A stretch of 63,659 nt of DNA, filler included. It is 7 parts of 7 records of this genome, joined end to end, with 100 filler letters (N's around TTAATTAATTAA, not from the genome) between each part and the next. Parts side by side here need not be neighbours in the genome. Positions count along the whole stretch, not along the records: positions 22,443 to 34,394 come from SRR31147125_15383; 6 more parts are not named here. One strand, given 5' to 3'. Below are positions 1-63,659 of the stretch, one piece after another. The notes below the pieces were generated by a model. That model was not told the DNA's origin and ran no database searches. It was given only the letters and a program-made list of their open reading frames with translations. The position numbers and the translations under genes were made by a program. Within the stretch, counting starts at the first letter, position 1, and each line of letters starts with the position of its first letter.

Positions 1-110
1 TATTTTCATGTTGTGATTTTTGGTTAAATAGGGAGGGAAACAAGGTTTCCCTCTTTCTCTTTTTATAATACTTATCCAAAAATCTTATTACCAAACACTA
101 AGACAAGAAT

Positions 111-1313
111 TTATTCGGAAGAATCCCAAGAGAACTGTTTTTCCAATACCTCATAATCAAGTTTGCGATGACTTAAAATGCGAATGTATTGCTGGCATTG
201 TTCAGCATGTATTTCGTTCTTACGTCCGAAAATATGGTACGATTTTACTACCCATTCAATTGCAGCTTCAATGTTGCCATTCATTTCGCAGGCTACTCCC
301 AGGTTAAACATGCATTTTGCTACAATGTTTTTGTTTTTATTATCCAGGTTAGTCTTCCATATTTTAGCAGCTTCTAACCATTTCCCTTCTTCAACCAACT
401 GCTCGGTTAACTTTAACTCAACATGCCCCGAGCCATAGTACATACGTTTTACCTGAATCCAGTGTGGCGAGAGATAATTTGCAAATTTTTCACCACTAAT
501 ATCGGCGGCATTTAATACAGCGTCTTTTCTGTTTGGTACAAGTTTTAGTCCCACTTTTAACCTTTCAGAATATTCCGACCAGGTAATTGTATCATTTCTG
601 GTGAGGTAGAACTTAAGTTTTTCTTCGTTTAAATCGTAAGCACTCCAAAACGAAATAATTTGCACAATCTCAATTGTTCTGGGTAAATAATAGGTTTGAG
701 TAATTCCGTTTAAACTTACAAAATGATCGAGTGATAGTAGTAGGTCTGCATTTACAGTGTCGGCAATTTGGCTTATTTCGTCTTTGCTGTAAAGGTTAAA
801 ATCAGAATCCAGGAATTTATTTTCTACTTTATTTTTTGTGGATGGTTCATAACGCTTCAGGTGCTCCGAAAAAGCAGATGTGCTTATTTTTCCTGAATTT
901 TCTTGTATGTCAATTGTTAATGTTGTATCCTTTAAAAAATCCAATTTTAAAGTGTCAGTAATTTTTATATCCGAAAAATCCTGAGCTTGAATTTCTGTTA
1001 TTGTATTAAAGAAATTATTTTTCTGTAACCCATCAATAAAAGTTTGGTAGTACACCAATGCTGCTATGCTATCCAGGTTTGTTTGGTCAATATGTTCAGT
1101 TGATTCAATATATTGTTTTGCAAAAAGCGGGTTATAAGCCACATTGCAGTTATTGTATCTTATGGCAATGTTTTTACAATTATAAGGTAGTTTTGCTTTG
1201 GCTGGTTCGAGAATTTCAATATCAATTATTTGTGTATTATACAGTGTGTTACAGCTTTGAGTCAAGATTAAAACAAAAAGCAGAAGATAAGGGAGAATCG
1301 TTTTCCGTTTCAT
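111..1313 (-). CDS. DUF6340-like TPR lipoprotein (paralogue 3)
   Basis: Lipobox LTQSC; C-terminal TPR-like segment (KW..A.KIW...FNLGVACE) shared with the two neighbouring ORFs. Confidence 0.75.
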   Translation of the reverse strand: MKRKTILPYLLLFVLILTQSCNTLYNTQIIDIEILEPAKAKLPYNCKNIAIRYNNCNVAYNPLFAKQYIESTEHIDQTNLDSIAALVYYQTFIDGLQKNNFFNTITEIQAQDFSDIKITDTLKLDFLKDTTLTIDIQENSGKISTSAFSEHLKRYEPSTKNKVENKFLDSDFNLYSKDEISQIADTVNADLLLSLDHFVSLNGITQTYYLPRTIEIVQIISFWSAYDLNEEKLKFYLTRNDTITWSEYSERLKVGLKLVPNRKDAVLNAADISGEKFANYLSPHWIQVKRMYYGSGHVELKLTEQLVEEGKWLEAAKIWKTNLDNKNKNIVAKCMFNLGVACEMNGNIEAAIEWVVKSYHIFGRKNEIHAEQCQQYIRILSHRKLDYEVLEKQFSWDSSE

Positions 1314-1397
1314 TCACATATAGTTTTAGGTTCAGAAAATTATAAGTTTTTACAAAAGCATCGTTAGAGCTATTCAGGATGCAAAAACAAGTTTCAT

Positions 1398-2420
1398 TTA
1401 AAATTGGTTCAGTTTTTCAATGTCTCTTTGGCGTTTTGCAAGTATCTTTTTGTATTGAAAAATTCGTTTTAAGTCTTCCTGACTACGGTAATCGGTAGCA
1501 TGTTTTTGTGCTGCGCCTAGCCACTTTTGAGCAGTAACAATATCGTCTTTCATTTCGTAGCCCAAAGCCAGGTTGTAACAGGCATTTATTGCAATTTTTC
1601 CGTTTTTCTCGCCGGTGTACCTCTTCCAAAGTAAAATAGCATTGTCCCATTCTCCTTTTTGAACACATTGGTCAGCAGCGTCAAAATCGGGCAGAGGAGG
1701 AACAGAATACATACGGTTAACCGTTTGCCATGTAGCAAAAAAGCGTTTTGAATAGTTTTCTCCGGCCATTTGCGAGGCTATTTTTAAAGCCGTAAGGCGT
1801 GGAGGCAGTTTGTTTTTTCGCATGTAATTTCCCTGTTCGTCGTAACTATTCCAAAAAATAGTGTCAATCATGGTTTTTCGCTCAATAAGCTTTTGATTAA
1901 CCGGATTATAAACACCCCAAATTGCAGCTGTAATTACCTCGTTCGATTTGGTTGGTAATTCTGCAGTCGATGAATATTCGGAATAGAAATACGACAATGT
2001 TTCGAGAGAAATTAAAATATCGGTTTGGCTTGCAGAGGTTAATTTTTTTACAAGGTTGAAATCTAAAGTCGGTAATTTTTCGCTGGAGTGTGGTTTAAAT
2101 AAGTCGGGAAAAATACGAATCTCGTTAAAGGTATTTTTCTTTTTCAGATTTTTTGCCAACTCTGTTACACAAAGGTTAACAAGAATTGAGTCGATATTAG
2201 CCGGGTCCTTTCTCGTTTTTATGAGCCGATGATCATCTTTATAATAATGTTGCAGGGTGTCGCCTTCGTATTTGAAATTTCGCGAAACAATTGCAACATT
2301 TTCAGCCTCGGGAGGAAGTGCAATTATTCCGGGTTGGTATATTTCAATTGGATATTCTTTATAAACGGTACACGAACTTAGTGTTATAAAAATGAGCAGC
2401 CAGAATGTTAATCGGTTCAT
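1398..2420 (-). CDS. DUF6340-like TPR lipoprotein (paralogue 2)
   Basis: Lipobox LSSC; DTIFW and YNLALGYE motifs match the neighbours. Confidence 0.75.
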   Translation of the reverse strand: MNRLTFWLLIFITLSSCTVYKEYPIEIYQPGIIALPPEAENVAIVSRNFKYEGDTLQHYYKDDHRLIKTRKDPANIDSILVNLCVTELAKNLKKKNTFNEIRIFPDLFKPHSSEKLPTLDFNLVKKLTSASQTDILISLETLSYFYSEYSSTAELPTKSNEVITAAIWGVYNPVNQKLIERKTMIDTIFWNSYDEQGNYMRKNKLPPRLTALKIASQMAGENYSKRFFATWQTVNRMYSVPPLPDFDAADQCVQKGEWDNAILLWKRYTGEKNGKIAINACYNLALGYEMKDDIVTAQKWLGAAQKHATDYRSQEDLKRIFQYKKILAKRQRDIEKLNQF

Positions 2421-2422
2421 AT

Positions 2423-3469
2423 TTATTGTTTTTCCAGTTCTTTTTTTCTCTTCTTCAAGTATTCCAGATATTCATAAGTCATCTGGTGGTACATATTATT
2501 GTACGAGTCTAATCCTTTTTTTATGGCCTTATTAATGTCGCCTTGCAGTTCGTATCCAACGGCAAGATTGTACTGTGCTTTACTTACTGCTGCTTTCGAC
2601 TTATTTTCCGTTTCAATGCTTTTCCAAATATTCATTGCATCTTCCCACTTGCCTCCATCAATAAGTATACCAGCTTGCTTCATTTGAGTACCGCCACTCA
2701 TAAAAATTGGCCTTCTTTCTTCGCGCCAGTTGGTACAAACCTTGTCTGTAAAATCTAAAGCCAGGGCAATTGAAGCCTCGCTAAGTGCTTTTTTTACAGG
2801 AGTAAATCTTTCAAACAAACCTCTAACCGAATAGGCTGCATCTTCCCACAATACTGTATCTTTCATAAATTGGCGAACCAATACCTGTTCTTTTGCCGGG
2901 TCGTAAATTTTAAATAATGCCTGGTATGCAACCTCCATTTCCGCAGTAAGAATATTTGTGAAATTATCTTTTGAAGGATCGAAATAAGTGTCTTTATCAT
3001 ATTTGGTTATAACCTTGGTATTAAACATATCAACCGATAAAACAGCATCGGTGTTGTAGGTTTCACAAAGATTTTTTGCTTCATCCCAACTCATTGATTC
3101 TGTGAAAAAAGCATTTTTTTTATGCGGAAGGAAACGGTTTTCAGGAATTACATAATCGTACCTGCCCGACTCATAAAGCAACTCTCCCAAAACTTTCAGC
3201 AGCGTATCGGCTGCCTGAACATCATTAATGGTTGTATCTAGGTTAAAAGAGTTTTTGTAAAATATATTTTGTAGCGAATCTGATTCCAAATCAGAATAAT
3301 TATCGTCAACAGTGCGATTTACCAAAAGCAGACTTTGAATGTTTTCCGGTAGCTCTTGTTTTCCGGGACGCGGTATTTCTACATTAATAATTTTTGTTGT
3401 TGTGCACGAGCTTGCAAGAATAATTATTGTAAACAGTAATAGTAAGTTATTTTTAAATCCGGTTTTCAT
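2423..3469 (-). CDS. DUF6340-like TPR lipoprotein (paralogue 1)
   Basis: Lipobox LASSC; DTVLW and YNLAVGYE motifs. Confidence 0.75.
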   Translation of the reverse strand: MKTGFKNNLLLLFTIIILASSCTTTKIINVEIPRPGKQELPENIQSLLLVNRTVDDNYSDLESDSLQNIFYKNSFNLDTTINDVQAADTLLKVLGELLYESGRYDYVIPENRFLPHKKNAFFTESMSWDEAKNLCETYNTDAVLSVDMFNTKVITKYDKDTYFDPSKDNFTNILTAEMEVAYQALFKIYDPAKEQVLVRQFMKDTVLWEDAAYSVRGLFERFTPVKKALSEASIALALDFTDKVCTNWREERRPIFMSGGTQMKQAGILIDGGKWEDAMNIWKSIETENKSKAAVSKAQYNLAVGYELQGDINKAIKKGLDSYNNMYHQMTYEYLEYLKKRKKELEKQ

Positions 3470-3491
3470 AATTATCGTATCAACAGTAATT

Positions 3492-5579
3492 TTAATAAAT
3501 GCCCCAGTATTTCCGCAAGAACCATTCCATACTTAACAGTAAAAGCACAACAAAAAATATCCAGCGAAGGTTTAGTATCTGGTTAATCATTTTATGGAAA
3601 TAATTTGTAGTTTTTAATTGCTGACTGGTTTTTAATTCAGAAATAAGTGATTTGGTATTATTGTGCGAATAAAATTTGCCGCCACTTTGCGCTGCCAGCT
3701 GGTAAAGCATATTGTAGTTGGCGCGGGTAACCACATTCTCAATATTAACCGGAACCACAGTAAAACTACCCGTTTCGGTAAAGGTTTTGTTTCCAATTTC
3801 TACGTTTGCAGTAAAACTGTAGTCGCCCATGGGTAAATGTCCGGCATTAAGATGATAGTTGTTGCCTTGAATATCGAAAGTAAAATTGAAATCATCGTTA
3901 TTCGTGTTTTTCATTTCAATATTTACTTCGGCTGTCGAAATTTTCTCAAATGCGTCGTTGTAAACTTCTGCCGATAAAATCACGTCGTCGGTTTCTGCAT
4001 AAACAGGATTAAATTCAACAATAAAATTATCTTCGTTTTCGCGCAAAGCAAGGTACTGCACCAGTTGATCTACAATTTCGTTAAATCGTATATGATTTTG
4101 GTTTTGATAATAATCGAACAAACGCCAGCGCCAAATTCCTTCGCCAAAAATAAACCCGGTCTTTCGCCCATTTACTTTTCCCGTGGCAATAAGAGGTTTC
4201 CCTGTTTCAATATTTTTTAGTTTCTGATAGAAAAGAGGAGTGAATTCGGCTTGCAGTTCATAATCGGCAAAAGGTACCTGTAGCGGCGGAAGTTTGGGCA
4301 ATATTTCTATTGCATCTTCCGAGAGATTAAAGGTTGCATACGCTGTGTTGGGCGATACTTGTGCTTCTTCAAAAGAACCGGCCAGCGGCATTATATTTGC
4401 ACCCTGCGCTAAAGTGTTTAATTGCGGTAAAAAGGTTTTACTCCCCACAATAAAAAGCATTGGCAGCCGGCTGTCTTTTTCTTTTTCAATAATTTCTGAA
4501 ACCGATTTCCCTGAACTTGGCAGTTGGTTTAAAATTATCAGGTTAAATTTCGACAGGTCGGTTGGAAAAGGCTCTTCTGTAAATACCGAAACATCGTATG
4601 TTTTTTGTTGCTCCAGGGTATTTTTAATAGCGCCAATGTCGGGATGCGAACCATCGGAAAGAATGAGTATTTTGCGTTTGCTGTCGAGCACGTTAATTAC
4701 AAAACCTGATTTGTTATTTCGGGTGTTTCTTTCGTTTTCAACACGCTCAATACGTGCTGAAAAGTGTTTTAGTCCCGGTTCTCCGGCATTCAGAATAAAT
4801 TCTTTCGAAATGAAATAATTATCATTGGGTGGAGTAATCATTATACTTTCCACTTCTGAATTGTTTTCTAAAACCGAAAGTTTAAGTGTTTTTCCTTCTA
4901 ATTTCGAAAACTGAACGTCAACTTCAACCGGAAATTTATTGCCCGAAAAAGCTGTGCGGTTAACCGAAATATTCTGAATTTTTGCATCGGAAACAATTGT
5001 GGTATCTCCAAAACCAACAGTATATACCGGAAAGTTGAATTCATTTAACTGGTTAAGCGGATTTTTTCCCTGGTTGTAAATTCCGTCGCCGGCAATTATT
5101 AGGGCTCCAATATTTTGGTTAAAGTGGTTATTATTTACCGTTGAAAGCAGGAGGCTGTAGTCCGATTGTTTTTCGTTAAAATTCAGCGGATTCTCCTGTT
5201 TTATTTCTTCTCCGAAGGTATATTCAACAAGTTCGAAATCAGTCCCCAGTTCCGATTTTAATTCATCATAAAATGTGTTTATAAGATTTACGGTACTTGC
5301 CGAATCTGATGTTGAAACCATTGATGCCGTGTTATCGCAACCAATAATTACAATCGGATTCTGAACAATTTTCTTTAAATGCCTTACAAAAGGCGAAAGC
5401 AGTAAAAAAGCAATCAGAAAAAAGGATAAAAAACGCAGGCCCATTAAAATGCGTAACTGAGTTTTTGTTAGGTCTTTTATTGCTTTGTTCCTGAAATAGA
5501 GTAAGATTACGATACCGGCTGTTGCTGCTATAATTGCAAGTAATATTACAAACCAGTATTTTGTGCCAAATGATATCAA
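3492..5579 (-). CDS. Membrane-anchored VWA-domain protein
   Basis: Two N-terminal TM helices, degenerate MIDAS (DNTAS...GDG), C-terminal LLSMEWFLRKYWG typical of this Bacteroidota family. Confidence 0.7.
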   Translation of the reverse strand: MISFGTKYWFVILLAIIAATAGIVILLYFRNKAIKDLTKTQLRILMGLRFLSFFLIAFLLLSPFVRHLKKIVQNPIVIIGCDNTASMVSTSDSASTVNLINTFYDELKSELGTDFELVEYTFGEEIKQENPLNFNEKQSDYSLLLSTVNNNHFNQNIGALIIAGDGIYNQGKNPLNQLNEFNFPVYTVGFGDTTIVSDAKIQNISVNRTAFSGNKFPVEVDVQFSKLEGKTLKLSVLENNSEVESIMITPPNDNYFISKEFILNAGEPGLKHFSARIERVENERNTRNNKSGFVINVLDSKRKILILSDGSHPDIGAIKNTLEQQKTYDVSVFTEEPFPTDLSKFNLIILNQLPSSGKSVSEIIEKEKDSRLPMLFIVGSKTFLPQLNTLAQGANIMPLAGSFEEAQVSPNTAYATFNLSEDAIEILPKLPPLQVPFADYELQAEFTPLFYQKLKNIETGKPLIATGKVNGRKTGFIFGEGIWRWRLFDYYQNQNHIRFNEIVDQLVQYLALRENEDNFIVEFNPVYAETDDVILSAEVYNDAFEKISTAEVNIEMKNTNNDDFNFTFDIQGNNYHLNAGHLPMGDYSFTANVEIGNKTFTETGSFTVVPVNIENVVTRANYNMLYQLAAQSGGKFYSHNNTKSLISELKTSQQLKTTNYFHKMINQILNLRWIFFVVLLLLSMEWFLRKYWGIY

Positions 5580-5748
5580 TTTTCTAATTTTTTTACGAAG
5601 TGGTAAATATACATAACTCCTTTTTTTAAATGATGAATTATAACTATTATTACATTCAAATTAAACCTTCCAGTTAAGGTTGATTCAAATGTCTGGAAAT
5701 AATTTTATTCAATATTTTATACTTAATCATCGAAAAAACAATAACATA

Positions 5749-6894
5749 ATGAAACTCTTTTTCTTTATTGTTTGTGTTGCCATTCTGGCTTCGTGTTCTT
5801 CAAAGTTTAATCCCGAAATTACTGTTAATGATATAAAAGAAGATATCAGTTATCTGGCTTCAGATTCGTTAAAAGGACGAAAACCCGGAGAACCCGGAGG
5901 ATTGCTGGCAGCAGAATACATAAAACAAAAATTTGAAAATGCAGGTTTGCAATTGCTTTTCGAAAATGGATTTCAGCCGTTTAATTTGGTTGCTTCGGCT
6001 GAATTGGGCGATGGAAACAGCTTGAAAGTGGGAGAGGATTCGTTTTCTCCTAAAACAGATTTTTTACCCTATGCTTTTTCTGCAAATACAAAAGTGAATG
6101 CCGACGTTGTTTTTGCCGGTTACGGAATTGAAATAAATCGCGACACACTAAAATGGAATGATTTTAATGGAATTGATGTTGCCGGAAAATGGATGCTTGT
6201 TCTTCAGGGCGATCCGGATATGGAAAATGCCAACAGTCCGTTTCTTGAGTTTTCGAGCGAGCGAACAAAAGCTTTAACCGCTTCGGATAAAAATGCAGCC
6301 GGAATAATTTTAGTTGCAGGCCCCGGTTTTAGTAAGACAGATGAACTTTCGAAATTGTTTTTCGATAAAAACAGTAGTCGTTATTCTATTCCGGTATTGC
6401 AGGTTACACGCAAAGTGGCAAATAAAATTCTTGCTCAGTCGGAAAAAACGATAGAAGAACTTGAAAAAGAAATAATAGATAGAAAAGAGAGTCCGAGTTT
6501 TGAAACAATTACCAGCGTTGAGGTAACGGTGAATGTATTATTAAAGGAAACTACCACCCAAAATGTTGTAGGTTTATTACCCGGAACCGATGATAGTTTG
6601 AAAAACGAATATATTGTAGTTGGTGCTCATTACGATCATTTGGGAATGGGAGGCCCGGGGTCCGGTTCGCGTGCAGTAGATACTGTTGCCGTTCACAACG
6701 GTGCCGACGATAATGCTTCAGGAACATCAGGAGTTATCCAGGTAGCCGAAAAGATGGCTTCAGAAAAAAGTAATAAACGAAGTGTAATATTTGTGGCCTT
6801 TGGTGCCGAAGAAATGGGGCTGGTTGGCTCGAAAGAATTTACTGCCAAACCACCGGTTGATACAGAAAAAATGGTAGCCATGTTTAATTTCGAT
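5749..6894 (+). CDS. M28 family aminopeptidase with PA domain, lipoprotein (3' truncated by contig end)
   Basis: GAHYDH, NGADDNASG, AEE.GL.GS and NFD metal-ligand motifs; lipobox LASC; start taken at MKLFF. Confidence 0.9.
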
Positions 6895-6994
6895 NNNNNN
6901 NNNNNNNNNNNNNNNNNNNNNNNNNNNNNNNNNNNNNNTTAATTAATTAANNNNNNNNNNNNNNNNNNNNNNNNNNNNNNNNNNNNNNNNNNNN
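6895..6994. other. Artificial contig spacer
   Basis: N44-TTAATTAATTAA-N44 (stops in all six frames). Confidence 0.98.
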
Positions 6995-7015
6995 GAATAC
7001 ACAGTAAACCCAAAT

Positions 7016-8046
7016 TTATAAACCTTCTTTTGCCAATCTTACCTGTTCAATAGCTTCGAGGTGATGGTCGCGAAATTGCTCCAGTGTTGGTTTCCATGGT
7101 GTTTGCAGAAAACCGAACAAACGGTCGGAGTTTATTTTCTGTTTACAATAATCTACGGTCATTTTGAAATTTTCCACATGGGACCAGTTACTACCTGTGG
7201 GGATCTGGTCAAATCCTTTTTTATCCAGTTCGACATATGTGGTTACGTGGGTTTTACCTTTTCCTTCTTCCTTGTCAAATTTAATCCCATAGTACCAATT
7301 GCTCTGCATAACATTTTTTGGCATTTTCTGCAAAAATCATCATGATGATGCCAGATATAGTCGGACCATATCCATGGTCGTGATCCGGCATTTGTCACCT
7401 TTTCGCATAAAAACAGGAAATCATGCCACCACAAATCAAACTGGCGTACTGTTGAAATGAGGTAATAGCGCTGATGTTGATGTGTTTCTTCATCCATGCC
7501 AAGATGGAAGAAGCGAGGCTTGTTAAAGATATCGATAGTTTCTTCGATAAGGTCCTGGCAGACTTTATAATACTTTGGAGTGGAGACACAGCGGGCATAT
7601 TCACCAAGCCAGGCATCGTGGCAGGTGGAAAAATTCAATTTTGGAATAGGTTCCAAACCCATTTCCCGAATCTTATCCAGCTCATCCTTGAGTTTATTTA
7701 CACTCCAGGCATTTTTAACAGCAATTTCCGGATGCGATTTGTATTGAACCCCATCACCCAGATCGATAACAACCATATTCATGCCTGCATCGACCATTTT
7801 TTGCAAAAGATCATTCCATAATTTTTCATCAAACCGCAAAAAAGGGCGATAATAGCGACTCTCCCGTTTGGGTTCAACACGGTCTTCCCACATATTATAA
7901 CTGAGGTGCAACAGATTGGCCCATATCATTTGTTTATCAATTTTATTTTTTGCGGTGGCTGTTTTTCCCATAGCCAGACCTGTTGAGGCAGCCAGCGAGG
8001 CTGTCATCGTGTTTTTCAGAAAATCTCTGCGATTGATGTTGTTCAT
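7016..8046 (-). CDS. Tat-exported glycoside-hydrolase-like TIM-barrel protein (GH20-like); frameshift at 7332-7336
   Basis: RRDFLK Tat motif after ATG 8046; FHLGMDEE resembles GH20 HxGGDE; ORFs 7243-8151 and 7016-7333 join if one T is added to a T5 run. Confidence 0.7.
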
Positions 8047-8184
8047 TTTACTATTTCCTTTCTGAATAAAAAGATTATGGTCACAATATATTGTATTAAA
8101 AGTCATTATACATAAAAGTCTAACAACGGGCTTCAGCCCCTTGCTGCTCATTGTTAGCTCCTGGTGTTATCGAATCTAACATAC

Positions 8185-10326
8185 CTATTCAATCATCCCA
8201 TGATACCGCGCCATATAATAAGGCAATAAATAGAACGTGCCTTCATGTTCGGAATAACCATTTCCTTCCGAATAGAGAAGCGCAAAGGCATCCCTGTCCT
8301 GTCGAACATGACCTCTTTCGTCTATAGGTAGAGCGCCGCCATCAAAATGCCAGCCAATAATAGGCCTCTGACCTGGTGTCGGGTCAAATATAACATCCAG
8401 CCTGTGAGTATTGTCCATCGAATACCCGATTAAATCAAGAGGCAGGCGATACAATGTCTCTAAAATGTCATCGTGGGGTATTTCTGCATTTTCAAGCTGA
8501 CGCGCTGTATATGTCGCAAAGGGACCTGCTTTAGGAAAAACAGTGCCAGTGTCATAAATACCGGATTCCGCAACCTGTTTAAAACGTTTTGTTAATGCTG
8601 CATATAAAATATTCCAGAAAGCATTTTTCTGCCGGCTGATGTGCAACCAGGCGTGTTCCAAACTTGTACGGTACATGAGCATTAATTCAGGATCTTTTTC
8701 ATAATTCATCAAACCATACATGCTCATCAGACACAGATTATTATCCCATGGCACAACGTTTTCCGGTGGAAAGTAGCTTTTTGCTTCCATGGCATTGATG
8801 TGGTACGAGTGCCTTTCCCGTAACATTTTAGCTGATTCAGCATATTTACAGTCGCCTGTGACATGTTCTGCAACGTTGAGAAAAGAAAGCATCATCATGG
8901 AATTCAGACCACGCTGATCCCATCCCCAGATAGAATTTAAAAATTCCGGAGAAAAATTACCCCAGCGAGTGGGTTTGCCATCATGGTCAACCAGTAAAAA
9001 ACCATTACGAATGAGGTGGTCTGTGACATCCCGTACGACATCCCGAACCATTTGTTTTTCTTCTTTGGTTTCTGCTACCAGATCGTAATAAATGCCATAA
9101 AAAAAGTAATGCCCGGCCAGCTCGTCGGAACTGGTATCGCATTTCCACAAGTATTTCCCATCCTTACTTTTCACAAACCTGGGTAAAATGAGTTTCCAGA
9201 AAGGATCGCCTTTTCTTTTACGTTCATTATATTCTTTGCCATATTGTTCATTAACCGGTTCGTGCCAGTCTATGGGGATGATAACCCGGGCGGGAAATCC
9301 ACTATCATGCGTGATATCCACAAGCCATTTACATGATTTAAAACAGCGATTAGCCAGCTCTTTGGCCTGCTTGTCGCCTGTTACGGCATAACGAAATGCC
9401 TGGGCTGCGCCGTACATGGCTGTGTACATGCCATCATTATCCGAAATCGCGTATTCCCGGGAATCGATATTAAATTGTTCTTTTAAATGGTTTTGGGCAA
9501 TGAAACCCATTCGATTATGGCGGGTTTCAACCTGTTCGGTAAAAAGAGACGCCTTTTTTTCAAGCGTCATCGGAATCGGAGAGATACGACTGACACCGCC
9601 ATTCGTGGCAATCCAGGCTGTTCCATCCTTTTGGACAGCAATATCATTGACATAATTGTCAGGCAACCACCTGCGACTGGAGCGATAATAAAATTGGGTG
9701 CCGTCGGTACGAATGGCACCATTCTCCGTGCCGAACCAGACGATTCCGTTTTGCCCGGCAACAGCACAGGTGAATTTGTTGTAAGGCAACCCCTCTTTAC
9801 CGGTAAAAAGATGCCATTCGCCATCCTCAAGATATCCGGCACCCTGGTCAGCGCCAAACCAGAGTCGTCCTTTGGAATCAAAAACAACCGCATTCACATT
9901 GCGCAGAGCCCAGCTGTAATTTTCGTCAGCGGGCAGGGCCTGTTGCCATTTTTTGTTATCCTGGTCATAAAGATATAGACCCTTTTTGCTGCCAATAGCA
10001 AAGGATCCGTTCCGTGAAGCGATATCCAGAATGTCCTGTATAGAGTCTGGTATGTCTATATGGATATTTTCATCCTTTACAACTAACTTTTTTTTAAAAA
10101 CAGTCCAATCCTGGCCATCAAACTGAACGGTTCCACTCTTTGTTACAGCTACAGGTTTATCATTTTCTTCAATATCAATATTGACAACCTTGTTATCTAA
10201 CAATCCCTCTTTGGTTGTATAAATGTCCGCAACATCCTGAGGAAATGTTGTGTTTATAAGACTTTCGGCAAAAGAAAATAATGGCATTAAAACAAAAAGT
10301 ATCACAAAAGAGATAAATGATTTCAT
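8185..10326 (-). CDS. Secreted protein: regulator-propeller repeats plus a probable alpha/alpha-barrel domain
   Basis: Signal peptide; GLPYNKF and WLPDNYVNDI propeller repeats; helical C-terminal half. Confidence 0.6.
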   Translation of the reverse strand: MKSFISFVILFVLMPLFSFAESLINTTFPQDVADIYTTKEGLLDNKVVNIDIEENDKPVAVTKSGTVQFDGQDWTVFKKKLVVKDENIHIDIPDSIQDILDIASRNGSFAIGSKKGLYLYDQDNKKWQQALPADENYSWALRNVNAVVFDSKGRLWFGADQGAGYLEDGEWHLFTGKEGLPYNKFTCAVAGQNGIVWFGTENGAIRTDGTQFYYRSSRRWLPDNYVNDIAVQKDGTAWIATNGGVSRISPIPMTLEKKASLFTEQVETRHNRMGFIAQNHLKEQFNIDSREYAISDNDGMYTAMYGAAQAFRYAVTGDKQAKELANRCFKSCKWLVDITHDSGFPARVIIPIDWHEPVNEQYGKEYNERKRKGDPFWKLILPRFVKSKDGKYLWKCDTSSDELAGHYFFYGIYYDLVAETKEEKQMVRDVVRDVTDHLIRNGFLLVDHDGKPTRWGNFSPEFLNSIWGWDQRGLNSMMMLSFLNVAEHVTGDCKYAESAKMLRERHSYHINAMEAKSYFPPENVVPWDNNLCLMSMYGLMNYEKDPELMLMYRTSLEHAWLHISRQKNAFWNILYAALTKRFKQVAESGIYDTGTVFPKAGPFATYTARQLENAEIPHDDILETLYRLPLDLIGYSMDNTHRLDVIFDPTPGQRPIIGWHFDGGALPIDERGHVRQDRDAFALLYSEGNGYSEHEGTFYLLPYYMARYHGMIE

Positions 10327-10392
10327 TAAAATACCTCCGCAAAAAACGTTTATCCTTGAGTAGATATTGTTTAACAGGCAAAATAAAAAAAT

Positions 10393-11220
10393 TTAAATAA
10401 TCTCACCACTGTATTTATCCTTACCGGATTGCTTTTCGCCCAGAGCCGTTTTGATTTCATGAATATCCCGTTGCAATGACTGACCAAAAAGAGAGATATC
10501 CGAGCTATGCATGATGATATTAACACCCGCTTTGGCCCATTTTATTTGCAAATCCGGTCCTTCGGAAAAATGTACGCCAACTCCTTTACCCTTACCTCTT
10601 ATTTTTGTAATAATCTTTTGTAATTCCTTTTCAAAATCCGGATTATAATACTCTTCCGGCAGGCCGAGACTACAGGATAGATCATGAGGTCCAATAATGA
10701 CAGCATCAAGCCCGGGAACAGCTAAAAGCTCGTCAAGGTTTTCCATGGCCGGAACACTCTCGATATTGGCGATTAAAATATTATTTTTGTTTCTACCTTT
10801 CAAGTATTGTGATAATTTTGGCTCCAGTGTATCGGGATTATCCAATGCCTTTTCCAGCCTTTTCCCTTTTAACGGTCGTAATTTGGTAGCACCGACCAGA
10901 CTTTTTACCTGCTCCACTGTCTCAATATAGGGGGCTATGACACCGGTAGCACCGCCATCGAGCACTTTGCAGGCTTCATATGGATCCGGGCTGGGTATTC
11001 TTACCAGTGGCGGTATTCCAAGCGCTTTGTACATTTGACACATTCCGGCGAGTATGGTTCGATCTATCGGGGTGTGTTCCGTATCCAGAAAAACAAAGTC
11101 AAGACCAGTCTGTTTCACCGCAAAAGGCCACATTGGCGATGAGGAAACGATAGCCGATCCATAAATTTGTTTACCGCTATTTAAAAGGTCCAGGAGATCT
11201 TTACCATTCATGTTGCACAT
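10393..11220 (-). CDS. HpcH/HpaI class II aldolase
   Basis: DFVFLDTEH, LVRIP, IES, IGPHDLS motifs. Confidence 0.9.
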   Translation of the reverse strand: MCNMNGKDLLDLLNSGKQIYGSAIVSSSPMWPFAVKQTGLDFVFLDTEHTPIDRTILAGMCQMYKALGIPPLVRIPSPDPYEACKVLDGGATGVIAPYIETVEQVKSLVGATKLRPLKGKRLEKALDNPDTLEPKLSQYLKGRNKNNILIANIESVPAMENLDELLAVPGLDAVIIGPHDLSCSLGLPEEYYNPDFEKELQKIITKIRGKGKGVGVHFSEGPDLQIKWAKAGVNIIMHSSDISLFGQSLQRDIHEIKTALGEKQSGKDKYSGEII

Positions 11221-11435
11221 CCTTTTGTTTATATATGTTCAAATCAATTATCGTTAACGTTTATGGGTTTAGTACGAATAAAATCCACGTCTGTGGATTT
11301 TATTCGTAAGTTAACTATAGGGAACAAAATATGCATATTTTTGAATAAAAATAAAAGCATTAAGAGAAAAAAACAATACACTATTTCACAAAATGCACAT
11401 AATTTACTATCACCCCCACAAAAAATCGGGAGGCG

Positions 11436-13214
11436 TTACTTCATTACCGGTACCAGTTTCACTTCTTTGAAATACATCAGATTGTCTTTTAAAGCGGTTT
11501 CCGGTCTTATAATGAGGGTGTTCTGTCCGACTTTTAAATCCAGTGTACCTAGCGAAAATGTTTTGTAATCGTACCAGTCACCTGTTGATTGAACAGAAGA
11601 AATAAGTGATTTTTCACCGACAGTCACAGCATATTTTTGGCCATCCCATTCCGGATTGGCTGCATACGTTATTTGTACATCAAACAAGCCAGGATTGCTG
11701 ATTTTAAAATTCCACGATATGGTATCATCAGGTCCGGTCCACTTTGAAATATGGAATGCCCCTTTGCGATTAAATCTTTTAACGGTTTTTCCACTGGTTA
11801 TGGCTTCAACATACTGCAGGTCCACAACACCATCTTTTTGCTGTTCGACAACAACAGGATCCACTTTGGGGCTTCCATCTATTTCCAGCACAATAACCGT
11901 GTTTGCCTTATCCACAGGTTTTTCCGGCACTGTTATTAAAATACTATTTCCGTTTTGCTTAACTGGTAACGTTTTATTTTTATCCAACAAGAGATAAGCT
12001 TTTTTTACTTTATTTTCGAGTGTGCTCAATTCGAGGATACCGGTTGCAGGCCAGTTAAACACATGTAGATATAACTTTTCACCTTTCACTGTGCACCGCC
12101 CCCACGGAAGGTTGTAGAAGGGACTGGGAGTGGTTCCATAAATACTCTCTGCGTTATCCTGCATCCAGTCCCCCACCTTGTTTAATATAAAAACGGATTC
12201 CTGTGGTATAATGCCTTCTCCGGTTGGTCCGACATTCAACAAATAATTACCGCCCTGACTGACAATTTCGACCAATCTGTGAATAACCTCTTGCGGACTT
12301 TTCCATTCTTTATCATATTTACTATATCCCCATGTCTCATTCAGGGTTTGTGGTGTCTCCCAGTATTCCTCTATACCTCCAATGGGCATACCATTGTCGT
12401 TCATATTCTGGTAATCACCCAGTAATTCCTTGTTATAATTTCCAACCCGTCCATTTACCAGGCATTGGGGCTGTAATTGTCGTACCAGAGAGGCAAATCT
12501 TCTGCCCTGTTCCTGGGTATACATGCCTCTGTCAAACCAGATGAGTCCCAACGGACCATAACCGGTCAGGATTTCTTTTAATTGGGGTATTGATTTTTCC
12601 TCAAGATAGTTGTCGAAATCTTTTTGTGTAACATCATAATCCCAGTCATTTCCATAAGCATCCGGATGATCCCAGTCTTCGCGATGCGAGTAATAAAAGC
12701 AGAATTTTATCCCTTCATCCCTGCAGGCGTCAGCCAGTTCTTTCATCGGATCACGTTTAAATGGAGTGGCATCGACTATGTTATAGTCACTGACATTTGA
12801 ATGGTACATGGCAAATCCATCGTGATGTTTTGCCGTAATGACCAGATATTTCATGCCCGTGTTTTTTGCCAGACGAACCCACTCTTTTGCGTTAAAATCG
12901 ACTGGATTGAATTCGCTGGCCATATGACGATATTCGGTAACCGGAATTTTCAGTTTTTGCATAATCCATTCGGCATTTTCACCAACCGCCACTTTTTGAT
13001 TTTTCCATTCCCCGGCCAGTTTTGAATAAGGACCCCAATGAATAAACATCCCAAACTTGGCATCTTTGAACCACTCGAGACGATTCTCTTTTTGCAGACT
13101 TGAATTCTGTTCAACAGATTTTCCACAGGAGGATAGCAGGATAATAGAGACATACAAAAACACAAAACAATAAATTTTGACGTTCATAACGATCTGATCT
13201 CCCCTCCTTTTCAT
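11436..13214 (-). CDS. Alpha-L-fucosidase (GH29) lipoprotein with C-terminal CBM-like domain
   Basis: WFKDAKFGMFIHWG, TAKHHDGF, IWFD, GGNYLLNVGP. Confidence 0.92.
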   Translation of the reverse strand: MKRRGDQIVMNVKIYCFVFLYVSIILLSSCGKSVEQNSSLQKENRLEWFKDAKFGMFIHWGPYSKLAGEWKNQKVAVGENAEWIMQKLKIPVTEYRHMASEFNPVDFNAKEWVRLAKNTGMKYLVITAKHHDGFAMYHSNVSDYNIVDATPFKRDPMKELADACRDEGIKFCFYYSHREDWDHPDAYGNDWDYDVTQKDFDNYLEEKSIPQLKEILTGYGPLGLIWFDRGMYTQEQGRRFASLVRQLQPQCLVNGRVGNYNKELLGDYQNMNDNGMPIGGIEEYWETPQTLNETWGYSKYDKEWKSPQEVIHRLVEIVSQGGNYLLNVGPTGEGIIPQESVFILNKVGDWMQDNAESIYGTTPSPFYNLPWGRCTVKGEKLYLHVFNWPATGILELSTLENKVKKAYLLLDKNKTLPVKQNGNSILITVPEKPVDKANTVIVLEIDGSPKVDPVVVEQQKDGVVDLQYVEAITSGKTVKRFNRKGAFHISKWTGPDDTISWNFKISNPGLFDVQITYAANPEWDGQKYAVTVGEKSLISSVQSTGDWYDYKTFSLGTLDLKVGQNTLIIRPETALKDNLMYFKEVKLVPVMK

Positions 13215-13433
13215 GAAATCATTGTCTCAAATTCCTGGAACGTTATTACAACTTTTCATTCAGGCGGTTTACTTTTTATCGACAATTTATTATCTGAAAA
13301 AGAATACATAATCCTGTTACGAAAGGCAAGAAATATATGGATCAAACGTACTCTGACAATAATATTCATTTGGAATATTTTAATTTAAAAGTAAGATAGC
13401 GATTAATTCTATTTCTCAAAAAAAAAGTGAAAA

Positions 13434-13480
13434 ACACTACATTTAGTAGTTGCAATCTAAATTAAATCTATATATATTGT
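13434..13480 (+). promoter_or_regulatory. Tandem NrdR-like boxes
   Basis: ACACTACATTTAGTAG (13434-13449) and a weaker AATCTATATATATTGT (13465-13480), 31 bp apart, resembling acaCwAtATaTwGtgt, upstream of nrdD. Confidence 0.55.
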
Positions 13481-13631
13481 CAAAGATGAAACATCGAGTT
13501 CGATACGGGAAATGCCATTCATAAAGAACGACGACTTTCCACAACATAAACAATATTCTTTTCATTAATAAAATTAAAATTTTCGAGGTAATATCGTTTA
13601 TTTGCTTATTGTAGCATAGAATAAAATCTTG

Positions 13632-13817
13632 ATAAATTTTTTGGTGTCCTATTGACATAGGGAATTCCGCGAAATTCGGAAGCACTCCCGGTGCTGTGAT
13701 GGGGTACGAAAGATGCTATATCCGGACAGGATGAAATGTCACTGTTCCATATTGTGGGATGGGAAGGCGCATCGAGTAGGTTAATCCCAAAGCCAGAATA
13801 CCTGCCAAAAAATCTAT
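13632..13817 (+). ncRNA. Cobalamin riboswitch
   Basis: P1 TTTTTTGG/CCAAAAAA; AGGGAA.TCCGCGAAATTCGGA..CACTCCCG..GCTGT; CACTG..GGGAAGG; AGCCAGAATACCTGCC B12 box; upstream of a B12-independent RNR. Confidence 0.92.
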
Positions 13818-13874
13818 GATGTCTGGTTACGTGGAATAACCAGCCCGTATTTTGAGGTCAAGAAAACAGGGTGC

Positions 13875-13911
13875 AGCCTCGTTCTTAATTCACTGGAACG
13901 AGGCTTTTTTT
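13875..13911 (+). terminator. Intrinsic terminator, expression platform of the riboswitch
   Basis: AGCCTCGTTCT/GGAACGAGGCT stem plus T7, ~28 nt before the nrdD ATG. Confidence 0.85.
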
Positions 13912-13938
13912 ATTGAAAATATTTTCAGGACAATTAAA

Positions 13939-16041
13939 ATGCATGTCGAATTAAAAACATTTACTAAAATAGCAAAGAGAAACGGTCAGGTTGTCACATT
14001 TGAAGCAAATAAAATTACAAATGCTCTTTTAAAAGCCGGCACAGCGACAGGCGAATTTGATGAGGAGACAGCCCGGCTGTTAACTATCAGAGCACTGAGT
14101 CTTTTACACCAACTCTATCCGGATCAGGATATAACAGTAGAAAACATTCAGGATATTGTTGAAGATATCCTGTTGGCATCATCCTATAAAAAAACAGCCA
14201 AAGCTTACATACTTTATCGGGATCAACATGCCAGAATACGTGAATTATCCTCCAGTTTTAATGTGGAGCTGGTTAATAATTATCTTACCAAATCGGACTG
14301 GCAGGTTCGCGAGAACAGCAACATGAGTTACTCTTTGCAGGGCTTGAATAATTATATTTCCTCTGAAATCAGTAAAGTTTACTGGTTGAATAGTATTTTC
14401 CCGCCTCAAATACGAGATGCGCATCTTGGCGGTGATATCCATGTTCATGATTTAGGTATTTTAAGTGTCTACTGTGTTGGATGGGATTTGTACGATCTTC
14501 TTTTGCAAGGCTTCAAAGGAGTTTCAGGCAAACTGGAATCAAAACCTGCCAGGCATTTTCGCAGCGCCCTGGGACAGATTGTCAATTTCTTTTATACACT
14601 GCAGGGAGAGGCAGCAGGCGCCCAGGCTTTTTCCAACTTTGATACACTATTAGCGCCCTTTATCAGGTATGATGGTTTGGACTATACGGACGTCAAACAG
14701 GCGCTACAGGAATTTTTGTTTAATGTCAATGTGCCCACAAGAGTTGGATTTCAAACGCCATTTACAAATGTGACGCTGGATCTGACCATACCTTCTTATT
14801 ATGCCAATCAGGGTGTGGTCATTGGTGGAGAAATTCAAAAAGAGACCTATAAAGAGTTTAAAACTGAACTGGACATGTTTAATCGCGCTTTCCTTGAGGT
14901 TATGTTGGAAGGAGACGCGAAAGGTCGTGTGTTCACGTTTCCAATTCCAACCTATAATATCAGCAAAGATTTTGACTGGGATAATGCCAATATGTCCTTG
15001 CTGTGGGATATCACGGCCAAATATGGCATACCTTATTTTGCCAATTTCGTCAACTCGGATATGGATCCCGAAGATGCTAGAAGTATGTGCTATCGTTTGA
15101 GAATAGATAATCGCGAATTGCAAAAACGGGGTGGTGGTTTGTTTGGTTCCGCACCGCTTACAGGATCGGTTGGTGTGGTCACCATTAATTTGCCCAGACT
15201 GGGATATTTAGCCCAGGATGAAAAAGATTTTTATGTGCAATTATCGTCTCTTATGGATGTGGCAAAAGAGTGTCTTGAATTAAAACGTAAAGTTCTGGAA
15301 CGGCTCAGCGATGAACATCTTTATCCTTATACCCAATTCTATCTGCGGAATATAAAAAAACGATTTGGCCAATACTGGAAAAACCACTTTTCCACCATCG
15401 GCATTGTTGGCATGAATGAAGCGTGCTTAAACCTGTTTAATAAAAACCTGGGAACAGAAAAAGGCAGAAACTTTGCCACAGATGTCCTTGATTTTATGCG
15501 TAGCCGATTAATTGAGTATCAGGAGGAAACAGGAAACAATTATAACCTGGAAGCGACACCTGCTGAAGGCACCTCCTTTCGTCTGGCACAATTGGATAAA
15601 AAGAAATATCCGGATATTCAATGTGCCAATGAGGAAAATTATCATGGCCATTCACCCTTTTACACAAATTCCTCTCAACTTCCTGTTGATTTTACCGATG
15701 ATATTTTTGAATTGCTGGATTTACAAGATGAGATACAGAGTAAATATACAGGCGGTACCGTACAACATCTCTTTATCGGAGAACGCATTCAGGATGTCAC
15801 CGCCTTGAAAAATCTGATACGTAAAATATGTTATGATTACAAATTGCCCTATTTTTCCATCACACCAACTTTTAGTATCTGCCCCTCGTGTGGTTATCTG
15901 TTTGGCGAGATAGAAACATGTCCAAAGTGTAAAAGTGCCTGTGAAATATTCTCCAGAGTTGTGGGTTATCTGCGCCCGGTGAATCAATGGAATAAAGGTA
16001 AACAGGAAGAATTCGATAAACGAAAAACATTAAAAATATGA
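13939..16041 (+). CDS. nrdD: Anaerobic (class III) ribonucleoside-triphosphate reductase with ATP cone
   Basis: ATP cone (KRNGQ...KITNAL), YCVGW, LEATPAE, CxxC..CxxC, glycyl-radical motif SRVVGYLRP; ATG 13939 preferred because the longer ORF overlaps the terminator. Confidence 0.95.
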   Translation: MHVELKTFTKIAKRNGQVVTFEANKITNALLKAGTATGEFDEETARLLTIRALSLLHQLYPDQDITVENIQDIVEDILLASSYKKTAKAYILYRDQHARIRELSSSFNVELVNNYLTKSDWQVRENSNMSYSLQGLNNYISSEISKVYWLNSIFPPQIRDAHLGGDIHVHDLGILSVYCVGWDLYDLLLQGFKGVSGKLESKPARHFRSALGQIVNFFYTLQGEAAGAQAFSNFDTLLAPFIRYDGLDYTDVKQALQEFLFNVNVPTRVGFQTPFTNVTLDLTIPSYYANQGVVIGGEIQKETYKEFKTELDMFNRAFLEVMLEGDAKGRVFTFPIPTYNISKDFDWDNANMSLLWDITAKYGIPYFANFVNSDMDPEDARSMCYRLRIDNRELQKRGGGLFGSAPLTGSVGVVTINLPRLGYLAQDEKDFYVQLSSLMDVAKECLELKRKVLERLSDEHLYPYTQFYLRNIKKRFGQYWKNHFSTIGIVGMNEACLNLFNKNLGTEKGRNFATDVLDFMRSRLIEYQEETGNNYNLEATPAEGTSFRLAQLDKKKYPDIQCANEENYHGHSPFYTNSSQLPVDFTDDIFELLDLQDEIQSKYTGGTVQHLFIGERIQDVTALKNLIRKICYDYKLPYFSITPTFSICPSCGYLFGEIETCPKCKSACEIFSRVVGYLRPVNQWNKGKQEEFDKRKTLKI

Positions 16042-16712
16042 AGATCGGGGGATTACAAAAATTTTCGTTAATAGATTACCCCGGGAAATTTTCGGCCGTG
16101 ATATTTACCCAGGGGTGTAATTTTCGATGTCCATATTGCCATAATCCGGAACTGGTGCGAGCAATTGATTTTAAAGAATCTCTTCCTGTAGCGGAAGTGC
16201 TTCATTTTTTGGAAAAACGAAAAAACCAACTACAGGGAGTCGTTGTCACAGGTGGTGAACCGACATTGCAAAAAGATCTTTCAGGCTTTATACAACAAAT
16301 CAAAAAAATGGGGTACCAGGTCAAGCTGGATACAAATGGCAGTAAACCGGACGTACTGGCAAAACTAATAAATCTCAAGCTCGTTGATTATATTGCCATG
16401 GATATCAAATCACCGCTGGAAAAATATCCCGCCGTGACAAATAGCAGTATTCAAATTGACCATATAAAAAAGAGCATAAATCTCATTCAAAAAAGTAACA
16501 TAAAACACCAATTTCGCACCACCGTTGTTAAACCATACCTTGATTATAACGACCTCATTGTGATTCATAATTTACTACAAAACAGCAGGAACTATATTTT
16601 ACAACCTTTTTGTAAACGAGATCCTTTACTGGATGATTCTTTGTTAACAGAAAATCAATTCTCTGAATCGGATATTCAACAGTTTCAGAAAAAATTATTT
16701 CCTTTAAACTGA
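16038..16712 (+). CDS. nrdG: Anaerobic RNR activating radical SAM protein
   Basis: GCNFRCPYCHN, TGGEP, LDTNG; overlaps the nrdD stop. Confidence 0.93.
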   Translation: MKIGGLQKFSLIDYPGKFSAVIFTQGCNFRCPYCHNPELVRAIDFKESLPVAEVLHFLEKRKNQLQGVVVTGGEPTLQKDLSGFIQQIKKMGYQVKLDTNGSKPDVLAKLINLKLVDYIAMDIKSPLEKYPAVTNSSIQIDHIKKSINLIQKSNIKHQFRTTVVKPYLDYNDLIVIHNLLQNSRNYILQPFCKRDPLLDDSLLTENQFSESDIQQFQKKLFPLN

Positions 16713-17306
16713 AACGGTGAATTCGGCTCTATTGTTATGAAAAAATACGTGTCCTGATTTTATCCTCGTTACAAAATTATTAAATAACATATGGTTGCTT
16801 TAAAGATGTGTGATACCTTTATAATGAATCTAAATGACATATTTAATACCTTTTTAGTGGTTCCATACAGGCAACATTGAAACAAATCGTCATAAATGGC
16901 GTATTGTAGTTATAATGAAAATTTTTCCTTGCTATTTAATATATTTATCCCGATGTTGTTTTGAGTTGCTATTATATAGGGTGTAAAAAATAACATCATT
17001 TTTAAGGGGACTAAAATGATTAAAACAAAAAAGCACACCAATGGTTAGATAAACTGGCCTATTAGTGTGCTTTTTTAGTTATTGGGGTCCCGGGTTGTTT
17101 TTTAAGATGCCTTTCCTTTATTTTTCATTTTATGTTAAAAAAACAAATTTAATTTTAATTACTGTAATGATATAGTCTGGTATTGATTAAAGATATCGAC
17201 ATATTAAATCAGAGTATAATAAACCAGATCTTTATTTTTGGATTACTGCAATAATCAGAATAAATAAGAGTCAGGCTAAAAAACAAAGTATAGCGATAGA
17301 ACACGA

Positions 17307-19496
17307 ATGGGTGATACGATGATTATGGCTAAAAATAAAGTTATGCTTTTTCTTTTATTACTTTTTTATAAATCGATTTTCCCTCAAGGTGCCTGGGAAT
17401 GGCAAAATCCACAACCCTTTGGTAATAATTTAACAGATATTTGTGTTGTTGAACCAACGACTACATTTGCATCTGGATATTCCGGGACATTTGCAGCCAC
17501 TATCGATGATGGGGAAACATGGACTTTAAAACAACTACCTTTTATAGATGGGCATAGTCAGATATTTTTTTTAAATCCATCAGAGGGATGGATTTTTGAT
17601 TATAAGTACTTGTTAAGCACAATTGATGGTGGTGATAATTGGGAAAAATTATCAATATCAGATCCATCAAATTATTATATAAACAATTTAAAAATGTTTG
17701 ATAATGGTGTTGGTTATATTTCTCTCAAGCCCAGGACCACCTATTATAAAGATCTTATTCATACTCCTAGCAAGATATATAAAAGCTTTGACAAGGGCGC
17801 TTCCTGGAAACAGCTTATTCTGGAGCCTATGGGTAGAGTGATAAACATGTTTTTTATTGATCATCTTGTGGGTTTTGTTATTTCAGAAGAATTTAATCTA
17901 TCAGCTCAAAGTCATTGCTATTTATACCGCACAATTGATGGTGGTAATTCCTGGGAAAAAGTATCAATACCAGACTCTGTTTATTCAAGTGAAATATTTT
18001 TTATATCCGCTGATACGGGTTGGATCGGGGCTTTCAAGACGAGCAATGGGGGACTTTCCTGGAAAAACATGTTTGATAAAGTGCTGGAGGATACTTCTCT
18101 TCTCGAGGATATTTATTTTAGTGATAATCAGAATGGCTGGGCCATTACTGGCAACTGTATCTTTAATACAACAGATGGTGGTGAAAATTGGTCTCTGCAG
18201 AAACAAATAGAGTATGCATTATTTGAAAAAGTTGACTTTTATAATGATGCCATCGGGTGGATTGGCGGAACAGGAGGATTACTTTACAAAACAGTTGATG
18301 GAGGTACAAACTGGAATCCGAATGGTAATTCCGTCACTTATAATGAATTAAATGATATTGATTTTGTAGATCAATATTCGGGGTGGACTGTGGGTATGAA
18401 TGGAATAATTCTGAATACCCAAAATTCTGGTCTCACATGGCAACACCAAAAAAGCACCATTGATAATAATCTTTTTGCTGTTGATTTTTTGGATGAAAAT
18501 AATGGTTGGGCAGTAGGCAAAGATTATATCTTACACACAAACGATGGGGGAAATAACTGGGAAAAACAATATTATATTGATTTAGAAGGTGGGGCTTTGT
18601 GTGATGTGCAATTCATAGATAAAAATAACGGGTGGGCTGTTGGCAGTAAGGGTTTTAACCCATGCGGAATCATATTAAAGACTACGTCGGGAGGAAAAAG
18701 TTGGGATAAATTGGAAACAAAGTTCCCAACCTTTTGTTCAGTCTCATTTTCCGATAAAAGTCATGGCTGGATTGGTGGATATTTCAGTACAATCATAGCA
18801 ACTACGGACGGTGGAGATACATGGAATAGACAAAATTTAAATGAGTTCGCTGATATATATCAATTACAATTTATTGACCAAAATTACGGGTGGGCATCGA
18901 CCATAGGTGATTCATTTTTCTTTCTTACAACAGATGGTGGTCTCAATTGGGAAACAATTTCCTTGGATCGCTATTCTAATCTAGGCATTCGTTTTGGTAT
19001 TTGGCGATTTTTCTTTTTAAATAAATTTGAAGGTTGGGCATCGGCATTTCTCTGCGGGGAGTTTTATCGAACAACCGATGGCGGAAAAACATTTGCACAA
19101 ACAGGAAGAATACCAGTTTTTCGTTTAAATTCCTTTCACTTTGTGAACAATGAATTAGGGTGGGCTGTCGGTCGTGATGGTGTGATTATTCGATTTCACA
19201 GTGATAACTCCTCTAATAACACCAACATGGAAACTCAAAAGATTTGTTTAGGTAATTTCCCCAATCCATTCACTCAATGGACAACTGTCTATTGTATCCT
19301 TACCAAACAACAGCACATTGTAGTTAAATGCTTTAACGAGCTGGGCCAGGAAATAAAAACAATCTATAACGGCCCGGGATTTAAAGGTTTCAATTATTTT
19401 GGATTGAATGCAATAGGTTTAGCTAGTGGCAAATATTTTATTAGAGCAGAATGTGAGGAATTTATCCAAACATCTGCATGTGTATTGGTCAAATAA
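17307..19496 (+). CDS. YCF48/BNR-repeat beta-propeller protein with C-terminal secretion-type domain
   Basis: Many T.DGG.(T/N)W Asp-box repeats; NFPNPF...GLASGKYF tail. Confidence 0.85.
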   Translation: MGDTMIMAKNKVMLFLLLLFYKSIFPQGAWEWQNPQPFGNNLTDICVVEPTTTFASGYSGTFAATIDDGETWTLKQLPFIDGHSQIFFLNPSEGWIFDYKYLLSTIDGGDNWEKLSISDPSNYYINNLKMFDNGVGYISLKPRTTYYKDLIHTPSKIYKSFDKGASWKQLILEPMGRVINMFFIDHLVGFVISEEFNLSAQSHCYLYRTIDGGNSWEKVSIPDSVYSSEIFFISADTGWIGAFKTSNGGLSWKNMFDKVLEDTSLLEDIYFSDNQNGWAITGNCIFNTTDGGENWSLQKQIEYALFEKVDFYNDAIGWIGGTGGLLYKTVDGGTNWNPNGNSVTYNELNDIDFVDQYSGWTVGMNGIILNTQNSGLTWQHQKSTIDNNLFAVDFLDENNGWAVGKDYILHTNDGGNNWEKQYYIDLEGGALCDVQFIDKNNGWAVGSKGFNPCGIILKTTSGGKSWDKLETKFPTFCSVSFSDKSHGWIGGYFSTIIATTDGGDTWNRQNLNEFADIYQLQFIDQNYGWASTIGDSFFFLTTDGGLNWETISLDRYSNLGIRFGIWRFFFLNKFEGWASAFLCGEFYRTTDGGKTFAQTGRIPVFRLNSFHFVNNELGWAVGRDGVIIRFHSDNSSNNTNMETQKICLGNFPNPFTQWTTVYCILTKQQHIVVKCFNELGQEIKTIYNGPGFKGFNYFGLNAIGLASGKYFIRAECEEFIQTSACVLVK

Positions 19497-19608
19497 GCTA
19501 ATAAAGAAAGGGGGTAAAATTGCGAGATCCACCTTAAACAATGATTAATACATATTAATACCATCAATAAATTTAAACCATTACTTGAATTATTTGGAAG
19601 GAAATAAG

Positions 19609-20319
19609 ATGAAAAAACAAAGAAAAGATATTATGATTTGTTTGTTAATTTTTTTGGTGGCTTATAATGTATTTTCATATGAATATCCTTTAAAGCGTGG
19701 CTCAGATGACTGGAAGAATCTTCCTGTTGAAGAAAAAAATAAACTACTCCAAATTCCAGAAAATTTATTAGCTACAATGCCTACAAAAGAATTAATCCAA
19801 GCATATATAGATAACCCTTTTACAAGCTTAATATTTGCATATGATAATCCCCAGGATGGTTTTAATCGAGTTTATAATGAATTTAATGGGTTACGTGAAT
19901 TAATGAATAGGCCAGATGTCGCGGATAAATTATTGGAAGTCTATTCAAACATGAACCCAGGAAATTTTGATAAAGATTGGGATTTGGTGCAAAAAGGTCG
20001 TTTTACTTTTAAATTTATCTATTTAGAACTTTTAATTGCCCAAAAAAATATTTTACAAAAAATGACCTCTAATGAATCAAAAAATATACTAACTATCTTA
20101 TTGGATAAACTTGAAATAAAAAATAATTTTATCGAAGAACATTCAATACTTGGTATAAGCCATAGTGCCCATTCAATAGCAAATCTGATTAGTGTAAAAG
20201 ATGAAAATTTATTACGTTCAATACCACAAATAGATATTTTACTTTCAGGCGCTATTATTCCAAACGACAATGTTTTACCAATGATTATCACAGCCGCAAA
20301 TAGCTATTTAACCGAATAA
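19609..20319 (+). CDS. Hypothetical secreted protein
   Basis: Signal peptide; YEYPLKRGSDDW...LQIP N-terminus; no function recognised. Confidence 0.7.
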   Translation: MKKQRKDIMICLLIFLVAYNVFSYEYPLKRGSDDWKNLPVEEKNKLLQIPENLLATMPTKELIQAYIDNPFTSLIFAYDNPQDGFNRVYNEFNGLRELMNRPDVADKLLEVYSNMNPGNFDKDWDLVQKGRFTFKFIYLELLIAQKNILQKMTSNESKNILTILLDKLEIKNNFIEEHSILGISHSAHSIANLISVKDENLLRSIPQIDILLSGAIIPNDNVLPMIITAANSYLTE

Positions 20320-20339
20320 GATATAGGGGAGGAAATTCA

Positions 20340-22342
20340 ATGTATACGCTAAAACTTCATTTATATTTGATTTTATTATTAATATTGTCCTTATTAAGTA
20401 TATTACAAGCCGATCAATTAACTACAATTTATACTCCTGAGGGCAAATCGGTTTCTGATACATATATAAGGACAGAAGCAAGTTCTGGTCAAATAGCTAC
20501 ATGGAATAGTTATACAAATAGTTGGATAATCTATAACAGCTTGAATGCCGTACGAGTTGGTTCTTCCACTTTAACTTATAATTGCCATGGCTATGCATGG
20601 TCTGTTTCAGAAGGTGGTCCCGCTGTATGGATTGGCTTAAATACGGTTACTGCTGAAGATGCTTATTGGACAGATGAAGATTGTGCCAACCATGGCAATC
20701 CTTCTTATTCAAGTAGTTCTGAGGCCAGTGGTACTCATGTTAGTTATGAAGCAACCATAAATCATTCCTTGAGAAAAATTCAAAATTCTTATCCCCGTGC
20801 AATAAGCGGTAGTCGTGATTATGTTGCAAAGTGGGGAAAATACGGTCTAGTTCAGCATGAAAAAGGACATGATATATATAAATACAAAAGCACATCGGGT
20901 TTTACTTATAGGAAACTTACAACTACAACACATTCCGGCACACTATCGAGCCATCCTAAAACCTGGGTTGGTGCAGGTGGCATAACACATACTGTCACAG
21001 ATAATACCACAGTTCAGTCAAATCAAAGCCTCACAATAAGATCAGGCGCAACGGTAACAGTCAGTTCAGGTAAAAAAATCCAGGTTAATGGCACGCTTAA
21101 AGCTAATGGTGCCAAATTTCAGCCCACAACTGGTTCTACGTGGTACGGCATTAACTTTTATAATTGCTCCTCGTCAAGTGAAATTACCAATTGTGAGATT
21201 AGGGGTTCAACATACGGCCTTTTTATGTATTATTATTCCAACGTTAAATTACGCTATAATGATGTCTCTTTAAATACCCATGGTATGTTGTTCAGCAACT
21301 ATTCTGATGGTAATGGTACTGTGCATAGAAATGATATCCATTCTAATGAGTACGGTGTTTTTTGTGTCACTTATTCAGATCCCTGTTTATATCAAACGGG
21401 ATTTATCGATAATGACATTGCAATATACGGCAACAATTCGAACTGCAATTTTAATTTGGGAAGTAATTCCTCAGAAGGCCAGAACAGCTTCCTTTATAGC
21501 AGTGATTATGATATTTATTCAACGTATCCGGGAACTATCCAGGCACAATATAATTATTGGGACAGCCCACCGGACACGACGAATAATTACGGCAATACAA
21601 ATTGTTCAAATCCTTTAACGAGTGGTCCATACTATCTTTACAAAAAAATGCCCAAGCCGGAATATGAACCACAGATTTTAGCAGAGAGTACAATAACTGA
21701 CACAATAGGACTGGGTGAGGTAGAGAAAGCCGCTCAATTATATCGCCAGGAAAATTATGATCAGGCTGCCCTGGATTTTAATGCTATTATCCAAAAGTAT
21801 GCCGACCATTTTTCAGGCAAACGTGCTCTAGTCTATTTGTTCAAGTCTCAAAAGATGCTGAAAACTATTGAAACAACAATAACTCTGCAAAATATTGCGA
21901 TAAAATATAATGACAAAGAGCTTGCTCCTCTTGCAAACCACCTCCTGGCTTGTGAATTACTTACACAGGGCGAATATGAAAGTGCAATATTAAAATTGAA
22001 ATCCATCCTGGCTTCAAACAATAAAGGAGAACTTGAAAAAGACGTTCTGTATGACCTGGGCACTATTTACTATTATCATTTGAACGATAAAAAACAAGGA
22101 GAAATATATCTACGACAACTAATCGACAAGTACCCGGATGATCATTTAGCCGTTGCTGCATTAAGTACACTTGGTGAATGGCGACCCGGGTTGAAAAAAG
22201 AAGTTTAAAAGAACAATCCAGTACACCGGAAAGTTTTGCATTACATCAAAACTACCCAAACCCATTCAACCCGACAACAACAATCAATTACAGCCTGCCA
22301 GAATCTGGAAAAGTCACATTAAAAATATATGACATCCAGGGA
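20340..22342 (+). CDS. Secreted multidomain protein: YNCH domain, beta-helix, [11 protein letters not shown] tail (frameshift at 22194-22199; 3' truncated)
   Basis: ORF 20340-22208 continues into the [13 protein letters not shown] frame if one A is added to an A6 run. Confidence 0.75.
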
Positions 22343-22442
22343 NNNNNNNNNNNNNNNNNNNNNNNNNNNNNNNNNNNNNNNNNNNNTTAATTAATTAANN
22401 NNNNNNNNNNNNNNNNNNNNNNNNNNNNNNNNNNNNNNNNNN
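22343..22442. other. Artificial contig spacer
   Basis: N-run with TTAATTAATTAA; GC content changes sharply across it. Confidence 0.98.
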
Positions 22443-22697
22443 AACGAAAACCTGACAAGACGTATCATAGAAGAGCGCAGCGAGGCATATATATTGGACA
22501 AAGGTAAATCCCTGGGCATGACCGACCTCAAAGCTGCCGTCCAGCTGACCTGGTGTGTCGACGGTTTCTGGTATCCCAGCGGGGTTAACCTTGAAACGAA
22601 CGCTGATGAAACCGCACGGCAGGCACTGGGCCGGGACATTGAGGCCGAGCTCGGGATACCGTCGGACGAAATTAACTGGAGTCGAAACGATGAATAA
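22443..22697 (+). CDS. spoIIIAF: Stage III sporulation protein AF (5' truncated)
   Basis: Position before spoIIIAG/AH; IEAELGIP..I.W C-terminus. Confidence 0.65.
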   Translation, partial: NENLTRRIIEERSEAYILDKGKSLGMTDLKAAVQLTWCVDGFWYPSGVNLETNADETARQALGRDIEAELGIPSDEINWSRNDE

Positions 22698-23240
22698 GAA
22701 CATACCGGAAATCGCCGGGAAGATATGGGCGGTCATTAAGAAAAACAAGTTTGTGATGATCGTACTCGCCATTGGGCTGGTGCTCATTTTGCTGCCGACC
22801 GGGTCGCGCAGCGATAAAGTAGAGGCGCAGGCCGAAGAAACGCCGTCCGTTTCGTTTTCGCTCAGCGAACAGGAAGAACGCATCGCCGCGGCGCTGTCAA
22901 AGATCGATGGGGCGGGTCAAGTGACCGTCGTCCTGACGCTTAAAAGCGGCGCGGAACAGATACTGGCTACCGACGAGAGCTCGTCCAGCAGCGCCAGGGG
23001 GAAGGGGAGTCGGCAGAGAACAGCACGGAGACAAAAAGTACAACCGTTATCATCTCTGCCGGCAGCTCTGTGGAAAACCCCGTAACGCTCAAGACCTTAT
23101 ACCCCGAGTATCTCGGCGCGCTTGTTGTCTGTGCAGGTGCGGATAACCCGACGGTGAAGTATCAGCTCATTCAGGCTGTTGCGGGCCTGACCGGGCTTGG
23201 TACAGACAAGATTGTCGTAACAAAAATGAATGAATCTTGA
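22690..23240 (+). CDS. spoIIIAG: Stage III sporulation protein AG (frameshift near 22997-23007)
   Basis: LSKIDGAGQVTVVLT, then in the shifted frame YPEYLGALVVCAGADNP..KIVVTKM. Confidence 0.85.
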
Positions 23241-23253
23241 GGAGGCATCATGA

Positions 23254-23832
23254 GTGAAAACATTTAAAAGGAACGCGGTCATCATTACTGTTTTGCTGTT
23301 TGTGTGCGTCGCGGCGTATCTCAACTGGTCGTACAATAAAAAAGACAACGACAGCGAAGCAATAGCGGAGGTATCGCCGACGACTTCGGCGGCGCCGACG
23401 GCCTCGGCCGGAAAAGACGACAAGGCCGAAACATCCAGCGCCGGACTATTTTACGAGCCGGAAGAAGAGGTTGTCGACTCGGCGTATTTTGATTCGGCTC
23501 GCCTCAATCGTCAGCAGGCCAGAGATTCGGCCGCCGCAACGCTGGCGTCAGTCACCGAGACGGACGGCGCTTCGCAGGAGATGATCGACGCCGCGCTGGC
23601 TGAGATCCAGCAGATTGCCTCCGATTCGATCCAGGAGGCGCAGCTGGAGGATATGATTAAAGCAAAAGGGTTTACGGATTGTGTCGTATACATCTCGGAA
23701 ACGGGCGTAAGCATTACGGTCCCGGCGCCTGACGATGGCCTGACGGCCGCGTCAGTTGCCAAAATCACCGACGTCGTCGTCACGCAGACCGATTACAGAG
23801 CCGGTGATTTGAAAATTATCGAGGTGAAATAG
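23254..23832 (+). CDS. spoIIIAH: Stage III sporulation protein AH
   Basis: AAYLNW, YF..ARL.R..ARD, IKAKGF.DCVV. Confidence 0.9.
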   Translation: MKTFKRNAVIITVLLFVCVAAYLNWSYNKKDNDSEAIAEVSPTTSAAPTASAGKDDKAETSSAGLFYEPEEEVVDSAYFDSARLNRQQARDSAAATLASVTETDGASQEMIDAALAEIQQIASDSIQEAQLEDMIKAKGFTDCVVYISETGVSITVPAPDDGLTAASVAKITDVVVTQTDYRAGDLKIIEVK

Positions 23833-23852
23833 CTTTATTTTCTGGGGAAACT

Positions 23853-23892
23853 GTAGTATAATACCTGTCAAAGCAGGTATTATACTACTTTT
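23853..23892 (+). terminator. 15-bp perfect inverted repeat; probable terminator carrying TATAAT in each arm
   Basis: GTAGTATAATACCTG-tcaaag-CAGGTATTATACTAC followed by a T run. Confidence 0.6.
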
Positions 23893-23972
23893 GTTAATGG
23901 CAAAAACGACGTGTTCCGAATGAATCAAAGATGGTTGGTGCCATTTCAGATTTGAGGTTGGGAGAGACGAAA

Positions 23973-24344
23973 ATGGGCGAGAATAAAGATTATATCACCT
24001 ATAGCGAGGACAAGGGCAGCGTCAACATCTCCGAGGAAGTCGTTGCAATCGTCGCCGGCGGCGCAGCGCTTGAGGTTGAAGGCGTGGCGGGGCTTTATTC
24101 AACGCCCGGCCGGGACTTGGCCGAGCTGCTGGGTAAAAAGAACCTGTCCAAGGGTGTCAAAATCCAGTTGGAGGACGGGATGATCCACGCCGACATTTAT
24201 ATCATGGCCGCGTTGGGCGTTGCCATCACCGAAATCGGTGAGCATGTGCAAAACGCCGTGGCGACAGCGATTGAGTCGACAACGGGCATGACTGTGTCGG
24301 CTGTCAACGTCCACATCTGCGGGATTGCCATGAAAAGCAAGTAA
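23973..24344 (+). CDS. Asp23/Gls24 family protein
   Basis: G.VNISEEVVA.IA..AALEVEGV, KNLSKGVK, VNVHI. Confidence 0.92.
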   Translation: MGENKDYITYSEDKGSVNISEEVVAIVAGGAALEVEGVAGLYSTPGRDLAELLGKKNLSKGVKIQLEDGMIHADIYIMAALGVAITEIGEHVQNAVATAIESTTGMTVSAVNVHICGIAMKSK

Positions 24345-24476
24345 GAAATCTTCCAGCGCAGCGTTAGATGAAGGTCGGCGGGAGTTCTTCCGCCGACCGT
24401 ATGTTAATACGCATACGGATGAAGCAAACAGTATCAATAAAGAGGAAGCCGCCCGCGGCGGCCAAGGGGATAATCA

Positions 24477-24929
24477 ATGACCAGGACAGCGGCCAGAGAA
24501 CTGGCGGTCAGGCTCTGTTACGGCCTATCAGAAAATCCGAGAAATCCGGACGAATTGCTCGGCGAAACATTTGATGAAGAATATTACGCGACCTTTGCTG
24601 ATGAGGATGAGCTTTATAAGAGCTATCCGGATAAAAAGCAGCTGGAGTATATCGGCCGCGTTGTCCGGGGAATCGCCGGGCACGCCGCAGAGCTCGACGG
24701 CTATATCGACAAATACGCCGTCGGCTGGAAATTCGGACATATTTCACGAACGGCGGTGGCCATATTGAAAACGGCCATGTTCGAGGTTTTGTATATGCCG
24801 GAGGTGCCCGATAAGGCGGCCATCAACGAGGCGGTTGAGATTGCCAAGCGATACGAACAGCCTGAAACAGTAAAATTTATCAACGGTGTCTTAGGCAGCT
24901 TTGTAAGAAATGAAGTGACATTCGCGTGA
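24477..24929 (+). CDS. nusB: Transcription antitermination factor NusB
   Basis: R..ARE.A, AINEAVEIAK.Y, FINGVLG. Confidence 0.95.
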   Translation: MTRTAARELAVRLCYGLSENPRNPDELLGETFDEEYYATFADEDELYKSYPDKKQLEYIGRVVRGIAGHAAELDGYIDKYAVGWKFGHISRTAVAILKTAMFEVLYMPEVPDKAAINEAVEIAKRYEQPETVKFINGVLGSFVRNEVTFA

Positions 24930-25857
24930 AAAAAGCGGCGATTTCCTTTGATACAAGCAATTACACGACAAGCTGCGCCGTTTTCGACGGCGAAGCCGGT
25001 GAGAATACCGGACGTCTTCTGGAGGTCGAGCCGGGTCGTCTCGGCCTGCGCCAGTCAGACGCGCTGTTTTTGCACGTTAAAAATCTGCCATCTGTTTTTT
25101 CGGAGCTGACACAACCGGATACGGTTCTGGCCGTCGGCGCGAGCACGAAGCCACGCGAGACGGCGGATTCGTACATGCCGTGCTTTTTGGCCGGCAAATC
25201 GCACGGGGCCGTTCTGGCGCGCTCAATGGGCGTGCCTTTTTTGAGTTTTCCCACCAACAGGGCCATATCGCTGCGGCAGCCTGGTCCGCCGGCCGGTTGG
25301 ATCTTCTGGACAAGCCGCACATCGCCTGGCACCTGTCCGGCGGCACGACGGAGCTTTTATTTGTCCGGCCGGACGGCTGCGCCGTCCGCTGCGAGATCAT
25401 CGGCGGCACGACGGATATCTCCGCCGGCCAGCTGATTGACCGGGCCGGCGGCCTTCTGGGCTTGAAGTTCCCGTCAGGGCGCGAGCTTGATACGCTTGCA
25501 AATCAGGCGCACGGCGGCGACTTTTACAAACCGAAAATTAACGATTTAACCTTTTCGCTGTCCGGCGTGGAGCATAAAATGAAGCAATTGGCCGAGGCGC
25601 GCGCGACCGGGCCGGAGCTGGCTTATTTTACGGTGATGTCCATTGTCCGCGCCGTCGGTGACGTGACGGAACGGGCGCGGCAGACATACGGCGACGTACC
25701 GGTGCTCTTTACCGGGGGCGTTGCGTGCAATTCTCTTTTGCGGCGGGAAATATCCGGCGGCTATTTTGCCGCGCCGCAGTGCTCGGCCGACAACGCGCTC
25801 GGCGTGGCTATTCTTACATACAGGGCGGTAACAACCGATGGAACAACGAATATTTAA
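24926..25857 (+). CDS. TsaD/Kae1-like (peptidase M22) paralogue (frameshift at 25237-25242)
   Basis: FDTSNYTTS, SHQQGH, HLSGGTT, D..AGQLIDR, GGVA.N, DNA motifs split over two frames. Confidence 0.85.
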
Positions 25858-27028
25858 TGTAACGGAGCTCAACGAATACGTCAAAGCGCTGATTGAGAGC
25901 GATTACGCGCTCAGTAATATCTATGTGCGCGGCGAGCTGTCCAATTATAAGGTGTATCCGTCGGGTCATCATTATTTTACAATGAAGGATGAAAGCGGCG
26001 CGTTGCGCTGTGTGATGTTCCGTTCCAGTGCCTCCAAAATACGCTTTAAGCCCGAAAACGGGATGAAGGTCGTTGCATTTGGGCGGGTGAGCGTCTTCCC
26101 GCGCGACGGTGCGTATCAGCTGTATGTGAACGAATTGACGCCCGATGGCGTGGGGGACCTGTATGTCGCGTTTGAGCAGCTCAAGGAAAAGCTCCTGAAG
26201 GAAGGGCTGTTTGATAGTAAATATAAAAAACCGATCCCGCGTTTTCCGGACCGGATCGCCGTCATTACGTCGGGCGCCGGCGCGGCCGTGCGGGATATTA
26301 TCCGCGTATTGGGAAAGCGCTGGCCGCTTTCCAAGGTGATTATTCTGCCCGTGCGCGTACAGGGCACGGAAGCGCCGCCGGAGATTGCCGGCGCGATCCG
26401 TTACGCCAACCGCCATAACGTGGCGGACCTTATCATTACCGGGCGCGGCGGCGGGTCCATCGAGGATTTGTGGGCGTTTAACGATGAGCGCGTGGCGCGC
26501 GCCGTCTTTGAGTCCATTATACCTGTCATCTCCGCCGTCGGCCACGAGCCGGACGTCACCATCTCCGACTTTGTGGCTGATCTGAGGGCTGCGACGCCCT
26601 CTAACGCGGCCGAGCTGGCAGTGCCGGACATCGCCGAGCTGCGCGAGGCGCTCAAAAGCCTGGACCTGCGTGCCGGGCAGGCGCTCGGTAGGGAACTTCA
26701 GGCCCTCCGCCGCCGTCTAACAGATCTGCAGAACAAGCGCGTGCTCCAAAGTCCGAAAAATACCATTGACGATAAACGCCTCATGCTGGACTTTGCGCAG
26801 GAGCGCCTCAATTCCGCGGCGCTGTCCTCGTTCAAGGCCGCGCGCGAGCAGTATATTCATCTGGCCGCGTCGCTCGACGCTATGAGCCCTTTGAAGGTTT
26901 TGGGGCGCGGCTACGCTGTGGCGCAGCGTGAAGACGGCCATGTCATCAAAAAAGCGAGTGAAGTCAAAAGCGGGGATAAAATAACCGTACAGCTTCAAAA
27001 AGACAAGCTGTCGGCAACGGTGGATTAA
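25838..27028 (+). CDS. xseA: Exodeoxyribonuclease VII large subunit
   Basis: GELSN..SGHHYF, RGGGSIEDL, SAVGHE.D, RAATPS. Confidence 0.97.
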   Translation: MEQRIFNVTELNEYVKALIESDYALSNIYVRGELSNYKVYPSGHHYFTMKDESGALRCVMFRSSASKIRFKPENGMKVVAFGRVSVFPRDGAYQLYVNELTPDGVGDLYVAFEQLKEKLLKEGLFDSKYKKPIPRFPDRIAVITSGAGAAVRDIIRVLGKRWPLSKVIILPVRVQGTEAPPEIAGAIRYANRHNVADLIITGRGGGSIEDLWAFNDERVARAVFESIIPVISAVGHEPDVTISDFVADLRAATPSNAAELAVPDIAELREALKSLDLRAGQALGRELQALRRRLTDLQNKRVLQSPKNTIDDKRLMLDFAQERLNSAALSSFKAAREQYIHLAASLDAMSPLKVLGRGYAVAQREDGHVIKKASEVKSGDKITVQLQKDKLSATVD

Positions 27029-27034
27029 GTGTGC

Positions 27035-27159
27035 TTAAAGGCTTCCCCTGGAGGAAGCTGTCGAGCTTATGCGAGACTGATGAGGGCGTTTCTCCTAGGC
27101 GATCTACGGAAACTCCTCATCCGGCGCTATGCGCCACCTTCCCCCAGGGGAAGGCTTAA
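27035..27159. repeat. Palindromic REP/MITE-like element
   Basis: Ends GGCTTCCCCTGG / CCAGGGGAAGGC; internal GATGAGG/CCTCATC and small hairpins. Confidence 0.7.
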
Positions 27160-27204
27160 TAGGCAACAAAGCTATTATTGCCACCGCCTATCGGAGGAAT
27201 AAGC

Positions 27205-27672
27205 ATGACCATACGACTGGCAGCGCCCGACGACCTTGAAAACTATATCGGCGTACGGTTTGATTATTTCGCCGCGGAGGGCTGGACGGCGGCTGATGAC
27301 CTGAAAGCGGATATCCGCGCGCAACTGACCGATTATTACAAGGCACACCTGAACAAAGACTTCTATGCGGCATTTGCCGAAGAAGACGGCGCGGTCTTAT
27401 CGGCCGCTTTTCTGACGATCAACGAAATGCCCGCCAACATAGCTACGCCGACCGGGAAATACGGAGTAATCCGCAATGTTCTCACGTACCCTGAACATCG
27501 CCGAAGGGGTTATTCCACGAAGGTGCTGGAGCTGCTGATCCAAAAAGCAAAGGACGAAAACCTGTCCTATCTTCAGCTGTCGGCCTCCGAAATGGGCAAG
27601 CCGGTATATGAAAGGCTCGGCTTCAAGCCGTCCGCCAAGCCCGGCTTTACGGACATGACGCTGCCGCTGTAA
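27205..27672 (+). CDS. GNAT family N-acetyltransferase
   Basis: V.T.PEHRRRG, G..VYERLGF; GGAGG RBS. Confidence 0.92.
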   Translation: MTIRLAAPDDLENYIGVRFDYFAAEGWTAADDLKADIRAQLTDYYKAHLNKDFYAAFAEEDGAVLSAAFLTINEMPANIATPTGKYGVIRNVLTYPEHRRRGYSTKVLELLIQKAKDENLSYLQLSASEMGKPVYERLGFKPSAKPGFTDMTLPL

Positions 27673-27779
27673 TTGCTATACGGCAGCTTCCTGGATTAGA
27701 GTGGATGCTGCACGTTATATTAAAGCGGACGGCCAATAGCCGTCTCGGAGAAGAATTTAGTAATGTCAGGGTTTTGCTT

Positions 27780-28256
27780 ATGACGCTTCCCACACGAAAA
27801 CAAATACGCTTAACCGATTATGATTATAGTCAAAATGGTGCATATTTCATTACAATATGCACCAAAAATAGAGAACTAACACTGTGGGCCAACACCGTAG
27901 GGACGGCCATTGGCCGTCCGCTTTTGTCGGGATATGGATCCATTACGAAGGCTGCAGTTAAAAACATAAGCGCAATATACTCTAATGTTTGTGTCGATAA
28001 ATACGTTATTATGCCAAATCATGTTCATTTGCCTATCTTATTATCAAGGGATAGCGGACGGCCAATGGCCGTCCCTACGATATCCCGCATCATTAATCAA
28101 TTCAAAGGATATGCAAGTAAGCAAGCTGGATTGTCATTGTGGCAGGCTCGGTATTACGAGCACGTAATCCGTAATGAACAAGATTATCTATCAATATGGA
28201 ATTACATCGACACAAATCCCGCCAAATGGGCAGAAGACGAATACCATAAAGTGTAG
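27780..28256 (+). mobile_element. REP-associated tyrosine transposase (IS200/Y1 family, RAYT-like)
   Basis: RK.IRL..YDYS..GAYFITICT, HUH motif MPNHVH, WQ..YYEHVIR, YIDTNP. Confidence 0.92.
27897..28078. repeat. Inverted pair of GTAG-REPs inside the transposase ORF
   Basis: GTAGGGACGGCCATTGGCCGTCCGC (27897-27921) and its exact reverse complement (28054-28078); degenerate copies at 27725-27745 and 28253-28276. Confidence 0.88.
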
Positions 28257-28313
28257 GGGCTAACAGTGTTTGCTCGTACATTTGCCGATTGTTAAACATA
28301 AAGGAGAATCCCT

Positions 28314-28541
28314 ATGGAAAAAATGAGTTTTGAGCAGGCCATTACGCGTATCGACGAGATCGTCAAAACGCTGGAGAAGGGCGACGCGCCGCTTGAGCAG
28401 TCGCTGACGCTGTTCGAGGAGGGCACGAAACTCATTAAATTCTGCGGAAAACTTCTGGATGGCGCTGAGCAGAAGGTCGTCAAGCTTCAAAAGGGCGCCG
28501 ACGGCGCGCCGGAAGAGACGGCGTTTGACAGCGCGGAGTGA
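28314..28541 (+). CDS. xseB: Exodeoxyribonuclease VII small subunit
   Basis: SFEQA..R.DEIV..LE.G..PLE.SL.LFEEG. Confidence 0.96.
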   Translation: MEKMSFEQAITRIDEIVKTLEKGDAPLEQSLTLFEEGTKLIKFCGKLLDGAEQKVVKLQKGADGAPEETAFDSAE

Positions 28542-28548
28542 CGGTTTT

Positions 28549-29430
28549 ATGTTAAAAGAGGAATTCGACCGCGCGTACGGCGAGAGCCGCGCCCTTGTCG
28601 AAAAGCAGCTGGAACAGTATTTTCAGCGCGCGCCCAAAAGCGACCTGACCGAAGCGATGCGCTACAGCGTCATGGCCGGCGGCAAGCGCATCCGGCCTGT
28701 CATCGTCCTGGAGTTTTGCAGGGCTGCCGGCGGGAATCCGGAAAAGGCCGCGCCGGCGGCCGCGGCCGTTGAGATGCTGCATACGTATTCTCTCATCCAT
28801 GACGACCTGCCCTGTATGGACGACGACGCGCTGCGCCGGGGAAAGCCCACGAACCATATTGTTTTCGGCGAATGTATCGCAACGCTGGCGGGTGACGCGC
28901 TCCAGGCTGAAGCCTTTGGCCTGCTGCTCGGCTCGGACCTGTCGGCAGACCGCGTTGTGACAATGGGCAGGCTTTTGGCAAAAGCAGCCGGGACGGATGG
29001 CATTTGTCTTGGTCAGGCGCTTGATATGGAGAGCGAATCGCGCAAGCTGACGTATGAGGAGATATCGGGCATCCACGCGCTGAAAACGGCGTCCATGCTG
29101 ATGGCGTCGGCCCAGATTGGAGTAGCCGCTGCCGGCGGGAGCGAGGCGCAGATGAAAGCCGCGCTGGATTACGCGGCGGCGCTCGGGCTCGCGTTTCAGA
29201 TTCGCGACGACGTTTTGGACGTCACAGGCCAGACGGACGAGCTCGGCAAGCCCGCCGGATCGGACGAGGCCAATAGCAAATCGACATTTGTGACGCTTTT
29301 CGGCGTGGAGGAATGCCGGCGCATTATCCGGGAAAAGACGCAGCAGGCCGTTTTATCGCTTGCGGGACACTTTGCGAATACGGGATTTCTTGAAACCCTT
29401 GCCAGAATTCTGGAAGAAAGAAAGTATTGA
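28549..29430 (+). CDS. ispA: Farnesyl-diphosphate synthase (geranyltranstransferase)
   Basis: GGKRIRP, IHDDLPCMD, FQIRDD.LD, GK..GSD. Confidence 0.95.
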   Translation: MLKEEFDRAYGESRALVEKQLEQYFQRAPKSDLTEAMRYSVMAGGKRIRPVIVLEFCRAAGGNPEKAAPAAAAVEMLHTYSLIHDDLPCMDDDALRRGKPTNHIVFGECIATLAGDALQAEAFGLLLGSDLSADRVVTMGRLLAKAAGTDGICLGQALDMESESRKLTYEEISGIHALKTASMLMASAQIGVAAAGGSEAQMKAALDYAAALGLAFQIRDDVLDVTGQTDELGKPAGSDEANSKSTFVTLFGVEECRRIIREKTQQAVLSLAGHFANTGFLETLARILEERKY

Positions 29431-29455
29431 TAAATTGGTATTTTCTTGTTAATAT
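29427..29455 (+). promoter_or_regulatory. Sigma-A-type promoter for the OLE RNA
   Basis: TTGATA (29427-32), 17 nt, TAATAT (29450-55) with extended TG; predicted start ~29462, just before the OLE P1 stem. Confidence 0.6.
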
Positions 29456-29463
29456 AGAGTTTA

Positions 29464-30107
29464 CAGCGGCGCAGTATCCTAGTCAGATCTGCCGTCTCCC
29501 AGGAAGGGCCTAAAAATCCTTTGAAGGGCACACCTGCGAAACTCCTTGTGTTTGCTTTGAACGCCCAGTTTGGGGTGGATGCTGGGGGGAAGCGCGGAAT
29601 GCCGCGCTTGCATACTCAGGGCGGCCTCCAACGGCATGGAGACCCCGACCCTGTTTATGCGGAGACCTGTTTTCGTGCTTTGTCGTGCTCATACGCTGAG
29701 CGCGGTCCTTGTACGGGACAGGATTGAACCTGCATTGCGGTGCATTGGCTAAACGTCGTGCGCTGTGTGCAGAGTAGCCTGCCTTGAGTGGGACCTGCGG
29801 ATAGGGGATTAAATGTTCGGCGTTGTGGCCACAGCACCGGGCGCTATTGCCCCTTGAAATATTTCCTGCAAAAGAGGCTAAGAGACGGCTTGACTGTCAG
29901 TGGAAAACACCTAGGCTGTTCGGGGAGAACCTGTCCCCGTGACAGGATGGGGATTGCAGTGCGGACTAAGTGGCAATCGGGCAGCGACGACGGCAACGCG
30001 TCGAACGCGGCTTTAAAGGGAAACCGCCTGATCGGCAACGAGGGGTAGCTGCGGGGGAAATCCAGCCCGTACCTAAGCCGTAAGATTTACTCAGCTTGTC
30101 GCCGCTG
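29464..30107 (+). ncRNA. ole: OLE RNA (ornate large extremophilic RNA)
   Basis: 644-nt GC-rich interval with no credible ORF, closed by CAGCGGCG/CGCCGCTG; OLE-like tracts CAGTATCCTAGTCAG, GGGCCTAAAAATCC, GCAGAGTAGCCTGCCTTGAG, GGACTAAGTGG, AAAGGGAAACCGCC, CTAAGCCGTAA; canonical ispA-ole-oapA-dxs-tlyA-nadK context. Confidence 0.92.
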
Positions 30108-30158
30108 CATTAAAAAGCAGAGTGAACATCATAATTTAATTTCTGGTGTTTTTAAATA

Positions 30159-30728
30159 ATGAAGACAAAAACAAGCCCAAGATGGGTTATAAAAATTACC
30201 ATTATAAGCATTATCATATCCATGACACTCGTGCTGGCAACCTCGACCGTATTGGGGAGCCTCGGTTATGTCATGGCATTTGTGGTTTTAGCCGTATTCA
30301 TCCTGCTCGGCATCGCGTTTGACGTCATTGGCGTGTCTGTTACAGCGGCGTCTGTGGCGCCGTTTCATTCGATGGCCGCGCATAAGGAGCGCGGCGCGGC
30401 AGAGGCCATCCGGCTCATTCGTAACGCCGAGAAGGTTGCCAGCATCTGCAACGACGTCGTCGGTGATATTTCAGGCATTATCAGCGGCGCGACCTCCGCG
30501 CTTATCGTTACTAAGCTCGTCAGTGATTTTTCGCTGCCGAACCTTATCATGCAGCTTATCATATCCGGTCTCGTGACAGGGGCCACTGTCGGCGGCAAGG
30601 CCGCGGGCAAGGCGCTGGCGATTAATAACAGTACAAAAATTGTGCTGGACGCCGGCAAGCTGATCAGCTTTTTAAAAGGCTATTTGGAAAAAAATGAGGG
30701 TATCTATTGGAATTACTGGACCGTTTAA
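30159..30728 (+). CDS. oapA: OLE-associated membrane protein A (CNNM/DUF21-like)
   Basis: Directly after OLE; 4 TM helices; GI.FD.IG, PFHSMAA, CNDVVGDISGIISG, TVGGKA.GK; true stop may be 30697. Confidence 0.9.
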   Translation: MKTKTSPRWVIKITIISIIISMTLVLATSTVLGSLGYVMAFVVLAVFILLGIAFDVIGVSVTAASVAPFHSMAAHKERGAAEAIRLIRNAEKVASICNDVVGDISGIISGATSALIVTKLVSDFSLPNLIMQLIISGLVTGATVGGKAAGKALAINNSTKIVLDAGKLISFLKGYLEKNEGIYWNYWTV

Positions 30729-32551
30729 ATTTACCCGGAGACATAAAGAACCTGAGCGACGCGGAGCTTGCCGCCCTGTGCAATGAGATCCGGCAGTTCA
30801 TGATCAGAAGCGTATCCAAAACCGGCGGCCATCTGGCGTCCAATCTCGGCGTGGTTGAGCTGACGGTTGCACTACATCGGGTGTTCGACACCTCAAAGGA
30901 TCGAGTCGTTTTCGACGTCGGACATCAAAGCTACGTACACAAGCTTTTAACAGGCCGGAAGGACCGTTTTGGCACGCTGCGGCAGTTTGGCGGCCTGTCC
31001 GGTTTTCCCAAGCCGACGGAATCCCAGCATGACGCCTTTATTGCCGGCCACGCGTCGGATTCTATTTCCGTAGCGCTCGGCATGGCCCGCGCGCGGACCA
31101 TCGGCCGTCGGGACTACAACGTCCTGTCCGTTATTGGCGACGGCGCGCTCACAGGAGGACTGTCGTACGAGGGCCTCAGTGATGCCGGGCAGAGCGGGGA
31201 GCCGCTTATTATTATCTTAAACGATAACGGCATGTCGATTACGCCCAATGTGGGCGGTATCGCGGCGTATCTGGCCCGTCAGCGTCTCAAGCCTTCCTAT
31301 ACGGCGTTTAAAAAGCGTTATCGGCGTTTTATGGAGAAATTCCCCGGCGGCCGCCATGTCTACCGGCTGACGCATGCCGTTAAAAGCGCTATTAAAGAAA
31401 CCATGCTGCACTGCAGCATGTTTGAGGAGATGGGCCTGCAGTACGCCGGTCCGATCGACGGGCATAACATTAAGCGTATGGTCGAGGCGCTTACCTGGGC
31501 CAAAGCCCTCGGGGAGCCGGTGCTCATCCATGTTATCACGCAAAAGGGAAAGGGCTATATCTACTCCGAGGACACGCCGGACCTGTATCACGGCGTATCG
31601 CCCTTTGACTATAAAAAAGGTATCATTTGCGGTGAGAACGCCTGCTTTTCAGCCGTTTTCGGCGAGGAACTGACGAGGCTGGCCCAGCAGGACTGGCGCG
31701 TTGTCGCCATCACGGCCGCTATGACGAGCGGCACGGGGCTGAGTCATTTTGCCGCCAAGTTTCCGGACCGTTTTTTTGATGTCGGCATTGCCGAGGGACA
31801 TGGCGCGTCGATGGCCGCGGGCTTGGCCGCGCAGGACTGCCTGCCGGTATTTGCCGTCTATTCGACGTTTCTGCAGCGGTCTTACGACATGCTGATTCAC
31901 GATATCGCATTGTCAAAGCTGCACGTCGTGCTGGCTGTTGACCGGGCGGGGCTCGTCGGCAGCGACGGCGAAACACATCAGGGTATCTTCGATGTCGGCT
32001 ATTTGTCGACCATCCCGGGTATGACAGTCTTTTGCCCGGCCAGCTACAATGAGCTGCGGGATATGCTTCGGCGCGCCGTATTCGGTACGGCGGGGCCCGT
32101 GGCCCTGCGCTATCCAAGAGGGGGCGAGGGACGCTATAGGGATGGCGGCGTATCGCCGTCAAAATGCGTCCGTACGGGCAAGGATCTGACGCTTGTGACC
32201 TACGGTGTCAACATTAACACAGCGCTCGATGCGGCCGACATTTTGATCGGACGCGGCATATCGGTTGAGATTATTAAGCTCGGCGTGATCCAGCCGCTGG
32301 ATTACAGCGAGGTGGACGCTTCCATTCAAAAAACAGGTCGGCTGCTTGTTTTGGAAGAGTGTGTGGCATCCGGCTGCGTTGGGCAAAGGCTGGCGCAGCA
32401 TGCCGCCGATCAATGCCCGGATCTGAGGAGAATCCGCCTTTTAAATCTCGGCAGTCAATTTATACCGCAGGGCAAGGTAGAACAGCTGCGCGCGGCTTAC
32501 GGTATCGACGCCGAGAGCGTCGTCCAGGCCGCCGAGGAGCTTTTACGATGA
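30707..32551 (+). CDS. dxs: 1-deoxy-D-xylulose-5-phosphate synthase
   Basis: GGHLASNLG, DVGHQ.Y, GDGA..G..LNDN, DRAG.VG.DG.THQG. Confidence 0.97.
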   Translation: MELLDRLNLPGDIKNLSDAELAALCNEIRQFMIRSVSKTGGHLASNLGVVELTVALHRVFDTSKDRVVFDVGHQSYVHKLLTGRKDRFGTLRQFGGLSGFPKPTESQHDAFIAGHASDSISVALGMARARTIGRRDYNVLSVIGDGALTGGLSYEGLSDAGQSGEPLIIILNDNGMSITPNVGGIAAYLARQRLKPSYTAFKKRYRRFMEKFPGGRHVYRLTHAVKSAIKETMLHCSMFEEMGLQYAGPIDGHNIKRMVEALTWAKALGEPVLIHVITQKGKGYIYSEDTPDLYHGVSPFDYKKGIICGENACFSAVFGEELTRLAQQDWRVVAITAAMTSGTGLSHFAAKFPDRFFDVGIAEGHGASMAAGLAAQDCLPVFAVYSTFLQRSYDMLIHDIALSKLHVVLAVDRAGLVGSDGETHQGIFDVGYLSTIPGMTVFCPASYNELRDMLRRAVFGTAGPVALRYPRGGEGRYRDGGVSPSKCVRTGKDLTLVTYGVNINTALDAADILIGRGISVEIIKLGVIQPLDYSEVDASIQKTGRLLVLEECVASGCVGQRLAQHAADQCPDLRRIRLLNLGSQFIPQGKVEQLRAAYGIDAESVVQAAEELLR

Positions 32552-33342
32552 AGGGCACGAGGCTGGACGCGCGCGCGTTTGAGCTGGGCCTGTTCGACAG
32601 CCGGGAACGGGCCAAAGCCGCCGTTATGAGCGGTATTGTTTATGTCAACGGCCAGAGGGAGCTCAAGCCGGGCACGCCTGTAACAGATGACAGCAATATT
32701 GAAGTACGCGGCAGTACGCTCAAATACGTCAGCCGCGGCGGCCTGAAGCTTGAAAAGGCGCTTGACTTTTTTGGCGTGTCGCCAACCGGCAAGCATTGTA
32801 TCGACAGCGGGGCATCGACCGGCGGCTTTACGGATGTGCTGCTCCAGCGCGGGGCCGAGCGCGTCTACGCCATAGACGTCGGATACGGGCAACTGGCCTG
32901 GAGCATAAGAAACGACCCACGTGTTGTCGTAATGGAGCGCACGAATATCCGTCATTTAAAGCCGGAGCAGATACCGGACAAGCTGGAGCTTAGTGTCATT
33001 GACGTGTCGTTTATTTCCCTTCGGCTCGTTCTCCCGGCCATACGGCCGCTTTTAACCCCGGATGGGGAAGTCGTCTGCCTTGTTAAGCCGCAGTTTGAGG
33101 CCGGCCGCGAAAAGGTCGGCAAAAAGGGCGTTGTCCGCGAGGCATCAACCCATATTGAGGTGCTGGAGACGTTCGTTACGGACGCTGAAAACGCCGGTTT
33201 TTTCGTTAAGAATATGACGTTTTCACCGGTCAAGGGACCGGAAGGCAATATAGAATTTCTGGGGCATCTGTCGCTTACGTGCGGCGGGGCCGGATTTGAT
33301 ATCAGGAGCGTCGTCCAGTCCGCGCACGAGTCGGCGGATTGA
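32548..33342 (+). CDS. tlyA: TlyA family rRNA methyltransferase
   Basis: S4 domain, YVSRGG.KL, GASTGGFT, DVSFISL, KPQFE. Confidence 0.95.
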   Translation: MKGTRLDARAFELGLFDSRERAKAAVMSGIVYVNGQRELKPGTPVTDDSNIEVRGSTLKYVSRGGLKLEKALDFFGVSPTGKHCIDSGASTGGFTDVLLQRGAERVYAIDVGYGQLAWSIRNDPRVVVMERTNIRHLKPEQIPDKLELSVIDVSFISLRLVLPAIRPLLTPDGEVVCLVKPQFEAGREKVGKKGVVREASTHIEVLETFVTDAENAGFFVKNMTFSPVKGPEGNIEFLGHLSLTCGGAGFDIRSVVQSAHESAD

Positions 33343-33379
33343 CAGGCCATCGCAAAGACACCGTGAAAGGATTAGATTT

Positions 33380-34237
33380 ATGAGACGCGTTTTGCTGTGC
33401 CCTAACGTCAAGCGCGACCGTGACTACGCGCTGACGCTGGAAGTGATTGACATCTTGAAAAACTGCAACGCGTCCATCGTTGTGTGTCCACTTTTCGATG
33501 AGAGCGGCCAGCTGCCCCCGGCACCGGACGGGATACGCATTGGCGAGCTTGACAAAGAGCTTGAAAGTGCGGATATGGCCATCGTCTTCGGCGGAGACGG
33601 TACGATTTTACGTACAGCCAGGGCGGCGGCTGATAAGTCTGTTCCGATCCTGGGTGTCAACATGGGGCAAAAGGGCTTCATGGCGGAAATTGAGAAAGAG
33701 GATATAGCGCTCATACCTCAGGCCGTCTGCGGCGAGTATGTAATAAACCGCCGGATGATGCTCAATATGGAGCTTAATCGCGGCGGCAAGGTCATACATC
33801 GTGATTTTGCGTTAAATGACGTTGTCATCGCCGGTGTTACAAAGGTCATCGACCTCACGCTTCGGGGCGACGGCGAGAAGATCTCGCACTTCTCCGGAGA
33901 CGGCGCGATTGTGGCGACCCCGACGGGCTCCACAGCCTATTCGATGGCGGCAGGCGGCCCCATTGTCGAGCCGAGCGCCGACAGCATCGTCGTCACGCCT
34001 ATCTGCGCGCATGTACTGGCGGCCCGGTCCTTTGTATTAGCGCCGGACCGGACTGTTTCCATTGAGCTGGGGGCCATCAAGGTCAACCCCGCCTACCTGA
34101 CGGTGGACGGCGGGAAGTCCGTTAATCTTGTCAGCGGCGACGTGGTCAATATACAAAAATCGGCGAAGCAAACGCTTTTAGTGCACCTGTCCAACAGGAG
34201 CTTTTACGCCAAAGTCAATGAAAAATTGGGTGAATAG
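33380..34237 (+). CDS. nadK: NAD kinase
   Basis: GGDGT, LND, TPTGSTAYS.AAGGP. Confidence 0.96.
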   Translation: MRRVLLCPNVKRDRDYALTLEVIDILKNCNASIVVCPLFDESGQLPPAPDGIRIGELDKELESADMAIVFGGDGTILRTARAAADKSVPILGVNMGQKGFMAEIEKEDIALIPQAVCGEYVINRRMMLNMELNRGGKVIHRDFALNDVVIAGVTKVIDLTLRGDGEKISHFSGDGAIVATPTGSTAYSMAAGGPIVEPSADSIVVTPICAHVLAARSFVLAPDRTVSIELGAIKVNPAYLTVDGGKSVNLVSGDVVNIQKSAKQTLLVHLSNRSFYAKVNEKLGE

Positions 34238-34394
34238 CGTGAAGATTCACGCCTGAATATATATCCCAAGGTTTTCACTGCCGGCAGCGCGGGCAGTGTT
34301 TCGGCGGGAATCAAAAAGATGGACAAACCGCGCGGATAGGCGGGTTCGTTCATCACGTTGAGTGCGCAGCTGTATAATACGGCGCCGCGCACGG

Positions 34395-34494
34395 NNNNNN
34401 NNNNNNNNNNNNNNNNNNNNNNNNNNNNNNNNNNNNNNTTAATTAATTAANNNNNNNNNNNNNNNNNNNNNNNNNNNNNNNNNNNNNNNNNNNN
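34395..34494. other. Artificial contig spacer
   Basis: N-run with TTAATTAATTAA. Confidence 0.98.
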
Positions 34495-34523
34495 CCCCTA
34501 AATCCCCCTTGGCCAAGGGGGAC
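34495..34523. repeat. REP-like palindrome at the contig edge
   Basis: Perfect 20-bp palindrome TCCCCCTTGGCCAAGGGGGA (34503-34522) preceded by CCCCTAAA. Confidence 0.55.
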
Positions 34524-34595
34524 ATTGGTGTGGGGATTATTTGGATAAAGATGTTATTTTAGCATTAAGTTAATATATTTATTCGGGTTATCTGA

Positions 34596-36161
34596 ATGAA
34601 AGTCGGGATTCTTGGATTAATAAATGGGTCCATGAGTCACAATCGGATAGAGCAGATATATAGTTTTTTATTCAGGAAACAGTTTGTCAGTATCATGCCG
34701 CAGGCGGTCGCGGTCTGGTGCCGGCAGCTGGGACATAAGGTTTTTTATGCAACCTATTTTGGTCAGCAGGATCCAAAAAGTTTACTGCCAAATGATCTGG
34801 ATGTTGTTTTTATCTGCTCCTTTACTCAGGCCAGCGCTCTCTCCTATGCCCTGGCTAAGCTATATCGCAGGAAAAAGACCATAACAGTTCTGGGTGGACC
34901 TCATGCCAACTCCTTTCCCACGGATAGCCTGCGGTTTTTTGACTATGTGATTCAAGAATGCGATAAAGCTATTGTCAGGGATGTTTTGGGATCTGGTTTT
35001 GCTCGTCACACCATTGTCAGGAGCGATCGTCTTCTGACGGATTTGCCAGGCGTAGAAGAACGGCTTCCCGAAATTCTCAAATCAAGTTATACGGCGAGTC
35101 GACCACCGGTATTTAGCAATATTCCAGTTATGAGCAGTCTTGGATGTCCGTATAGCTGTGATTTCTGTGTTGACTGGAACAAATCTTATGTCTTTTTGCC
35201 AAAGGAACGACTCCGGGAAGATTTATTTTACATTTCGAAGAATTTCCCCAAAGTGACTATTGTTTTCCATGATCCGAACTTTGGTGTCCGTTTTGATCAG
35301 GTGCTGGATATTTTAGAAACCATACCTGAAAAAGACCGGAATCCATATGCCATGGGATGCTCCCTCTCAGTTCTCAAGGGTTCGCGATTATCGCGCCTGA
35401 AAAGGACAAATTGTATTTATGTAGGCCCGGGAGTGGAATCCTGGCAGGATTATGCCAATAAGGCGGCAACCGGTTTTGCTGAGGGACGGGAAAAACTGGA
35501 AAAAGTGGTGGCACATTTTAAAGAGTTGTATCCTTATGTCCCGAGCCTTGGCGCGTGTTTTATATTTGGTACGGATACGGACAAAGGAGATGATCCGATC
35601 CAGCTGACTAAAGATTTTATTCGTCAATTTCCTTATGTGTGGCCGGGAATAAATATCCCGACACCTTTTGGTGGTACGCTAATATATGAGCGTTATCTCA
35701 AGGAGGACAGGTTATTAAAATCCATACCGTTTCGGTTTTATTTTACACCTTATCTTGTGTTCCAGCTGAAACACTATAATCCCCTGGAGTACTATGAAAA
35801 GCTGATTGGATTACTATCCTATACGATATCTCTCAATATAATGACACGCCGCGTCTCAGGAACGCGTTGTTTCCCCATTAAAATAATACAGCTGCTGCGC
35901 ACCCTGGCTTTGCGGAACCAACTATCAGAGATGAGGCTTATTCATTATCAGCTCAAAACCGATAAGAACTTTCGGGCCTTCCATGAGGGTGACTCGAAAA
36001 GACTACCTGATTTTTACCGTCAACGACTTATAAAGAGTCTGGGAGCTTATGCCGAATTACTTTCGGAGGAGGATTTGACTCCAGTGCTGGAAGAAAATCG
36101 TATTGAGACCGGGTCAATACCTTCAGAGAAAGAAGCTGATGAATTCCGGCAAAGAAATTAA
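34596..36161 (+). CDS. B12-binding radical SAM protein
   Basis: VLGGPHA cobalamin-domain motif; GCPYSCDFC; F.D.NF; GVES. Confidence 0.88.
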   Translation: MKVGILGLINGSMSHNRIEQIYSFLFRKQFVSIMPQAVAVWCRQLGHKVFYATYFGQQDPKSLLPNDLDVVFICSFTQASALSYALAKLYRRKKTITVLGGPHANSFPTDSLRFFDYVIQECDKAIVRDVLGSGFARHTIVRSDRLLTDLPGVEERLPEILKSSYTASRPPVFSNIPVMSSLGCPYSCDFCVDWNKSYVFLPKERLREDLFYISKNFPKVTIVFHDPNFGVRFDQVLDILETIPEKDRNPYAMGCSLSVLKGSRLSRLKRTNCIYVGPGVESWQDYANKAATGFAEGREKLEKVVAHFKELYPYVPSLGACFIFGTDTDKGDDPIQLTKDFIRQFPYVWPGINIPTPFGGTLIYERYLKEDRLLKSIPFRFYFTPYLVFQLKHYNPLEYYEKLIGLLSYTISLNIMTRRVSGTRCFPIKIIQLLRTLALRNQLSEMRLIHYQLKTDKNFRAFHEGDSKRLPDFYRQRLIKSLGAYAELLSEEDLTPVLEENRIETGSIPSEKEADEFRQRN

Positions 36162-36215
36162 GAGTTCGCTTGTGAAGGTGCTTTTCACACTGTTTTGGAG
36201 TAAGGTTTAAAAATC

Positions 36216-37289
36216 ATGAAGAAACCTTTTTTATTCATTGTTGTTAGTATTTATTTGGCTCTGATCGGTTGCCATAAAAATCCGGCTGCATTGGATACGG
36301 TTGCATTCAAATGGGAATTCACTTCTCCCGAACAGCAGGGTATGAAGACTCACACACTGGATTCTGCTTTTGTTCAGGCCAAACAGCTGGGATTTGTCGA
36401 TGGGTTGTTAATCATACGGAACGGATTTATTGTCGGTGAACAGTATTATAATGGCTATGATGGGTCCACTCCCCACCATGTTATGTCTGTTTCAAAAAGT
36501 TTTTTATCAGCGATGACGGGTATTGCTTTAGATAAAGGATATATTATCAGTTTGGATGATAAGGTTATGAATTACTTTCCGGAATATGTTTATGCGGGTA
36601 TGGATGAGAGGAAAAAGGATATTACCATCCGACATTTGATGACTATGCGAATGGGAATCGATAAAGAAGAGAATAATCTGTTTCAGGTGCTGGCAGAACC
36701 GGACTGGATCAAAGCGACAATAGAGCTGCCATTGCTTTTTACACCTGGAGAAAAATTCAGTTATAATTCACTTGAAACACATCTTTTGTCTGCGATTATC
36801 ACGAAAACCAGCGATATGAGTTCGCTGGAATTTTTAAGAAAATATCTTTTATCAGGGATGCGAATAGATATTGATTACTGGCTTCAGGATCCGCAAGGGT
36901 ATTATTTTGGTGGAAGTGAGATGTTTTATACGCCATGGGAAATGGCTTTACTAGGTTATCTGTATTTAAAAGAAGGACATTTAAATGGCATCCAGATTAT
37001 CCCCCGTTATTGGATTAAAACATCTTTAAGCAAAACGTGGAGCAGAGACAGCTCCCAATGGGGTGTTTTGACAGATTATAACTATGGCTATTTATGGTGG
37101 CTGGGAAAAATTAATGGTTATGACCTGTTTATGGCGCTGGGGCATGGTGGACAGACGGTTATTACCTTTCCGGATTTGAATCTGATCGTCGTAACAACAG
37201 CCGATTACAATGTGGGATTGGATGCCGACCAGACGCGACCGATTCTGGAGATTGTTTCAAAATATATTTTGACAGCTATAGTCAATTAA
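36216..37289 (+). CDS. Serine hydrolase (beta-lactamase-like) lipoprotein
   Basis: SVSKS, PGEKFSYNS, YGYLWW, A.GHGGQ; lipobox LIGC. Confidence 0.9.
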   Translation: MKKPFLFIVVSIYLALIGCHKNPAALDTVAFKWEFTSPEQQGMKTHTLDSAFVQAKQLGFVDGLLIIRNGFIVGEQYYNGYDGSTPHHVMSVSKSFLSAMTGIALDKGYIISLDDKVMNYFPEYVYAGMDERKKDITIRHLMTMRMGIDKEENNLFQVLAEPDWIKATIELPLLFTPGEKFSYNSLETHLLSAIITKTSDMSSLEFLRKYLLSGMRIDIDYWLQDPQGYYFGGSEMFYTPWEMALLGYLYLKEGHLNGIQIIPRYWIKTSLSKTWSRDSSQWGVLTDYNYGYLWWLGKINGYDLFMALGHGGQTVITFPDLNLIVVTTADYNVGLDADQTRPILEIVSKYILTAIVN

Positions 37290-37369
37290 GAAGTGGAATA
37301 GATGGTTTAACAGTATGGTTTTTATCGTAAAATGAGATAAAGGATTAATATTACCTTTGAAAGGAGGGA

Positions 37370-37813
37370 TTGATGAAATATTCAACTGAAATTGAGATAA
37401 ATTTACCTTTAAACAGAGTTATTGAATTGTTCGATAATCCGGATAACCTGAAAAAATGGATGCCGGATCTGGTCAGTTTTGAGCATCTTAGCGGTGAGCC
37501 CGGGCAGGTTGGGGCAAAATCAAAGTTGAAATATCAGATGGGTAACAGGCAGATTGAGATGATCGAAACCATAACTGTCAGGGATTTGCCCGATGAATTC
37601 AGTGGTACGTATGAGGCCAAAGGTGTTTATAATATCGTGAAAAACAGGTTTATTCCTTTATCTGAAAATAAAACAAAGTATATAACAGATCAGGAATTTC
37701 AATTTCACGGCATAATGAAATTTATTGGTTTTTTAATGCCCGGCGCCTTTAAAAAACAATCCTATCAATATCTCGAACAATTTAAAGCTTTTGCTGAAAA
37801 TGAAAAGAAATAG
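37370..37813 (+). CDS. SRPBCC family protein
   Basis: FDNPDNLKKW, FK.FAE; GGAGG RBS. Confidence 0.85.
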   Translation: MMKYSTEIEINLPLNRVIELFDNPDNLKKWMPDLVSFEHLSGEPGQVGAKSKLKYQMGNRQIEMIETITVRDLPDEFSGTYEAKGVYNIVKNRFIPLSENKTKYITDQEFQFHGIMKFIGFLMPGAFKKQSYQYLEQFKAFAENEKK

Positions 37814-37877
37814 AGACGTAAACCATGATAATCACAAGTGACAGAGGAGAATTTCATCACGAGATTCCAGGCAGTAG

Positions 37878-38582
37878 ATGATTAACTCAGAAACAACCAT
37901 TAGCAAAAGGCAGAATCGTCAGGAATTATTCACGGTGCTGTTTTTCGCTCTTTTTATTCTTTTCGTGCGGAAAATTCCATGGGTCGCACATGCTTTGGGC
38001 GCTTTGCCGGTTCTCGGAGCCAGCATTCCCTTTTTTCTTCTGAGTACAAGTCTGTTGATGTGGTCTCTGAGAAAAGGCCGGAGCCTGGCTGATTTTGGAC
38101 TGCACATACCTCAATCCTTTTTTCTCACTATTGTCTGGGGTGTGGGAGCCGGACTCTTTCGGCTTTTGACGAGTTTTATTTTGAGTCCTGTTTTAACGCA
38201 ACTAACCGGTTCTGCTCCTGTGCTAACCCGGATTGATCCGTTGCAAGGGAATCTTTTACTGTTGTTGATTCTGACGCCGCTGATGTGGCTGACCATTGGA
38301 TTTGGTGAAGAAGTTCTTCACCGCGGGTTTATCATGACGCGACTGGCACAGATATGGGGTGGAACCAGGAGGTCCTGGATACTAGCCTTATTCGTGCATG
38401 CGGTTATTTTTTCGGTGGGACACGCGTATCAGGGTTTGGCCGGCGTTATTTTGACCGGTATATCGGCATTGATTTATGGCAGCGTATATATGTTATCAGG
38501 CCGAAATTTATGGACAGCTATTATCGCTCACTCTTTAGCAAATTCAGTTGCTTTTGTGGAACGTTTCCTAACCAGTCTGTGA
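37878..38582 (+). CDS. CPBP family intramembrane protease
   Basis: EEVLHRG, F.VGHAYQG, AHSLAN. Confidence 0.9.
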   Translation: MINSETTISKRQNRQELFTVLFFALFILFVRKIPWVAHALGALPVLGASIPFFLLSTSLLMWSLRKGRSLADFGLHIPQSFFLTIVWGVGAGLFRLLTSFILSPVLTQLTGSAPVLTRIDPLQGNLLLLLILTPLMWLTIGFGEEVLHRGFIMTRLAQIWGGTRRSWILALFVHAVIFSVGHAYQGLAGVILTGISALIYGSVYMLSGRNLWTAIIAHSLANSVAFVERFLTSL

Positions 38583-38699
38583 TATTCTGAGTCTGGAATC
38601 GGGGGAATGGTAATCTGACAATGTTTTTTTCATTTAAACCCGGGGAATCGCATGTATGTGGGTCCTGTTTCGTCAATAAAGACCAGGAGTGATGTAATT

Positions 38700-40004
38700 A
38701 TGAAAAAAAGAAAACACTGTTATCATTGCTTTAATATTTTCCTGTTAGCGGTTTTTATGATTTTTAATTTTATTCCGGTATTCGCATCAGCAAGCGATTC
38801 CAGTATAGTCGATTTATGGGGACAACTTGAGGTTGAGGGCCATGAAATAAAGAATCAACATGGGCAGGCTGTTGCGTTGCACGGAATGAGTCTTTTCTGG
38901 AGTCAATGGATAGGAAAATATTACAATAAAAGCTGCATAAAATGGCTGCAGGAAAACTGGCAGTGTACTGTAGTTCGGGCGGCGTTGGGTGTCGAACCGG
39001 ATGGTTATCTTGCCAATCCGGACAGGGAAAAAGCTAGGATCAAGGCTGTCATCGATGCCTGCATTGAATTGGGGATTTATGTGGTCATAGACTGGCATGA
39101 CCATCACGCTCATGAGCATGAGGCTGAAGCTATTTCCTTTTTTAAAGAAATGGCCACGTCATATGGGGATAAACCCAACATCATCTATGAAATTTATAAT
39201 GAGCCTGAACAGGTTTCCTGGACCAATGTGATCAAACCTTATGCGGAAGCGGTTATCAGCGAGATCCGTGCCATTGATCCGGATAATATCATTATTGTGG
39301 GTACACCAACCTGGTCGCAGGATGTGGATGTGGCTGCCAGGGATCCATTGGATTTTACAAATATCGCCTACGCGCTTCATTATTATGCTGCCAGTCACAA
39401 GCAATTTTTAAGAGATAAAGCCAAAACCGCTCTCAGTAGTGGTGTGGCTCTTTTTGTCTCCGAATATGGGACGTGTGAATACACGGGCACTGGCATTATT
39501 GACTATACAGAAGTTGCAATCTGGCTTCAATTTATGGATGATAACAAACTGAGCTGGTGTAACTGGTCTGTTGCAGATAAAAATGAGACCTCTGCGGCGT
39601 TAAAAGGGGGTGCCAGCGCCAGCGGCAATTGGGCGAGCTCTGATCTTTCCGAATCCGGAACAATGGTTCGAGAGGCGATCATCTTTAGGAATGAACCGAT
39701 TTTTACCTCTGTGGAGGAATCGGAGCAAGGCCATTATGATTCGGAAACGGACAGGATTCAAAACTATCCGAATCCTTTTAATTCGTCTACATTTTTTCAA
39801 TTTTCTGTTCCATTTCCGCAAAAAGTCCGGATCGATATCTATAACATCCTGGGTGAAAAGGTGGCTTTACTGCTCGACAGACACATGCATGCCGGCATTT
39901 TTCACATTCCATTTTATTCTGAATTCCTATCCAGTGGGACCTATTTTTACAAGTATGAAACGGAAAACAGATCCTGCATTAAACGGATGCAACTGGTAAA
40001 ATAA
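38700..40004 (+). CDS. GH5 endoglucanase with C-terminal secretion-type domain
   Basis: GMSLFWS, IDWH, YNEP (acid/base), FVSEYG (nucleophile); NYPNPFN tail. Confidence 0.93.
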   Translation: MKKRKHCYHCFNIFLLAVFMIFNFIPVFASASDSSIVDLWGQLEVEGHEIKNQHGQAVALHGMSLFWSQWIGKYYNKSCIKWLQENWQCTVVRAALGVEPDGYLANPDREKARIKAVIDACIELGIYVVIDWHDHHAHEHEAEAISFFKEMATSYGDKPNIIYEIYNEPEQVSWTNVIKPYAEAVISEIRAIDPDNIIIVGTPTWSQDVDVAARDPLDFTNIAYALHYYAASHKQFLRDKAKTALSSGVALFVSEYGTCEYTGTGIIDYTEVAIWLQFMDDNKLSWCNWSVADKNETSAALKGGASASGNWASSDLSESGTMVREAIIFRNEPIFTSVEESEQGHYDSETDRIQNYPNPFNSSTFFQFSVPFPQKVRIDIYNILGEKVALLLDRHMHAGIFHIPFYSEFLSSGTYFYKYETENRSCIKRMQLVK

Positions 40005-40081
40005 ATTGCTATTTTTTACAAATGGCCTATTTTGTTTTAAAAATAAACGAATCATTGCTTCACACTATAACCGGGAAAATT

Positions 40082-40420
40082 ATGGATAACTCGAAATACA
40101 GGTACCATCATTTAGGTATCCCCACGAAAAATCCGATTGCAAGCGAAGTTTACCTGAAGGATTACAAGTTTTACCATTATGGTTTTGAGAAAAGTGAATT
40201 TGGAATTGAATGGATGAGATTTGAAAAGGATTGTGAATTGCCGGATATTGTAAAAACTGTTCCACATGTTGCCTTTGAGGTAGATGATATATATGAGGCG
40301 CTAAAAGGTAGAAAAGTCATCATTGAACCCAATAGCCCGTCAGAGGGGCATATCGTTGCTTTTATTGAAGAGGATGGTGCTCCCATAGAGTTTATTCAAA
40401 TAAATAAAAAAGGTCTGTAA
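40082..40420 (+). CDS. VOC-fold protein
   Basis: YHHLGIP, PHVAFEVDD, GAPIEF. Confidence 0.8.
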   Translation: MDNSKYRYHHLGIPTKNPIASEVYLKDYKFYHYGFEKSEFGIEWMRFEKDCELPDIVKTVPHVAFEVDDIYEALKGRKVIIEPNSPSEGHIVAFIEEDGAPIEFIQINKKGL

Positions 40421-40439
40421 TCATATCTAAAAGGAAAAA

Positions 40440-41729
40440 ATGATACCGCGAATACCTGAAAATACTGCCAGCCGTGTTTTGCAAAAGGCATTCAAAGCCG
40501 GATTGATAAATAACGACGATACAACGCTGATATTTTATGATCTTTCGTATCTCAAAGAACGGATTTCTGATTTAGTAACCTTATTTCCGCCATCAGCGCT
40601 ACATGCTATTGCCATCAAGGCCAATCCGCTTTTAAAGGTGTTGGAGCAGATAAATTTGCCCGGTGTTGGCCTGGAAGCAGCCACGTTAGCGGAACTCCAT
40701 ATTGCCCGAAAGGCTGGTTTTAGCAGTGACAGAATCGTCTTTGACTCTCCTGCGAAAACCAAATCTGAATTGGAATACGCTCTAAAAGCGGGCGTGTATA
40801 TCAACGCGGATTCGTTGATGGAACTGGAACGTATTGCGGATATTCAGAAAAAGTACAAGTTGAATAGGCCAGTGGGTATCCGGATAAATCCCCAGGTAGG
40901 CACAGGAAGTATCAGTACGACCAGTGTGGCTGGAGAGTTTTCAAAGTTTGGCGTTCCGTTAAATCAATGTCGCCAGGAACTAAAAGAAGCCTATATCAAA
41001 AATGACTGGCTGCGAGGTGTGCATCTGCATATCGGTTCCCAGGGGTGTGCTGTCGAGATGTTGTTAGATGGGATCGGCATGGTCTTTGAATTTGTTCATG
41101 AGGTCAATTATGATCTTGAGAAAAGGGGTGTTGATAAAAAAATCGATATTTTTGACATGGGTGGCGGCCTGCCTGTTTCCTACCATAGAAATGAGGTGCC
41201 TGTCAGTATGGCTCAGTATAAACAGCAACTGGAAACCCGATTCCATGAGCTTTTTAGTGGTGATTTTAAACTCATCACCGAATTTGGCAGATACATCCAC
41301 GCTAACACGGCCTGGGCTGTGAGTCGGGTTGAGTATGTGAAAGATTATACTGAACCCAAAACCATTATGATCCATGTTGGCGCGGATCTGTTTTTACGTA
41401 CCTGTTACAGACCGGAGGACTGGCATCATGACGTCACGGTATTGGATAAAAATGGCCATCTTAAATCCGATGGCCCAAAGCAGAAATATGTCATCGCCGG
41501 TCCGCTCTGTTTTAGCGGGGACATGATTGCCAGAGATATTGAATTACCGGACGTAAAGGAAGGGGATTATATCCTCATTCACGATGTGGGTGCCTATACC
41601 ATGAGCATGTGGTCCAGATATAACAGTCGCCAGACACCTAAAATTATTGGCTATCACGAGAATGGCACATCGTTTGAGATTTTGAAAGATCGGGAGAGCG
41701 TAAAGGATGTTGTGGATTTTTGGGGGTGA
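40440..41729 (+). CDS. lysA: Diaminopimelate decarboxylase-like PLP enzyme (fold III)
   Basis: AIKAN, SKFG, HLHIGSQ, GGG, EFGR, GPLC..GD, GAY; substrate not certain. Confidence 0.75.
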   Translation: MIPRIPENTASRVLQKAFKAGLINNDDTTLIFYDLSYLKERISDLVTLFPPSALHAIAIKANPLLKVLEQINLPGVGLEAATLAELHIARKAGFSSDRIVFDSPAKTKSELEYALKAGVYINADSLMELERIADIQKKYKLNRPVGIRINPQVGTGSISTTSVAGEFSKFGVPLNQCRQELKEAYIKNDWLRGVHLHIGSQGCAVEMLLDGIGMVFEFVHEVNYDLEKRGVDKKIDIFDMGGGLPVSYHRNEVPVSMAQYKQQLETRFHELFSGDFKLITEFGRYIHANTAWAVSRVEYVKDYTEPKTIMIHVGADLFLRTCYRPEDWHHDVTVLDKNGHLKSDGPKQKYVIAGPLCFSGDMIARDIELPDVKEGDYILIHDVGAYTMSMWSRYNSRQTPKIIGYHENGTSFEILKDRESVKDVVDFWG

Positions 41730-41927
41730 TATCAAGGGCTGGGGATATTATCTTTTCCTATTTAGAGGTTGGTATAATTCTTTAAAATGATATCTGATTT
41801 GCAATTTGACTGATGCAGAATTCCGGATTGCTTGAGATGTGCCGTAATTACATAACGGAGAGTAAATATATCGTCACTACGGGACTGAAAACGTGTAGTG
41901 TGGATGATGGCTATAAATATGATATCC

Positions 41928-42027
41928 NNNNNNNNNNNNNNNNNNNNNNNNNNNNNNNNNNNNNNNNNNNNTTAATTAATTAANNNNNNNNNNNNNNNNN
42001 NNNNNNNNNNNNNNNNNNNNNNNNNNN
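41928..42027. other. Artificial contig spacer
   Basis: N-run with TTAATTAATTAA. Confidence 0.98.
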
Positions 42028-42777
42028 AGAATCATCACCCATATTACCAAATACCATAGATTGAACATTAACTGCAGTTCCCCATTCATATGGAATATGA
42101 TTCAATCTTCTATAAGTGTTTGCTCTTGGGTTATCCCATGATCTAAATACAGCAGTAATTGCTTCAATGAGTTGTTCTTTAGGATCTTGTGGGAATGGTT
42201 CTCCTTTTAGTTCTAAATATCTTTTCTTATATTGTTCAACTAAAAGTTTCATGTCGTTTGCATCTAATTCAGTATCTTGTTTAACACCCTTATCTTTTTT
42301 CATTTGAGTAAGAAGTGCTTCAAAATGTTCTTTATCGATATCCATCACGACATCTGCAAACATTTGCATAAAGCGTCGATAAGAATCATATGCAAATCTT
42401 GGATTATTTGTCAGTTTAGCTAAACCTAAAACTGCTTCATCATTTAAACCTAGATTTAATATAGTATCCATCATACCAGGCATTGATGCTCTTGCTCCTG
42501 ATCTTACAGATACTAAAAATGGGTCATTTGAGTCTCCAAAAGTCTTTCCAACAATTTTTTCAGTTTCAGCTAAAGCAGCATTAATTTGATTAATAATTGC
42601 TTTCGATATAACCTTACCATCGTCATAATAAGCATTACATGCTTCAGTTGTTACTGTAAATCCTTGAGGTACCGGCATTCCAAGTGATGTCATTTCTGCT
42701 AAGTTTGCACCTTTGCCTCCGAGAAGATTACGCATTTCTGCTGAACCTTCTTTAAACAAATAAACATACTTTGTCAT
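42028..42777 (-). CDS. ppdK: Pyruvate, phosphate dikinase (3' truncated)
   Basis: LGGKGANLAEM, SVRSGA..SMPGMMDT.LNLG, VNVQ.MVFGN. Confidence 0.97.
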
Positions 42778-42857
42778 TGCAATTTCTCCCTTATGTGTAT
42801 TTTATTTTTAAGTTTCTTAAATGAAACTATTTAACCAACCATCCTAAATATATGTTT

Positions 42858-43808
42858 TTATGATACTTTTTTAACGAGTTTATAAAGTCTACTCTTTGGT
42901 CTATTTTGACCTAAAATGTTTGCAAAAGGTAGATGAATCATTTGTGAATCTCTAATACCCACACAAACACCATAAATATCATCATTAAGTAATTCTACAG
43001 CATACGCTCCCATTCGTGAACCGAGAATTCTATCATCTGGACAAGGTGATCCACCTCTTTGTATATAGCCTAAAACTGTTGCTCTAGAACTAAAACCAGA
43101 TTCTTCTGATATTTCTTTAGCTAATTGATGTACATCAAATAATTTTTCTGTCACAACAATAACCGCATGACGTCTACCTTGATTTTTATATTTTCTAATC
43201 GTATCTAGCATTTCTTGTTTATCAACAGGGTTTTCTGGTGTGATAATATACTCTGCACCACCACAAATACCTGCAAACACTGCTAAATCACCAGATCTTC
43301 TACCCATCACTTCGATGATTGATACTCTTTGATGTGAATTAGATGTATCTCTTAATTTATCAATAGCATCAACGATTGTTTCAACAGCTGTAGCAAAACC
43401 TATTGTATAATCGGTACCTGCAATATCATTATCAATTGTTCCTGGTAATCCAATGACTTTAACACCCATTTTAGTTAATTCAGAAGCACCATGATAAGTA
43501 CCATCACCACCAATTGTAACAAGTGCATCAATACCAAATTCTGTTAATTGGTCAACTGCTTCTTGTCTAACATTTATGTCTTTAAATTCAGGTAATCTCG
43601 ATGTACCTAAAAAAGTACCACCACGACTAAGCATACCTGAAACACTTTGATGTGTTAGTTTAACAAAGTCTCCATCGACTAATCCTTTATATCCATTTTT
43701 CACACCATATACTTCATGACCATACATTTCGCCTGTTCTGACAACAGCACGAATGCCGGCATTCATACCTGGAGCATCTCCCCCAGAAGTTAAAACTGCT
43801 ATTTTCAT
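42858..43808 (-). CDS. pfkA: ATP-dependent 6-phosphofructokinase
   Basis: TSGGDAPGMN, GGDG, PGTIDND (ATP-type signature). Confidence 0.95.
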   Translation of the reverse strand: MKIAVLTSGGDAPGMNAGIRAVVRTGEMYGHEVYGVKNGYKGLVDGDFVKLTHQSVSGMLSRGGTFLGTSRLPEFKDINVRQEAVDQLTEFGIDALVTIGGDGTYHGASELTKMGVKVIGLPGTIDNDIAGTDYTIGFATAVETIVDAIDKLRDTSNSHQRVSIIEVMGRRSGDLAVFAGICGGAEYIITPENPVDKQEMLDTIRKYKNQGRRHAVIVVTEKLFDVHQLAKEISEESGFSSRATVLGYIQRGGSPCPDDRILGSRMGAYAVELLNDDIYGVCVGIRDSQMIHLPFANILGQNRPKSRLYKLVKKVS

Positions 43809-43904
43809 GTTTATTTCACCTCTTGTATCTCATAACATTCTCAACCTTATTATATCATATTATTAAAACTATGTTTTAACAATCATTGATTTTTTTACAC
43901 ACTA

Positions 43905-43949
43905 ATGAAAACGATTTTATATGACATCATTTTTATTTCATGGTAAAAT
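43905..43949 (+). promoter_or_regulatory. cre/LacI-type operator next to a sigma-70-type promoter
   Basis: ATGAAAACGATTTTAT (43905-20) abuts ATGACA-17-TAAAAT with extended TG. Confidence 0.5.
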
Positions 43950-43978
43950 AAAAGAAAAAGAAATTGGTGGTAGTTATT

Positions 43979-45223
43979 ATGAAAAATTTAAAAGGTGCCG
44001 CATTACTTGGACAGTCTGGTGGACCAACTAGTGTCATCAACGCAAGTGCTGCAGGTGTTTTTCTAGAAGCATTAAAACAAGAAAACATTACTGAAGTTTA
44101 TGGTGCTATACATGGTATCAAAGGTATTTTAGATGAAGAGTTCTATGATATTTCACAAGAGGATGAAGCAGAATTATTAAGACTTAAAAATACACCTTCA
44201 TCAGCCATTGGTAGTGTGCGTTATAAATTAAAGAATCCTAAAAAAGATGCAAGTGAATACGATCGTTTATTAGAAGTGTTTAGAAAATACAATATCCGTT
44301 ACTTCTTCTATAATGGTGGTAATGATTCAATGGATACATGTAATAAAATCAGCAAATATTTCAAAAAAGCTGGTTGGGATTGTAATGTTATGGGTGTTCC
44401 TAAAACCATTGATAATGACTTAAATATCACTGACCACTCACCTGGTTATGGTAGCGCAGCAAAATATGTTGCAACTTCATTTATGGAATTATATCAAGAT
44501 GCGATGGTTTATGATATTCCTCAAATCACAATTGTCGAAGTTATGGGTAGAAACGCTGGTTGGTTAGTTGCTGCATCTGCTTTAGCTTCATATAAAGGTG
44601 CTGGTCCTGATTTAACATACTTACCAGAAGTACCATTTGATCAAGCTGAATTCTTAGAAGATTTAAAAGTTGTCTTAGATAAAAAAGGTAAAGCAATTGT
44701 TGCTATTTCTGAAGGTGTTAAAACTAAAGATGGTAAATATTTACCAGAATTATTTGGAGAATTAAAAACTGATGCTTTCGGTCATGCACAATTAGGTGGT
44801 GCTGCACAAGCATTAGCTGATGAAGTAAAAAATCATTTCGATATGAAAGTAAGAGCGATTGAATTTAGTTTATTACAACGCTCTGCTGCTCACCTAGCAT
44901 CTAAAGTTGATGTTAAAGAAGCATTCGAAGTTGGTAAACGTGCAGTTAAAGCTGCTGTCACTGGTGCAACTGATAGAATGATTGGTTTTGAACGTGTTTC
45001 ATCAAGTCCTTATAAAATCAAATATAAGAGAATTCCTTTAACTAAAGCTGCAAACACAGAACAAAAAGTACCTTTAGAATGGATTAAACCACGCGGTCAA
45101 GGTCTTACACAAGAATTTATTGATTACGCACTTCCATTAATTCAAGGTGACGATAAAGCAAAACTTGAAGATGGACTTCCAAGATTTGCTCAACTTAAAA
45201 AAGTTCGCGTTGCAAAAAAATAA
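43979..45223 (+). CDS. pfp: PPi-dependent phosphofructokinase
   Basis: QSGGP..VIN, GGND and PKTIDND (Asp/Lys PPi signature), MGR.AGW. Confidence 0.88.
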   Translation: MKNLKGAALLGQSGGPTSVINASAAGVFLEALKQENITEVYGAIHGIKGILDEEFYDISQEDEAELLRLKNTPSSAIGSVRYKLKNPKKDASEYDRLLEVFRKYNIRYFFYNGGNDSMDTCNKISKYFKKAGWDCNVMGVPKTIDNDLNITDHSPGYGSAAKYVATSFMELYQDAMVYDIPQITIVEVMGRNAGWLVAASALASYKGAGPDLTYLPEVPFDQAEFLEDLKVVLDKKGKAIVAISEGVKTKDGKYLPELFGELKTDAFGHAQLGGAAQALADEVKNHFDMKVRAIEFSLLQRSAAHLASKVDVKEAFEVGKRAVKAAVTGATDRMIGFERVSSSPYKIKYKRIPLTKAANTEQKVPLEWIKPRGQGLTQEFIDYALPLIQGDDKAKLEDGLPRFAQLKKVRVAKK

Positions 45224-45236
45224 ATCATTAAACAAT

Positions 45237-45267
45237 GAGAGAACTTTCTGATGAAAGTTCTTTTTTT
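45237..45267 (+). terminator. Intrinsic terminator
   Basis: GAGAACTTTC-tgat-GAAAGTTCTT plus T run. Confidence 0.8.
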
Positions 45268-45338
45268 ATATCTAGATTTAGACATGCTTAATTAATTAAT
45301 ATGATGTATAATGAAAAGTAAACAAATAGGAGGTACTT

Positions 45339-46073
45339 ATGGATTTTTTAAATCAATGGTGGGTCTACACCTTAGTAGGCATAATCTTGCTTTATGTGTT
45401 AGCACAATCCTTTTTTGCATTGTTTAAAGCAATGAAGCAAGCGAAACTTATGGGTTTTAGTAAGTCTCAAATATCAAAAGTTATTTCTTCTTCAGCAGTA
45501 TTTAGCATCGCACCATCCATTGCTATTCTTATATCACTTATCGTATTGACACCTGTATTCGGATCTTGGATTGCAGGGTTACGATTAGGGACACTTGGTG
45601 CTGTCACTTATGAACTACCTGCAGCGATCAATGTGATTGAAGGTGCATTCGGTGCAGAAATAAATGGTGTATTAACACCTGATATGATTGTCACTGCATT
45701 GTGGGTGATGACACTCGGTTGTATACCACCATTACTACTTGTTCCATTATTTTATAAAAAAATAAGTCGTCGATTTGATGCGATAAAAGAAAAAAATAGT
45801 GACTGGAAAGATATTTTAATGGATAGTTTATTTCTTGGGATGATCTCAGCATTCGTTGGCTATGTGGTCGCTCCAGTTGAGGTTGAAGGCGAAACACCAT
45901 ATATTTCTATATTATCGATTATTGTGTTATTAACTTCTGCGATTTTTATTGTTTTATTAGGTTTATTATCTAAAAAGAAAAATTTTACATGGTTAAAAAA
46001 CTATGCATTACCATTATCTATGATTCTTGCGATGGCACTTGCCATTGTCTATGCAAGTATGGGGGTGAAGTAA
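45339..46073 (+). CDS. DUF5058-like membrane protein
   Basis: Multi-TM; FSIAPSIAI, LRL..LGA..YE..AA. Confidence 0.75.
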   Translation: MDFLNQWWVYTLVGIILLYVLAQSFFALFKAMKQAKLMGFSKSQISKVISSSAVFSIAPSIAILISLIVLTPVFGSWIAGLRLGTLGAVTYELPAAINVIEGAFGAEINGVLTPDMIVTALWVMTLGCIPPLLLVPLFYKKISRRFDAIKEKNSDWKDILMDSLFLGMISAFVGYVVAPVEVEGETPYISILSIIVLLTSAIFIVLLGLLSKKKNFTWLKNYALPLSMILAMALAIVYASMGVK

Positions 46074-46074
46074 T

Positions 46075-46725
46075 ATGAAAAACTATCACGAACAAATACA
46101 TAAAGAAGGTAAATTATGGATGCTTGGAGCACTCGCATTATTTATTTCATTACCACTGATTATTTCAATTGTGACGGGCGTTTGGCCATCACTTAATTAT
46201 TTTTTTGTAGGATTTTTTGCAACTGCAGTTATTTTTTGGCCAGTAACAACTATTGAGGTGTTTACTTTTTCACCGATGCTAGGTAGCGCAAGTTATCTTG
46301 CATTTGTCACAGGTAATCTTTCAAGCATTAAAGTGCCTGCAGCAATTAATGCTCAAGAAGCACTTGATTTAGAAAAGGGTAGTGAAGCAGCAGATGTCAT
46401 CTCTATGATCGCAGTAGCATCTTCTTCCATTACAACAACACTGATCATCATTGTTGGTATATTTGCTATTTCACCTTTAACACCAGTCTTAGAATCTGAA
46501 GTTTTACAACCAGCTTTTTCAAATACATTACCAGCATTGTTTGGTGCACTAGGTATTGTCTTTATTTCTAAGAGATGGAAAATAGCCATGCTTCCACTGA
46601 TTATCATGATCATCTTTTTCTTATTCGTTCCTGGATCTGCTGGATATGTTGGAATCATGGTACCTGTAGGTGTTATTATTACAACAATCTCTGCTTATTT
46701 TATGCATAAGAAAGGTTGGATTTAA
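46075..46725 (+). CDS. Hypothetical membrane protein (DUF5058 partner)
   Basis: Multi-TM; YLAFVTGN...KVP.A, LPALFG.L. Confidence 0.75.
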   Translation: MKNYHEQIHKEGKLWMLGALALFISLPLIISIVTGVWPSLNYFFVGFFATAVIFWPVTTIEVFTFSPMLGSASYLAFVTGNLSSIKVPAAINAQEALDLEKGSEAADVISMIAVASSSITTTLIIIVGIFAISPLTPVLESEVLQPAFSNTLPALFGALGIVFISKRWKIAMLPLIIMIIFFLFVPGSAGYVGIMVPVGVIITTISAYFMHKKGWI

Positions 46726-48153
46726 ATGTGGTATTATTATGTCTTGATTGCATGCCTTCTACTATTTTCTATATTAATTGTTCGTACCATAAGATTTAAA
46801 AAACGTCATCAAAATATAGATATTGAGCCTATTGATCTAGATAAAGAAAAACTCATTCACAGCTTTATTAAAAAGATAAATATACCTACAGTCTCTTATA
46901 GAGATTCTGATCACATTGATCAACATGCATTTAGTGATTTTAAATCATTATTAAAAGATGATTATCCTCATATTAAAAAACATGCAACTTCCCTAGAAAT
47001 AGGTACAGGTATATTATTTCATATCAAAGGTGAATCGAACGATAAACCTATTGTTTTAATGGCACATTTCGATGTAGTCCCTACATCTAAAAATTGGTCA
47101 GTAGAGCCTTTCAGCGGAAAAATAGTTGATGATTATATCTATGGTAGAGGCACATTAGACACAAAAGTCACAGTTCATGCTATCATGGAATCTGTTGAAT
47201 ATGTGCTATCTCATAATCATAGGTTTAAACATGATATCTATATCGCTTTTTCTGGTGAAGAAGAGATCAATGGTCCAACACAACAACAAATGGTTTCATA
47301 TTTTGAAAAACATGATATTATACCTCATATGGTATTTGATGAAGGTGGGGCAATTGTTTCAAATATGTTTCCTGGTGTTAAAGAACATGTTGCGGTTATT
47401 GGTGTTGCAGAAAAAGGATTTGTTAATATTGAACTTAGCGCTAAAGCCAAAGGCGGTCATGCCTCTGCACCCCCTAAAGATACACCTGTGACGATGATTG
47501 CACATGCGATTGATAAACTTAATCAATCACATGCATTTAAAATGAAGTTAACAAAACCTATACAAACCATGTTTAACTATATTGCACCTTATTCTGCTTC
47601 TTTTCCAATCCGGTTAATCTTTGCAAATCAGTGGTTATTTAATCCGCTCATAAAACTTATTGCAAAACTATCGGGCGGAGAACTATATGCGATGTTTAAA
47701 TCAACACTTGCCTTTACTGTTTTAAAAGGAAGTACAGCCTTAAATGTATTACCGAGTCAATCAAGTGTTGGCATCAATATACGTATTAGACCTGAAGAGT
47801 CTTCTGATGATATTGTTAAAAAGATAAATAATATTATTGCAAATGAAGACATTGAAATCTCAGTCATAGATGTATCAGAACCAACACCCACTTCGTATGT
47901 TGATGATACGTTTTCTCTATTTGACAAAGCGATTAAGAAAACATGGCATGATACAATTACTTCACCTTATTTGATGGTTGCAACGACGGATTCTAGACAT
48001 TATCACCGTATATGTGATCGTGTTTATAAATTTGCTCCTTATCAACTGACTAAAGAAGATCTAAGATTGATCCATGGTGATGATGAACGTGTTAAAATAG
48101 ATAATGTTATAAATAGTACTAAATTTTATATTCATTTTTTGCGACAATTATAA
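46726..48153 (+). CDS. M20 family peptidase (carboxypeptidase S-like)
   Basis: AHFDVVP, GRGTLD.K, EEI, DEGG, TDSRH, IHG.DE. Confidence 0.92.
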   Translation: MWYYYVLIACLLLFSILIVRTIRFKKRHQNIDIEPIDLDKEKLIHSFIKKINIPTVSYRDSDHIDQHAFSDFKSLLKDDYPHIKKHATSLEIGTGILFHIKGESNDKPIVLMAHFDVVPTSKNWSVEPFSGKIVDDYIYGRGTLDTKVTVHAIMESVEYVLSHNHRFKHDIYIAFSGEEEINGPTQQQMVSYFEKHDIIPHMVFDEGGAIVSNMFPGVKEHVAVIGVAEKGFVNIELSAKAKGGHASAPPKDTPVTMIAHAIDKLNQSHAFKMKLTKPIQTMFNYIAPYSASFPIRLIFANQWLFNPLIKLIAKLSGGELYAMFKSTLAFTVLKGSTALNVLPSQSSVGINIRIRPEESSDDIVKKINNIIANEDIEISVIDVSEPTPTSYVDDTFSLFDKAIKKTWHDTITSPYLMVATTDSRHYHRICDRVYKFAPYQLTKEDLRLIHGDDERVKIDNVINSTKFYIHFLRQL

Positions 48154-48157
48154 CAAC

Positions 48158-48188
48158 AAAAAGGCTATCAATTCGATAGCCTTTTTTT
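48158..48188. terminator. Bidirectional terminator
   Basis: AAAAAGGCTATC-aattc-GATAGCCTTTTTTT between convergent genes. Confidence 0.85.
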
Positions 48189-48199
48189 GATGCTTTTAT

Positions 48200-49193
48200 T
48201 TAGTTGTTATTCTTAATGTATGTAATCAATGTTGCTCTTAATACTCTTTCACTACCAGATTCATCTAGGAATGTATCTGGATCAAATAAATTATTACCTG
48301 GGTCAACAACATCATCAATAATATAGAATGTAATTGTATTTGAGTTATCTAATATTGTATCAACTTCTGCATCAGATAATCCTAAAATAGAGCCCATATT
48401 TATGTTTGTAACTTGTGTAACGTCTGCAATACCAAGAATTGTCATTGCTTCTGCTAGTCCATACATTTCATCAAGTTTCAAGTCATCGCCTACTGCAGCT
48501 GCATCATAATTAGCATCGCCTAATTCAGCTTCTGATTCAAGTGTTGCTACATTACTTGTAATAATACCATCGGCAACTAAGCGATAAATAGTGAGTGCGC
48601 CAATATCTAGTAAGTCTTCAATTAATGACGGTGTAAATGTTGATGTTGCAACCGGCATAATTGATGTTAATGTATCACTATTTGGATCACTACTTAATAA
48701 GAGTAATGCATCGACAACACCTTGTACTTCATTAGCTTTCATATACCCACTTGCCATGTAAGCATCTGTTGGTACATCTAGCGTAGTTTCCATTGAATCT
48801 GAGATCATGTTATGTACAATATATGAATCATATGTATCAGTCACAGGATCAGTACCTAAACCTACATAGTGCAGCGATTGTAAATTATTAATGGTGATTG
48901 CATCTGGTGCAAATGTTCCACCTAGATTAGCAAGTCCCATAATATCCATGGCTTCAACTAATGCATACATTTCAGATTCTTTAATGTCTTTATTGATGCC
49001 ACTTGGATCATAATTATCATCACCACTCACGGCATAACTTTCTGATACTGCAAGTGATGCGTTAATGATACCAGTTGCAATTTGGCGATCAATAATGAGT
49101 GCATCAATGTCAAGTAAATCTTCTATCTTATCAGCTGTTAATCCACCATTTGCAAATGACATAGTTGATAGTGATGCATTTGGATTGGTATTT
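48200..49193 (-). CDS. C-terminal part of a large acidic repeat protein (5' truncated)
   Basis: Frame open to the contig edge; repeats IEDLLDI..L.I.R..A.GII...ES.A..GD.NYD...EMY.L.EAM.I.G. Confidence 0.75.
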
Positions 49194-49293
49194 NNNNNNN
49201 NNNNNNNNNNNNNNNNNNNNNNNNNNNNNNNNNNNNNTTAATTAATTAANNNNNNNNNNNNNNNNNNNNNNNNNNNNNNNNNNNNNNNNNNNN
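49194..49293. other. Artificial contig spacer
   Basis: N-run with TTAATTAATTAA. Confidence 0.98.
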
Positions 49294-49340
49294 AAAACAG
49301 GATACCTTATGGCATCCTATTCAATGCTCCAAGATGACAT

Positions 49341-49631
49341 CTACTGAGCCTGATGCAACGGCAACGGATTCAATATCCAAAACCTTTCATCATCCGACCA
49401 GACAAACAAACCGGAAGGTTTAATTCCAGGTTTGCCAAAATCCTCAACCGGAATACAGTAATGACAATCAAGGCCATTTTCAAGTTTGGCAATGATAGCC
49501 AGTTTGGGGAGTTCATTGTCCTGTTCGATTGATTCTATCTGTTCCGCGTTGATCAGCTGATACTGATGCGGAATGTTATCTTGTTTCTCACTGATTATTC
49601 CATATACATCTAATATAATGGGATTTTCCAT
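49341..49631 (-). CDS. Hypothetical protein
   Basis: GGAGG RBS, 96 aa. Confidence 0.7.
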   Translation of the reverse strand: MENPIILDVYGIISEKQDNIPHQYQLINAEQIESIEQDNELPKLAIIAKLENGLDCHYCIPVEDFGKPGIKPSGLFVWSDDERFWILNPLPLHQAQ

Positions 49632-49648
49632 ATTGCCTCCATAAAATT

Positions 49649-49674
49649 AAAAAGGACACCCATTCGAGTGTCCC
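49649..49674 (-). terminator. Intrinsic terminator
   Basis: GGACACTC-gaat-GGGTGTCC-TTTTT on the minus strand. Confidence 0.7.
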
Positions 49675-49773
49675 ATCTGTTTGATCTTTCCTTGATTCAG
49701 GCTCAAGCAATCCTCAAACCCATATCCGATCTATTGAACAAATCAGAGTGGTTAAAACATCTAAGCATAAGCC

Positions 49774-50568
49774 TCACAACGTAAACTGGAAATCCAATCT
49801 TGAGGGAAGTCTGATTTTTGTTTTTGTCTCAGAAAAGACCGTCTCTGAGGCCTGTCCCAGTTGTGCTTCAATGTTTCGGATCTTTTCCTGCAATGCCAGA
49901 TAGCGTTGCACCAAAGAATCACTGACGTGATGCATCGACAGTTTTGTATTAAACTCATCATCTGACATCGAGATCAGGTCAAATTCTTCATTCATCTCCT
50001 CAGCCATTTTTCCCTTTATTTGTTTCAGGTCTTTGCATAAATATCCAAGCTCTGCTTTAAGCCTTCCCGCGTCAATAGCCACCTCTTCCATAAAGGGTGT
50101 GGCATGGACACTTTCCATTTCCTGAAAATCCTCACCGAGTCCATCTACATTAACTCCCACATCAGACAGGTACGTCGCTGTATCATCATCGATGAAAAGA
50201 TTCATTTCGTTAGAGTGAATATCGGTCAGAGGAGAATAATCATCGATCTTTTTTCTGTGCGCCAGAATTGTATCAGTAAACTTGTGTTCCAGAGCGATAT
50301 CAGCTGATGCTGTGGCATTGGAGGGAGTAAATGTTTTTAAAAGATATCTTTTGCCAAATGGATCATTGGGATTTTTGAAATTGCGGTTCAGTTCCTGCGA
50401 ATAGAAAATAACCGGATTTTCTGTGTCCGGATCCCGGCACAGTCTCAACCTGGCAGCAGTAAAATTCTTTTCATCTTCGACAGCATCTATTTTAAAATCC
50501 TCGATGTCGTTATCCAACCTTACGGGAACATCAATTATAACATTATCCATCCGCTTCCTCCTTCGCAA
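49774..50568 (-). CDS. Hypothetical acidic protein with coiled-coil C-terminus
   Basis: Likely start MDNVII after GGAGG, overlapping the clamp gene's stop. Confidence 0.7.
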   Translation of the reverse strand: MRRRKRMDNVIIDVPVRLDNDIEDFKIDAVEDEKNFTAARLRLCRDPDTENPVIFYSQELNRNFKNPNDPFGKRYLLKTFTPSNATASADIALEHKFTDTILAHRKKIDDYSPLTDIHSNEMNLFIDDDTATYLSDVGVNVDGLGEDFQEMESVHATPFMEEVAIDAGRLKAELGYLCKDLKQIKGKMAEEMNEEFDLISMSDDEFNTKLSMHHVSDSLVQRYLALQEKIRNIEAQLGQASETVFSETKTKIRLPSRLDFQFTL

Positions 50569-51627
50569 TGCGAATTGGCATGAGTAGATTCATGATGTCA
50601 TGATTGGACTCTTCTTCAACGATGACCGAAGCTGAGTTATTATCGTTATATTTCCATAATGCCTTGTCCCCATCTATGCCCTTTAATGCTTTTTCCAGAT
50701 TCCCCAGGTTCAAACCGATGTCGATTTTTTTATCAGCTATCACATCTATCGGCATCGAGGTTTCCCATCTTGTTTCATCCTCGCTGTTTTCAACCTCCAT
50801 TTTTAAAGCATCGCCTTTAATGTGAAAGATACTGCATAGACTTTTTTATCAGCAAAGGCTTTGGCAGCGTCGGCCAGCTTGAGAAATCGTTTTTTGTCAA
50901 CAGCGATAACACCCTCAAAGTCTTTTGGCAGAACGCGCTGGTAATTGGGATATGTGGATTCTACTTTCCGTGCATATATTTCGATGCCATCATCCAGGAT
51001 GAACTGAAAATACTCATCAGAGACCGATACAGCCACTTTGCTCTTTACAGCCCGAGGCAAAAGCTGTAATACCCGTTTCGGAATAATGCCTTCGAATTTT
51101 TCAAGTTCAAACTGTCCTTTCATATCTACATTTCGAATCAAACGCAAAACATGCCCATCTGTTGCACATGATGTAAAGAATCCATTCTGATTGATGTAAA
51201 CACCATTTAATGCCGGACGCATAACATCTGTGCTGCAGTAGGGAAGCTGGCTGTGCAGCAGTTCGATGCCTTCTTTGGACCAGGTGCCGATGCCGTGAAA
51301 GGTTTGTTTTGAGAAAAACGGATACTCTTCCATTGCGGTGGATGGAAAAGAGACTGCCTTTTCATCGTAAATGATTTTAACACGATTTTCATCCGACAAG
51401 TCAATCTCAAGATGTTTCGGTCTTGATTTCAGTACCGTTTTTATTATTGCTAATGGAATGAGAAAAGCTCTTTTGTCATCGACTTTCATTCTGGCTGTTA
51501 TCTCCAGATCCGTAGCCATGACAAAACCATGCGAGACAGCGACATTTTTGATCACATCGATGGTTGATCTCCGTGGAATAATTTTCTCTGCGATAGGGAT
51601 AAATTTGATAAATTCTTGTAACATCAT
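50543..51627 (-). CDS. dnaN: DNA polymerase III beta sliding-clamp homologue (frameshift near 50816-50818)
   Basis: ATDLE, RPALNGV, ATDGH.L, IIPK, YPNY.RVLP, C-terminal LMPIR; ~361 aa once the two ORFs are joined; no dnaA/recF/gyrB nearby. Confidence 0.88.
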
Positions 51628-51644
51628 CGTTTCCTCATAAATTT

Positions 51645-52469
51645 TTAAGTTTGACCAAATTTTAATGTTGCCATGGGACATGAGCTATTGTATGGCTTTT
51701 TACTACAAAACGACTCAGTGCAATGTCCCTGATCATCCAGCAATACGGACTTTCCCTTGTATTTGCAGTAATAATGCAGATGTCCATGACTCAAAAGATG
51801 CTTTTCATACTTTTCAAAGAAATCCTTAAAACCTGTGATGCCTGTAGATTGTTTTTGATACTGCGAATAGGCTTGTGAAAGTTTTTCAATGAGCTCATCA
51901 TAGACTTTTTTCGATTCAATGGATTTGATCCATTCCGGCAAGTACGGATTATTCAGCATTCGCTGTTTTACATTGTCTGCATTGGTATCTGATTCTTGCC
52001 TGATAATCGATACACCTTTATTATGAGACGATTTTGCAGGCGAGGAGAATAAGGAAAACTGCTGAGACATTGGGACATTGAGACTTATTGTTTGAACAAA
52101 CTCGTTGATGCCAAGAATGAGCCTGTTTAGCATATCGATGGAATCATCAATGGGTCCAGGTTTGTGGTTTTGCTTTTTTTCCTCGGTTTCAACATAGGGT
52201 TCATCTTTTAACACCAGGTCAATGTCGTCGATGTTTAAATCTAGATTGGCCGGCAGGACAAACTGAACCTCACCGATGAGGTGTTTACCATCTTTATTAT
52301 TGGTGACAACAGGTAAGGAATTGTGTCCGGATGTAAAACCTTTGGGAAAAAGGATCTGCCATTGTTTGGTTAAAAGCAGATCATTGTGCTTTTTCTTGAG
52401 TATATCGATCCAGTTATTGATTTCGGTTTTGATTTTTTCGATTATTAGCTGCTGGTAATCCTCACTCAT
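51645..52469 (-). CDS. Hypothetical protein with QFSLF clamp-binding-like motif and Cys/His-rich C-terminus
   Basis: 274 aa; QFSLF in a Ser/Pro linker; HLHYYC...HC..FC...C tail. Confidence 0.75.
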   Translation of the reverse strand: MSEDYQQLIIEKIKTEINNWIDILKKKHNDLLLTKQWQILFPKGFTSGHNSLPVVTNNKDGKHLIGEVQFVLPANLDLNIDDIDLVLKDEPYVETEEKKQNHKPGPIDDSIDMLNRLILGINEFVQTISLNVPMSQQFSLFSSPAKSSHNKGVSIIRQESDTNADNVKQRMLNNPYLPEWIKSIESKKVYDELIEKLSQAYSQYQKQSTGITGFKDFFEKYEKHLLSHGHLHYYCKYKGKSVLLDDQGHCTESFCSKKPYNSSCPMATLKFGQT

Positions 52470-52732
52470 AATGCCTCCAGTGCCTTTAACTGATTGGATT
52501 CTACATCTGTAGAATTATATGGATTAAAATTTATCTCTGCCTCAGCACCGCAATCGATGCATTTTAGGCCCTGCGATAGCTTTTGATTAACCAGCTTTTC
52601 CTCAATTGATTCAAGCTGTTTTATATGTAAAATGGAAATCGTGCCGTCTTCATTAAACCTGAATGTGGCCCGAACCCACAGGGGAATGATGAATTTTTTA
52701 TTATTACCGCATTTCGGACATAATATTTTCAC
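52466..52732 (-). CDS. Small Zn-ribbon protein
   Basis: CPKCGN...CIDCG. Confidence 0.75.
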   Translation of the reverse strand: MKILCPKCGNNKKFIIPLWVRATFRFNEDGTISILHIKQLESIEEKLVNQKLSQGLKCIDCGAEAEINFNPYNSTDVESNQLKALEAL

Positions 52733-53657
52733 GTGACCTCCTTTTTGTATTGTTAAAGCATTTTGCGCAGCTGATGTTTTCTGGTTTGAGCTTTTTGTTT
52801 ACAATGTCCTGTGAGATTGTCGGACGTGATATTTCAGCCAGACCAGACTCAGTCAATTCAATGACACAATCTGTTTGCACATCTAATAAAAAGTCCTGGT
52901 GATTTCCGCAGGTTGAGCATTTGGGGATTTTAATTCCGGTTGGCAACTCCATTTCAATGATGGATTCTTTTTCATCGAACATGGCAATGTCCTTTGGCCT
53001 GTAAACAAGCCATGGAATGTAGATGTAGGCGTTTACCAGAGCTATCTTGCATATCAGAGGATGAATGTCAACGCCATGCAGATTCAAAGAATAATTTGAC
53101 GCGTACAGAAGCATAACTCCAGTGCCGCAGCATGGATCTATTACAGACTTATTTTTATGTATAGGTTCCGGATCCCCGCCAAATGTCATTCTGGTCATCA
53201 TTTCCACGACTGATGGGGGTGTGGGAAAATAACCGGATCCGCTGCCAACCTGATGATCAGAGGCAATAGTGGCAAAGTGATCTCCTGGTTCTTCATAGAA
53301 AAGCCACAGGCAGAATGTCCGATACCAATAATCATCAGTCTTTTCGTCAATTGACGGAAACTTGAGATTATTTTTATAATTGAATCCCCATAATATCCAG
53401 TCAATGAATTTTTCAAATACATTGGAATGAGAGTGCATCGCATAGTTTAGACATTTTTCAATGTTTTTCCGGACTTTTTGACTGTTAGCATCAGGTTGAA
53501 AGCGAATGTAAGGAATGGGAGCATCAGGGATTTTATCATCGATGACCGCTTTCATCCAATAGTCCCATCTGTTAAAGAACATCTGATCCAAAGCCATTAA
53601 ATAGGGGACTAGCCAACCCGGACGATCTTTTGTAGATCTTATGTCAGAATCTTTCAT
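52704..53657 (-). CDS. N6-adenine methyltransferase-like SAM-binding domain fused to a Zn ribbon
   Basis: GYFPTP (motif X), DPCCGTG (motif I), GVDI (motif II); no NPPY/F; CSTCGN..CAKC. Confidence 0.8.
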   Translation of the reverse strand: MKDSDIRSTKDRPGWLVPYLMALDQMFFNRWDYWMKAVIDDKIPDAPIPYIRFQPDANSQKVRKNIEKCLNYAMHSHSNVFEKFIDWILWGFNYKNNLKFPSIDEKTDDYWYRTFCLWLFYEEPGDHFATIASDHQVGSGSGYFPTPPSVVEMMTRMTFGGDPEPIHKNKSVIDPCCGTGVMLLYASNYSLNLHGVDIHPLICKIALVNAYIYIPWLVYRPKDIAMFDEKESIIEMELPTGIKIPKCSTCGNHQDFLLDVQTDCVIELTESGLAEISRPTISQDIVNKKLKPENISCAKCFNNTKRRSRENIMSEMR

Positions 53658-53680
53658 TGAAAGAAGCTCCTTTAGATAAT

Positions 53681-53713
53681 AAAAAAGGCCGCAGACAAAA
53701 TTGCCTGCGACCT
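53681..53713 (-). terminator. Intrinsic terminator
   Basis: GGTCGCAGGCAA/TTGTCTGCGGCC plus T6 on the minus strand. Confidence 0.8.
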
Positions 53714-53740
53714 CATTGTTCCCCCGTGTAAAAAAGTTAT

Positions 53741-54274
53741 TTAATCATCATCGCCATAGCCGGCATCACGAATGAGTTCAGTTAGTGTAATAGCGTAATG
53801 CTGCCGGACCTGCTCAAGCCCATAGTCATAGTGAGGGCACATAGTAAAACAATACTCTTCATCCACGTCGCCGCTGTTTTGTTTAATGCATTCCTCGCAC
53901 AGCTCCCGAAGCAGATCCTCTTCTATCCAGTTTCCACAGTCCCAGCAGCCCGGACAGCCAAGATTGTAACAAGTCTCGATGGCATTATCATGCATATCCA
54001 GTTCAGCGTTACCGCAATTGGCGCAATGAAAAATATTACGGCTCCCCTCAATCGATCTATTCAGCATACGAGAGATGTTTTTTTCAATGGCGGCCAATAT
54101 TTTCCTGGTTCTCATGTTATCCACTTCAACAGCGAGACCATCATCGAGACATTCAACTATGTGACGCAGTCTGAGATCCATTTGCCATTGATTTGTGTTA
54201 CCACAGTAATGGCAATAGAGATTATTTATCGCATCCCTGCGTTCCTCAGGCGCGAATACTTTAACCTCTCTCAT
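53741..54274 (-). CDS. Cysteine-rich multi-Zn-finger protein
   Basis: CHYCGN..CANCG, C..LGCPGCWDC, CEEC, C..MC.HY. Confidence 0.75.
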   Translation of the reverse strand: MREVKVFAPEERRDAINNLYCHYCGNTNQWQMDLRLRHIVECLDDGLAVEVDNMRTRKILAAIEKNISRMLNRSIEGSRNIFHCANCGNAELDMHDNAIETCYNLGCPGCWDCGNWIEEDLLRELCEECIKQNSGDVDEEYCFTMCPHYDYGLEQVRQHYAITLTELIRDAGYGDDD

Positions 54275-54513
54275 TTTTGCTGCAATGTATTGACAACAAC
54301 CTTGGCCAAAGAGGCGATGGCCGATGCCACCTCAGCTGTTAGCTGCAGCTTATTAGAGATTGCTTCGGTTTTTTTATCTTTGATCTGCCGCCTGATATCA
54401 TTGCCAAGCAGATAGACATTGGATGTCAGAATCATTGAATTACTCAACAGGCTGGCCATTTTGACCATCGCCTGTGAATTGATATTGATTCTCAGTTTTG
54501 TCCTATCTTTCAT
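54271..54513 (-). CDS. Hypothetical small helical protein
   Basis: 80 aa; ATGA-coupled to both neighbours. Confidence 0.65.
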   Translation of the reverse strand: MKDRTKLRININSQAMVKMASLLSNSMILTSNVYLLGNDIRRQIKDKKTEAISNKLQLTAEVASAIASLAKVVVNTLQQK

Positions 54514-54653
54514 ATGTCCCTCACACGTGGACGTAGAATGAGAAAACGTAATGACTCTACGATGAGCACACCGATGCCCATCCAGCCAATTACTTCTTTG
54601 GCTTTTCGGATATCATCGTCGTAGACAATGAATCCATTTTCTTTTCTTTCCAT
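54510..54653 (-). CDS. Small membrane protein (47 aa), not in the ORF track
   Basis: GGAGG RBS; MERKENGFIVYDDDIRKAKEVIGWMGIGVLIVESLRFLILRPRVRDI; ATGA overlap with the next gene. Confidence 0.6.
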   Translation of the reverse strand: MERKENGFIVYDDDIRKAKEVIGWMGIGVLIVESLRFLILRPRVRDI

Positions 54654-54880
54654 AGAGTTGGTTGACCTCCATCAATAAAATTGTTAACAAGTGTAATAGC
54701 CGCTTCAATTAAAGCTTTCTGCCTTTTGTATTTGGCATAATCACGCGCAAAGACGATGCCTGCGCCAACGGCCAATGTTCCGATGGTGAGACTGCCAAAG
54801 GTAAAGATCACGTGCCGAAGAGAAACCTCGATGATGTGATCATCTGATTCAGGCGGAAGTTTTGATTTGTTATCACTCAT
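54590..54880 (-). CDS. Small single-TM protein
   Basis: 96 aa; hydrophobic VIFTFGSLTIGTLAVGAGIVFA followed by basic residues. Confidence 0.65.
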   Translation of the reverse strand: MSDNKSKLPPESDDHIIEVSLRHVIFTFGSLTIGTLAVGAGIVFARDYAKYKRQKALIEAAITLVNNFIDGGQPTLWKEKKMDSLSTTMISEKPKK

Positions 54881-55026
54881 GCGATACCTTTTTGTTCATC
54901 ACCATGTACAGCTTTGATAATCTGCATCGTTGTAAACACAATTCCAAAAATCATAGAGCCAATCTGAGCAACAAGCTCGACCTTGTCAGAAAGATTCGAT
55001 GTTTTCGGGGGATTTACTTTTTCCAT
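54877..55026 (-). CDS. Small membrane protein (49 aa), not in the ORF track
   Basis: AAGGAG RBS; MEKVNPPKTSNLSDKVELVAQIGSMIFGIVFTTMQIIKAVHGDEQKGIA; ATGA overlap. Confidence 0.6.
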   Translation of the reverse strand: MEKVNPPKTSNLSDKVELVAQIGSMIFGIVFTTMQIIKAVHGDEQKGIA

Positions 55027-55030
55027 GTTA

Positions 55031-55291
55031 TCACTCCTTTTTAAAAGTTAATTTATTACTGCTAAAGGATAACCCACTGACCCGATAGGGGATATCGAGG
55101 CCAGTGAGATGAATAGTCATCGTGTCAGGTTTGATTTTTAATACAGGTGAGTCATTGGGGTGGGTAATTTTTAAAACTTTGCTGCCTTTCATTGTAAGAA
55201 AGGGCCTATTGTTGACGTTGATGTAAAAGATGAATTGTTCTTTTTTAGAGCTGTCCGGTTTAATTCCGAGTTCAATCTCATCAGGTAAAAT
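55031..55291 (-). CDS. Hypothetical 86-aa protein with probable ATT start
   Basis: AAAGGAGGTGAT SD; ATT 8 nt after GGAGG; in-frame TAA immediately upstream; frame open to TGA 55031. Confidence 0.5.
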   Translation of the reverse strand: MLPDEIELGIKPDSSKKEQFIFYINVNNRPFLTMKGSKVLKITHPNDSPVLKIKPDTMTIHLTGLDIPYRVSGLSFSSNKLTFKKE

Positions 55292-55368
55292 TTATATCAC
55301 CTCCTTTAGATTTGATAAATAAGGGTACCTATTTTAGTTCTTATACCGGGAAATAAGGAAAAATAAAC

Positions 55369-55384
55369 GTTCTCAGCTGAGAAC
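55369..55384. promoter_or_regulatory. Perfect 16-bp palindrome, possible operator
   Basis: GTTCTCAGCTGAGAAC upstream of the first gene of the minus-strand cluster. Confidence 0.45.
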
Positions 55385-55429
55385 TTTCAAAACTACAAGT
55401 ACCGATAAAGCGTTGCTCTTGACACCCCC

Positions 55430-55529
55430 NNNNNNNNNNNNNNNNNNNNNNNNNNNNNNNNNNNNNNNNNNNNTTAATTAATTAANNNNNNNNNNNNNNN
55501 NNNNNNNNNNNNNNNNNNNNNNNNNNNNN
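55430..55529. other. Artificial contig spacer
   Basis: N-run with TTAATTAATTAA. Confidence 0.98.
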
Positions 55530-55645
55530 CCGGAATCAGGCGCGACAATGGCATTCACCTTTGCCTGTTTTTTCTCCTGCGCTGTTGCCATGGAGCTGAG
55601 CACTACTACAATGAGCAAGATCAATATTTTAGCTGTCTGTATCAT
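55530..55645 (-). CDS. N-terminus of a secreted protein (3' truncated)
   Basis: AGGAGG RBS; signal peptide MIQTAKILILLIVVVLSSMATA. Confidence 0.6.
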
Positions 55646-55804
55646 GTCTGTTCCTCCTTCAAGTTCATCATTTTAAGAGCATGATATTTCAACAATTTAC
55701 CTATAATCTTGATTTTTGAACACCACGACAAATGAAATATTCATATTTTTAAAATACCATTTCGAGTTCTTTAAATCAGATAGATAGAATAAATATCATT
55801 AAAA

Positions 55805-56215
55805 TTAAAAATGATATAACATAACATATACTATAACACCACTAATAGAGACAAAAATCCAAACCGGCCATACCCATCGAACAACCTTTTTATGTTTTTC
55901 ATATTCTGTACGCAGGGCATACCATAATGCCATAAAAATAAAAGGAACCATTAATGTCGCTAAAATGATATGGGGTATGAGAATACTAAAATATATCGGC
56001 CTTGTCCAGCCATGATACGGATATGGAACAGAACCCACGTTATAATGATAAATCACATACGAAAATAAAAATAGAGCTGATGTAAAAAGGGCCAGCAACA
56101 TGATCTTTTTATGCAAAATAACGTCTTTTTTCTTTTTGATTTGAAAATATCCGGCCAATAACAAGATGCAACTCGTCGTATTGAGTACGGCATTCAATGC
56201 CGGTACACTATTCAT
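55805..56215 (-). CDS. DUF420 (CtaM-like) oxidase assembly membrane protein
   Basis: PALNA.LN, H...M, LFL.SY..YH, H..LA, W..VS.SG..VY. Confidence 0.88.
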   Translation of the reverse strand: MNSVPALNAVLNTTSCILLLAGYFQIKKKKDVILHKKIMLLALFTSALFLFSYVIYHYNVGSVPYPYHGWTRPIYFSILIPHIILATLMVPFIFMALWYALRTEYEKHKKVVRWVWPVWIFVSISGVIVYVMLYHF

Positions 56216-56808
56216 TATATCATCCTCTTTTCCAATAATCCTCTAATATGTTTTTCCAATATATTTATACTTTCTTCATCCAGGCCATCATAATATCCTC
56301 TTATAAAACCAGCATCATCCACTAATACAAATCGTGTTGAATGTCCCATCGGCAAATTCTCCGCGGCTAATTTGAATCCGTGTTCAGATAATTCAATGAC
56401 CTGTTCAATCGGGGCTCTCAGAAAATGCCATCGATTGTCATTGACACCCTGGTCTTTAGCATATTTTTTTAAAACTTCAGAGTTATCTCTTTGTGGATCC
56501 ACTGTAATTGAAATAAAGTGTACATGCTCTGACGCTTTAAACAACTTGTAAAGATGAGACATTTTTGAACTCATAATCGGGCAGGCACCCTGACAATTTG
56601 TAAAAATAAAATTAACAATATTTATCTGACCCATCAGATTATCTTTACCAAAAGGTTGGCCATGCATTTCCATAAAATTAAAATCAGGTACTTTTCCCAG
56701 GTTGGGTAAAGTGGCGACCGACTGATTTGACTTACAGTTACTTACTAATGTGACAGCGACTAGTAGAATAACAAAAACAGTTCGAGTTACAGTTTTAATT
56801 GACGGCAT
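56215..56808 (-). CDS. SCO family copper chaperone
   Basis: FTNCQGACP, SITVDP..D, HS..FVLVD..G.IRG.Y. Confidence 0.92.
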   Translation of the reverse strand: MPSIKTVTRTVFVILLVAVTLVSNCKSNQSVATLPNLGKVPDFNFMEMHGQPFGKDNLMGQINIVNFIFTNCQGACPIMSSKMSHLYKLFKASEHVHFISITVDPQRDNSEVLKKYAKDQGVNDNRWHFLRAPIEQVIELSEHGFKLAAENLPMGHSTRFVLVDDAGFIRGYYDGLDEESINILEKHIRGLLEKRMI

Positions 56809-57739
56809 ATTTTTGCATCCCTGCTTTTTTTAAATCCATGTATATAAGAAGTAAGGTCCCGATATACAAGCTGGCGATCCATAAATGAAACAATTTTGAT
56901 AATGCGGGTAAACCGGCAAAAGTCATTATTAAACCTAATAATATTTGAGTAAAAACAAGTCCCATGGCAAGCCATGTCATTCTGACAACAGAATGAGGTG
57001 AACGGTATTTTCTTTTTAACAAAAAACACCCCATCCCCAACGTACCTATGGCTATAATTAAACCGAGTGTTTTGTGTATTTCATCTACAATTCCGATTTT
57101 ATCCATCAAGTCGGAATTTTGTAAAAGAGGGTAATTTTGCGCCAATATCTCAATAGAGGATCTAACCTGAGTTCCAAGTATAATCTGAATTATAACGATA
57201 CTCCATAGAAATAAAATTATCCATTGAAACGAGTCTGGAATAAGGGATTTTGACTGGCTGTCAACATCAGGACTAAAATGAACCTGCGGAAGGATGTATA
57301 AAAGAAGGCTAATGATAATAAATGCCACCCCCATATGAATCGAAACGATTAATGGCTTTAGTTCTGTACTAACGACTTGTCCTCCCAACCATCCCTGAAT
57401 AGCAACCAAAATAGCAGCAAGTAATGCCGGAAAAAGTATGCTATATTTACGACGATAATACCGAATCGCCAATACAGCTGTAACAAGTATTAATAAACCA
57501 ACAATCATTCCTGCCAGCCGGTTAACATACTCGAGCCATGCCAAAGTAAAATTAAATTGTTCTGGATCAAAATGAGATGGTAATTGACTCACATTTGTAG
57601 GCGGAATCCACCGATCGAAACATTTTGGCCAATCCGGGCATCCAAGGCCGGCACCTGAGACACGTACTAATCCTCCTAACAGAATTAACAGATAAGTAGC
57701 AATAACAGAATAGAGCGAAAAAGTTTTAAACGCCTTCAA
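56795..57739 (-). CDS. ctaA: Heme A synthase (COX15/CtaA)
   Basis: GG.VR..GAGLGCPDWPKC, EY.NR, QG.LG, conserved His residues. Confidence 0.9.
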   Translation of the reverse strand: MKAFKTFSLYSVIATYLLILLGGLVRVSGAGLGCPDWPKCFDRWIPPTNVSQLPSHFDPEQFNFTLAWLEYVNRLAGMIVGLLILVTAVLAIRYYRRKYSILFPALLAAILVAIQGWLGGQVVSTELKPLIVSIHMGVAFIIISLLLYILPQVHFSPDVDSQSKSLIPDSFQWIILFLWSIVIIQIILGTQVRSSIEILAQNYPLLQNSDLMDKIGIVDEIHKTLGLIIAIGTLGMGCFLLKRKYRSPHSVVRMTWLAMGLVFTQILLGLIMTFAGLPALSKLFHLWIASLYIGTLLLIYMDLKKAGMQKYAVN

Positions 57740-57878
57740 GTTAATCTCCTTGTCTCTGTTTTAATTCAGCATCTTTTTAAAAGGCTATTTTATTTATTCA
57801 CACTTTTTGAAACGTCATTGCATGTGAATTTTATGTCCGCAGTATAAATATTTTTTAATTAGATAACATCGACTTTTC

Positions 57879-58271
57879 TTAGTGATGTGCCTCATCTGTT
57901 GTTCGGGTCGAGTCTTGTTTTAATTGCTCGTAGATAGGAGCCTCTTTATTTATAGGGCCTGCTTTAATCTCATAAATATCCGCTCTACGCAGAGTATCGA
58001 ACATGGTTAGTGCTATAAAAATACCAACAAATAAAAGACCGGCCGAGAAAATAAATAAATTCAGTTTTTTATCATGCCACAGATGCATAAAGAAAAAAGC
58101 GACTAATAAAGCCTTAAAAGTGGCAATCCCCACTGCCGCAATGGCATTAAATCCTCCCATATCTACAAAGGAGAGTAAAACAGTGAAAGCCGTTAGTACA
58201 AAAAGCGCACCTGCGATGCCAATATATAATTTAACTGAAGAAACATGCTCTTTTAATGCTTCATTTTTCAT
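57879..58271 (-). CDS. ctaF: Cytochrome c oxidase subunit IV
   Basis: LT..TV, IA..KA.LV..FFMHL. Confidence 0.9.
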   Translation of the reverse strand: MKNEALKEHVSSVKLYIGIAGALFVLTAFTVLLSFVDMGGFNAIAAVGIATFKALLVAFFFMHLWHDKKLNLFIFSAGLLFVGIFIALTMFDTLRRADIYEIKAGPINKEAPIYEQLKQDSTRTTDEAHH

Positions 58272-58274
58272 AAT

Positions 58275-58921
58275 TCAACCTATAAGATATAAAAGTGGGA
58301 ATAGATAGATCCAGATTAAATCAACCAAATGCCAGTAAAGCCCTGTGAGCTCCACAGGCGTATAGTATTCACTGGAATATCTGTTTTTCATGGTATTAAC
58401 TAAAACCCAGGTGATAATCCCCATACCAATGAGTACATGGATGCCATGAAGTGCTGTCATTGAAAAATATATACTGAAGAATATATGAGGATTTGTTCCT
58501 TCGATTCCAGTAAATGTGTAAAACCTGCCAGGTAATTGTCCCAAATGAATTTTATGACCATATTCAAAATACTTGATAACCAGAAAGACAGAAGCAAAAA
58601 TTAACGTGAGTATCAAAAAGAAACAGCATGTTTTGATTTATTAACCTGCAATCTGTTGATGGCCAACGCCATGGTCAAAGAACTGGATATGAGAACCAAC
58701 GTATTAATCGTTCCCAAACGAACATCAAGAACTTTATGGGCGTTTATGAACATGTCCGGATTCCATGCTCTGAACACAGAATAGGCACAGAACAAACCTC
58801 CAAATAAAAGCATTTCTGTGAGAAGGAAAATCCACATACCCAGCTTGGCAGACTCTTTTTGTTGTCCGGCATCGCTAAAATGATGTGCCAAATGAGCAGG
58901 GTGATCTGGTGCAGAACTCAT
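58275..58921 (-). CDS. ctaE: Cytochrome c oxidase subunit III (frameshift at 58615-58619)
   Basis: GMWIFL.TE..LFGG, NT.VLI.SS, then T.LHG.HV, YWHLVD.IW in the second frame. Confidence 0.9.
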
Positions 58922-58937
58922 ACACTATTCCCTTAAC

Positions 58938-60548
58938 TTAGACGTTATCACGAACTCCTAATACCCGATCAAAATCATAGGGTCCATGTGTAATATTTGG
59001 TATCTGATCAAAATTACCATGTGGTGGTGGTGACTCTGTAGTCCATTCCAGGGTCAATGCGCCCCATGGATTTTTACCTGCCTTTTTACCTTTGAAAAGT
59101 GAGTAAAAAAGATAACCGCCCATTATTAAAAATCCAATCGCCATTACCCAGGATCCTGAGGATGAAAATGCATGTAACGGTTGAAATTGATCGAGATAAC
59201 TATAATATCTTCTGGGCATTCCTTTCGTACCCAGAATAAACTGTGTAAAAAAAGTGAGATTAAAACCGATAAAAACCAGTATCGCAGCTATCTTTGCCCA
59301 GAATTCACTATAAAGCTTGCCAAATATTTTAGGCCACCAATAATGTAATCCGGCCAGAAAAGCCATTACCGTCCCCCCCATCATGACATAATGAAAATGG
59401 GCCACAACAAAATAAGTATCATGCAAGTGAACATCCAAGGCAAGAGCACCCAGAAAGATACCTGTTAAACCACCAATGGTAAAAAGAAAAAGGAATGAGA
59501 GAGTATACAGCATTGGAGCTTCCAAAGTGATCTGGCCTTTATAAAGAGTGGCAAGCCAGTTAAATACTTTGATACCTGATGGAATTCCTACCAGAAAGGT
59601 GAGAAAAGAAAAAATCATAGCTGCAATTTCTGATTGACCACTGGTGAACATATGGTGTCCCCATACCAGGAAACTCACAAATGCGATCGCCAAACTTGAA
59701 AAAGCGATGGCATTATAGCCAAATATTTTTCTGTGTGAAAATACAGAGATGGTCTCACTAATGATACCCATTCCCGGTAATATCATAATATATACAGCAG
59801 GATGTGAGTAAAACCAGAAAAAATGTTGAAAAAGAACCGGATCGCCACCCATTGCCGGGTCAAATATACCAATGCCAAATGCTCTTTCGAGAATAAGCAG
59901 AACAAGTGTGATGGCCAGAACCGGTGTTGCCAGAACCTGAATGATAGCCGTGGCATATATTCCCCAAATAAATAATGGCTGTTTAAACCACGTTAATCCG
60001 GGTGCTCTTAATTTGTGAATGGTAACAATAAAATTTAATCCAGTAAAAATGGATGAAAATCCCAGAATAAACACACCAAGTGTCATAGAGATAACGGATG
60101 TTGTCGATTCCGTACTGTAGGGTGTATAGAATGTCCAGCCTGTATCCACAGCGCCGGTGAAAATGGAATACAAAGCAAATAGTGAACCGAAAACATAAAT
60201 ATAATAAGAAGCCAGATTGAGTCGTGGAAAGGCCACATCCTTAGCCCCAAGCATTAATGGTAATACAAAATTACCAAGAGCAGCAGGAATCCCGGGTATG
60301 ATGAAAAGAAAAATCATAATGGCCCCATGCAGCGTGAACATCTGATTATAAGTATCAGGGCCCATTATGTCCTCACCCGGATTAAAAAGTTCTAACCGGA
60401 TCAACATGGCCAACATGCCACCAATAAAAAAGAAAAACATGATGGAATATAAGTACATCAGGCCAATCCGCTTGTGGTCAAGAGTGAACAACCATGACTT
60501 TAGGCCTTTGGGATCTTTCAAGTAGCTCAAAGATATATCAGCGTTCAT
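58938..60548 (-). CDS. ctaD: Cytochrome c oxidase subunit I (A2 type)
   Basis: [30 protein letters not shown]. Confidence 0.97.
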
Positions 60549-60559
60549 TATATTATCCT

Positions 60560-61516
60560 TTACTGATCCTGTAGAGATTTTATATATTCAATAAGAGCAT
60601 CTAATTCTCTGTCCTTTAACAGACCCTGATAAGAGGGCATAACAGGCTGATACCCTTGTGTAACCTTTGCCATTGGATTAAGTATAGATTCCCGTATATA
60701 ATTTTCATCAATCATAATCTGGGTGCCATCTTCCATAGCTTGTTGTGTTCCAAATCGACCTTTAAAACTGGGTCCGATTCCCGGTGTACCATCATTCGAG
60801 TGGCATGTATTACACGCTTTTCTCGTATAAAGCCCTTGCCCAAAGTCAACAAGTGACATATCATCTCCAACACTTGAACTGGTTTCAATCCATTCATCAA
60901 ATTCTCTATCACCAACGACTTTGACTTTTCCGATCATCTCTGAATGGCCTGTTCCACAATATTCAGCACAAAACAGATCAAATGTGCCACGTTTTGTCGC
61001 TTCGAACCAGGTTACTGTATAGCGATTCGGTAATACATCCATTTTAATACGAAAACCAGGTACAAAAAAACTATGGATAACATCGGTTGAAGACATGTTC
61101 AGTTGAACAGGTTTTCCAAGCGGAACGACCAATTCATTAAGACTATTTACACCTTCCTTGACATAATCAAATGTCCAAAACCATTTCTGACCTGTGACCT
61201 TTACTTTTAAGGGATCTTTTGGCACAACATTCATTTTCAAATATGTTTTAAAGCCCCAGAAAAATACGATAAAAACAAGTATAACAGGAATGAGAGTCCA
61301 AAATATCTCAAGTTTAATATTGTGGGATGGTGCTGTATCTAATTGGCTCTCCACTCTTCTTCGGTAGCGGATAACAAAATACAAGGCACCCAAAACAACT
61401 ATTAAAAAAAAGACAATAGATGTATATAATACAAAATTAAAAAGAGCATCCACCTCAGATGCAATCGTTGAGCTTGGAGGTGGTAGAAAAATTGTACCAG
61501 TCGTATCATTGTTCAT
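60560..61516 (-). CDS. ctaC: Cytochrome c oxidase subunit II with fused cytochrome c (caa3)
   Basis: [16 protein letters not shown] (CuA), CNTCH heme c. Confidence 0.96.
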
Positions 61517-61541
61517 TTCGATTATTATCCCATATCAAATA

Positions 61542-62459
61542 TTACGTGTTAATATTTTTTCTTGTGTGTTCCCTGATCCAAAGCATACCTAAAAATAAGG
61601 ACAGCACAACAAGGGTTACTATTCCTCCGAGTTTCATTATATTCCCTGCGAAAACCACATACCCGCGGGAATTTGGATCATAATGAAAACAATACAAGAG
61701 CAATTTATCAACAGAATTGCCAATTCGTCCTTTGGACGCTTCCAACAGAGATAATCTGAGATCATTGGGATTGAATTCAATCCCGTACAGGTATCTTGAA
61801 ATTTTGCCCTCAGGTGTTAAAATATGTAGTACAGCCGGATGAGCATATTGATCTTTTTCTTTATCATAATAATAAATAAATCCCAAATCGTCTGCTAACT
61901 GCTTTACCTGTTTTTCCTGACTAACAAACCAGGTCCATCCTGTTTCAACACCTGGTTTATTTAAATTCTTTAAATAATTTTGTTTTTTTGCTAAAGCAAG
62001 ATCATGTGTTTCTCGTGGATCAATACTGATCGTGAGAATTGTATAATCCTGACCAGGTAAAAACGACAGATCTTTAGCTGCATTTGCAAATCCATTCAAG
62101 ACAAGAGAACACAGCATCGGACATCTGTAATATGCCAAAATTATTATAACCGGCTTACCTTGATTAAAAAACTGTGATAGCAATATCTGTTTACCAGTTT
62201 CATCGGTGAAAACAAGGTCCAAATCAATAGAATCTCCCAGTTGTTCAACAACATCAATCTTTTGCAGTTCTGCAGGAGTAAAATCGGTAACCTGAGCATG
62301 AGAAGTCAGTCGAAAGAAGAAAAGTGATAGAATAAGGAGATGAGATAGAAACAGAAGTTTATTAAGCAGAAAAGTGTGTGAGTGGCGTACCAGGACCTTC
62401 TTTTTTTGCCTGAAAAGATAAAATAGTATGTTCACATGATTAATCATGCTTTTTTCCAT
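61542..62459 (-). CDS. SCO family protein (ACIII/oxidase-associated)
   Basis: YYRCPMLC, SIDP, YAHP, SRYLYG, LLYCFHYDP. Confidence 0.9.
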   Translation of the reverse strand: MEKSMINHVNILFYLFRQKKKVLVRHSHTFLLNKLLFLSHLLILSLFFFRLTSHAQVTDFTPAELQKIDVVEQLGDSIDLDLVFTDETGKQILLSQFFNQGKPVIIILAYYRCPMLCSLVLNGFANAAKDLSFLPGQDYTILTISIDPRETHDLALAKKQNYLKNLNKPGVETGWTWFVSQEKQVKQLADDLGFIYYYDKEKDQYAHPAVLHILTPEGKISRYLYGIEFNPNDLRLSLLEASKGRIGNSVDKLLLYCFHYDPNSRGYVVFAGNIMKLGGIVTLVVLSLFLGMLWIREHTRKNINT

Positions 62460-62509
62460 TTATTCATTCCATCTGGCAAACATGTCAATGATGGAATTCT
62501 TATTAATGG

Positions 62510-62860
62510 TCATTTATTATCAATCTTTTTTTGAAAAGCCTCATCAGCTAACAATTCCATTGCTCTATTAATGGGTATCTGGTAAATACCGCGTTTTTCA
62601 TCTATTACTTTATAGGAAAACAGAGCTTCTGTTTCGCGTGCTTCCAATTCGCGCCAATCTGTTGATTCCGGACTTAACACAGACTCGTAAATCTGGTTTT
62701 CTTTTGTGGCCATAAAAATTTCATTCATTGCGATAATAACAGTGATAATAACAAGAATGATAATAAAGGCGGTTAGAAATAGCTTTTTGGTATCAACATC
62801 AGATTTTTCATATTGTGCCGTTTGGTGAGGTCCGCTACTTTCCATCCTGTTTTCATTCAT
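62510..62860 (-). CDS. Single-TM protein, ActG-like
   Basis: YE.SD, TM helix, Y..ID...G.YQIPI.RAM; located after actF. Confidence 0.6.
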   Translation of the reverse strand: MNENRMESSGPHQTAQYEKSDVDTKKLFLTAFIIILVIITVIIAMNEIFMATKENQIYESVLSPESTDWRELEARETEALFSYKVIDEKRGIYQIPINRAMELLADEAFQKKIDNK

Positions 62861-62869
62861 GTTATTTCC

Positions 62870-63659
62870 TTAATAATTTTTAATGTTGATAGATTGCTCT
62901 AAAAAAGGATCTTTAACAGGTAAAAGTGAATGCGCCGTTAATTTCCTCCATAATAACCAAAGAAAAATACCTCCAATACCCACAAAAGTGGTAAAATCCA
63001 TCCAGGATATATGTACACCATGGTGATGCAGATTAGGTAAAATCAGCCAGTACAAATCAAGCCAATGCATAAAAAGTAACCAGATGCTCATGACAGCCAT
63101 AACTGTAAATTTTCTTTTATTTCCTCTTATCATGAGAATAAAAAACGGGACAACAAAATGGCCCAAAACCAGTAACAGACTGGCAAATTTCCATGAACCA
63201 ACCCATCTGTGCCTGAACCAAATCGTTTCTTCCGGAATATTTGCGTACCAAATGAGAAAATATTGTGAAAAGGCCATGTATGCCCAAAAAACAACAAATG
63301 TAAATAAAAGTTTACCCACATCATGAAAATGTTCAACGGTAATAACATCCTCAAAAAAAGGACGTCTTTTCAAAAATACAAGCAAAAGAGTGATACTTGC
63401 AAGGGCTGCCATGGTGCATCCGCTAAAAATATAGACTCCGAAAATAGTAGAATACCAGTGAGCATCCAGAGACATAATCCAGTCAAATGATGAAAATGTG
63501 ATTGTCATGGCAAAAAATAATATACTGATGGCACTAACTTTTCGCGACTTTTTCAGGCGTGTTTTTTCAGCCTGAATGTCCTGGTTTAGGGACTCTTTGT
63601 ACAATTCAATTGCAAAAAATGTCCAAATTGCAAAATACAGGAATGATCTAATGGAAAAA
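62870..63659 (-). CDS. actF: Alternative complex III subunit ActF-like (5' truncated)
   Basis: DW.MSL..HWYST.FG, H.HD.GK, FWAY..FSQ...IWYAN.PEE. Confidence 0.85.
   Translation of the reverse strand, partial: FSIRSFLYFAIWTFFAIELYKESLNQDIQAEKTRLKKSRKVSAISILFFAMTITFSSFDWIMSLDAHWYSTIFGVYIFSGCTMAALASITLLLVFLKRRPFFEDVITVEHFHDVGKLLFTFVVFWAYMAFSQYFLIWYANIPEETIWFRHRWVGSWKFASLLLVLGHFVVPFFILMIRGNKRKFTVMAVMSIWLLFMHWLDLYWLILPNLHHHGVHISWMDFTTFVGIGGIFLWLLWRKLTAHSLLPVKDPFLEQSINIKNY

Follow-up and report, generated by a model that had tools for sequence, protein, structure and literature searches.

An OLE RNA of a Sporobacter-like Oscillospiraceae bacterium with a predicted lineage-specific hairpin in place of the J5/6 k-turn linker

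OLE is a well-known class of large bacterial RNA that acts at the cell membrane together with the protein OapA. In Bacillota, 2,822 matches have been published, and the class is represented here by the RNA of Halalkalibacterium halodurans and by two RNAs resolved by cryo-EM, from Clostridium acetobutylicum (PDB 9MCW) and C. botulinum (PDB 9LCR). Publications are cited by PMC accession. In H. halodurans, co-transcription of ole and processing of its 3' end have been described, a site for bS21 lies in the RNA (PMC12054373), and J5/6 together with J4a/5 forms k-turn 1a, the mapped site of the protein OapC (PMC9723947). Cryo-EM models instead show a k-turn formed with J6/7 by three G-A pairs, termed k-turn 1b (PMC12286853, PMC12412911), and a further study treats k-turns 1a and 1b as real alternatives (PMC12054373). 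K-turn 1a is not universal to the OLE class: about 45% of the species with an OLE also have OapC (PMC11332333), and the k-turn in the cryo-EM models is 1b. L7Ae-type proteins contact positions L1 and L2 of a k-turn and hydrogen-bond to the L1 guanine (PMC3884654).

The window analysed here, a stretch of 63,659 nt, consists of seven contigs joined by N spacers starting at 6895, 22343, 34395, 41928, 49194 and 55430. The OLE-bearing contig (22443-34394, 11,952 nt) has 55% GC; the remaining six have 33-42% GC and therefore probably come from different organisms, as in a mixed bin or an unbinned assembly. A cobalamin riboswitch (13625-13823, 86.4 bits) lies on a different contig, and a B12-binding radical SAM protein is encoded at 34596-36161 on the contig that adjoins the OLE-bearing one. 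The latter carries, in order, spoIIIAH, asp23, nusB, a TsaD-like gene, xseA, a GNAT gene, an IS200-like transposase gene, xseB, ispA, the OLE RNA, oapA, dxs, an S4/FtsJ methyltransferase gene and an NAD kinase gene. Its closest relative is an uncultured Sporobacter chromosome (L001/G001), with 93% identity in OapA and 91% in DNA over 6.1 kb; judged by these matches, the host is a Sporobacter-like Oscillospiraceae bacterium, and oapA thus stands directly downstream of the RNA in a member of the Bacillota, as in the OLE class at large.

Comparison with the Sporobacter chromosome revealed one-base gaps at 23000, 25240 and 30670, in or beside homopolymer runs, which split or shift the gene in the spoIIIAG position, the TsaD-like gene and oapA. 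These gaps are likely assembly errors, so that apparent pseudogenes on this contig should be distrusted. The TsaD/Kae1-like gene (24926-25857), between nusB and xseA, reads in two frames owing to its gap. The IS200-like (Y1) transposase ORF (27705-28256) matches PF01797 weakly, below the cut-off; three 21-nt palindromic REP-like copies lie inside or beside it, and the insertion is missing from L001 at this place.

Table 1. Features of the ole-oapA region, with positions counted along the window. Stem names P1-P15 were transferred from the texts of published papers to the Rfam alignment; the labels P11 and P12 are our own assignment.
Feature	Positions	Strand	Basis
ispA, farnesyl diphosphate synthase, upstream neighbour	28549..29430	+	NCBIfam NF045485, 329.9 bits (cut-off 275); PF00348
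Candidate sigma-A promoter of ole, TTGATA-17-TAATAT, TG before the -10	29427..29455	+	9/12 consensus positions; consensus match only
OLE RNA, full-length type, with extra hairpin	29464..30107	+	RF01071; 7 mismatches in 644 nt against Sporobacter L001
A-rich L4 loop	29509..29519	+	Motif in 71/72 extracted OLEs; dimer bridge in cryo-EM models (PMC12265935)
J4a/5, bulged k-turn strand: C, bulge UGC (canonical GAU), GAA	29532..29541	+	C and GAA in 111/111 parsed OLEs
L5 loop, putative kissing partner of L6 (29629-29638)	29561..29569	+	L5 and L6 motifs each in 72/72 extracted OLEs
Lineage-specific 8-bp hairpin replacing J5/6 UUAA (non-bulged k-turn 1a strand)	29590..29609	+	Insertion relative to the Rfam model; MFE and centroid folds
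P6, base extended by Watson-Crick pairs, with CCUCC anti-SD-like tract (bS21 region)	29610..29660	+	Extension pairs 1-3 in 42/42 distinct arm pairs
J6/7 GGAG, non-bulged k-turn 1b strand	29659..29667	+	72/72 extracted OLEs; cryo-EM assignment (PMC12286853, PMC12412911)
Self-complementary L9 loop (putative dimer bridge)	29826..29831	+	Motif in 60/72
P13: single-nucleotide bulge, two pairs, GCAA tetraloop	29985..30003	+	Fold; OapB-binding determinants per PMC7936274
oapA as read, 189 aa	30159..30728	+	Real gene most likely ends at TGA 30695-30697 (179 aa)
dxs, 1-deoxy-D-xylulose-5-phosphate synthase, downstream neighbour	30707..32551	+	TIGR00204, 664.6 bits (cut-off 465.95)

We identify the RNA, with near certainty, as a full-length OLE and the product of the adjacent gene as OapA. 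The Rfam model RF01071 was matched by cmscan over all 616 model positions at 29450-30121 with E 1.6e-114 and 401.7 bits, against a gathering threshold of 50 (the 390-bit limit given in PMC11332333 belongs to a different OLE model). P7, P8 and P9 were all aligned to the model, as expected of the full-length type, and the P7 and P8 loops are longer. An earlier, sequence-only reading of the window had proposed an OLE RNA of 644 nt, closed by an 8-bp stem, and had noted that OLE RNAs of Firmicutes sit in the ispA-dxs interval; the proposal held: the terminal stem pairs CAGCGGCG (29464-29471) with CGCCGCTG (30100-30107) around 644 nt, the region 29464-30110 folds at -277.2 kcal/mol (z -3.53, with 0 of 20 shuffles equally stable), and ispA and dxs flank ole-oapA (Table 1). 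ORFs overlapping the 644-nt region are 60-111 aa long. Amongst 80 fetched loci of relatives, an OLE was found directly upstream of the oapA homologue in all 19 that were scanned, 17 of them full-length at 386-505 bits and two clipped by the end of the locus. The description of this copy as divergent was overstated, as its score falls inside the range of the 17 full-length neighbours. Two unusually long OLEs were noted by their Rfam bounds, at L015:226-1006 (781 nt) and L004:3133-3841 (709 nt).

The putative dimerisation loops L4, L5-L6 and L9 and the predicted OapB site in P13 are all recognisable in the RNA (Table 1), and the GNRA loop of P13 is present in 71 of the 72 extracted OLEs. P13 was also one of two hairpins that the sequence-only reading had offered as examples. 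The other, CCTGTC/GACAGG (29930-29946), exists in the sequence and fails as a conserved element: in the Rfam alignment the partner of GACAGG is a distant segment at the 3' end, and in two relatives (L006 and L010) both long-range sides are altered together while the local stem is broken. The true local hairpin of that region is at 29921-29939.

Upstream of the RNA, the putative promoter overlaps the ispA stop codon, and 8 nt separate its end from the P1 stem; a search 3' of the OLE RNA found no intrinsic terminator on the + strand. A promoter-like site combined with the lack of a + strand terminator fits co-transcription of ole, oapA and dxs followed by 3' processing, as in H. halodurans. Additional information about the transcript came from assembled RNA libraries. 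In metatranscriptome X11, contigs cover 29466-30059, one of them identical over 145 nt, and none covers 29250-29465 or 30060-30437; in X13, one contig of depth 2 is identical over 261 nt across the hairpin. Both are mixed-community contig sets from which strand and level are not derivable, and they contain small shares of the window that say nothing on habitat. The coverage in X11 of the RNA without its flanks fits an abundant discrete RNA and is a weak hint of such an OLE transcript.

The oapA ORF begins 52 nt 3' of the OLE terminal stem and encodes one DxxxD motif (D99-D103), which is named as distinctive of OapA in PMC11332333, and five GxxxG motifs. Both aspartates are invariant in 18 of 18 aligned OapA sequences and correspond to D100/D104 of H. 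halodurans OapA (supplement of PMC12286853), where the surrounding residues, compared by eye, are CNDVIGD, against CNDVVGD here. The AlphaFold2 model is all-helical and of modest confidence (pLDDT 66.9), with long helices at 7-30, 35-63, 90-122 and 126-156. The initial description was of a four-TM protein with DxxxD and GxxxG motifs. The motifs are present; on the Kyte-Doolittle scale, strong hydrophobicity (to 2.6) is confined to the first two segments, with mild values (to 1.4) in those that follow.

The best fold matches of the model were CorB 7M1U (Z 11.6, rmsd 3.0, 131 aligned) and CorC 7CFG (Z 11.0, rmsd 3.1, 121 aligned), with unrelated bundles at Z 8.2 or below, although Z values of 11-12 are less than the caution level of the comparison tool for helical bundles. 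Foldseek placed CNNM proteins at ranks 1-5 (best E 0.035, none at E 0.001 or better), and the top match of the fold comparison is also the one reported for H. halodurans OapA (PMC11332333). At the sequence level, comparison with solved structures gave nothing below E 0.2, and Pfam and NCBIfam scans of the OapA in the window found no family and no PF01595 match. Several of the 1,138 OapA homologues that were found carry PF01595, and the OapA proteins of relatives score 19.5-27.9 bits on this family, under its cut-off of 28.4. With its DxxxD motif, and with a weak CNNM/DUF21 likeness (fold matches and PF01595 scores of relatives) without CBS or CorC domains, the protein has the features of OapA. 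In MpfA/CorB/CorC proteins, a CNNM domain that passes the Pfam cut-off precedes tandem CBS and CorC domains; this arrangement is absent from the 179-189 aa encoded here. The identification of the downstream protein as OapA in the sequence-only reading is thus borne out by the DxxxD motif, the CNNM-like fold and the OLE upstream in 19 of 19 scanned loci of relatives.

The 189-aa length of OapA is best regarded as an artefact because a T run near 30670 is one base short relative to L001, the sole in-gene indel in 6.1 kb, and the base is present in contigs of runs X1 and X2 (X1 is possibly the source sample and hence not independent; X2 is a separate study). The closest OapA homologues are 176-181 aa long. 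Most likely, the last ~12 residues as read are a frameshift product, the real protein has 179 aa with a basic tail, and the corrected oapA does not overlap dxs. A genuine C-terminal extension overlapping dxs is rejected on the basis of the L001 indel and the X1 and X2 contigs.

The main departure of this OLE from the described members of the class is found at the junction of P5 and P6, where the Rfam alignment shows a 19-nt insertion. Amongst 69 OLEs parsed from the window and 80 OapA-neighbour loci, a sample picked by likeness to the OapA of the window and hence not a family frequency, 63 have a hairpin replacing the UUAA of J5/6 and 6 are canonical; nine of the loci start inside the RNA and were left out of this count. 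With three further OLEs read by hand, which also have the hairpin, the count becomes 66 of 72 readable Oscillospiraceae-type OLEs. By comparison, an even sample of Clostridia contained OLE in 70 of 150 scored genomes, and the hairpin was found in 0 of 69 of these (G001 left out; read in batches of 42, 13 and 14). Amongst 301 Oscillospiraceae genomes, a hairpin-type pattern too loose to serve as a count gave 82 matches, mostly chance, about two dozen of which were OLE-hairpin-like by eye, and a strict canonical pattern was found in 34, with 0 in the control. Judging from these genome sequences, canonical and hairpin OLE types are both common in Oscillospiraceae.

The 54 distinct hairpins have no conserved loop and range from 14 to 56 nt, the longest form being that of L004. 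The first four pairs can form in all 54; pair 1 is A-U in 54/54, and at pair 2, 28 of the 54 have G-C and the other 26 A-U, against a shuffle mean of 40.6 and a maximum of 46/54, counts of covariation that, like those of co-occurrence, are inflated by related sequences. All hairpins share a GA at their foot, and the one in the window has a predicted stability of -13.8 kcal/mol. Additionally, new regular pairs are formed at the base of P6 in all 42 distinct arm pairs. From these patterns we are confident that, in part of the Oscillospiraceae, a covarying hairpin replaces the J5/6 linker and regular pairs close the base of P6.

Consequences for the k-turn were followed in the same OLE sequences. 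The J5/6 strand of k-turn 1a is missing from the RNA of the window, its place being taken by the hairpin, and the elements of k-turn 1b are present; C-NNN-GAA occurs in every one of the 111 parsed OLEs, and GGAG in all 72 that were extracted. The second C-helix pair of the k-turn is a C-A mismatch in the group of the window (11/34), so that the C helix may be weak there. The bulge reads GAU in all 47 canonical OLEs and in 9 of 63 hairpin OLEs (2/34 in the clade of the window and 7/29 in its sister clade). In the sister clade it is UGU in 22 of 29, with loss of the L1 guanine, which weakened the use of that clade as proof of OapC binding at k-turn 1b, as this guanine is lost there too.

For the partner proteins, PF01248 proved too insensitive to detect oapC (the YlxQ paralogue was missed in 2 of 5 genomes), and a YbxF query from Papillibacter cinnamivorans (best PDB match B. 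subtilis YbxF 3V7E, E 5e-14) was used together with synteny at rpsL. The query was positive in 31 of the 80 genomes of relatives. In a quick OapA tree (111 rows, 174 columns), the clade of the window comprises 42 rows (SH-aLRT 93, not starred) and the sister hairpin clade 31 rows (92). Two loci from assemblies labelled Bacteroidaceae (L066) and Agathobacter (L079) fall in the Oscillospiraceae clade of this tree and are probably mis-binned contigs. The YbxF query gave no ybxF/oapC match in any of the 41 genomes from the clade of the window, all of them relatives and mostly incomplete MAGs; it was positive in 24 of 31 genomes of the sister hairpin clade and in 7 of the 8 remaining Oscillospiraceae-side rows. 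At rpsL, none of the 17 own-clade loci had a ybxF match upstream, and all 9 loci from outside the clade had one. Directly upstream of rpsL, 13 of the 17 own-clade loci have a large ORF that we take, from its motifs, to be rpoC; a contig edge cuts off one locus, and another has a different neighbour. Thus, in the genomes that were compared, the lineage of the window seems to have lost oapC. Strict coupling between the hairpin and this loss is rejected by the 24 of 31 sister-clade hairpin genomes that keep ybxF.

The sequence-only reading had called for a search for oapB and oapC, and in relatives the two gave opposite answers. In each of the 5 genomes tested, map and infA enclose an OapB-like ORF, that of G001 matching OapB 7K9B with E 6e-6, and oapC was not found in the own-clade genomes as described above. 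The gene rpsU was present in 5 of 5 genomes tested, and a separate MpfA-sized CNNM protein (450-485 aa, PF01595 at ~180 bits) in 4 of 5, a pattern of weak OapA against strong separate CNNM scores that is described in PMC11332333.

Altogether, these observations suggest a sequence of events by analogy with H. halodurans and the cryo-EM RNAs. Very probably, ole, oapA and dxs would be transcribed jointly from the promoter at the ispA end, and the RNA would be trimmed to about 644 nt; it would then dimerise through L4, L5-L6 and L9, be held at the membrane by OapA, and bind OapB at P13 and probably bS21 at P6. What the particle would do is a more tentative matter. By analogy, and with slightly less than even confidence, OLE may be a regulatory module of OapA, the latter being a CNNM/CorC-like transporter of divalent cations (Mg2+) that lacks the CBS/CorC domains of MpfA, and OLE-OapA would then couple membrane ion handling to the stress state. 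This agrees with published reports of OLE/MpfA anticorrelation and cross-rescue (PMC11332333, PMC12265935; in part as unpublished data there). Because an MpfA-type CNNM protein is kept, OapA need not be the Mg2+ exporter of Sporobacter.

For the junction itself, we favour, with a probability of roughly 0.55, the reading that the hairpin, with the closed P6 base, holds the P5/P6 junction in the form of the cryo-EM models, in which P6 is intact and the k-turn is 1b. The k-turn 1a switch would thereby be removed and OapC made dispensable; the protein-contacting bulge would then have drifted, and ybxF/oapC would have been lost in the clade of the window. The persistence of ybxF in most genomes of the sister clade counts against this reading, and, were the hairpin to melt, the invariant GA at its foot could still supply a strand of k-turn 1a. 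A stronger form of the reading, in which an RNA helix has replaced a protein partner that H. halodurans cannot do without, thereby permitting the loss of oapC, is doubtful, and we put it forward tentatively.

The reading that comes closest to competing with a fixed junction is that the hairpin is a neutral elaboration at a solvent-exposed joint, that OapC, where present, binds k-turn 1b, and that the loss of ybxF is unrelated. The variable length and unconserved loop of the hairpin, the variable P7 and P8 extensions of the same OLEs, the retention of ybxF in the sister clade and the occurrence of OapC in fewer than half of OLE-bearing species (PMC11332333) all agree with it. A neutral origin nevertheless seems unlikely to us, as the change is not a plain insertion: UUAA is removed, the P6 base is newly paired in every distinct arm pair, the first hairpin pair is always A-U, and the hairpin is accompanied by drift of a bulge that is invariant in canonical OLEs.

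Rather improbable is a second alternative, in which the OLE RNP is mainly a membrane-anchored hub for bS21, OapB and other proteins that relays stress by conformational switching, with OapA as its anchor rather than a working transporter and the hairpin as a new binding site or as a replacement switch alternating with a relic k-turn 1a. Both bS21 (PMC12054373) and OapC (PMC9723947) change the structure of H. halodurans OLE, the CCUCC tract in P6 and rpsU are retained, the GA at the hairpin foot is invariant and an MpfA-type transporter is present alongside, as a hub would lead one to expect. Yet the loop and length of the hairpin vary, unlike a protein site, its 6-10 GC-rich pairs would be costly to open, and OapA retains a CNNM-like fold with invariant acidic residues. 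That OLE is a ribozyme which OapA merely localises, as argued from its size, complexity and conservation (PMC11332333, PMC12265935) and compatible with the conserved tracts kept here, is quite improbable, catalytic activity not being reported in the portions of the OLE literature that were searched.

As to novelty, the OLE class, its OapA partner and the gene order are known, and the sequence-only reading overrated the novelty; neither the hairpin of this lineage nor the seeming loss of oapC nor the frameshift artefact in oapA figured in it. In the OLE literature text that was searched, which excludes published figures and the Stockholm alignments of PMC12054373, there is no mention of a J5/6 hairpin; a term look-up in the searched text of PMC10898510 had no matches, and the literature search returned no paper joining OLE RNA and Oscillospiraceae. 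The newness of the hairpin is conditional because the PMC12054373 alignments almost surely hold sequences of this type. In our judgement the hairpin is a lineage variant with good support, and it lies at a protein-binding site that is under dispute.

A further OLE copy adds little to the 2,822 published ones, given OLE in 70 of 150 sampled Clostridia genomes. On the OapC site and on switching, the biochemical mapping to k-turn 1a (PMC9723947) conflicts with the k-turn 1b of the cryo-EM work (PMC12286853). The variant is of modest importance for this question, as a lineage that replaces the 1a strand and keeps the 1b core is a natural test of it. Cultured members of the lineage, with and without ybxF, are Sporobacter termitidis and Brotocaccenecus cirricatena. 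If the helix did take over from the protein, the P5/P6 switch, a proposed regulatory device, would not be needed for core OLE function, and a pre-folded, OapC-independent OLE would be at hand for structural and reconstitution work.

Compared with the reference OLEs, the RNA of the window shares the terminal stem, L4, L5/L6, L9, P7, P8, the P13 bulge and GNRA loop, the k-turn 1b core and the ispA/oapA/dxs position. It differs in having an 8-bp hairpin for J5/6, a regularly paired P6 base, the bulge UGC rather than GAU, longer P7, P8 and P11 loops and a length of about 644 against about 600 nt, and in belonging to a clade in which oapC was not found. Its OapA resembles that of H. halodurans in the position of DxxxD, in GxxxG, in the basic C-terminal tail (179-aa form) and in the CNNM-like helical fold, and is about 20 residues shorter; unlike the distant CNNM relative MpfA (PF01595; PDB 7M1U, 7CFG), it is without CBS or CorC domains. 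OLE variants 1 (TANB77) and 2 (RF39) of Fernando and Breaker 2024 (PMC11332333) are likewise natural variants from lineages largely without OapC. As described there, they shorten or lose P7-P9 and often the OapB site, whereas the OLE described here has greater length, retains P7, P8 and P13 along with oapB, and is altered at J5/6.

Follow-up and report, generated by a model that had tools for sequence, protein, structure and literature searches.

Sliding clamps are known to act as platforms for factors other than polymerases, as with gp45 of phage T4 and gp33/gp55, the TnsE-clamp targeting of Tn7, and the Zn-binding clamp adaptors of the YabA type. The late transcription of phage Mu is described as a further clamp-using accessory system in a preprint (bioRxiv 10.1101/2025.01.04.631326). 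The original prediction took the locus described here for a mobile-element operon built around a private sliding clamp, lying in the early or leading region of an ICE, plasmid or prophage. Comparative sequence analysis supports the first half, that these genes form a conserved, horizontally moving unit around a non-housekeeping clamp, while the second half is not supported, as the unit is just 6.4 kb and its sole recognisable mobility gene encodes a 180-aa resolvase-type recombinase. The explanation that we tentatively favour is a compact mobile cassette, about 6.4 kb long, with a recombinase, 11 co-oriented genes and a private clamp, that may act as a DNA-transaction module serving mobile DNA. 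As judged by library searches, the cassette matches no described bacterial system.

The window (the whole stretch of DNA that was analysed, 63,659 nucleotides) holds these genes on one entire contig of 6,136 bp (49294-55429), which is bounded on both sides by N44 + TTAATTAATTAA + N44 linkers, therefore the other parts of the window are unlinked to it. The features of the contig are given in Table 1. Between 49341 and 55281 the minus strand carries 13-14 co-oriented ORFs, where about 12 had been claimed, and the frequent ATGA coupling corresponds to five 4-nt overlaps (A30/B53, C49/D96, E47/F80, F80/G177 and I88/J274).

Longer sequences with the same synteny were found in two chromosomal loci, L001 and L002, and as such the genes do co-occur elsewhere. 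Ten genes of the window (D, E, F, G, H, I, J, clamp, M and N) are colinear in both loci by tblastn, and since these are two other genomes the gene arrangement is not chance. The unit has discrete boundaries: L001 and L002 align over 6,429 bases with 84% identity, beyond which the two sequences are unrelated. It also has a foreign GC content of 44-45%, as most of the L001 flanks lie at 26-34%. Within about 6-8 kb on each side the flanks contain housekeeping genes, IS elements, type I R-M, GmrSD and CRISPR-Cas; L001 neighbours a type I HsdM-PIN fusion, HsdS, a NucS-like nuclease and GmrSD, L002 neighbours Cas6, Cas7, Cas5, Cas3, Cas4 and Cas1, and both have IS elements on the opposite side. No relaxase, T4SS, capsid or terminase gene was found over the same distance. 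The source names of homologues (Marinimicrobia, Brocadia, Calditrichae and one Hodarchaeales MAG) give a patchy distribution. Neither the contig DNA (blastn) nor protein M (tblastn) had a match in 50,697 phage and 72,556 plasmid records, and no defence, phage, plasmid or RNA library matched the cassette gene set.

Table 1. Features of the cassette contig, in window coordinates
Feature	Position	Strand	Basis or remark
Serine recombinase 3' end (11 codons + stop), cut at contig end	55393-55428	-	identity to L001/L002 C-termini
16-nt perfect palindrome then T-run, terminator-like, after recombinase gene	55369-55384	-	
GGTATAAGAAC box upstream of gene array	55337-55347	-	one match in window, 0.01 expected
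A30 + B53, small ORFs	55031-55281	-	window-specific; alternatively a single 83-aa frame without standard start
C49, one hydrophobic segment	54877-55026	-	ORF call and hydropathy
D96, small membrane protein	54590-54880	-	L001/L002 counterparts 37-41% identical
E47, small hydrophobic protein	54510-54653	-	kept in L001 and L002
F80, small protein	54271-54513	-	counterpart in L001/L002; no family match found
G177, Cys-rich; N-terminal split CxxCGN...CxxC Zn-ribbon module	53741-54274	-	58-60% identical in L001/L002
Terminator-like hairpin, 13-pair stem + T-run, G177/H317 gap	53685-53714	-	
H317: helical N-domain, putative MTase remnant (motifs X, I; two Rossmann strands), C-terminal Zn-ribbon	52704-53657	-	
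I88, stand-alone Zn-ribbon module	52466-52732	-	paralogous to H317 C-terminus and G177 N-terminus
J274: two conserved domains, variable linker; C-domain with four invariant Cys	51645-52469	-	
Divergent beta sliding-clamp gene, split 292 + 85 aa	50543-51681	-	profile matches and frameshift reconstruction
M, 258 aa from ATG at 50550; most conserved protein of unit	49774-50568	-	
Terminator-like hairpin, M/N96 gap	49653-49674	-	
N96, last conserved gene of unit	49341-49631	-	L001/L002 counterpart

Judged by its alignments, the cassette clamp is a genuine three-domain beta-clamp of a divergent family. Alignments between its family profile and beta clamps of solved structure run over the full length (E 1e-35), and the pocket motifs ATDGH-L, YP-F/Y and MP-RL are kept as near-invariant alignment columns. 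This architecture and these motifs are common to DnaN (TIGR00663; PF00712/PF02767/PF02768) and its phage and plasmid copies (phrog_947), but identity to canonical and phage DnaN is about 22-27%, and the score of 106.5 bits lies below the TIGR00663 equivalog cut-off of 137.65. When clamp phylogeny was compared with dnaN, as had been proposed, a quick tree set the cassette-type clamps on their own long branch (length 1.72 between 67 of them and 7 canonical-like DnaN). These comparisons support a clamp distinct from the housekeeping dnaN. Unlike DnaN, it does not adjoin dnaA or recF in L001 and L002, and no polymerase or clamp loader lies beside it there; its predicted place outside the dnaA-recF context is thus true of these two loci but not readable from the linker-bounded contig of the window. 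Again unlike DnaN, the window copy carries a -1 frameshift at an A6 run (50842-50847), giving ORFs of 292 aa (50803-51681) and 85 aa (50543-50800), and the phage processivity-factor family phrog_947 (E 2e-31) is matched by both, over positions 8-284 within the first ORF and 295-367 within the second. The dnaN homologue that had been called full-length is so by homology, but the gene is not intact, and the window copy is therefore either inactive or mis-assembled at the homopolymer. The true start of the clamp is likely the Met at 51624.

Downstream of the clamp gene, with an 8-nt overlap in all three loci, lies the gene for M, the coiled-coil protein of the original prediction, in which structure prediction gives confident helices at 152-243. 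These follow a conserved N-half with no confident fold (pLDDT <50) and precede a conserved hydrophobic C-terminal tail, which recurs as ...DELFxI and ...DLSKFVL among 118 homologues. For at least 15 of the 34 cassette-type clamp clusters on contigs of at least 7 kb, the contig is identical in size to one with an M or H match.

The protein with a QFSLF motif is J274, where the motif occupies residues 137-141 within the variable linker. The QxxLF consensus is as given in PMC12926913. The corresponding motif is QLSMF in L001, L002 and P0085 and QMQLF in P0092, and Qxx[LM]F occurs in just 3 of the 16 full-length J representatives (0.8 expected by chance), so on this sampling QFSLF is a feature of a subclade of J. 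J274 has no relative in Pfam, PDB or Atlas.

The three Zn-ribbon proteins that had been noticed were recovered as modules in G177, I88 and the C-terminus of H317, which are mutually paralogous (I88 vs H317, E 6e-6; I88 vs G177, E 7e-4). The small membrane proteins are C49, D96 and E47, each with one hydrophobic segment (maximum Kyte-Doolittle(19) 1.69-1.88). The E47 gene overlaps D96 by 64 nt in a different frame, and DNA identity to L001 peaks in this overlap, at 76.9% vs about 65% elsewhere. In L001 and L002 a small ORF that by eye resembles C49 separates the recombinase gene from D, which brings the recurring genes to 11; A30 and B53 have no counterpart in either locus and no Pfam match.

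H317 corresponds to the predicted incomplete N6-MTase, in that it lacks the catalytic motif IV. It has motifs X and I in common with gamma-class N6-adenine DNA MTases (type I HsdM, PF02384) and the MADS MTase MAD2; motif X (F-TP), motif I (DPCCGTG) and the next helix align to HsdM structures (E 2e-5). Unlike these enzymes, the conserved H family carries Y-V-P-W-L where motif IV would stand, and the model contains only two Rossmann strands followed by the Zn-ribbon. H317 covers only about 80 of the 311 Pfam MTase positions, a Foldseek search of its model against the PDB gave TM-scores of at most 0.29 and no match at E <= 1e-3, and by these motifs it is a non-catalytic MTase remnant. The best PADLOC match of H is mad2 (1.5e-9), and for the NCBIfam MAD2 model H reaches 22.8 bits where 720 are required.

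Distant relatives of H317 occur in 24 plasmid records, 7 typed as conjugative and 3 as mobilizable. These truncated MTase-like proteins come from plasmids of Paenibacillus, Bacillus and cyanobacteria; across residues 11-258 they are 30-35% identical to H317, keep its signature blocks and have likewise lost motif IV, although the Bacillota forms lack the Zn-ribbon. The relatives are annotated as 'N-6 DNA methylase', 'type I R-M subunit M' or hypothetical, and are uncharacterised as far as the records go. In the 7 of the 24 records whose contexts were sampled, with counts that have no background control, the neighbouring genes included dnaN (2), dnaX (1), Y-family polymerase with YolD (2), a UDG-like gene (2) and a small serine recombinase (2), and dnaN, dnaX or a Y-family polymerase lay near the H relative in 5 of the 7. 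Both of these plasmid DnaNs resemble canonical DnaN more than they do the cassette clamp, therefore the clamp association recurs with non-orthologous clamps. The seven loci contain no relative of any cassette protein except H. The proximity to dnaN, dnaX or Y-family polymerase genes lends partial support to the spirit of the original prediction.

In L001 and L002 the first gene of the unit encodes a 180-aa serine recombinase (Resolvase + HTH_7). The earlier statement that no integrase was visible is not quite right, since the last 11 codons of this gene stand at the edge of the window contig: bases 55396-55428 on the minus strand encode GVSRATLYRYL and then a stop, identical to the recombinase C-terminus in both loci. 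A 180-aa resolvase-type recombinase is not a typical integrase, which weighs against the mobile-cassette reading. All NCBIfam recombinase models score far under their cut-offs. The cassette is headed in the same way as small serine recombinase units (Tn3-type resolvases, Hin/Gin-type invertases), but it has no transposase partner, recognisable res/hix site or conserved terminal repeats; neither terminal repeats nor attachment sites were found. The GGTATAAGAAC box also lies upstream of both the array and the recombinase gene in L001 and L002, and may serve as an extended -10 promoter element or bind a protein. Because of the terminator-like hairpins in the G177/H317 gap, where L001 has one at the matching position, and in the M/N96 gap, the 'operon' comprises at least two or three transcription units.

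If the cassette is a DNA-transaction module, the host clamp loader would place the cassette clamp onto DNA, where its conserved peptide-binding pocket would tether cassette-specific partners. J may be one such partner, by way of the QFSLF/QLSMF linker motif of the window subclade, and M another, with its coiled coil, translationally coupled gene and conserved hydrophobic tail. The Zn-ribbon modules of G, H and I and the MTase remnant in H may serve in DNA or cofactor recognition, not methylation. The role would then be the establishment, repair or anti-restriction of mobile DNA within the host, rather than housekeeping replication. Profile searches recognised no polymerase, helicase, nuclease or ATPase in the unit, and this weighs against the DNA-transaction reading. 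The scarcity of Qxx[LM]F among J representatives, the low-confidence fold of the N-half of M, and the lack of phage or plasmid matches for M and the contig count against it as well.

Flanks are visible for two loci only, both of them chromosomal and adjoining R-M, GmrSD or CRISPR-Cas genes, therefore host-defence cargo fits at least as well. A host-protective anti-phage or anti-plasmid system would have the clamp loaded onto DNA that is invading or replicating, where it would serve as sensor or scaffold, with the Zn-ribbon and MTase-remnant proteins discriminating DNA and M or the small membrane proteins carrying out the response, e.g., abortive infection. The patchy distribution and foreign GC, the three small hydrophobic proteins, and the MADS MTase as the best, if far sub-threshold, PADLOC and NCBIfam match of H are consistent with this. 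Nevertheless, we regard it as possible but rather unlikely: there are two contexts only, defence islands also gather mobile elements and anti-defence genes, no PADLOC model is significant beyond the generic MTase region, the unit has no recognisable effector enzyme, and relatives of H lie on plasmids amid replication and repair genes. An origin of the contig within an early or leading region of some larger ICE, conjugative plasmid or prophage is improbable. The match of the clamp to phage processivity factors and the plasmid-borne relatives of H, conjugative and mobilizable ones among them, point that way, and the contig ends hide the local flanks of the window copy. However, the 6.4-kb block of L001 and L002 has unrelated DNA on either side that is free of conjugation and virion genes as far as was searched, the phage and plasmid collections gave nothing for the contig or M, and in the seven plasmid loci H alone has a relative.

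The split in the clamp gene could be a deliberate control on clamp production, exerted at the A-run either through programmed -1 ribosomal frameshifting or through slipped-strand phase variation, since the break falls exactly within the homopolymer and a -1 shift restores homologue residues (window ...KK-S-L-C-S-I-F-H-I-K-G-D-A-L-K-M-E-V-E vs P0003 ...KKSQFSIFHIKGDALKMEVE). We consider this very improbable, as full-length clamp homologues, i.e., most of the 84 matches and those of L001 and L002, have a single ORF of about 360 aa, and the zero-frame codons read from the sequence, GAT AAA AAA GTC, are not a canonical X XXY YYZ heptamer. Close relatives are broken elsewhere (P0076 after residue 113, P0286 after 166 and P0242 near 213) and the P0003 clamp lacks its N-terminus; these scattered break sites resemble random indels from assembly error or decay. 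Hardly any credence is given to the recombinase being a DNA invertase and the array an invertible, phase-variable segment. The recombinase is of the resolvase/invertase type, with a weak full-length match to Mpi invertase (73.6 bits vs a cut-off of 272), a 17-nt inverted repeat, 88% complementary, brackets the array of L001 (6679-6695 and 12363-12379), and the window contig breaks near both array ends; however, the left arm is degraded in L002, the window contig has no equivalent pair, and the repeat is short, being one of 49 such pairs listed within the same 7.2 kb.

The tentatively preferred reading, a mobile cassette with its own clamp, shares with T4 gp45-gp33/gp55, TnsE, YabA and phage Mu the idea of a sliding clamp as a mobile platform. 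The cassette has no sequence kinship to the partners in those systems and differs from them in that the element supplies its own clamp, together with a set of uncharacterised proteins.

The cassette is a discrete, recombinase-linked and horizontally moving unit of 6.4 kb, which combines a private divergent sliding clamp, a disabled methyltransferase (MTase)-like protein, three paralogous Zn-ribbon modules and conserved proteins without relatives. Genome contigs were scanned for related loci and two were found, both from MAGs: L001, on a contig of 3.64 Mb, and L002, on a chromosome of 6.5 Mb. Ten genes (D to J, the clamp, M and N) stand in the same order in both loci, at 37–66% identity (tblastn), and each locus has in addition a readable small ORF similar to C49. 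L001 and L002 align over one block only, of 6,429 bases at 84% identity, outside which their DNA is unrelated. This block starts approximately 35 bp upstream of a gene for a 180-aa serine recombinase, with an N-terminal Resolvase catalytic domain and a C-terminal HTH_7 domain (E 1e-46), and ends approximately 160 bp past N. The GC content of the cassette in L001 is 44–45%, against 26–34% for most of its flanks. At the start of the window's contig the residues GVSRATLYRYL* are identical to the end of the recombinase, of which the window retains these final 11 residues only; the remainder of the gene is absent from the window's other contigs.

In 34 of the cassette-type clamp clusters the longest contig reaches 7 kb or more, and in 15 of these 34 its length is exactly that given for a match of M or H (11 paired with M and 4 more with H), a figure that is a lower bound among the matches listed (120 of 222 for M, 120 of 133 for H). 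Equal sizes would indicate that the clamp lies on the same contig as M or H. Apart from the shared GGTATAAGAAC box and a 9-nt palindrome, which surrounds the ribosome-binding site of the recombinase gene, the unit edges showed no terminal repeats or attachment sites. An invertible segment was considered and rejected, as the inverted repeat of L001 is not kept in L002 or in the window.

The finding at 49341-55384 corresponds to nearly one entire contig, 49294-55429 (6,136 bp, 40.7% GC). The window is made up of seven contigs joined by linkers of N44 + TTAATTAATTAA + N44, and its neighbours to the left and right have no physical linkage to this contig. GC across the seven contigs ranges from 33.5% to 55.3%, the latter in segment 22443-34394. 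Given this spread the window resembles a heterogeneous bin, therefore inference from neighbouring segments is unsafe. Every plausible gene of the contig lies on the minus strand and ATGA overlaps occur at five gene junctions, so that the earlier description of the genes was largely correct; the clamp is full-length by homology, but its reading frame is interrupted in the window.

Features of the cassette contig and of the two chromosomal loci, those of the window in transcription order
Feature	Location	Strand	Remark
Recombinase gene, final 11 codons	55428-55396	-	Reads GVSRATLYRYL*
Terminator-like palindromic site	55384-55369	-	After recombinase end
GGTATAAGAAC box	55347-55337	-	Before gene array
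A30 + B53, window-specific small ORFs	55031-55282	-	First ORFs of array
C49, D96, E47, F80, small proteins		-	In this order after B53; C49, D96 and E47 with one hydrophobic segment each
G177, Cys-rich protein		-	After F80
Strong terminator-like hairpin	53714-53685	-	Between G177 and H317
H317, MTase-like protein		-	Followed by I88, Zn-ribbon protein
J274, QFSLF carrier		-	After I88, before clamp
Clamp, as two ORFs (292 + 85 aa)		-	After J274
M, coiled-coil protein, 258 aa	ATG at 50550	-	After clamp
Hairpin	49674-49653	-	Between M and N96
N96		-	Final gene in transcription order
(T)GGTATAAGAAC box	L001 6085-6100 and 6663-6680; L002 equivalents; window 55337-55347		
Common block	L001 6081-12494; L002 6073-12459		
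L001 left flank			ROK kinases, YdjC, pentapeptide protein, rve fragment
L001 right flank			Type I HsdM fused to PIN-like domain, HsdS, NucS/YhcG-like nuclease, GmrSD
L002 left flank			Two IS3-type elements, Mutator-family transposase
L002 right flank			Cas6, unassigned 512-aa protein, Cas7 (DevR), Cas5, Cas3, Cas4, Cas1

One copy of the (T)GGTATAAGAAC box precedes the recombinase gene and a second copy precedes the gene array, the first being the exact left edge of the homology between L001 and L002; the box may act as a promoter or as a site for the recombinase. The stretch that holds A30 and B53 (55031-55282, minus strand) is absent from the other cassette copies and has no family match; it can be read either as two ORFs (30 and 53 aa) with an ATGA junction or as a single open frame of 83 codons with an ATT start eight bases past a strong AGGAGG. 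The genes of D96 and E47 overlap by 64 nt in different frames (54590-54653, minus strand), and this overlap is the peak of DNA identity to L001 (76.9%, versus approximately 65% elsewhere), which is what use of both frames would lead one to expect. Rfam gave no match at E ≤ 0.1.

The clamp assignment rests on three beta-clamp domains that span the full length of the protein. By Pfam and PHROGs, domains I, II and part of III lie in the 292-aa ORF and the remainder of III in the 85-aa ORF; of the 368 positions of phrog_947, 8-284 are matched in the former and 295-367 in the latter. The interruption is a -1 frameshift at an A6 run, 50842-50847. In L001 and L002 the clamp is one ORF of 370 or 384 aa, and both, together with the 89% identical database homologue P0003, are uninterrupted at the break point (...KKSQFSIFHIKGDALKMEVEN...). 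An in-frame stop or an alternative genetic code was ruled out, since the two ORFs occupy different frames and reassigning any stop codon fails to join them. A programmed -1 frameshift of the dnaX type is very unlikely: the site is not conserved, a single ORF encodes the clamp in homologues, and the breaks in other relatives lie elsewhere. Clamp homologue P0076 has a frame shift after residue 113 and P0003 lacks its N-terminus, and among the homologues of M, the coiled-coil protein, P0286 has a frame shift after residue 166 and P0242 near residue 213. Such scattering of breaks among close relatives argues for random indels, by assembly error or decay, over a programmed event. More generally, several of the database proteins most similar to those of the window (68–94% identity) are truncated or frame-shifted, at differing positions (P0003, P0076, P0242, P0286). 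This pattern in the sequences points to assembly errors or to decay of the copies in this lineage, and the window's own cassette copy may be inactive.

The intact clamp of L001 aligns with positions 10-366 of the 367 of TIGR00663 at 106.5 bits, below the equivalog cut-off of 137.65, and the score against NF004184 is 51.8 bits for a cut-off of 443. Solved PDB clamps align with the family profile over its entire length (E 1e-35). The motifs ATDGH-L, YP-F/Y and MP-RL, whose residues we take from the clamp literature to line the peptide-binding pocket, are kept: scATDGHvLr, kyPdfervIP and imPirl of the cassette align to vATDGHRLa, rFPDYeaVIP and vMPlRL of the solved clamps, and these columns are near-invariant within the cassette family. 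Homologues numbered 84, approximately 77 of them in a distinct family of about 360 aa and the remaining 7 canonical-like DnaN at 23–27% identity. A quick tree of 74 rows separated 67 cassette-type from 7 canonical-like clamps by a branch of length 1.72 (SH-aLRT 100); hits shorter than 340 aa were left out, fragments including P0003, P0045, P0055, P0062, P0071 and P0073-P0077. The claim that the clamp stands outside the dnaA-recF context is borne out by the neighbours in L001 and L002, which are cassette genes, IS elements and defence genes rather than dnaA-dnaN-recF. No second dnaN was found on the window's other six contigs, the window as a whole being 64 kb and only part of the genome.

H, the MTase-like protein, has 133 homologous clusters. 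Its SAM-binding motifs X and I (F-TP, DPCCGTG) are kept across 87 homologues, and it scores 30.7 bits against PF02384 (cut-off 20.4) over profile positions 20-99 only. The catalytic motif IV, (N/D)PP(Y/F), is absent and in its place stands a conserved Y-V-P-W-L, in which P215 and W216 do not vary across 43 sequences. The AlphaFold model (pLDDT 88.7) comprises a helical N-domain, two Rossmann strands and then a Zn-ribbon; with strands predicted only at 171-174 and 192-195, the seven-stranded fold appears incomplete. Foldseek with this model gave no match at E ≤ 1e-3 in either PDB or BFVD; top-ranked were HsdM and short phage MTases, at TM-scores of 0.48 or less (best PDB 0.29). Given the loss of motif IV and the two modelled strands, H is an MTase remnant from which methylation is not to be expected. 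The H C-terminus, I88 and the G N-terminus are paralogous split Zn-ribbon modules of the form CxxCGN...CxxC.

Distant relatives of H occur in 24 plasmid records, among them six from Paenibacillus, four from Bacillus, three from Nostoc and two from Stanieria, at 30–35% identity over residues 11-258 and E down to 1e-36. They keep all signature blocks, likewise without motif IV, and those of Bacillota end directly after the PW motif. These Bacillota and cyanobacterial proteins are of approximately 280–390 aa, and their annotations vary between N-6 DNA methylase, HsdM and hypothetical. In the seven of 24 plasmid contexts viewed, counted without a background control, a dnaN lies within 5-6 kb of the H relative in two (P. 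peoriae, B. thuringiensis); other genes in its vicinity are a dnaX in one (Chondrocystis), a Y-family polymerase with YolD in two (B. mycoides, B. cereus), and UDG-like genes, partition genes and a small serine recombinase in two each; at the P. polymyxa locus the only neighbour shown is of the PAPS-reductase family. No relative of the other cassette proteins was found in these seven loci. The two plasmid DnaNs match canonical DnaN at E 1e-21 and 1e-32 and the cassette clamp at about 1e-6, so that the association between the H family and clamp genes recurs with non-orthologous clamps. Of the independent hints of a functional link, this recurrence near clamp-related genes is the strongest. According to passages of PMC8708921, plasmids of the pLS20 family have genes of the N-6 adenine MTase type in their establishment regions.

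J belongs to a small family, with 37 representatives in 1.84 billion proteins (19 at E ≤ 1e-30), and has two conserved domains joined by a variable linker. A Qxx[LM]F motif stands in the linker of 3 of 16 full-length representatives (QFSLF in the window), compared with 0.8 expected in shuffled linkers; it resembles the QxxLF clamp-binding consensus quoted in a passage of PMC12926913. M is the best-conserved cassette protein, with at least 222 clusters, homologues 55–66% identical among the matches listed, many invariant residues, a confident coiled coil and recurring C-terminal tails (...DELFxI and ...DLSKFVL). Its model has a mean pLDDT of 53, with the conserved N-half below 50. No relative of C, D, E, F, J, M or N was found in Pfam, PHROG, NCBIfam, PADLOC, PDB sequences or the Atlas. 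Against solved-structure sequences M, J, G and N gave chance-level matches only (E ≥ 0.17), and Pfam scans of every member of the M and J alignments yielded nothing consistent. In the ESM Atlas the best value for M was 0.83 (DSHCT/MTR4), a lead only, and there was no usable match for J.

The clamp would load on DNA and then tether cassette proteins; J, in the window's subclade, might bind it through the linker motif, and M through gene coupling and its C-terminal tail. Our favoured reading, a tentative one, is that the cassette serves mobile DNA in establishment, repair or anti-restriction. The original prediction, taken literally, would make it the early or leading region of an ICE, plasmid or prophage, and this is unlikely: the shared block is only 6.4 kb, with the small serine recombinase as its one recognisable mobility gene, and neither relaxase, T4SS, capsid, terminase nor large integrase was found by Pfam in the unit or in its flanks (14 flank ORFs in L001, 16 in L002). 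Among 50,697 phage and 72,556 plasmid records there was no match to the contig DNA or to M, and the clamp query returned only dnaN genes at 25% identity or less.

A host-protective defence system is ranked second, as a possible reading somewhat less probable than service to mobile DNA, because both chromosomal copies lie in defence-rich neighbourhoods. L001 has a dense defence island at 12610-15039 (HsdM, HsdS, a NucS/YhcG-like PDDEXK protein, GmrSD), where the type I HsdM carries a PIN-like domain at its C-terminus (PF18476, E 6e-4); L002 has a complete-looking type I CRISPR-Cas operon at 12709-20602, which starts approximately 250 bp past the end of the cassette block (12459 to 12709). No antiphage system was matched by the PADLOC-DB 2.0 or NCBIfam models. 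PADLOC, run on 13 proteins, matched only the generic MTase region of H (mad2, 1.5e-9), the remaining proteins giving short stretches at E ≥ 2e-4 and the clamp no match, and H scores 22.8 bits against NCBIfam MAD2 for a cut-off of 720. It is also possible, though not probable, that we are dealing with a conflict system of a new kind, built on a clamp paralogue that is dedicated to it and acts as a DNA-loaded sensing or tethering platform, whether for immunity against invading replicons or as a counter-measure of mobile DNA. Its partners would be M, J, G, I and N, families for which no relatives are known, and an MTase remnant that recognises without methylating.

Full-text literature searches found no description of such a cassette, and none of the libraries searched contains it as a system. 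It is compact and widely spread, with names from several phyla. The analysis also defines a distinct truncated methyltransferase-like family on mobile elements, and the recurrence of this family near clamp, clamp-loader and translesion-polymerase genes on plasmids provides a concrete and testable link between it and the clamp. Sliding clamps act as hubs at which enzymes of replication and repair meet, and certain phages and plasmids bring one of their own. Here no polymerase accompanies the private clamp; it is paired instead with conserved proteins whose fold is unknown, with a methyltransferase that is disabled and with small membrane proteins, a combination which points to clamp use outside replication. 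When hosts and mobile elements are in conflict, such a clamp could offer a platform from which DNA is surveyed or interfered with.
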